A stretch of DNA of 24,000 nt, taken from contig JAIOIK010000080.1 in assembly GCA_019912545.1 (NCBI GenBank), positions 8,666 through 32,665 of the forward strand, read 5' to 3'. The notes below the pieces were generated by a model that was not told the DNA's origin, made no database searches, and worked only from the letters and a program-made list of their open reading frames with translations. Origin of the DNA: Ignavibacteria bacterium (GTDB taxonomy: Bacteria; Bacteroidota; Ignavibacteria; Tepidaquicellales; OLB5). Of the stretch, positions 1-24,000 are shown in pieces. Numbering within the stretch: position 1 is the stretch's first letter; every line of letters starts with the position of its first letter. A program made the position numbers and the translations under genes.

Positions 1-169
1 TGGCCTCAGTATTAGTAAAGTTACATCTCCCGCCGCCGGAGATGAGTATTTTCTTACCGATCTTTTCAGCATGCTCCAGCACAAGAGTTTTCCTGCCGCG
101 TTTAGCTGCTTCGATCGCGCACATGAGTCCCGCAGCGCCCGCGCCAATAATGATGATATCGTAGTTCAA
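1..169 (-). CDS. FAD-dependent oxidoreductase, HI0933/BaiN-like flavoprotein (N-terminal fragment; gene runs off the window)
   Basis: Reverse-strand translation from TTG at 169 gives (M/L)NYDIIIIGAGAAGLMCAIEAAKRGRKTLVLEHAEKIGKKILISGGGRCNFTN. This has a Rossmann GxGxxG motif followed by the SGGGRCN signature I associate with the HI0933/YhiN family. It is truncated and so absent from the ORF track. The frame is closed by a stop at 206-208 and has no in-frame ATG, so TTG is the likely start. Confidence 0.7.
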   Translation of the reverse strand, partial: MNYDIIIIGAGAAGLMCAIEAAKRGRKTLVLEHAEKIGKKILISGGGRCNFTNTEA

Positions 170-171
170 AT

Positions 172-468
172 TTATACTTTTAGTTTGGAGGGATTTTGTC
201 TGGAATCATATAATGAAAGAATGATGATTTCATTTTCATTTATCCTGTAATATAGTGTAATTTGTTTCATAAGGACACATTTGCGAATATTATTCCGGTT
301 AGAAAGTGAAGGATAACTATAAGGAAAAAGCTTTATTGTTTGAATTCGTTTCTTGAAAATCTTGTTAAATCTTCTGATTTCAGTAAGAGACCAATTATTT
401 TCCAGATATTCAATAATACTTACAAAATCTCTCTCAGCCTTTGAAGAAAACTTTATTTCTGAAACCAT
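172..468 (-). CDS. Type II toxin, ParE/RelE superfamily
   Basis: 98 aa. The pattern '...AERDFVSIIEYL...FPYSYP...IRKCVLMKQITLYYRINENEIIILSLYDSRQNP' is typical of Bacteroidota-style ParE/RelE toxins. It overlaps an upstream small acidic gene by 16 nt. Confidence 0.7.
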   Translation of the reverse strand: MVSEIKFSSKAERDFVSIIEYLENNWSLTEIRRFNKIFKKRIQTIKLFPYSYPSLSNRNNIRKCVLMKQITLYYRINENEIIILSLYDSRQNPSKLKV

Positions 469-695
469 TTTTCATGTTTTTTCATGAATTCATCATAACT
501 TACTAATCTTCCTTCTTCGGCATCTTTCGAACCTTCCTCAATACCTTTTCTTTCATCGTCAGTTAAGGACTCCCATTCAACTACTTCATCGCTTATGAAA
601 AAATCTACGATTTCCTGCAAATTTTCAAGTTTTGCATCATCTTCCAGAAGGTCAACTTTAGTATGAATATTTCGCTTTATTTCAGTTTTTGTCAT
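453..695 (-). CDS. Putative cognate antitoxin (family not assigned)
   Basis: 80 aa, acidic, immediately upstream of the ParE-like gene and overlapping it. The C-terminal 'GIEEGSKDAEEGRLVSYDEFMKK' resembles ParD/RelB-type antitoxin tails. Assignment rests mainly on context. Confidence 0.55.
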   Translation of the reverse strand: MTKTEIKRNIHTKVDLLEDDAKLENLQEIVDFFISDEVVEWESLTDDERKGIEEGSKDAEEGRLVSYDEFMKKHEKWFQK

Positions 696-734
696 TTCTC
701 AAAATACCAATTATTAAAATAATTTACAATTTCA

Positions 735-2243
735 TTATCTAAAAGCACCATCAATCAATACTGAATTATTCTCAAAATCAACATCAAATATCTTTTTCCT
801 AAGAAAAAACATATAAAATCCTTCATAACTTGGAAAATCTACAGGTCTAATTGAGAGACCTTTATCATAAGAAAAAATCAATTCATCATTATATAGATCA
901 TAAACACTTATATTATCATGAGCAGAAAAAATCATATATTTGTATGAATCATAATTTCCTTCCCCAAAAAGTTCAAAGTATTTGCGACTGGAATATTCGG
1001 GATTTAGCTTCAGATCAGGAAAACCAATCTTATATTTATTAACTACAAAAAACTTAATGTAATCATCTGTAACAGCAAATGTTCCATTAATACCTCTCAG
1101 CATAAAAATTGGTTTGACAGTATCAACTGGATTTACATATATAATCTTATCATTACTATAGTCGTTAAGATATTCTGAATACTTATCCTCTTTCGGCAAG
1201 AAATTTATACAATCATTTAATGCCCTTACAAACTCCAAATCTCCATTCATCTTTTTATACATTTCCAAATATTTCTCTCCACCCAGCTCACTTAACAAGA
1301 ATGAATTATACAATCCTGATACCGCATAAGTCATATTAGCATCCTGACTATAGAATGCATCGTTGGTTAAGATTGAATCATAGGTCAAAAATCCGGTTTT
1401 CTGCAGGTAGTAACCAAGATCGGTAACCACTCTCGGCGCCATGCCTCCCCTGCCGCCCATTGCAACTGCGAATCCTTCCATGAAAAAGGGAAGTGTGTAT
1501 AATCCTAGATTCTTCAATTTGAAATTAATGAGAATATGCGCCACTTCATGAAAATTTGTTTGGTATGATGAAACCACTTCATCTGTACCCAGCATTGCCA
1601 TACCTTTTGCACTGAAACCTGTAATATTTTTCACTTCATTTTCATCAGAGCAGAATACATATCCAATTTTTTCCTTTTCAAGTATTCGTTTCTCTGAAAT
1701 CGTGAAACCAAGCGTATCGGCAACCATATCAACAAACTGGTCAAGACGTTTTGTGCAGTAATCGTTGAAGTATTTAGGTTCCTGAATGCTGAAAGAAAAG
1801 TATTTGCTCTCTATCTTCTCCCAGTTCCTCGAAATGTATGTTGATGATGTCACGAAACCATCATTAAAGTAAAATACTTTGCTGTAATTCGCATCCGGTA
1901 CTTTAAAAGTTACTTCTGTATAAAAGTCTTCGAGTGGTTTTTCTGTAATCTCATATTTATACTTGCCGTTTTTGATGCCTGCTTTGATCTCTTCGGGGAT
2001 ATCATTGCCGATATGGAACTTATTTTTTACTCCATTGTATTGAATCCCAAGTCTTTGGCTATTAGCAAGCTCTTTCTTGTTCACATAATCTATAATTTCT
2101 GGTTTACCGTATATCAGGGCATCAATGAACTTGTTAGATACGGATTGAGAGTGGGCTGTTGTTGGCAACAACAATAATAACCCAAATATGACCGTAAAAA
2201 TACAATATTCTAAAGATCTATATTGATTAGTTTCGTGCTTCAT
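735..2243 (-). CDS. Secreted hypothetical protein with gluzincin-type HExxH...E zinc-metallopeptidase signature
   Basis: 502 aa. N-terminal signal peptide (IFTVIFGLLLLLPTTAHS/QS). 'FHEVAHILINFKLKNLGLYTLPFFMEGFA' gives HExxH with a Glu 20 residues after the second His, the thermolysin-like spacing. No named family recognised. Confidence 0.55.
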   Translation of the reverse strand: MKHETNQYRSLEYCIFTVIFGLLLLLPTTAHSQSVSNKFIDALIYGKPEIIDYVNKKELANSQRLGIQYNGVKNKFHIGNDIPEEIKAGIKNGKYKYEITEKPLEDFYTEVTFKVPDANYSKVFYFNDGFVTSSTYISRNWEKIESKYFSFSIQEPKYFNDYCTKRLDQFVDMVADTLGFTISEKRILEKEKIGYVFCSDENEVKNITGFSAKGMAMLGTDEVVSSYQTNFHEVAHILINFKLKNLGLYTLPFFMEGFAVAMGGRGGMAPRVVTDLGYYLQKTGFLTYDSILTNDAFYSQDANMTYAVSGLYNSFLLSELGGEKYLEMYKKMNGDLEFVRALNDCINFLPKEDKYSEYLNDYSNDKIIYVNPVDTVKPIFMLRGINGTFAVTDDYIKFFVVNKYKIGFPDLKLNPEYSSRKYFELFGEGNYDSYKYMIFSAHDNISVYDLYNDELIFSYDKGLSIRPVDFPSYEGFYMFFLRKKIFDVDFENNSVLIDGAFR

Positions 2244-2285
2244 AAGAAAATTCGTGCAAATTAGTGGCTAAAGCTTTTGAGAAGA

Positions 2286-3824
2286 TTAGCCTAGCCACAT
2301 GTTCCTGTCAAGCGAGCGGTATTGGATGGCTTCGCTTATATGTGATGAATTTACATTTTCATCTCCTGCCAGATCTGCAATTGTTCGCGCAACTTTCAGA
2401 ATTCTGTCATAAGCCCTTGCAGAGAGTCCAAGCTTTGTAATTGCCATTTTCATCAATTCTTCGCTTGCGGAATCAATTTTGCAAAATTCACGGATATCTT
2501 TTGATTGCATATCGGCATTGCAGAAGATATCTTTTTTTCCTGAAAATCTTGCAAGCTGAAACTCTCTAGCTTTAATAACCCGCTCTCTGATAACACTTGA
2601 CGGCTCGCCCTGCTCGGTAGAAGAAAGTTCTTTATACTTTACTGCCTGCACCTGTATGTGTATATCAATTCTATCAAGAAGCGGGCCGGAAATCTTTGAA
2701 ATATATCTTTGTATCTGCTGCGGCTGGCACTGGCACTCCTGGTTAGGGTTGCCGAAGTTCCCACAAGGGCAGGGATTCATAGCCGAGGCTAGCATGAAGT
2801 TACATGGATAGTCAACAGTTATTTTAGATCGTGAAATAGTGACCTTGCCGTCTTCCATCGGCTGTCGCATTACTTCAAGCGCATTCTTTTTGAATTCTGG
2901 TAGCTCATCCAAAAATAATACACCATGATGAGCAAAAGAAATCTCGCCCGGTTTTGCATTGGGTCCGCCGCCCACAAGCGCAACATCACTGATTGTATGG
3001 TGAGGCGACCGGTAAGGCCTGATAGATACAAGAGCAGTATTTGACGGAAGCAGCCCCGCTACTGAATGTATTTTTGTTGTTTCAAGGGCTTCATCAAACG
3101 TCATTGGCGGCAGCACTGTTGGAATTCGTTTTGCAAGCATTGTTTTACCTGAGCCGGGAGGGCCGACCATAATGATATTATGTCCGCCTGCTGCGGCAAC
3201 TTCAAGCGCGCGTTTCACTTCGTGCTGTCCTTTCACATCGGCAAAATCAACAATGCTCTTCTGTTCTACATTAAATATCTCTTTTAGATCAACTCTGAAT
3301 GGTTCCAGTCCCCCGCCGTTATCCAGAAATTCAACAACTTCCTGCAATGTGCCAAGCGGATGAACATCAATACCTTCTACCATTGCCGCTTCCCGGGCAT
3401 TTTCTTCCGGTACGATAATTCCTTTGAAACCGCTCCTGCGGGATTCAATTGTAATGGGTAAGATACCTTTTACGGGCCTGAGCTTGCCATCAAGAGAAAG
3501 CTCACCCACAAAGACATAATCCTTAAGCATATCCGGTTTTACCTGTCCCGTTTCGCAAAGCACTCCAAGAGCAATGGGAAGATCAAACCCGCTTCCTTCT
3601 TTCCTTATATCTGCCGGGGCAAGATTTACTGTAACTTTTTGGGTCGGGAAGTGATAAAATGAATTTTTAATAGCGGCAAGTACACGCTCTGCCGCTTCTT
3701 TAATTGCGCTATCCGGTAAACCCACTATCACAACCTTTGGAAGAACCTTTTCAAGGTGTGTTTCGATAGTTACCATAAAGGCATTAACGCCTATTGTTGT
3801 GGAGCCTATTACAGATGATATCAT
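2286..3824 (-). CDS. comM: YifB/ComM family Mg-chelatase-like AAA+ ATPase
   Basis: 512 aa. Lon-protease-like N-domain, Walker A 'GPPGSGKT', Walker B 'VLFLDELPEF', Cys-rich insert 'NPCPCGNFGNPNQECQC', and a C-terminal ChlI-type helical domain. Confidence 0.9.
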   Translation of the reverse strand: MISSVIGSTTIGVNAFMVTIETHLEKVLPKVVIVGLPDSAIKEAAERVLAAIKNSFYHFPTQKVTVNLAPADIRKEGSGFDLPIALGVLCETGQVKPDMLKDYVFVGELSLDGKLRPVKGILPITIESRRSGFKGIIVPEENAREAAMVEGIDVHPLGTLQEVVEFLDNGGGLEPFRVDLKEIFNVEQKSIVDFADVKGQHEVKRALEVAAAGGHNIIMVGPPGSGKTMLAKRIPTVLPPMTFDEALETTKIHSVAGLLPSNTALVSIRPYRSPHHTISDVALVGGGPNAKPGEISFAHHGVLFLDELPEFKKNALEVMRQPMEDGKVTISRSKITVDYPCNFMLASAMNPCPCGNFGNPNQECQCQPQQIQRYISKISGPLLDRIDIHIQVQAVKYKELSSTEQGEPSSVIRERVIKAREFQLARFSGKKDIFCNADMQSKDIREFCKIDSASEELMKMAITKLGLSARAYDRILKVARTIADLAGDENVNSSHISEAIQYRSLDRNMWLG

Positions 3825-3892
3825 ATTAACTCAATTTATAAGAGTTTTAAAAAATATGGTATTCAATATTTAGTGTACTAAAATTCAATGTA

Positions 3893-4978
3893 TTAAAATA
3901 ATTTTTGCAGTCTTATTTGCTCAATATCCTTTTCGCTAAGCTTTGCATCCAGCAGAGTAGTGTTATCATACACACTAGTTTCAACCTTATCAAGCAATCT
4001 GATAATCGGAGAGGGCGACTTCCCCGTAAATGTCGAAGAAAGCTTTGCAAGCGCAATAACGGCTTCCATCCGGTTCTTCAGTTCTACGGCAGAGTTTTCA
4101 TCCTCGCATTCATTCTGCATAACAATTTCAAGCTGGTCCGTCATTTTAAGTGAAAAAGATACGGATCTGATCTTTTTGTAAACTGTGTAAAGCTCGTTTT
4201 GATCCTCAGATTGCGTTGTATCCGGCATCATTCTATCTTCACTATGCGTACTATCAATGCCTCCTGGCATTTTAGTCTTTTTGGATTTATTCATATCCGA
4301 AAAGTTCTCAAATATTCCGCGTATAAAAAGCTTCTGGTCAGAGATCATCCACAAATTCTCTTTATATTTTATCCTTTCGATTTCTTTCATCGCATCTGTA
4401 TCGGTAAGCAGTCCGGCATTTGATGTATCTGTAACTGAAAATGTATTCTCGATCTGTTTTAAGTAATTACTTGCACAAACGGTAAAGTCATCTTTAAAAT
4501 AGAAATTGAAGTTTGTTTCGGTTTGTTTATAAACTGTAATCCCGCCCGGGTATTCTATTTTTGTGTAAAGAGTGTCACCGGCAACGTAGTCATTTACACG
4601 CTTTTTATCAAAAGTGCCTTTTATGACAAGGGCATTATCACCAATCCATGAATTCGAGAAATAGAGTTCATCTATTCCGCTTGTGATGCTCACTCCGGTG
4701 GCTTGTGTAAGAAGGTTCAGAAAGCTACCAAAATTCCTTTCTGAATTGAAAAGCGAATCGGATATAAACTTATTCCAGAAGCCGGTATCCCGCATTTTCT
4801 TGAAATTGAAATACATAACGAATTGGGGGTCGCTTTGCAGCAGTGCAAGATTCTGTTTTACTTTTAGCGGTAAAGGGTCGGGATCAAGCTTTTTGGAGCA
4901 GCTAACAATTAATAATGAGCAATGAGCAATAATAATCACGAATAAAATAACACTCTTTACTGAACTTCTACTGTTCAT
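3893..4978 (-). CDS. Lipoprotein of unknown function, last gene of the ABC-2 exporter operon
   Basis: The ORF track starts at 5089. I start at Met38 (4978), where a lipoprotein signal begins (MNSRSSVKSVILFVIIIAHCSLLIVSC, lipobox IVSC). That removes an 85-nt overlap with the permease gene. Confidence 0.6.
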   Translation of the reverse strand: MNSRSSVKSVILFVIIIAHCSLLIVSCSKKLDPDPLPLKVKQNLALLQSDPQFVMYFNFKKMRDTGFWNKFISDSLFNSERNFGSFLNLLTQATGVSITSGIDELYFSNSWIGDNALVIKGTFDKKRVNDYVAGDTLYTKIEYPGGITVYKQTETNFNFYFKDDFTVCASNYLKQIENTFSVTDTSNAGLLTDTDAMKEIERIKYKENLWMISDQKLFIRGIFENFSDMNKSKKTKMPGGIDSTHSEDRMMPDTTQSEDQNELYTVYKKIRSVSFSLKMTDQLEIVMQNECEDENSAVELKNRMEAVIALAKLSSTFTGKSPSPIIRLLDKVETSVYDNTTLLDAKLSEKDIEQIRLQKLF

Positions 4979-5004
4979 TGTTAATTGCCAATTGATAACT
5001 GCAT

Positions 5005-5847
5005 TTAATAGTCTTTTTTGGAAAAATAATAAACCGAGTATGACATCACTACAGCACAGAATATCAAAGATGATATTACAGCCATCCACGCCGGCTCAAT
5101 AGAGGTTAAGCCCATTTCATTTTGAGTAATTGTGCTTTTCCACATAGCAATGTTATCGCCAGAGATCATTGCATTAGTTACGTCCTTAATCTCTCCCGGC
5201 TTCGGGAAAATGTAGTATAGGAAATTGAATACAAACTGGACCGATTCATTCTTAACAAATGTAAAAATAACCGATTCCCTGATTGAAAGTACCGGACACA
5301 GAACAAATATCATGAAGAAATTTATCAGTATTGATATAACTGAGCTGTTTGTAAGCAGGCCGATAAGTACTGTTATGCTGTACATCACGGCGAAAGCAAG
5401 AGTAAGAGAAAGAATCGAGCTCAAAAAAGCCGGACTCCAGTAACCTGATTTAAGCGAAAGTATCAGCCAAATTGAGCCGATCAAAAAAACCATACTTACA
5501 GCAACAAACAAAACTGCTCCCAGGAATTTAGACATCAGGATGGTAAATCTTGAAATTGGCTTTGATATAAGTAAGTCAATAGTCCCTTTTTCAAGCATTG
5601 AAGGAATAAAAGAAGATGTTGATATCAGTGAAAAGAACAAAATCAGATTGAAAGAAAGCGATAAGAACCCGGTTTCAACTGAAATGATAACCTGTTTAAT
5701 ATCTGCAAATGAAACTATTCCCTCAACTGCATCAAGATTAACTGCAAAAAGCATTATGAGCACAACTATTGCATAAAAAATATAATATCCAATGAATATT
5801 TTTTTTGCCAGTGCTTCGCGGAAAGTATTTTTTATTATTGTCAGCAT
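5005..5847 (-). CDS. ABC-2 type transporter permease
   Basis: 280 aa with about six hydrophobic spans. Its start overlaps the ATPase stop by 1 nt (TAATG). Confidence 0.7.
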   Translation of the reverse strand: MLTIIKNTFREALAKKIFIGYYIFYAIVVLIMLFAVNLDAVEGIVSFADIKQVIISVETGFLSLSFNLILFFSLISTSSFIPSMLEKGTIDLLISKPISRFTILMSKFLGAVLFVAVSMVFLIGSIWLILSLKSGYWSPAFLSSILSLTLAFAVMYSITVLIGLLTNSSVISILINFFMIFVLCPVLSIRESVIFTFVKNESVQFVFNFLYYIFPKPGEIKDVTNAMISGDNIAMWKSTITQNEMGLTSIEPAWMAVISSLIFCAVVMSYSVYYFSKKDY

Positions 5848-6779
5848 TAGTTGGTATTATCCTTCTTTATTACGTTGATGAAGAGCTCCTCAAGGGTACT
5901 TGTCTTCTGGTTGATAGTCTGAATCCTGATTTTCTCTGCCCTTAACAAGTCGATTATACCATTGATCTTATCTATTCCGGCTTCGGAATTAATCTCATTT
6001 TCGCCAATGCCTGCGTTCGGGTCAATTGCCATGACTTTTTGCTTGATGTCCATTCCAATTGGTTCGACTGTATGAACAGCGAAGATATTTTCAGCCTTAG
6101 TTAAATCGTCAACATTACCTTCCTTGATCAGATCGCCTTTATTCAAGATCGCAACCCTGTCGCAGATCATCTCTACTTCTGAAAGTAGGTGTGAATTCAG
6201 GAAAATGGTTTTTCCACGAGATTTAATTTCATGCAGAATATCGCGAATTTCTTTCCTGCCTATAGGATCTACGCCATCAGTTGGTTCATCAAGGAAAATA
6301 AGATCAGGATCGCTTAACATTGATTGCGCAAGCCCGAGTTTCTGCATCATTCCTTTTGAATATTTCTTTATCCTGGTCTTTCTCCACTGTGTAAGATTCA
6401 TCATACCAAGCATTTCATCAATTCTCTTAGTCATATTGGAATCATCTTTCATGCCTGAGAGCTGCCCGTAATAAGATAAAACCTGCTCTCCCGTTAAGTA
6501 ACTGGGAAATTTATGATTTTCCGGAAGGTAGCCGACTTTTGTTTTGGCTTTGTAATTCTTTACATCCGTGCCGAAAAGCTTTGCGTCTCCCCTTGTTGGG
6601 AAAGTTATTGCAAGCAGCATTTTTATGAGGGTTGTTTTTCCTGCGCCGTTGGGTCCCAGCAAACCAAAGATCTCGCCCTGCTTTACTTTAAACGTAAAGT
6701 CGTTGAGCGCATTCACCTTTTGCTTGGAAAACTTCGCCGTGTATTCTTTCGATAAATTCTGTGTTTCTATTACGTGCAT
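5847..6779 (-). CDS. ABC transporter ATP-binding protein
   Basis: Walker A 'GPNGAGKTT', signature 'YSKGMMQKLGLA', Walker B 'LIFLDEPT', H-loop 'LNSH'. Confidence 0.9.
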   Translation of the reverse strand: MHVIETQNLSKEYTAKFSKQKVNALNDFTFKVKQGEIFGLLGPNGAGKTTLIKMLLAITFPTRGDAKLFGTDVKNYKAKTKVGYLPENHKFPSYLTGEQVLSYYGQLSGMKDDSNMTKRIDEMLGMMNLTQWRKTRIKKYSKGMMQKLGLAQSMLSDPDLIFLDEPTDGVDPIGRKEIRDILHEIKSRGKTIFLNSHLLSEVEMICDRVAILNKGDLIKEGNVDDLTKAENIFAVHTVEPIGMDIKQKVMAIDPNAGIGENEINSEAGIDKINGIIDLLRAEKIRIQTINQKTSTLEELFINVIKKDNTN

Positions 6780-6820
6780 ATATTATTTTTTATAGATTCA
6801 ATCGGTTATAAATCAAATTT

Positions 6821-6890
6821 AGACACAAATTACACAAATTATCACAAATTCTTACGCAATAACTTTTTGAAATTAGTGAAATTAGTGTCT
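6821..6890. promoter_or_regulatory. Operator-like array of CAC(A/T)AATT 8-mers upstream of the ABC operon
   Basis: Three direct copies of (A)CACAAATT lie at 6823-6831, 6832-6840 and 6843-6850. Two copies of the inverted form AATTAGTG lie at 6871-6878 and 6880-6887. The outer arms AGACACAAATT (6821-6831) and AATTAGTGTCT (6880-6890) form an inverted repeat. The array sits 45-110 nt upstream of the ATPase ATG (6779). Confidence 0.35.
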
Positions 6891-6897
6891 ATCTTTT

Positions 6898-7389
6898 TTA
6901 CTTTTTCGTAAATTCTTTCATTAAAAAATCAAACTCTCCTTTTGAAACAACTTCTGGCTTTTCTTTTGATTCACGGTAAGCGTCCATCCGCTCTATTCTT
7001 TTATCCTTAACTTCACCCCAAAAACTCTCAGATGTCATTATTCTGCTGCCGCACTCTTTTGCGAAATTCGATATTTCCCTGTCGGAAGAAACAATTTTGA
7101 GCAACTTTGGATTTCTTGCCTTATCAACTAAGTGCTTTATAAGCGCATCTGCGTGTCCATAATCAGGGCCAACGCCGGTTTTGGAGAACTTGACTTCAAT
7201 ATTTTGATCGTGTTTATTCTGCCCGAAGCCATCAAACACTAAGATGCATTTTATTCCCTTGCCGAAATAATGGCCGTGAAACTTGGAAACCATCGTATCA
7301 ACGCAAATTTCCTGCGACTGGGCAAGGAGTATCCTTAGCTCAGTAACTTTATGCATCAGGTTATATGCGTCAATTATTATTGTTTCCAT
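6898..7389 (-). CDS. NYN/PIN-like ribonuclease domain protein, YacP (Rae1)-like
   Basis: 163 aa. 'IIIDAYNLMH', 'ILVFDGFG', 'HADALIKHLV' and 'IVSSDREI' follow the order and spacing of YacP-type NYN acidic motifs. Confidence 0.65.
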   Translation of the reverse strand: METIIIDAYNLMHKVTELRILLAQSQEICVDTMVSKFHGHYFGKGIKCILVFDGFGQNKHDQNIEVKFSKTGVGPDYGHADALIKHLVDKARNPKLLKIVSSDREISNFAKECGSRIMTSESFWGEVKDKRIERMDAYRESKEKPEVVSKGEFDFLMKEFTKK

Positions 7390-7412
7390 TTAATAAATAT
7401 AAAGTGATAATG

Positions 7413-7640
7413 TTATGAAGTTCTTTTTCTAGCGTTAAGGATCGTCATCCCGATTACTTTACCGTCATTATATCTGATTATGATATTATCTTCGCTCATT
7501 TCCGAATCATCCGCATGACTTGGTTTTTCAAAATCAATATATAAAACGTCTGCTTCTTCATCATAGTTAGTCCACATATTTTTATGCTCGAGTAGTGTTG
7601 GGGCTATATTTATCCAATTCTTAATTTCTATATTTTCCAT
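7413..7640 (-). CDS. DUF2283-like small protein (antitoxin-like partner), copy 1
   Basis: 75 aa. 'NYDEEADVLYIDFEKP...EDNIIIRYN...GKVIGMTILN' is the DUF2283 hallmark as I recall it. Paralogous to 13355-13609. Confidence 0.65.
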   Translation of the reverse strand: MENIEIKNWINIAPTLLEHKNMWTNYDEEADVLYIDFEKPSHADDSEMSEDNIIIRYNDGKVIGMTILNARKRTS

Positions 7641-7936
7641 AACAGTTTCTTGTTTAAAAGATAATTGATTTTTTTTGAAAGAAAAGCTGTAATTACAAAA
7701 CCAACATCCGGTGCAACTTCCTTATAGATTACAATTATGAATTTTCCTTTGTTAATTTCTTTTACTGCTAAAAGTTCGCCATTACTGCCCTCATAAATAA
7801 ATTCCGGATTTTCAATTGTATCAAGAATATCAAAATAATAGCCTGCTAATTCCGAATGCCCTTCTGTAATGTGAAGCCATCTTTCACTTGTAAGCCTGAT
7901 CTTAAAATTATTCTTTGATAATGCTGCATCCATCAT
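7628..7936 (-). CDS. 102-aa toxin-like small protein, copy 1 (family uncertain)
   Basis: Contains '[18 protein letters not shown]...NPEFIY...ELLAVK...GFVITAFL...KKLLWKI'. Overlaps the DUF2283-like gene by 13 nt. Its start forms an ATGA overlap with the asnS stop. Paralogous to 13597-13905. Confidence 0.5.
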
Positions 7937-9273
7937 GGCTTATCCCTGTACATAAGCCTCGGGAAGGGAATAGCTTCACGCAAATGGTCAAGTTTGCAGA
8001 TCCAGCTTACAACCCTTTCAATGCCCATACCAAATCCGGAGTGCGGAACGCTGCCAAAGCGGCGGAGATCCAGATACCACTGAAACGCATCCATAGGCAG
8101 ATTATGTTCCTTAATTCTTGAAGTTAACAGTTCAAGGTCATCTTCACGCTCACTGCCGCCAACTATTTCGCCATATCCTTCCGGTGCCAATACATCAACT
8201 CCCCTTACAATTTTTGGATTATCCGGGTCTCGCTTCATGTAGAATGCCTTTGCTTCACTTGGCCAGCCGTAAACCATTACCGGCCTGTCGTAATCCTCAA
8301 CAACTGCTTCTTCATGCGGAGCGCCGAAATCCTCACCCCAGGGGAACGGCCTTATCTCTTCTTCACCGCCATCAGCTTTTTTGCGGATAAGCGGAACATT
8401 CTTTTTGTTTATGATATTCACCGCTTCATCATAAGTAATGCGCGGGAACGGTTTTTTGACAGCTTCAAGCTTGGATATATCGCGCTCAAGCACTGCAAGC
8501 TCTTTTGCGCGATTCTTGATAACACGCTCTACTATATATACAATAAAATCCTCGATGAGATCCATGTTATCGTAAATATCATAAAAAGCCATCTCGGGCT
8601 CGATCATCCAAAACTCGGTTAAATGCCTGCGTGTTTTGGATTTCTCCGCGCGGAAAGTTGGGCCGAAGTCATACACTTTGCCAAAAGCCATTGCGCCTGC
8701 TTCAGCGTAGAGCTGTCCGGTCTGAGCAAGATATACTTTGCCTAAGTCAAAATAATCTGATGAAAACAGTGTTGTTGTTCCCTCAGCGGCGTTTGGTGTA
8801 AATATTGGCGAATCAAAAAGCGTAAAGCCATTATCATACATGTAGTCTCGGCACGCTTTAATTATTTCTTCGCGTACTTTTAATATTGCGACCTGCTTTG
8901 GTGAGCGCACCCACAAGTGCCTGTGGTCGGCAAGGAATTCTACACCGTGATCTTTAGGTGTAATTGGATAAGGTTCAGCGATCTGAACGATCTGCAGATC
9001 CTTTACCTGAATCTCGTATTCATCTTTCTTTGGGTGTTTTGCCACAACTCCCGTAACTATGAGTGAAGATTCCTGTGTAAGTTTACCAAAATTTTCCCAA
9101 ACTTCTTGTGATACTTCTTTTTGTGATACAACTCCCTGTATTATGCCGCTTCCGTCACGAAACTGCGGAAACATAAGCTTTCCAGATGTGCGTATGTTGT
9201 AAAGCCAACCGTTTAGTGTGACTTCCTGGCCAACATAATCTGCAATTTTATCAATATAATAGCGTTTTTTCAA
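7933..9273 (-). CDS. asnS: Asparagine--tRNA ligase
   Basis: 446 aa, class II aaRS. OB-fold N-domain, motif 2 '[24 protein letters not shown]' (the EFWM.EPE.AF form is AsnRS-type), motif 3 '[10 protein letters not shown]' and 'IPFPR'. Confidence 0.9.
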
Positions 9274-9545
9274 CTTTTCTCCTGTGAAAAATTGGTTTTT
9301 CTGTGTTTAAACTGAAAGTTACCGAAAATTTGAAAGTGTTACAATGAACAAAGGTTGAGATAGATTGGAATCAGCAGTATTAGAATATAATGCAAAATTC
9401 AATAAGTTTTAAAAAAATATAAAATACTCAATAGTACTAGTACAAAAAAGTTAGAAAATTCGACAATCTGTACACTGTAAACAGTAGAAATTGAACCTGT
9501 ATATTTTTTCTCAAACGTATTATAATATAGGAAGGGGCACAATCC

Positions 9546-10253
9546 ATGCAGAGAAGAAATTTCATCAAAAAAGCATTATTTTCAAGTCTAGTTGCAGGCA
9601 GTCTTGATCTTCTGCGTTTCGATAAAGTCAATGCTGAAAAAGAAACTTTCGGCAAATGGAACATCAAAGAAGTTGAATATTTGTTAAGAGGGTTTGAAAA
9701 AGGTAGTTTCTATCTTGTGTACTTTTCGTCTTTCATAGACGCAAACGAATTCAACCGATTATACAGCTTAGATGGGAAATACTTCAATAAAGATATTTAT
9801 TATTATATCAATAACTGCATTGCAAAATACACTGCTCATTTGATTGGTGAGAATGACAATATTCGTTTCATCAGATATTCACAGAAAAACTCATTTGATA
9901 ACATGATTTACCAAAACAATAATAATGACGGTTATGACAAATTTTATGAAGAAAGAATTAGAATACAGGCTTCGAGATACAAAAACATTTTAAAAAGAAA
10001 TGAAACTATAGTTTATTTGTTTGACTACTGTGAATATAAATGGATAGAACCTTATGAATTCAGGTATTTTTTCAGAGAAGTAGAGAATATTCCAATGTAT
10101 ATTATCAACTTTACTTTTAAAGACTTTTGGTGTATAGTTGAAGATATATACAAACCATATTTAACAGCTAAAGTTAACATCTGTACACCGGATTATTTGG
10201 GATTTCAAACAGAGGTTAAATATGATATTTTGAATGATAAATTTATGGAATAA
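9546..10253 (+). CDS. Orphan protein with twin-arginine (Tat)-like signal peptide
   Basis: 235 aa. N-terminus 'MQRRNFIKKALFSSLVAGSL...KVNA/EKE' matches RRxF(L/I)K. SD-like GGAAGGGG lies 8 nt upstream of the ATG. The mature part is Tyr/Phe/Asn/Lys-rich and matches no family I recognise. Low-GC island. Confidence 0.55.
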   Translation: MQRRNFIKKALFSSLVAGSLDLLRFDKVNAEKETFGKWNIKEVEYLLRGFEKGSFYLVYFSSFIDANEFNRLYSLDGKYFNKDIYYYINNCIAKYTAHLIGENDNIRFIRYSQKNSFDNMIYQNNNNDGYDKFYEERIRIQASRYKNILKRNETIVYLFDYCEYKWIEPYEFRYFFREVENIPMYIINFTFKDFWCIVEDIYKPYLTAKVNICTPDYLGFQTEVKYDILNDKFME

Positions 10254-10287
10254 ATAAAAGTGGTTTCAAAAATCAGATTGGCGGTAT

Positions 10288-11178
10288 ATGCATAGAAATG
10301 AAAGATTCGAAACAGTGAATGGAATTCTTGGTTGGGGTAATTCAAAAGCTAGAATTGTACTATTTAGTTTACTTGAGGAACATGGAAGTTGGACAATCGA
10401 AGAAATTTTGAAAGAAGATATCAAAACTAATGAAGACTTGAAAAATTTAGCTTCTGAAAAGAATATTTCCTTTGAAAAGAAAATTGCCGATATTAATAGA
10501 AAACTAAAAGAATTAATGTTTGATGATATTGATACTATTCTAGACAAACAAATATTAGGTAAGATAAACTTATTAGATAACTTCGGAATAGAAGAATGCC
10601 TTCCCGTTGAGACCCCATATTCGCCAACCGCAGGTCTTCAATTTGAATTAACCTCGAAAGTATTATCAAATCGTCCAGATTTTTGTGTTTCCAATAACTG
10701 CTCGCAAAAATACTTCGGTACAAAATTAGGTAATTCAATATCCATAAATTTTTTTCCGTTGGGTCGAAATGACACAGAAAAGTTGGTTGAGGAATACCAT
10801 TATTTTTTTGGATTAAAAGAAGGTGAGAAATTCTTGAACATTGCGTCATCAGAATCCAGAATGGTCAAAATAAAAACTCTACTCGATGTAAAAATTCAAA
10901 AAGGAAGCTATATTTTCATTTTTGGCCGCAAAAGAGTTAACTACAAAAACAATTATGCGAATAGACTATATTGGAAGACTTATTTGGAAGAATTAGGCAA
11001 TGAATTTGTTGAGTATAGTTATCGTAAGGACTCATTTTTTGTTAACTCTTCGAAAACAATTTTTCTACTACCAACAGCTTCCCCGCGTAACATTAATCGA
11101 TTTCCAAAGCAAGAAGATATTCCTAAGTTTTTTGAACCTGAAAACCATTTTACACCTGTTAAATCAAACAACCAATAA
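10288..11178 (+). CDS. Orphan protein: N-terminal wHTH-like segment plus C-terminal region with degenerate UDG-superfamily-like motifs
   Basis: 296 aa. ATG 10288 is the first possible start (the frame opens after a TAA at 10255-10257). 'SKARIVLFSLLEEHGSWTIEEILKE' looks wHTH-like. 'SYIFIFG...ANRLYWKTYLEELG' and 'IFLLPTASPRN' resemble UDG-fold motifs. The product call is tentative; the coding call is firmer. Confidence 0.55.
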   Translation: MHRNERFETVNGILGWGNSKARIVLFSLLEEHGSWTIEEILKEDIKTNEDLKNLASEKNISFEKKIADINRKLKELMFDDIDTILDKQILGKINLLDNFGIEECLPVETPYSPTAGLQFELTSKVLSNRPDFCVSNNCSQKYFGTKLGNSISINFFPLGRNDTEKLVEEYHYFFGLKEGEKFLNIASSESRMVKIKTLLDVKIQKGSYIFIFGRKRVNYKNNYANRLYWKTYLEELGNEFVEYSYRKDSFFVNSSKTIFLLPTASPRNINRFPKQEDIPKFFEPENHFTPVKSNNQ

Positions 11179-11197
11179 ATTAATCCGCAATCCGAAA

Positions 11198-11833
11198 TCA
11201 CTTCTTCACCGGTCTTCTGACTACATAACTTCCGCTAATCTTATACTTACCATAGATAACGTTATTCTTTATATTATCTCCGTTATCCTTCTGGCTTGTG
11301 CCTGCCCACCATGCCATGCAGTATGTATCTTTTTTGCTCTTTACAAATGATTCAAATATAATCACGTGCCCTTTCCATACAATAAGATCACCTTTTTGCG
11401 CAGATGAAATATCCTGAACACCCACAACAGGCAGTATCTCCTTGAATTTCTCAGTATCTACGAGATCGCGGCATAAAGCATTTTCAGTTGGAGTCTTAAA
11501 CCCTGATTTATACAGAACGTTGAGTGCAAATATATTACACTTCGTCGAACCTTTTAGGAGAGCCAGGCGGTTATTCAGCCAGTAAAGATAAGTTGTATCT
11601 TTTTTTGGAGAGTACATTTCTCTTTCGCGCTCGGTCTTTGCAATTGTCATTATGTTCGCGCCGTCGGCTTCGCCAACCTCTTCAGTAACTTCCTTATTCT
11701 CTTCTTTATTTTCTTCAGTCGTTTCAGTTGTTTCAGTGTTATCCTCTTCAGTACGCGAGGCGGGAAAACAGCCTGTTAGATAAAGACTGAATGAAACAAG
11801 TAACGCTAAGTATAATAATTTTCTATTTTTCAT
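11198..11833 (-). CDS. Lipoprotein with NlpC/P60-like (papain-fold Cys/His) domain and acidic linker
   Basis: 211 aa. Lipobox 'LYLTGC' and an acidic low-complexity linker 'EEDNTETTETTEENKEENKEVTEEVGE'. 'STKCNIFALNVLYKSGF' followed by 'QKGDLIVWKGHVIIFES' fits the Cys...GDL...H pattern of NlpC/P60/CHAP amidases. Confidence 0.5.
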   Translation of the reverse strand: MKNRKLLYLALLVSFSLYLTGCFPASRTEEDNTETTETTEENKEENKEVTEEVGEADGANIMTIAKTEREREMYSPKKDTTYLYWLNNRLALLKGSTKCNIFALNVLYKSGFKTPTENALCRDLVDTEKFKEILPVVGVQDISSAQKGDLIVWKGHVIIFESFVKSKKDTYCMAWWAGTSQKDNGDNIKNNVIYGKYKISGSYVVRRPVKK

Positions 11834-11976
11834 AACCCATATATTTATATAAGCTATGCTAAAATAACCTAATGTTACTATTTAAACAATTGATTTTTAT
11901 ACCGTGATTGGGGGATTATTGGAAACTACCTGAAAATACTAAAATTTTGATAAAACTAACGATTATCGAATACAAA

Positions 11977-13056
11977 TTATTCTATAAAAGGCAAAAATGC
12001 CTTCAGAAAATCATCCGGGCTGCGGTTTGACTGAGTATTATAGAAGACAATTGCTGTAGTATTGGTGGCCGGCGAATGGACTGATACATTGTGAAATCCG
12101 GGGTAAGAGCCGTTATGCCCGAAATACCCTGTACCAACTTCAAAGATTCCGAATCCGTATTTAATGCCGGGTTTATCAAGTCCCCATTTTAATCTTTCTT
12201 CCTGTGTTTCTTTGCTTAAGAGTGTTCCTTCTGTCAAAGCTTTGAGATAGATCTTAAGATCACCAAGCGTTGAAACAATTGCGCCCGCAGCCCATGCCCA
12301 AGACGGGTCGTATTTTTCCGTCACATCAACCAGCGGATAGACCCAGGTATTATCGTCTTCATCATATCCGCGGGGATAGAACCCTGATATTTCAGGAACT
12401 GCAGGAAAGTCTGTTTCTTTCATTCCAAGTTTATCAATGATACGCACTTTGATCTCATTTGCAAGAGTGTTACCTGTCAATTTTTCAATTATCAGCCCAA
12501 GCATAATAGTATTAGTATTGCTGTAATGCCATCCTTTGCCGGGCTCAAAATATGTTCCGTTTCTAACGGATAGATCAATAAGCTCCTGCGGCGTCCATTT
12601 TTTAAGCGGCAGGGCAAGCATCATATCATTAAAATCTGTTCCTTCGCTGTAATTCTTCAATCCGCTCGTCATATCGCCAAGCATACGTACTGTTATACTT
12701 TTCGCATTCGGAATATCGGGAAAGAATCTCTCGATTGATTCATCAAGCTTTAGTTTCTTCTCGTCAACAAGCTGTAGCAGTACAGTTGCTGTGAATGTCT
12801 TGGTCAGGCTTCCGATTCTGAACCTCATTTTAAGATCCATTGGCTCTTTGGTCTCTATATTAGCAAGTCCTTTGGCTTTTTCGTAGATAACCTTCTCTCC
12901 CCGTGTAATGCTTATAAGCATTCCGGGCTGAAGTGCAGTGGTTAACATTGAATCAGAAAAAGCCTCGATAAACGATATCAGCTTCTCATTTTGAGAATGT
13001 ACCGGTAGAGCTGCAAGTAATATTGCAAAAAGGAATACTATACAGGACTTTTTCAT
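11977..13056 (-). CDS. Serine hydrolase, beta-lactamase / DD-peptidase (class C-like) family
   Basis: 359 aa. Signal peptide, SxxK 'SLTKTF', YxN 'YSNTN', and 'HNGSYPGF' (H/KxG box). Confidence 0.85.
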   Translation of the reverse strand: MKKSCIVFLFAILLAALPVHSQNEKLISFIEAFSDSMLTTALQPGMLISITRGEKVIYEKAKGLANIETKEPMDLKMRFRIGSLTKTFTATVLLQLVDEKKLKLDESIERFFPDIPNAKSITVRMLGDMTSGLKNYSEGTDFNDMMLALPLKKWTPQELIDLSVRNGTYFEPGKGWHYSNTNTIMLGLIIEKLTGNTLANEIKVRIIDKLGMKETDFPAVPEISGFYPRGYDEDDNTWVYPLVDVTEKYDPSWAWAAGAIVSTLGDLKIYLKALTEGTLLSKETQEERLKWGLDKPGIKYGFGIFEVGTGYFGHNGSYPGFHNVSVHSPATNTTAIVFYNTQSNRSPDDFLKAFLPFIE

Positions 13057-13192
13057 ACGAACTTGAATTTATTTGATTTGTATAAGCAAAATAAGGATTT
13101 ATTTTTTTTAAGCAAAACCGCAGTTTTTGAAAGTGAAATAAATTAGTAATGTTAAATCCATGATTCAAAACATCATATTATATAGACTTCAT

Positions 13193-13351
13193 TTAACTGC
13201 ATTCGGTTTCCCACTGATTATCCTGAATAACGAAAATTTTCGTTTTCAAAATCACTTTTGTATCATCTTCCAACAAAATCTGTTCAATATCTTTCTGTTC
13301 TATATCGCTCACATATTCAATATGTGATAAATCCACATTCTTTTCAGCCAT
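13193..13351 (-). CDS. Possible 52-aa acidic small ORF trailing TA-like module 2
   Basis: Below the ORF-track cutoff; translated by hand as MAEKNVDLSHIEYVSDIEQKDIEQILLEDDTKVILKTKIFVIQDNQWETECS. The ATG (13351) lies 3 nt after the DUF2283-like stop and is preceded by AAGGAATTAGGAT. No homology recognised. Confidence 0.3.
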   Translation of the reverse strand: MAEKNVDLSHIEYVSDIEQKDIEQILLEDDTKVILKTKIFVIQDNQWETECS

Positions 13352-13354
13352 ATC

Positions 13355-13609
13355 CTAATTCCTTGATAAGATCTGTTCTTCCATGTCTTTCCTTGCCAGC
13401 GAAAAATTCAGTATAGTAAATCCTGTTATCGCCCCTGAGACAGGATTAAACCTTATCAGAAGATCTTCCCCCATATCCAGCGTTTCGCTCGATTCGGGTT
13501 TGCCGAAAGAAACGTATAAAACATCTGCTTTCTTGTCATAGTTACTTTTTACCGTTTTATTGTTCGGTATTTTGACAATTTCTTCCTTCTTTTTTATTAC
13601 TTTTTCCAT
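13355..13609 (-). CDS. DUF2283-like small protein (antitoxin-like partner), copy 2
   Basis: 84 aa. 'NYDKKADVLYVSFGKP...EDLLIRFN...GAITGFTILN'. Confidence 0.65.
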   Translation of the reverse strand: MEKVIKKKEEIVKIPNNKTVKSNYDKKADVLYVSFGKPESSETLDMGEDLLIRFNPVSGAITGFTILNFSLARKDMEEQILSRN

Positions 13610-13905
13610 ACCAGTTTTCTTTTAAATGATGGTCTTCTTGTGAAGTAACTTGTAATTACAAATCCCTCTTGACCACTTATTTTATAAACCACTACACAAT
13701 ATTTATTATGAGAAATTGGTGTCTTTGCATATCTCTTAACTGCCAACAATTCAAAATTGTTGCCGGCTTGAACAAAATCCGGCTTTGATAATGATTCTGC
13801 AATATAAGTCAATTCTTTCTTAGTTTCAGGATGATTTTCATTAATATGTTTCCATCTTTCCTTTTCCAAACGGATCTTTCGTTTTTTATAATCCAATATC
13901 AGCAT
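13597..13905 (-). CDS. 102-aa toxin-like small protein, copy 2 (family uncertain)
   Basis: Contains 'KIRLEKERWKHINENHPE...KPDFVQ...ELLAVK...GFVITSYF...RKLVWKK'. Overlaps its partner by 13 nt, as in copy 1. Confidence 0.5.
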   Translation of the reverse strand: MLILDYKKRKIRLEKERWKHINENHPETKKELTYIAESLSKPDFVQAGNNFELLAVKRYAKTPISHNKYCVVVYKISGQEGFVITSYFTRRPSFKRKLVWKK

Positions 13906-13940
13906 ACAATCTAAAATAATCAGAAAAATTTTAAATTAAA

Positions 13941-13968
13941 AAGCCATCCCGAGTTTCCGGAATGGCTT
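13941..13968 (-). terminator. Rho-independent terminator of dnaK
   Basis: The minus strand reads AAGCCATTCCG-GAAACT-CGGGATGGCTT. This is an 11-bp stem including one G.U, followed by TTTTTAATTT. Confidence 0.7.
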
Positions 13969-14051
13969 ATTTTGCTTTAATGGAGAATATATGATATTAA
14001 AGCTATGGGTAATACAAGTTTTTTACTTTTGCCTTTTCACTTTTTTCTTGA

Positions 14052-15998
14052 TTATTTCTTGTCATCGTCTATCACTTCAAAATCAGCGTTTTCAACTTTT
14101 TTATCTTCTCCGCTTCCTGCATCACTTTCGGTACTTCCTGTCTGTGAGCCTGCGCCGGGCTGTCCTTCAGAACCGGGAGCCCCTGTAGCCTGGCTGTACA
14201 TCTGTGTAGATGCTTCGTTCCATGCTGCATTAACAGCTTCCATAGAGGACTTGATCTCATCTGTGCTTGTACCCTTAACTGATTCTTTAAGCCTGCCAAG
14301 CGCTGTTTCGATTTTCATCTTCATATCTGCAGTAAGCTTCTCGCCGAATTCCTTAAGCTGTTTCTCGGTTTGGAAGATCAGGCTATCTGCATGGTTCTTG
14401 GTATCAACTTCTTCGCGTTTGCGTTTATCATCGCCTTCATGTTCTTTTGCATCTTTTCTCATCTTCTCAATTTCGGCATCGGAGAGTCCGCTTGAATGAG
14501 TAATCTTAATAGACTGCTCTTTCCCCGAAGCCTTATCCTTTGCGCCTACGTGTAAAATTCCGTTAGCATCAATATCAAAAGTTACTTCAATCTGCGGTAT
14601 GCCGCGCTGTGCAGGAGGAATTCCGTCTAAATGGAATCTTCCAAGCGTACGGTTATCGTTTGCCATGGGGCGCTCTCCCTGAAGAATATGAATTTCAACA
14701 GAAGGCTGATTATCAGCTGCTGTTGAGTATACTTCGGTTTTCTTTGTTGGTATAGTAGTGTTGGCATCGATCATTTTTGTCATTACTCCGCCAAGAGTTT
14801 CTATTCCAAGCGAAAGAGGCGTAACGTCAAGCAATAGTACATCTTTAACATCGCCGGTTAAAACGCCGCCCTGGATAGCTGCGCCGATTGCAACAACTTC
14901 ATCAGGATTAACGCCTTTATGCGGCTCTTTTTTAAAAAAGTTTTTTACAGCTTCCTGAACTTTAGGAATTCTTGTTGAACCACCGACAAGAATTACTTCG
15001 TCTATCTGGTCAACCGTGAAACCGGAATCCTGAAGCGCTTTTTTACAGGGCTCCATTGTTCTTTGTATCAGGTCATCAACTAATTTCTCGAATGTAACTC
15101 TTGTTATAGTCATATCAAGATGTTTCGGTCCGTCTGTGCCAATTGTTATATATGGAAGTTTAACATCGGCCTGCGTTTGCTGCGAAAGATCGCATTTTGC
15201 TCTTTCGGCTTCAACCTTCAATCTTTGTAATGCCATCGGGTCTTTCCTTAAATCAATTCCTTCATTCTTCTGGAATTCGTCCGCCATGTAATTCATCAAT
15301 CTCTGATCGAAGTCATCGCCGCCTAAGTGAGTATCACCATTAGATGATTTTACCTGGAAATTTCCGGTTCCTTCTATCTCGTAAAGCTCTAATATAGATA
15401 TATCAAAAGTACCGCCTCCAAGATCATAAACGGCTACTTTTTCATCCTTTTTGTTCTTGTCAAGTCCGTATGCTAGCGCTGCTGCAGTAGGCTCGTTGAT
15501 AATTCTTCTTACTTCAAGCCCTGCGATCTTCCCTGCATCGGTTGTTGCCTGACGCTGTGCATCGTTAAAATAAGCCGGTACCGTAATAACCGCTTCGGTT
15601 ACTTTCTGCCCCAGGTAGTCTTCTGCTGTCTGCTTCATTTTCTGAAGTATCATCGCAGAGATCTCGGGGGGTGAGTAAACCCTGTCGCCGATTTCAACTC
15701 TTGCAGTATCGTTTTCGCCCTTTATGACTTTATATGATACCTTTGATGCTTCGTCTCTGATTTCATCATATCTCCTGCCCATAAATCTCTTTATGGAGGA
15801 AACTGTGTTGTGCGGATTGGTAACGGACTGCCTTTTGGCTGCCTGCCCCACAAGGCGCTCGCCGCCTTTGGTAAAGGCAACAACCGAAGGTGTTGTCCTG
15901 TGCCCTTCCGCATTAGGAATTACAACAGGGTCATTGCCTTCCATTACGGCAACAACAGAGTTGGTGGTTCCTAAATCGATTCCGATAATTTTTCCCAT
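14052..15998 (-). CDS. dnaK: Molecular chaperone DnaK (Hsp70)
   Basis: 648 aa. 'GIDLGTTNS', 'DLGGGTFD', '[11 protein letters not shown]', and a full substrate-binding domain and lid. Confidence 0.97.
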
Positions 15999-16070
15999 AG
16001 TGTTTTTTTTCCTTTTTTAATTTTGAACGAAGCGAAGACTCCATTATCCTTACTTCCTGTTCATTTTTAT

Positions 16071-16481
16071 TTATTTAATAATTTTTAACTCTTCAAATTC
16101 CTTTATAGCATCTTCCTTCTCAGGGTAGTCCAGTTCCGAAGCTATTTTGAAAAGCTCTTTTGCGATTTCATAGCTATTTAAGCTGTCTTTTATATTCCCT
16201 TGTGCATTTAGTATCATTGCATCTTCTTTCATGATCCTTGCTATGCAATATATTTTTTCAGCCTCCGTTTCTTTATTCCTGCTGAAAACATATTTAACCC
16301 CTTCAGCTCCAAGTGATTTAATGTGCCCAAGACCCAAACCGGTAATATTCAGTGTTAATGAATCAAGTTCAGTCTTTGCATCAGTAAAACTTTCTGATTG
16401 TTTTAAAAGAACAATTTTTGCAATTACCCTGGCAAACTCTTCGATCATTCTTAGTATGTAATCTTTTCTTTCCAAATTCAT
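16071..16481 (-). CDS. Hypothetical helical protein, 72 nt upstream of dnaK on the same strand
   Basis: The ORF track begins at GTG 16490, inside a GC-rich palindrome. I prefer ATG 16481 (MNLERKDYILRMIEEF..., 136 aa). Predicted all-helical, TPR-like. No family recognised. Confidence 0.55.
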   Translation of the reverse strand: MNLERKDYILRMIEEFARVIAKIVLLKQSESFTDAKTELDSLTLNITGLGLGHIKSLGAEGVKYVFSRNKETEAEKIYCIARIMKEDAMILNAQGNIKDSLNSYEIAKELFKIASELDYPEKEDAIKEFEELKIIK

Positions 16482-16484
16482 TAA

Positions 16485-16582
16485 CCTCACCCCTAACCCC
16501 TCTCCTAAAAGGAGAGGGGGATAATTCCTGAAATTCTCGGCTTTTCTCCCCTCTCCCTCCGGGAGAGGGGCTGGGGGTGAGG
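16485..16582. repeat. GC-rich nested extragenic palindrome (REP-like), two inner hairpins enclosed by outer arms
   Basis: CCTCACCCC (16485-16493), then hairpin CCCCTCTCC/GGAGAGGGG (16497-16505 / 16511-16519), then a 28-nt spacer. Next comes hairpin CCCCTCTCC/GGAGAGGGG (16548-16556 / 16562-16570), then GGGGTGAGG (16574-16582). All three stems are perfect 9-mers in an otherwise AT-rich context. Confidence 0.75.
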
Positions 16583-16630
16583 TCTATATTTCTTAAGCTT
16601 CTCGCAAATAATCTTCTTCAAACAAATAAT

Positions 16631-16656
16631 GTGCCGGGGACCATCAACCCCGGCAC
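16631..16656 (-). terminator. Rho-independent terminator of hsp20
   Basis: The minus strand reads GTGCCGGGG-TTGATGGT-CCCCGGCAC (9-bp stem) followed by ATTATTTGTTTG. Confidence 0.6.
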
Positions 16657-16717
16657 ACTTTACTGCATCTTTGCTGCGTACTGCTGCTAACTAACCACTT
16701 TTCAGGTCAAATCGCGC

Positions 16718-17173
16718 TTACTTTATTTCGATCTGCTTTTCAACTATCTTTGCAGCTTCAGTTTTCGGCAGAGTGATGTTTAAAACACCGCTGTTGTAAT
16801 CAGCAGAGATCTTATCAACTATTACTTCCGAAGGAAGAGTGAAGCTTCTTGAAAAAGAACCGTAATTCCTTTCGATCCTGTAATAATTTTTGTTCTCATC
16901 TTTCTGCTCTGATTTCTTCTCGCCGCTGATCGTCAAAACATCGCCTACGATATTGATCTTAATATCATTCTTATCAACACCTGGTACCTCAGCGTGAACA
17001 AATAAGTTGTCATTATCTTCAGTAACATCAACCCTGGGGGTGAAAGCATTGCCGCCAAAAGGTTTTACTCCCCAATCACCGCTAAAGGGTGAATCGAAAT
17101 CTTCGAAAAATTTCCTGAGTCTTTTTTCGATGTGAGAGAGTTCGTGTGTTGGTTTAAATTTTACTAATGTCAT
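16718..17173 (-). CDS. hsp20: Small heat-shock protein, Hsp20/alpha-crystallin family
   Basis: 151 aa. 'PRVDVTEDNDNLFVHAEVPGVDKNDIKINIVGDVLTISGEK...FSRSFTLP'. Strong SD (AAGGAG) 10 nt upstream of the ATG. Confidence 0.9.
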   Translation of the reverse strand: MTLVKFKPTHELSHIEKRLRKFFEDFDSPFSGDWGVKPFGGNAFTPRVDVTEDNDNLFVHAEVPGVDKNDIKINIVGDVLTISGEKKSEQKDENKNYYRIERNYGSFSRSFTLPSEVIVDKISADYNSGVLNITLPKTEAAKIVEKQIEIK

Positions 17174-17220
17174 TTAAATAATTCTCCTTATATTTTTTTG
17201 TTATTGTAATCATATATGAC

Positions 17221-17240
17221 TAATACAATCTCCGTGCCAA
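17221..17240 (-). promoter_or_regulatory. Sigma-54 (-24/-12)-like promoter upstream of hsp20
   Basis: The minus strand reads TTGGCACGGAGATTGTATTA, against the consensus YTGGCACG-N4-TTGCW. The -24 element and spacing are exact. The -12 element is TTGT instead of TTGC. The predicted start is about 40 nt upstream of the hsp20 ATG. Confidence 0.35.
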
Positions 17241-17435
17241 ATTATTTGTTGAAATTTTGCTTTAAATTCACTTTTGAGGCAATTGACTTTTGACAAAATA
17301 TACATTAAAAATGCCATAAATTACACTGTTATGAAATATTTTCTATTTCTCTATGTCATTTTGTCACAGCCTTGATTTTCACCTAATTTTTTGCTTATTT
17401 TGTAATAGCTCACCTTCATTTTAATAGCAGATACT

Positions 17436-17828
17436 ATGGATAAAGAAACTATTTATACTGATATGGCGCCTGAACCAATAGGGCCATATTCGCAGGCTGT
17501 TAAGATATCTTCCGGGAATAATTCACTATTTTATACTTCAGGACAGATTGCCATCGATCCAAAGACTGCTGTTTTTCTTAATGGAGACGTCCGAGAGCAA
17601 ACCAGGCAAGTTCTCGAAAACGTAAAAGCAATATTGAATAATGCCGGCTCAGGATTAGATAAAGTAATCAAGACTACGGTGTTTTTACGAACAATGGACG
17701 ACTTCACGGCGATGAATGAAGTTTATGCCGAATATTTTGGAGCTTCTAAACCTGCACGAAGTACAGTTGCGGTTTCGGGATTACCGAAAGATGCACTGGT
17801 TGAGATTGAAACTATAGCTTACCTATAA
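17436..17828 (+). CDS. ridA: RidA family protein (YjgF/UK114 reactive-intermediate deaminase)
   Basis: 130 aa. 'PIGPYSQAV', 'SGQIAIDP', '[19 protein letters not shown]'. Confidence 0.9.
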
Positions 17829-17892
17829 GATTTTTCAGGATGCTTATGCAGCCTGGACCAAACAATATTACAGAACTTAAATAAATAATACT

Positions 17893-19188
17893 ATGCCCCT
17901 TGAAGCATTCGAAATAAAAGAACGTACTCTCAGAGTTTCCCACATGGCAGAAACTTTGGTTGCTTCAGAAATAATTAAGCTAGCCGGCGAGATCAATGAA
18001 AAGATCAAAAATGGCCAGCAGATATATAATCTTACTATTGGTGATTTTGATCCGTCTGTTTTTCCCATCCCTATTGAGCTTGAAGAAGAAATAATTCGTG
18101 CTTATAAAGAGCATGCAACAAACTATCCGCCAGCAGACGGGCTGCTTGAAACCCGCCAGGCTGTTTCAAATTTTTTGCTTAGCAGGGAAGGCCTTGAGTA
18201 TGACCCCAAGACAGAGATACTTATGTCTGCAGGAGCAAGGCCGCTGATCTATGCAGCATATCAAACACTCGTTCAACCCGGAGATACTGTGATATTTCCT
18301 GTGCCATCATGGAATAATAATCACTATACGCATCTATCACACGCAAAGAAGATTGAAGTAATCGCAACACCGGAAAATCATTTCATGCCAACAGCAGCGG
18401 ATATCAGGCCGTATCTGAAGGATGCTGCACTGGTTGCGCTTTGCTCACCTCTCAATCCGACCGGCACTGTTTTTACAGAAGAAGACTTGCGTGAAATTTG
18501 CGAAGCTATAGTTGAAGAAAATAATTCCCGCGGCGAAAAAGAAAAACCGGTGTATTTAATGTATGACCAGATATATTGGGTCTTAACATACGGTGAAACT
18601 AAGCATTTTAACCCTGTTACTCTTGTTCCGGAAATGAAGGATTACACTATATTCATTGACGGGCTTTCAAAAGCTTTTGCTGCTACAGGAGTTAGGGTCG
18701 GCTGGTCAGTTGGACCGGCAAGGGTTATTGGTAAGATGAAATCGATACTCTCTCATCTCGGTGCATGGGCTGCCAAGGCAGAGCAGGTTGCTACGGCAAG
18801 ATATCTTAACAGGACAAGTGATGTTGATAATTACCTTGATAGGTTCAAAAAAGAAGTACATGACAGGCTCGATGGTTTCTATAACGGGTTTATGGAATTA
18901 AAGAACGAAGGATTCAGAGTAAATGCAATTGCGCCGCAAGCCGCAATTTATTTAACAGTGCAGTTCGATCTTCATGGCATGAAAACAGAAGAAGGGATAG
19001 TCCTTGCAACCACAAAGGATATCACAAAATACCTGCTGGAAGAAGCGCATGTTGCTATTGTTCCGTTTTATGCGTTTGGTGATGACGAAAACTCAACATG
19101 GTACCGCCTCTCAGTTGGCACATGCCGCATGGAAGAAGTTGAAATGGTAATTGAAAGCTTAAGGAGGACTCTGGCAAAGCTTTCCTGA
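17893..19188 (+). CDS. Pyridoxal-phosphate-dependent aminotransferase, class I/II (aspartate aminotransferase-like)
   Basis: 431 aa. 'NLTIGDFD', 'YPPADGL', 'LCSPLNPTG', and the PLP-Lys motif 'SKAFAATGVRVGW'. Confidence 0.85.
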   Translation: MPLEAFEIKERTLRVSHMAETLVASEIIKLAGEINEKIKNGQQIYNLTIGDFDPSVFPIPIELEEEIIRAYKEHATNYPPADGLLETRQAVSNFLLSREGLEYDPKTEILMSAGARPLIYAAYQTLVQPGDTVIFPVPSWNNNHYTHLSHAKKIEVIATPENHFMPTAADIRPYLKDAALVALCSPLNPTGTVFTEEDLREICEAIVEENNSRGEKEKPVYLMYDQIYWVLTYGETKHFNPVTLVPEMKDYTIFIDGLSKAFAATGVRVGWSVGPARVIGKMKSILSHLGAWAAKAEQVATARYLNRTSDVDNYLDRFKKEVHDRLDGFYNGFMELKNEGFRVNAIAPQAAIYLTVQFDLHGMKTEEGIVLATTKDITKYLLEEAHVAIVPFYAFGDDENSTWYRLSVGTCRMEEVEMVIESLRRTLAKLS

Positions 19189-19295
19189 ACTGCCGATTGT
19201 ATTGAGATTGATCAAATGCTGGCTCTTTGAAGTTGCTGAGAAAGATTTTGTTATTTCTGACAATTTTATATTTTACAAATTAAATAATAGCAGCC

Positions 19296-22034
19296 ATGAA
19301 AAAATTTTCAATATTTTTCGTACTGGCCCTGAGCGCCGGCTTTCTTTATTTCTCCCAGCCTCCGTTCCAGAATAGTAAGATAATAAATTACTACTATTAC
19401 CAGGGTCAGAAATTCTATCTGCAGGAGCGTACTGATGTTGTCTTTGTTCAACTCAAAGAAAACGTATCAGAGCAGACTGCAAAAGATGTACTATCCGGGT
19501 ATCCTTACGTTGATCTCACACGCACAAACATTAAGACTAATGATAATAATTTCCTGAGCCTCAGAACTGGAATGAACAGTTCAGAGTATATTAACTTTGT
19601 TAATGACCTAAAGCAGAACGAGATCTTTGAGAGCGTTAATTATGCATATTCGCCTGTTGGTATAATTGATAATAAGACTTTTTACGGGATGAACGATCTT
19701 TTGATAATTCAGTTCAAACCCGGTTATAGCAAGCAGCAGATTGATCAGATAAATAGCTCAAGGGGTGTTGAGGTCGTTGAGCGTATTGATGTATCGGGCG
19801 GAGAGACTTTTCTGGCAAGAGTTACTCAATCTGCCGATTACAATGCTATGGAAATGTCAAATAAATATTATGAAGACGGACTTGTGAATTATTCCGAACC
19901 CAGCTTATATGTTACCAATGTTCTTTGTGATACCGTGAACGATCCTTTTTATCCTCAGCAATGGAGCTTAAGGAATGTTGGCAATAATGTTCCGACGAAT
20001 CCGCCAAATGTTATTGCAGATGTTGATATGGATGTAGACAGCGCATGGAACATAACCAAGGGTGATACAAACCTGATAATTGCAATCAGCGATACTGGCG
20101 TTGATACCACGCATCCCGATATAAGCAGAGTTTTTGGATATGACTTTGCCAATAATGACGGGAACCCCAATGATGACGGAAATCATGGAACTGCTTGTGC
20201 CGGTATTGTTGCTGCAATTGGCAATAATAACCTTGGCGTAACAGGTGTAGCTTATCGCTGTAAAATAATGCCCGTCAAAATTATTAATTCTGCCGGAAGC
20301 ATCCCGGGTTATCATGTTGCGGCAAGCGGTATGATTTGGGCGTACCAGCACGGTGCCTCAGTTATAAGTTGTTCCTGGGGTTTTACTGGCGGCAATAGTT
20401 CATTGCTTTATAATGCAATTAATGATGCTGCTAGAAACGGAAGAAATGGAAAAGGAACTGTGCTCTGTTTTGCTTCAGGCAATGAGGATACAAGTCCGAT
20501 GAGATTTCCATCAATTTCTGATGCAGAAATGGTAGTTGTAGGCGGGCTGGCTCCTTGTAACAAGCGAAAAAGTCCTTCGGATGGCTGTTCAAGCGAAACA
20601 TGGGGAGCAAGCTTTGGACCAACACTTGATATAGTAGCACCATGCGTAAAGATATATACAACAGACCGTGTGGGCACAGCCGGTTATTCAACAACTGATT
20701 ACTATAATTCATTCAATGGCACATCAAGCGCTACGCCAAATGCTGCCGGCGTTTGCGCTCTGCTAATTTCAGCTTTCCCCAACAAGACAAGAAAAGAAAT
20801 TGAAGCGGCAATTTCAATTTCAGCAGAAAAGGTTGGAGCATACAGCTATACAACTGTCAAGGAATACGGCAACTGGAATAATGAGATGGGATACGGAAGG
20901 ATAAATGCACGGCTTGCGCTTGCTTACCTTGCCGGAACAAGTGATATGGTTAAACCCGTAATTTATCACGATAACCCGTCTGTATCAAGTAATGATTCGA
21001 CAGCCCGGCTGATAACGGCTATCATTAAGGATAATAGCAAAATTGCGACAGGCACAAACCAGCCGAGGCTTTATTATAGAGTGAACGGCGGCTCGTTCAG
21101 CTTCCTGAATGCATCAACGATCTCGGCTGATACTTTTAAATTTACAATCCCGCTTCAAACTGTGGGTACAACAATTGACTATTATTTTGCAGCGCAGGAT
21201 ACTGTTTCTGTTCCCAACATGATTACATTGCCGGTAGGCGGCTCTGGGGTTAATCCACCCGGCACAACTGCACCGGCAACATTCTTCAATTACAGGGTAG
21301 GAAAATATAAATTTGTATCTAGCTCAACAACGCCTAAAGTGTGTACAAACAATTCGTTTATTTATGATACTATTACTATAAGCGGAATAACGGGTGTTGT
21401 AACTGATGTTGATGTTAGAATTAACATATCTAACAGGGATGACCAGGATGTTGATCTATTCCTGTTAAGAACCGTTGGGCAGAGCGAGCTTACAACAGAT
21501 AACGGAAGCTCAGGAGATAGTTACGTTAATACAATATTTGACGATGAAGCCTCAACGCCAATAACCAGCGGTACCGTTCCGTTTACCGGCAGATTCCGCC
21601 CGGAGACTGTATTAAACGTTTTCGACGGGCAAACAGTTAATGGCCAGTGGATACTGAGATATACCGATGACGCTTCCACAGGATTTAACAGCTCCCTTGA
21701 TAGCTGGACACTTGAAATTACTTATGATGTAACAGTTGGTATTACGCAAACTTCAATTGTACCTTCTCTTTATTCATTATCGCAAAACTATCCAAATCCT
21801 TTCAACCCGGCAACTGTAATAAGTTATGGGTTGCCTAAGAACAGTCATGTGAATCTTACCTTGTATGATGTTACCGGTAAGGAAGTAAGTGTGCTTGTTA
21901 ATGAATTGCAGTTGGCAGGAACTTATGATTATACATTATCTCTTAACAGCTTAAATCTGAGTTCGGGAGTATATTTTTATAAGCTTACTGCAGGTGATTT
22001 TACTTCTGTGAAAAAAATGATACTTATCAAATAG
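19296..22034 (+). CDS. Secreted S8 (subtilisin-family) serine protease with proprotein-convertase P-domain and T9SS C-terminal sorting domain
   Basis: 912 aa with a signal peptide. Catalytic Asp 'AISDTGVD', His 'GNHGTACAG', Ser 'NGTSSATPNAAG'. P-domain 'FTGRFRPE...DGQTVNGQWILRYTDDAS'. C-terminus 'SQNYPNPFNPATVISYGLP...GVYFYKLTAGDFTSVKKMILIK'. Confidence 0.9.
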   Translation: MKKFSIFFVLALSAGFLYFSQPPFQNSKIINYYYYQGQKFYLQERTDVVFVQLKENVSEQTAKDVLSGYPYVDLTRTNIKTNDNNFLSLRTGMNSSEYINFVNDLKQNEIFESVNYAYSPVGIIDNKTFYGMNDLLIIQFKPGYSKQQIDQINSSRGVEVVERIDVSGGETFLARVTQSADYNAMEMSNKYYEDGLVNYSEPSLYVTNVLCDTVNDPFYPQQWSLRNVGNNVPTNPPNVIADVDMDVDSAWNITKGDTNLIIAISDTGVDTTHPDISRVFGYDFANNDGNPNDDGNHGTACAGIVAAIGNNNLGVTGVAYRCKIMPVKIINSAGSIPGYHVAASGMIWAYQHGASVISCSWGFTGGNSSLLYNAINDAARNGRNGKGTVLCFASGNEDTSPMRFPSISDAEMVVVGGLAPCNKRKSPSDGCSSETWGASFGPTLDIVAPCVKIYTTDRVGTAGYSTTDYYNSFNGTSSATPNAAGVCALLISAFPNKTRKEIEAAISISAEKVGAYSYTTVKEYGNWNNEMGYGRINARLALAYLAGTSDMVKPVIYHDNPSVSSNDSTARLITAIIKDNSKIATGTNQPRLYYRVNGGSFSFLNASTISADTFKFTIPLQTVGTTIDYYFAAQDTVSVPNMITLPVGGSGVNPPGTTAPATFFNYRVGKYKFVSSSTTPKVCTNNSFIYDTITISGITGVVTDVDVRINISNRDDQDVDLFLLRTVGQSELTTDNGSSGDSYVNTIFDDEASTPITSGTVPFTGRFRPETVLNVFDGQTVNGQWILRYTDDASTGFNSSLDSWTLEITYDVTVGITQTSIVPSLYSLSQNYPNPFNPATVISYGLPKNSHVNLTLYDVTGKEVSVLVNELQLAGTYDYTLSLNSLNLSSGVYFYKLTAGDFTSVKKMILIK

Positions 22035-22059
22035 GAATCGGAATATTCATCTCAATACC

Positions 22060-22089
22060 AAAAGGGGCCCCGCGAAGGGCTCCTTTTTT
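22060..22089. terminator. Bidirectional rho-independent terminator between convergent genes
   Basis: AAAA-GGGGCCC-CGCGAA-GGGCTCC-TTTTTT. The stem is 7 bp (one G.U), flanked by an A-run and a T-run, so it can serve both strands. Confidence 0.65.
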
Positions 22090-22153
22090 GCTTTCTTTCG
22101 CAAATCGAGAATTTCTAATTTCTTAATGACTTCAGTTGTTTATCAAGGTTACA

Positions 22154-22705
22154 TTACTTTATCAAAACCATTGTTCTGGTTTGGGAATATCCATCCGTTT
22201 CAAGCTTATAAAAATATACTCCGCTTGATTGATATGTAGCATTCCAGTTTGCATTATATGTACCTGCTTTCAGATTTTCATTCACCCGTGTTTCAACTTC
22301 ACGACCGAGAATATCAAATACTGCAAGCTTAGCAAAACCAGACTTTGGTTACTGAAATTTAATATTTGTAGTTGAATTGAACGGATTTGGATAGTTTTGT
22401 GAAAGTGAATATGAATTCGAAATTTCTGAGCCTAAGTTGGTTATCCCTATAGTATTAGCTGTAGGATTAAAGTCATAACAAAGTTCTGAATTTGCACTTC
22501 CATTACGTATATCGTGCCAAATAACATGAACTTTACCTCCGGTAACAGCAATATTAGGGTAATACGCACGACTTAATGAACTTGATACTTGTGTACCTGT
22601 TTCGCAGCTATTCCCGCTGTTCTGAAGGGGGCTATCGCCGCCGCAAGCGCAAATCAAAACAGCAATTGCAGTAATTACCGGATAAATAATTTTTAGTGTC
22701 TTCAT
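22154..22705 (-). pseudogene. Small BNR-like T9SS-tailed protein gene interrupted by an in-frame TAA (22349-22351)
   Basis: The annotated ORF (22349-22705) ends '...SQNYPNPFNSTTNIKFQ*'. Reading through the TAA in the same frame gives 'PKSGFAKLAVFDILGREVETRVNENLKAGTYNANWNATYQSSGVYFYKLETDGYSQTRTMVLIK*', with its stop at 22154-22156. That is the remainder of a T9SS sorting domain. Confidence 0.7.
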
Positions 22706-22728
22706 AATATGTTATTTTCATAATTTTG

Positions 22729-23790
22729 TTAATCGAGTATTCCGCCAACAACTACACCGTAAGGCTGAAAAAGATAAATATCATAATAGAGTTCTTTTGG
22801 TTCATCCCTTGCGACTATCCAGGTGATCCCGTAATCCGTTGATCTTAAAATTACATTATCTCCAACGGCAAGTAAAAAGTTTAGGTGAAATTTAACCTTT
22901 TTTATGTTCTTTGTGGTACCGCTTTGTACTGCTGACCAGCTCTCACCGCCATCATCGCTTCTTAAAATAGTACCCCTGTCTCCTACAATAATACCCACTA
23001 ACCCAGAAAAATCGATCCCGTTCAAATTTTCCTGTGTACCGCTTGATGTACTTACCCAATTAGTATCAAAAGGAAAGTTTATTCTGTATATACTGCCCAA
23101 ATTGCCGCACACAACAGGGTGTGTTTCAACATTTGAACCATAATAGCAAACATCGTTTTTGTAATTTATCCCGGGAACCGGCGGTGAAGCGATCCAGGTA
23201 TAACCACCATCAAACGTTTTGTAAGTAGAGTCTTCAGGTCTTTCAGGGATAATAATTCCTCTCAGACTGTTATCAAAATCAATAGCCCTTAAACCTCTAA
23301 AAATACCTGTAGTAGAGTATTCATTCACAACCCATGTAAATCCGTCATCTGAAGTCATGGCGACATGACCCAAACCAGCTCCTTGCTGACCAATCACAAT
23401 TCCTGCGTCAATAGAGGAGGGTATTTTTTCGATATCAGTCAGCATGCCATTCAATGGAGAATAAACTTCAACGCCCCACCTGTTGCTCAGGAAACCACTT
23501 CTCTTCCAAACATTTTTCTCTCCTGAAATAATACAAAGACTGTCAGGATCAGATGAAAAAGAAGTTACTCCTGTAATGCTGCGCCTGGAATCAGAGGCAG
23601 AACCAATCATAATATAATTTCTGGTCCAAAATTCACCTGAGTTATTTGTAGCAAGCAAAATGCCCGATACATTAGATGCCGGAGGTGGATCCGGGGCTGT
23701 ATTAGAAACTTCAGTATCCAAACAGGATGAACCGGTAAAAGATAACATAACGCACAAAATACAGATCAACATAATTTTCTTATTCATCAT
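22729..23790 (-). CDS. Lipoprotein/secreted beta-propeller with BNR/Asp-box repeats (Ycf48/sialidase-like fold)
   Basis: 353 aa with signal peptide 'IMLICILCVMLSFTGSSC'. Asp-box-like repeats 'TSDDGFTW', 'TFDGGYTW', 'SDDGGESW', 'STDYGITW'. Confidence 0.75.
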   Translation of the reverse strand: MMNKKIMLICILCVMLSFTGSSCLDTEVSNTAPDPPPASNVSGILLATNNSGEFWTRNYIMIGSASDSRRSITGVTSFSSDPDSLCIISGEKNVWKRSGFLSNRWGVEVYSPLNGMLTDIEKIPSSIDAGIVIGQQGAGLGHVAMTSDDGFTWVVNEYSTTGIFRGLRAIDFDNSLRGIIIPERPEDSTYKTFDGGYTWIASPPVPGINYKNDVCYYGSNVETHPVVCGNLGSIYRINFPFDTNWVSTSSGTQENLNGIDFSGLVGIIVGDRGTILRSDDGGESWSAVQSGTTKNIKKVKFHLNFLLAVGDNVILRSTDYGITWIVARDEPKELYYDIYLFQPYGVVVGGILD

Positions 23791-24000
23791 TATTTAAATT
23801 CAAATTTTTTTAACAGGCTAAAGCGCTTCGTTAAATGGATCTCACTCAGCGCTTTTTGCCTTGGTCGTCCTCTTTTAGAGAGGTAAAAAATATTTTGATT
23901 GATTTAAGTGGACGACCAGATCCCGTGCAATTATATCATAAAAAATTCACCACAGCAAAGAAACTTTTGTTTGTTTGTGGCATACAAACTGGGTTTTGGA

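What the first reader, a model, noticed from the sequence alone, without database searches (positions are those of the whole stretch)
9274..11197. Low-GC, opposite-strand two-gene orphan island between asnS and a lipoprotein gene
Every gene from 1-9273 and from 11198-17173 is on the minus strand. The only interruption is a compact plus-strand pair (9546-10253 and 10288-11178, 34-nt gap). Hand counts of 60-nt lines give 18/60 G+C at 9841-9900 and 18/60 at 10681-10740. The same counts give 24/60 (9001-9060) and 33/60 (8641-8700) in asnS, and 24/60 (11401-11460) in the next gene. Both proteins are Asn/Tyr/Phe/Lys-rich and I cannot place either in a named family. The pair ends 19 nt from the convergent lipoprotein gene stop, with no terminator hairpin. 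I saw no integrase, transposase, tRNA or flanking direct repeats, so the acquisition route is unclear. This is the most accessory-looking, least explained part of the window and my best candidate for an undescribed two-gene system. What it does is not established by the sequence.
Basis: partly seen in the sequence, partly recalled or inferred. Interest (0 to 1): 0.7.

Follow-up and report, generated by a model that had tools for sequence, protein, structure and literature searches.

The report
Mobile two-gene cassette with glycosylase-like enzyme
The two unexplained genes are a real, self-contained 1.7-kb cassette that moves between genomic sites in Ignavibacteria-like bacteria; one gene probably encodes a very divergent DNA-base-removing enzyme of the type recently shown to protect bacteria from viruses, and the other a partner protein found nowhere else.

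Summary
A (9546-10253) and B (10288-11178) are the only plus-strand genes between 1 and 17173. Their 1.9-kb stretch has the lowest G+C in the window (0.30 vs 0.38). There is no tRNA, terminator, flanking repeat or named-family hit.

B belongs to a tiny unannotated family: 11 relatives among 1.8 billion representative proteins. Its motifs and profile comparisons point to the uracil-DNA-glycosylase superfamily. The Pfam UDG match is just below threshold. hhalign against family-4 UDGs gives 79% probability and beats all shuffled and unrelated controls. Foldseek found no structural match, so membership is probable, not proven.

Solitary B relatives sit beside type I restriction-modification, Lamassu, WYL-regulator and other defence genes.

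A has only four known relatives, and each is followed at once by a B-like gene. Two contigs share just the A-B module at 84% DNA identity, in otherwise unrelated surroundings. A related genome keeps A-B in the same asnS/lipoprotein slot, but with a B only 22% identical.

Best reading: a Brig-like antiviral base-excision enzyme plus a novel accessory protein with a twin-arginine-type leader. It echoes Brig3-BapA but is unrelated to it in sequence. Function is inferred, not shown.

The parts
9420..9545 (+). 5' regulatory region of the cassette. It holds an invariant 9-mer CTCAAACGT (9510-9518), a TATA-rich tract (TATAAT at 9521-9526) and a purine-rich ribosome-binding site GGAAGGGG (9530-9537).
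   Evidence: The 9-mer, the TATA tract and the RBS are conserved upstream of A in the window, L002/L003, L001 and L015, even where A is only 44% identical. The 9-mer occurs once in the window. A sigma-70-like site at 9478-9505 would put the transcript start at about the 9-mer; this is consensus only, not evidence of function. In L001/L015 the shared module begins about 125 nt upstream of A's ATG.
9546..10253 (+). Gene A (K8I03_06490), 235 aa. An orphan partner protein, rich in aromatic residues, with three invariant Cys (C162, C196, C213).
   Evidence: Four relatives are known: P0003 (64%) and P0004 (44%), P0021, and the L015 copy, which is 86% identical to L001's. Pfam, NCBIfam, PADLOC, PHROGs and a PDB sequence-profile search give no hit. 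The AF2 model is poor, pLDDT 50. Pattern scans found no relative in GTDB species representatives, JGI metagenomes or IMG/VR.
9546..9638 (+). Twin-arginine (Tat)-type leader of A, residues 1-31: M-Q-RRNFIK, then a weakly hydrophobic stretch, then V-N-A|E.
   Evidence: RRNFIK is invariant in all homologues while the following 25 or so residues vary. The codons differ at synonymous sites, so the constraint is on the protein. The uncharged stretch is 11 residues in the window, 22 in L002 and 10 in L001, so the h-region is marginal in two of three (read from the sequences). Export is inferred, not shown.
10288..11178 (+). Gene B (K8I03_06495), 296 aa. A divergent uracil-DNA-glycosylase-superfamily-like protein and the putative base-excision enzyme. 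The ATG at 10288 is the likely true start.
   Evidence: An exhaustive HMMER search found 11 relatives at E from 2e-17 to 7e-6. The AF2 model has pLDDT 84.5 and pTM 0.84. Two relatives give sub-threshold Pfam UDG matches. hhalign against family-4 UDG is supportive. The conserved R6-F7 lie upstream of the GTG start used in the NCBI record, which is 287 aa.
10330..10392 (+). B motif 1, residues 15-35: LGWGNSKARIVLFSLLEEHGSW. This is a strand followed by an invariant Glu-Glu, at the position of UDG motif A (family 4: GEGNPDAKLMIVGEGPG).
   Evidence: G15, G17, E30, E31 and W35 are invariant in the alignments. hhalign aligns this segment with motif A of Thermus UDG and of E. coli Mug.
10396..10707 (+). 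Helical insertion of about 100 residues (37-140) between motif 1 and the second core strand. It is variable in length and sequence across the family.
   Evidence: The AF2 model predicts helices at 37-128, and the alignment is gap-rich here. Removing it raises the hhalign probability against family-4 UDG from 43% to 79%.
10726..10767 (+). B motif 2, residues 147-160: LGNSISINFFPLGR. It contains the near-invariant N154 and P157 at the end of a core strand.
   Evidence: N154, P157, F174, G175 and R191 are at least 90% conserved across 13 sequences. That this Asn corresponds to the base-recognising Asn of UDGs is my inference; hhalign did not align this segment confidently.
11044..11082 (+). B motif 3, residues 253-265: TIFLLPTASPRNI. 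This is the last core strand plus the motif-B position. The His-Pro of the solitary relatives is replaced here by Thr-Ala, which resembles E. coli Mug's VLPNPSGLS.
   Evidence: An L-INS-i alignment shows H-P in 7 of 7 full-length solitary relatives and in none of the 3 A-linked copies. hhalign aligns this segment with HPA/HPS of family-4 UDG and LPNPS of Mug.

Best explanation
Genes A and B form a small operon-like cassette, about 1.65 kb with its own upstream control region. The cassette is exchanged between genomic sites in Ignavibacteria-like bacteria.

[quoted passage not shown] When solitary, members of that family sit in defence islands. I infer that B flips out and excises a non-canonical base, most likely a phage-specific hypermodified pyrimidine. 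The resulting abasic sites would block phage replication, as shown for Brig1, Brig2 and Brig3. The invariant Glu-Glu after the first core strand is the candidate water-activating or recognition site.

A is an obligate partner of one branch of the B family. That branch has lost the motif-B histidine. A is co-transcribed upstream of B and carries a twin-arginine-type leader. Its role is the least certain step. I commit to an accessory or modulating role for B, in the logic of Brig3-BapA: widening or gating B's activity. Its site of action may be the envelope.

Shown here: the cassette structure, the co-occurrence, the mobility and the defence-island company of B's relatives. Inferred: the glycosylase chemistry, the antiviral role, and A's export and function.
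For: **The pair is a unit**
- In all four loci that carry an A homologue, a B-like gene follows within -17 to +34 nt.
- B-like proteins number 11 relatives among 1.84 billion representatives, so repeated chance adjacency is not credible.
- L015 and L001 share 83.6% DNA identity over 1,676 aligned positions only. The shared stretch runs from about 125 nt upstream of A to about 115 nt downstream of B, in otherwise unalignable contigs.
- The element CTCAAACGT + TATA tract + RBS is conserved in all loci.

**The slot is swap-prone**
- A relative has asnS at 86%, the lipoprotein at 79%, A at 64% and B at 22% identity.
- Window B is closer to solitary defence-island copies (31-34% identity, 94-100 bits) than to the syntenic copy (33.9 bits).

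**B looks like a UDG**
- Pfam PF03167 matches P0005 at E 1.4e-4, 22.4 bits (cut-off 24.3), and P0010 at E 0.013. The two matches cover colinear halves of the profile.
- hhalign of the B family against four family-4 UDGs gives 43% probability.
- With the helical insertion removed it gives 79%, E 1.6e-5, score 39.6 over 141 columns.
- Controls: column shuffles 12.0 +/- 2.5 (max 22), block shuffles 24.9 +/- 3.4 (max 38.4), reversed 9.7, eight unrelated window proteins 10-15.
- The order of predicted strands and helices matches Thermus UDG: short strand, strand + motif, strand, long helix, strand, hairpin, strand + motif (compared with my knowledge of 1UI0).

**B's relatives keep defence company**
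- HsdS / AAA_15-21 / HsdR / M78 peptidase / DUF4411-PIN (L004).
- HsdS / Lamassu MC3+LmuB_C / HsdR / DUF8370-8371 / FRG (L006).
- N6_N4 methylase / SLFN-AlbA_2 / ResIII-restriction enzyme / terminase.
- WYL-WCX regulator and an AAA ATPase (L008).
- NERD-UvrD helicase with TOTE domains, next to the A-B copy in L015.
- An IetA-like ATPase 3 kb from the copy in L001.

**Precedent**
- UDG-superfamily enzymes Brig1 (PMC11078745), Brig2 (doi 10.1101/2025.10.29.685425) and Brig3 (PMC13160076) defend against phages with modified bases.
- Brig3 works with an operon partner, BapA.
- Brig2 homologues lie in A/T-rich regions.
Against: - Foldseek of a confident B model found nothing significant in the PDB (best E 0.59) or in BFVD. 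Two phage UDGs appear at ranks 2 and 13 in BFVD, but at E 0.58 and 1.6.
- A profile of the B family found no UDG among PDB sequences at E up to 10.
- No Pfam hit passes the curated cut-off, and window B itself gets none.
- B shows no detectable similarity to Brig1.
- Window B lacks the motif-B His.
- The window locus itself is not a defence island. Its neighbours are asnS, a lipoprotein and a beta-lactamase-fold gene, plus toxin-antitoxin pairs.
- Three of the eight contexts of B relatives (L011, L012, L013) show no defence or mobile-element gene, and one (L014) shows only transposase fragments.
- A Tat-type leader on A is hard to reconcile with an accessory role on cytoplasmic DNA.
- A has no detectable fold or family.
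- No activity was or could be tested here.
Confidence: 0.45

Rival explanations
1. B is an enzyme with a new or unrecognised fold, not a DNA glycosylase. The UDG-like motifs would then be convergent or chance resemblance. The A-B cassette would still be a mobile accessory, possibly defence-related, system of unknown chemistry.
For: - Foldseek found no match in the PDB or BFVD despite a model with pLDDT 84.5.
- A PDB sequence-profile search found no UDG.
- The Pfam UDG matches are below the curated cut-off.
- hhalign probability is only 43-79%.
Against: - The hhalign score exceeds all 100 column-shuffled and all 100 block-shuffled versions of the UDG profile, its reversed version, and eight unrelated proteins.
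- Two independent Pfam matches cover colinear parts of the UDG profile.
- The N-terminal motif G-x-G-N-P-x-A-K-h-h-h-h-G, the last-strand H-P motif, and the order of secondary-structure elements all match family-4 UDG.
Confidence: 0.2
2. The pair is a selfish addiction or toxin-antitoxin-like module. B would damage host DNA by excising normal or damaged bases, and A would neutralise it. The cassette would persist by post-segregational killing and not by defending the host.
For: - It is a compact two-gene cassette with its own promoter region, low G+C and mobility between sites.
- The window is rich in small toxin-antitoxin pairs: ParE-type at 172-695, and PBECR2 + DUF2283 at 7413-7936 and 13355-13905.
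- The upstream gene is more conserved than the downstream one.
Against: - Seven or more B relatives occur without any A-like gene (tblastn), so B-type proteins do not in general need a neutraliser.
- A has no DNA-binding or antitoxin-like domain, and it carries a signal-like leader.
- Both proteins are much larger than typical type II toxin-antitoxin partners.
Confidence: 0.12
3. B is an ordinary DNA-repair glycosylase paralogue and A is an unrelated periplasmic protein. They are neighbours only through shared descent in this lineage.
For: - The pair sits in the same slot, between housekeeping-type genes, in two related genomes.
- There are no defence genes in the window apart from toxin-antitoxin pairs.
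Against: - The A-B module alone is shared between two otherwise unrelated contigs.
- A is never seen without B.
- The B family is extremely sparse (11 relatives among 1.84 billion representatives) and is absent from plasmid and phage collections, unlike repair enzymes.
- The syntenic B copy is a distant family member (22% identity) although the flanks are 79-86% identical.
- Composition is atypical.
Confidence: 0.08
4. A carries B out of the cytoplasm. B has no signal peptide of its own, so it would fold, bind A and be co-exported through the Tat pathway (hitch-hiking). The glycosylase-like enzyme would then act in the periplasm, on incoming or extracellular DNA or on another glycosidic substrate.
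For: - RRNFIK, matching the Tat consensus, is invariant and is followed by a variable, weakly hydrophobic stretch.
- A is strictly linked to B.
- A-linked B copies differ from solitary ones at the motif-B position.
- Weak Foldseek hits of the (poor) A model include several periplasmic lipoprotein folds: PelC, CsgG and GNA1162, at E 0.03-0.08.
Against: - The h-region is short in two of three A sequences, at 10-11 uncharged residues.
- The A model is too poor for its fold hits to mean much.
- No A-B interaction was tested.
- No precedent is known to me for an exported UDG-fold enzyme.
Confidence: 0.07

Closest known systems
Brig3-BapA (UDG-superfamily 5hmC DNA glycosylase plus operon partner; PMC13160076)
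   Same: Both are two-gene operons pairing a UDG-superfamily-like protein with a second protein of no recognisable family. Relatives sit in defence islands. In Brig3-BapA the glycosylase-type gene works alone and the partner extends its range; here, solitary B relatives likewise exist without A.
   Different: The gene order is reversed: the partner comes first here. BapA is modelled as an ASCH-like double beta-barrel that acts on DNA in the cytoplasm. A has a Tat-type leader and no ASCH signal. No activity is known for A or B.
Brig1 and Brig2 (single-gene antiviral UDG-like glycosylases; PMC11078745, doi 10.1101/2025.10.29.685425)
   Same: These are divergent UDG-fold proteins that escape sequence annotation. 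They lie in A/T-rich, mobile or defence-island regions. Like window B, Brig1 has no motif-B His.
   Different: There is no detectable sequence similarity between the B family and Brig1 (hhalign score 13-14). B has a helical insertion of about 100 residues and a Glu-Glu motif in place of Brig1's G-L-N-P-G.
Family 4 uracil-DNA glycosylases (Thermus 1UI0, Thermotoga 1L9G, Sulfolobus 4ZBX, UdgX 8IIR)
   Same: This is the best profile-profile match. Shared features are the N-terminal G-x-G-N-P-x-A-K + strand motif, the last-strand H-P motif (in solitary relatives) and the order of secondary-structure elements.
   Different: B lacks the four Cys of the family-4 iron-sulfur cluster and the G-E-[AG]-P-G motif, which is G-I-E-E-G in B. 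It also lacks the P-F-V-G segment in recognisable form and has the large helical insertion. Identity is under 20%.
Family 2 MUG/TDG
   Same: Window B's last-strand motif LLPTASPRN resembles E. coli Mug's VLPNPSGLS: there is no His and the spacing is the same. hhalign aligns motif A and this motif colinearly at a low alignment threshold.
   Different: The match is not statistically significant (E 0.05, probability 1%).

Membership tests
Uracil-DNA glycosylase superfamily (Pfam PF03167) | Sequence-profile match to the family model at or above the curated threshold | tested here: inconclusive
   Window B gets no hit. Relatives score 22.4 bits (E 1.4e-4) for P0005 and 16 bits for P0010, against a cut-off of 24.3. 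hhalign against family-4 gives 43% probability, rising to 79% once the insertion is removed. That score is above all shuffled, reversed and unrelated controls.
Uracil-DNA glycosylase superfamily (Pfam PF03167) | Alpha/beta fold with a four-stranded parallel sheet, confirmed by structural comparison | tested here: inconclusive
Uracil-DNA glycosylase superfamily (Pfam PF03167) | Motif A directly after the first core strand (GQDPY / GINPG / GE[AG]PG) | tested here: inconclusive
   The B family has G-[IL]-E-E-[GAS] at this position, with invariant E30 and E31. hhalign aligns it with Mug GINPG and with the Thermus GEGPGEEE region. The Pro is absent.
Uracil-DNA glycosylase superfamily (Pfam PF03167) | Motif B on the last core strand (HPSPLS / HP[SA]; no His in family 2) | tested here: not met
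   Window B has L-P-T-A-S-P with no His. Seven of seven full-length solitary relatives have H-P at that column. Family 2 and Brig1 also lack the His, so this does not exclude the superfamily. It does mean window B is not of the family 1, 4 or 5 type.
Uracil-DNA glycosylase superfamily (Pfam PF03167) | N-glycosidic bond cleavage in DNA | not testable with these tools
   This needs an enzyme assay.
Family 4 UDG | Four-cysteine iron-sulfur cluster | tested here: not met
   The conserved Cys of 1UI0, 1L9G and 4ZBX (C13, C16, C100 in alignment A7) have no counterparts in the B alignment.
Brig-type antiviral DNA glycosylases (Brig1/Brig3) | Detectable homology to Brig1 | tested here: not met
   hhalign of the B profile against Brig1 (sequence from the supplement of PMC11078745) scores 12.9-13.7, the same as unrelated controls.
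Brig-type antiviral DNA glycosylases (Brig1/Brig3) | Location among defence genes | tested here: inconclusive
   Met for B relatives in L004, L006, the P0005 contig, L008 and L015. Not met in L011, L012 and L013; L014 shows only transposase fragments. Not met in the window itself, where only toxin-antitoxin pairs are nearby.
Brig-type antiviral DNA glycosylases (Brig1/Brig3) | Protection against phages with modified bases through base excision | not testable with these tools
   This needs phage challenge and biochemistry.
Tat (twin-arginine) export substrates (protein A) | S/T-R-R-x-F-L-K motif near the N-terminus | tested here: met
   M-x-R-R-N-F-I-K is invariant in all A homologues. The constraint is at protein level.
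Tat (twin-arginine) export substrates (protein A) | Uncharged h-region of about 13 or more residues after the motif (TATFIND-type rule, recalled from memory) | tested here: inconclusive
   The uncharged run is 11 residues in the window, 22 in L002 and 10 in L001 (read from the sequences).
Tat (twin-arginine) export substrates (protein A) | Tat-dependent export | not testable with these tools
   This needs reporter fusions or fractionation.
Type II toxin-antitoxin modules | Small antitoxin with a DNA-binding fold plus a small toxin of a known family | tested here: not met
   Neither protein matches a toxin-antitoxin family in Pfam, NCBIfam or PADLOC. They are 235 and 296 aa long. B relatives occur without A.

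The most novel reading that the evidence does not exclude
A-B is a new kind of two-component immune module. In it, a UDG-fold protein that has lost the canonical motif-B histidine works with a Tat-targeted partner of a new fold. One version has B co-exported, so that base excision or recognition of modified DNA happens in the periplasm as DNA enters. The other has A as an envelope-located sensor or effector coupled to a cytoplasmic reader of modified DNA. Either version would link DNA-base surveillance to the cell envelope, which no described glycosylase defence does.
Probability: 0.08. Interest if true: 0.85.

Novelty: new variant of a known kind. Interest (0 to 1): 0.6.

Why it matters
Antiviral DNA glycosylases were recognised only in 2024-2026, and the known ones were found by functional screens or structure-guided mining because sequence annotation misses them. 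Three things would follow if the reading here is right.

1. The B family would be a further, very divergent branch from a poorly sampled phylum. It has 11 relatives among 1.84 billion representative proteins, and every one that a source names is called hypothetical.
2. A-B would be only the second example of a glycosylase with a dedicated partner gene, and that partner has no recognisable fold.
3. The three natural B variants paired with one conserved A, together with the loss of the motif-B histidine specifically in the A-linked copies, give a concrete and testable handle on how partner proteins reshape glycosylase specificity.

If B is not a glycosylase, the cassette is still a clean, mobile, two-gene unit of unknown chemistry that is worth testing.

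Tried and rejected
**Library scans**
- Pfam, NCBIfam, PADLOC and PHROGs scans of A and B gave nothing above threshold.

**Searches for more A homologues**
- Pattern scans for A found none in GTDB species genomes (two scans), JGI metagenomes or IMG/VR.
- A third word-indexed protein search, using the B profile, added nothing.

**Searches with B**
- B against phage and plasmid collections by tblastn: no match.
- B-family profile against PDB sequences: only chance hits.

**Structure comparison**
- Foldseek of the B model against the PDB and BFVD gave no significant match.
- The A model was too poor to use (pLDDT 50). Its best Foldseek hits were Elp5 (RecA-like, E 8e-3, TM 0.32) and PelC/CsgG-type lipoproteins. 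I record them but do not rely on them.

**Pairwise ideas tested and rejected**
- A as a degenerate copy of B or of UDG (hhalign).
- B as a close relative of Brig1, E. coli Ung or E. coli Mug.
- Integrase, tRNA or direct-repeat-mediated insertion at the window locus.
- A structured RNA or riboswitch in the region.

**Not obtainable**
- The Brig2, Brig3 and BapA sequences could not be taken from the held texts, so no direct comparison was made.
Full report
**1. The observation**

The window comes from an Ignavibacteria bacterium metagenome-assembled genome; the two genes carry locus tags K8I03_06490 and K8I03_06495.

- ORF A is 9546-10253 (+, 235 aa) and ORF B is 10288-11178 (+, 296 aa). The gaps are 34 nt between them and 19 nt to the convergent gene's stop.
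- The credible genes on either side, out to 17173, are all on the minus strand. They include asnS (7933-9273), a lipoprotein (11198-11833), a beta-lactamase-fold protein, dnaK and hsp20.
- G+C is 0.288 for A and 0.313 for B. The window is 0.382 and the other genes average 0.375 +/- 0.047.
- The 1924-nt stretch (0.300) is essentially the lowest of any stretch of that length in the window; the lowest non-overlapping one is 0.323.
- A and B have the most deviant synonymous codon usage among genes of at least 200 aa.
- The shift is modest. The window's small toxin-antitoxin genes share it (0.28-0.31).
- There is no tRNA, no terminator-like hairpin, no meaningful flanking repeat and no Rfam match.
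- Neither protein hits Pfam, NCBIfam, PADLOC or PHROGs.

**2. Protein B is a member of a tiny, unannotated family with uracil-DNA-glycosylase-like features**

*Family size and motifs*
- A word-indexed search of 5.8 billion proteins found only B itself.
- An exhaustive HMMER scan of 1.84 billion representatives found 11 relatives, at E from 2e-17 to 7e-6 and 28-39% identity. Every one that a source names is called hypothetical.
- The alignment shows these motifs:
  - R-F-x-x-L-N-x-x-L-G-[YW]-G-N-P-x-A-K-I-I-x-x-G-I-E-E-[GA]-G-x-W
  - G-N-E-x-C-x-N-x-Y-P-x-G-R
  - F-F-G-L, and an invariant Arg
  - a hydrophobic strand ending in Gly
  - a final strand ending in Y-H-P-A-x-R
- The first and last motifs resemble family-4 UDG (G-E-G-N-P-D-A-K-L-M-I-V-G-E-G-P-G and F-H-P-A). 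I first recalled this from memory and then tested it.

*Tests of the UDG resemblance*

| Test | Result |
|---|---|
| Pfam PF03167 on P0005 (C-terminal half of profile) | E 1.4e-4, 22.4 bits; cut-off 24.3 |
| Pfam PF03167 on P0010 (N-terminal half of profile) | E 0.013, 16 bits |
| hhalign, B family vs four family-4 UDGs (sequences recovered from the PDB search) | 43% probability |
| Same, with the variable ~100-residue helical insertion removed | 79%, E 1.6e-5, score 39.6, 141 colinear columns |
| Control: column-shuffled UDG profile | 12.0 +/- 2.5 (max 22) |
| Control: block-shuffled UDG profile | 24.9 +/- 3.4 (max 38.4) |
| Control: reversed UDG profile | 9.7 |
| Control: eight unrelated window proteins | 10-15 |

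*Structure*
- The AF2 model is confident (pLDDT 84.5, pTM 0.84). Its strand and helix order matches that of Thermus UDG.

*Evidence against*
- Foldseek found nothing significant in the PDB (best E 0.59).
- In BFVD it found only two non-significant phage UDGs.
- A profile search of PDB sequences found no UDG.
- B is not detectably related to Brig1, Ung or Mug.

I rate UDG-superfamily membership as probable, about 0.65, and not proven.

**3. The company B's relatives keep**

| Locus or contig | Neighbouring genes |
|---|---|
| L004 | Type I restriction-modification, an AAA_15/21 ATPase, an M78 peptidase and a DUF4411-PIN gene |
| L006 | Type I restriction-modification interrupted by Lamassu (MC3, LmuB_C), then DUF8370/8371 and FRG |
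| P0005 contig | N6_N4 methylase, SLFN-AlbA_2/Fic, a ResIII restriction enzyme and a terminase |
| L008 | A WYL-WCX regulator and an AAA ATPase |
| L014 | The same protein as L008, next to transposase fragments |
| L011, L012, L013 | Uninformative |

None of these loci encodes an A-like protein. This is the pattern expected of a stand-alone defence gene. It matches the published behaviour of Brig1, Brig2 and Brig3, which are UDG-superfamily enzymes that excise phage-specific modified bases (PMC11078745; doi 10.1101/2025.10.29.685425; PMC13160076).

**4. Protein A and the case for a two-gene system**

- A has four known relatives: P0003 at 64% and P0004 at 44%, P0021, and the L015 copy. No library gives a family or fold hit.
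- Its AF2 model is poor, at pLDDT 50.
- Its N-terminus, M-x-RRNFIK, is invariant. A variable, weakly hydrophobic stretch follows. This is the signature of a twin-arginine export signal. The uncharged region is short in two of three sequences, so export is inferred only.
- In every locus with an A homologue, a B-like gene follows at -17 to +34 nt.
- Those B-like genes are homologous to the B family (hhalign 96.9% for L002 and 72% for L001). They are extremely divergent, at 18-22% identity to window B.
- Two contigs, L001 and L015, align at 83.6% DNA identity over 1,676 positions only. The aligned stretch runs from about 125 nt upstream of A to about 115 nt downstream of B. Their surroundings are otherwise unrelated; in L015 they are a NERD-UvrD helicase, TOTE-domain proteins and a metallo-beta-lactamase-fold gene.
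- Within that pair, A is 86% and B 78% identical.
- A 9-mer, CTCAAACGT, followed by a TATA-rich tract and the RBS, is conserved upstream of A in all loci. It occurs once in the window.

Together these results show that A-B is a discrete, exchangeable cassette with its own control region.

**5. Synteny**

Contigs L003 and L002 come from a relative. They show asnS (86% aa identity), then A (64%), then a B-like gene (22%), then the lipoprotein (79%), in the same arrangement as the window. So the pair is not a unique insertion.

Window B is much closer to solitary defence-island copies (94-100 bits) than to the syntenic copy (33.9 bits). The B gene in this slot has therefore been replaced by a distant family member while A and the flanks stayed. 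That is the behaviour of a gene under diversifying pressure in a swap-prone accessory slot.

**6. A difference that tracks the partner**

All seven full-length solitary B relatives have His-Pro on the last core strand. None of the three divergent A-linked copies does: the window has Thr-Ala, L001 has Gln-Ala, and L002 has an insertion. Window B's LLPTASPRN resembles Mug's VLPNPSGLS. The Glu-Glu, Asn154, Pro157, Phe-Gly and Arg191 positions are retained. I therefore expect A-linked B to be active, but with altered chemistry or specificity. The sample is small and this is a lead only.

**7. Mechanism**

Most likely (0.45 overall): B excises a non-canonical base from invading DNA, and the resulting abasic sites block replication. 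A, co-transcribed from a shared regulated promoter, modulates or extends this. The Brig3-BapA operon is a precedent for a glycosylase with a dedicated helper (PMC13160076). However, A is unlike BapA as described (an ASCH-like double barrel), sits upstream of the glycosylase-like gene, and looks exported.

Rivals:
- B is not a glycosylase (0.2).
- The pair is a toxin-antitoxin-like selfish module (0.12).
- B is a repair paralogue and A an unrelated neighbour (0.08).
- A carries B across the membrane by Tat hitch-hiking (0.07).

Nothing about activity, protection, export or A-B binding could be tested here.

**8. Verdict**

The pair is best filed as a new variant of the recently described antiviral DNA-glycosylase defences. 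It combines a new, very sparse UDG-like family with an orphan partner. Interest is moderate to high (0.6). The cassette evidence is strong, the functional assignment is indirect, and the partner's role is open.

Noticed in passing
window 7413-7936 and 13355-13905; also 172-695: Two paralogous minus-strand pairs each combine a PBECR2-like nuclease (102 aa) with a DUF2283 protein (75 and 84 aa). They lie about 1.6 kb and 2.2 kb either side of the A-B locus. A ParE-type toxin with an 80-aa upstream partner sits at the window's start. All are low in G+C (0.28-0.37). The window is a housekeeping region peppered with small accessory modules.
   Followed up: partly
window 10288-10317: The NCBI protein for B is 287 aa, which implies a GTG start at 10315. 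The conserved R6-F7 of the family lie upstream of that, so the ATG at 10288 is the more likely start.
   Followed up: partly
window 9510-9537; L002 ~198-230; L001 ~9967-9995; L015 ~8358-8386: An invariant CTCAAACGT, followed by a TATA-rich tract and the RBS, lies 25-35 nt upstream of A's start codon. It is conserved in all loci, even at 44% protein identity. It could be an operator, a transcript-start element or a leader element. Its function is unknown.
   Followed up: partly
L001 ~9875-9890 and ~11500-11515; L015 ~8265-8280 and ~9905-9918: The shared A-B module is bounded on both sides by a similar short sequence: CTTCAAAAA at both ends in L001, and CTTCAAAAA / CCTCAAAAT in L015. This could be a recombination or target site, or chance in A/T-rich DNA. 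The window locus has no room for the 3' part, because B ends 19 nt from the next gene.
   Followed up: no
B-family alignment, column of window B residue ~260 (window 11062-11070): His-Pro on the last core strand is present in 7 of 7 solitary B relatives and absent in 3 of 3 divergent A-linked copies. This suggests the partner protein goes with a changed active site.
   Followed up: partly
protein P0013: A 2111-aa protein matches residues 155-208 of B (the F-P-L-G-R ... F-F-G-L region) in seven separate stretches, at E 2.7e-7. It may be a repeat protein built from a fragment of this fold, or a low-complexity artefact.
   Followed up: no
L015 280-7446: Upstream of the A-B copy in L015 lie a NERD-ResIII-UvrD helicase with a TBP-TOTE domain, a DUF7017 protein with S1CSD-TOTE domains, and a metallo-beta-lactamase/RMMBL gene. 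This looks like a predicted conflict system. L001 begins with a 674-aa gene of the same length as the DUF7017 protein, but the DNA between it and A-B differs.
   Followed up: no
window 251-1250: This is a second low-G+C stretch (0.28-0.30). It covers the ParE-type pair and the 3' part of a 502-aa gene with a weak Peptidase_MA_2 match.
   Followed up: no
window 9437-9667 (-), 10266-10547 (-), 10535-10849 (-), 11000-11350 (+): Antisense or overlapping ORFs of 76-116 aa lie inside the A-B region. They have low-complexity translations typical of A/T-rich antisense frames, and I treated them as spurious.
   Followed up: no
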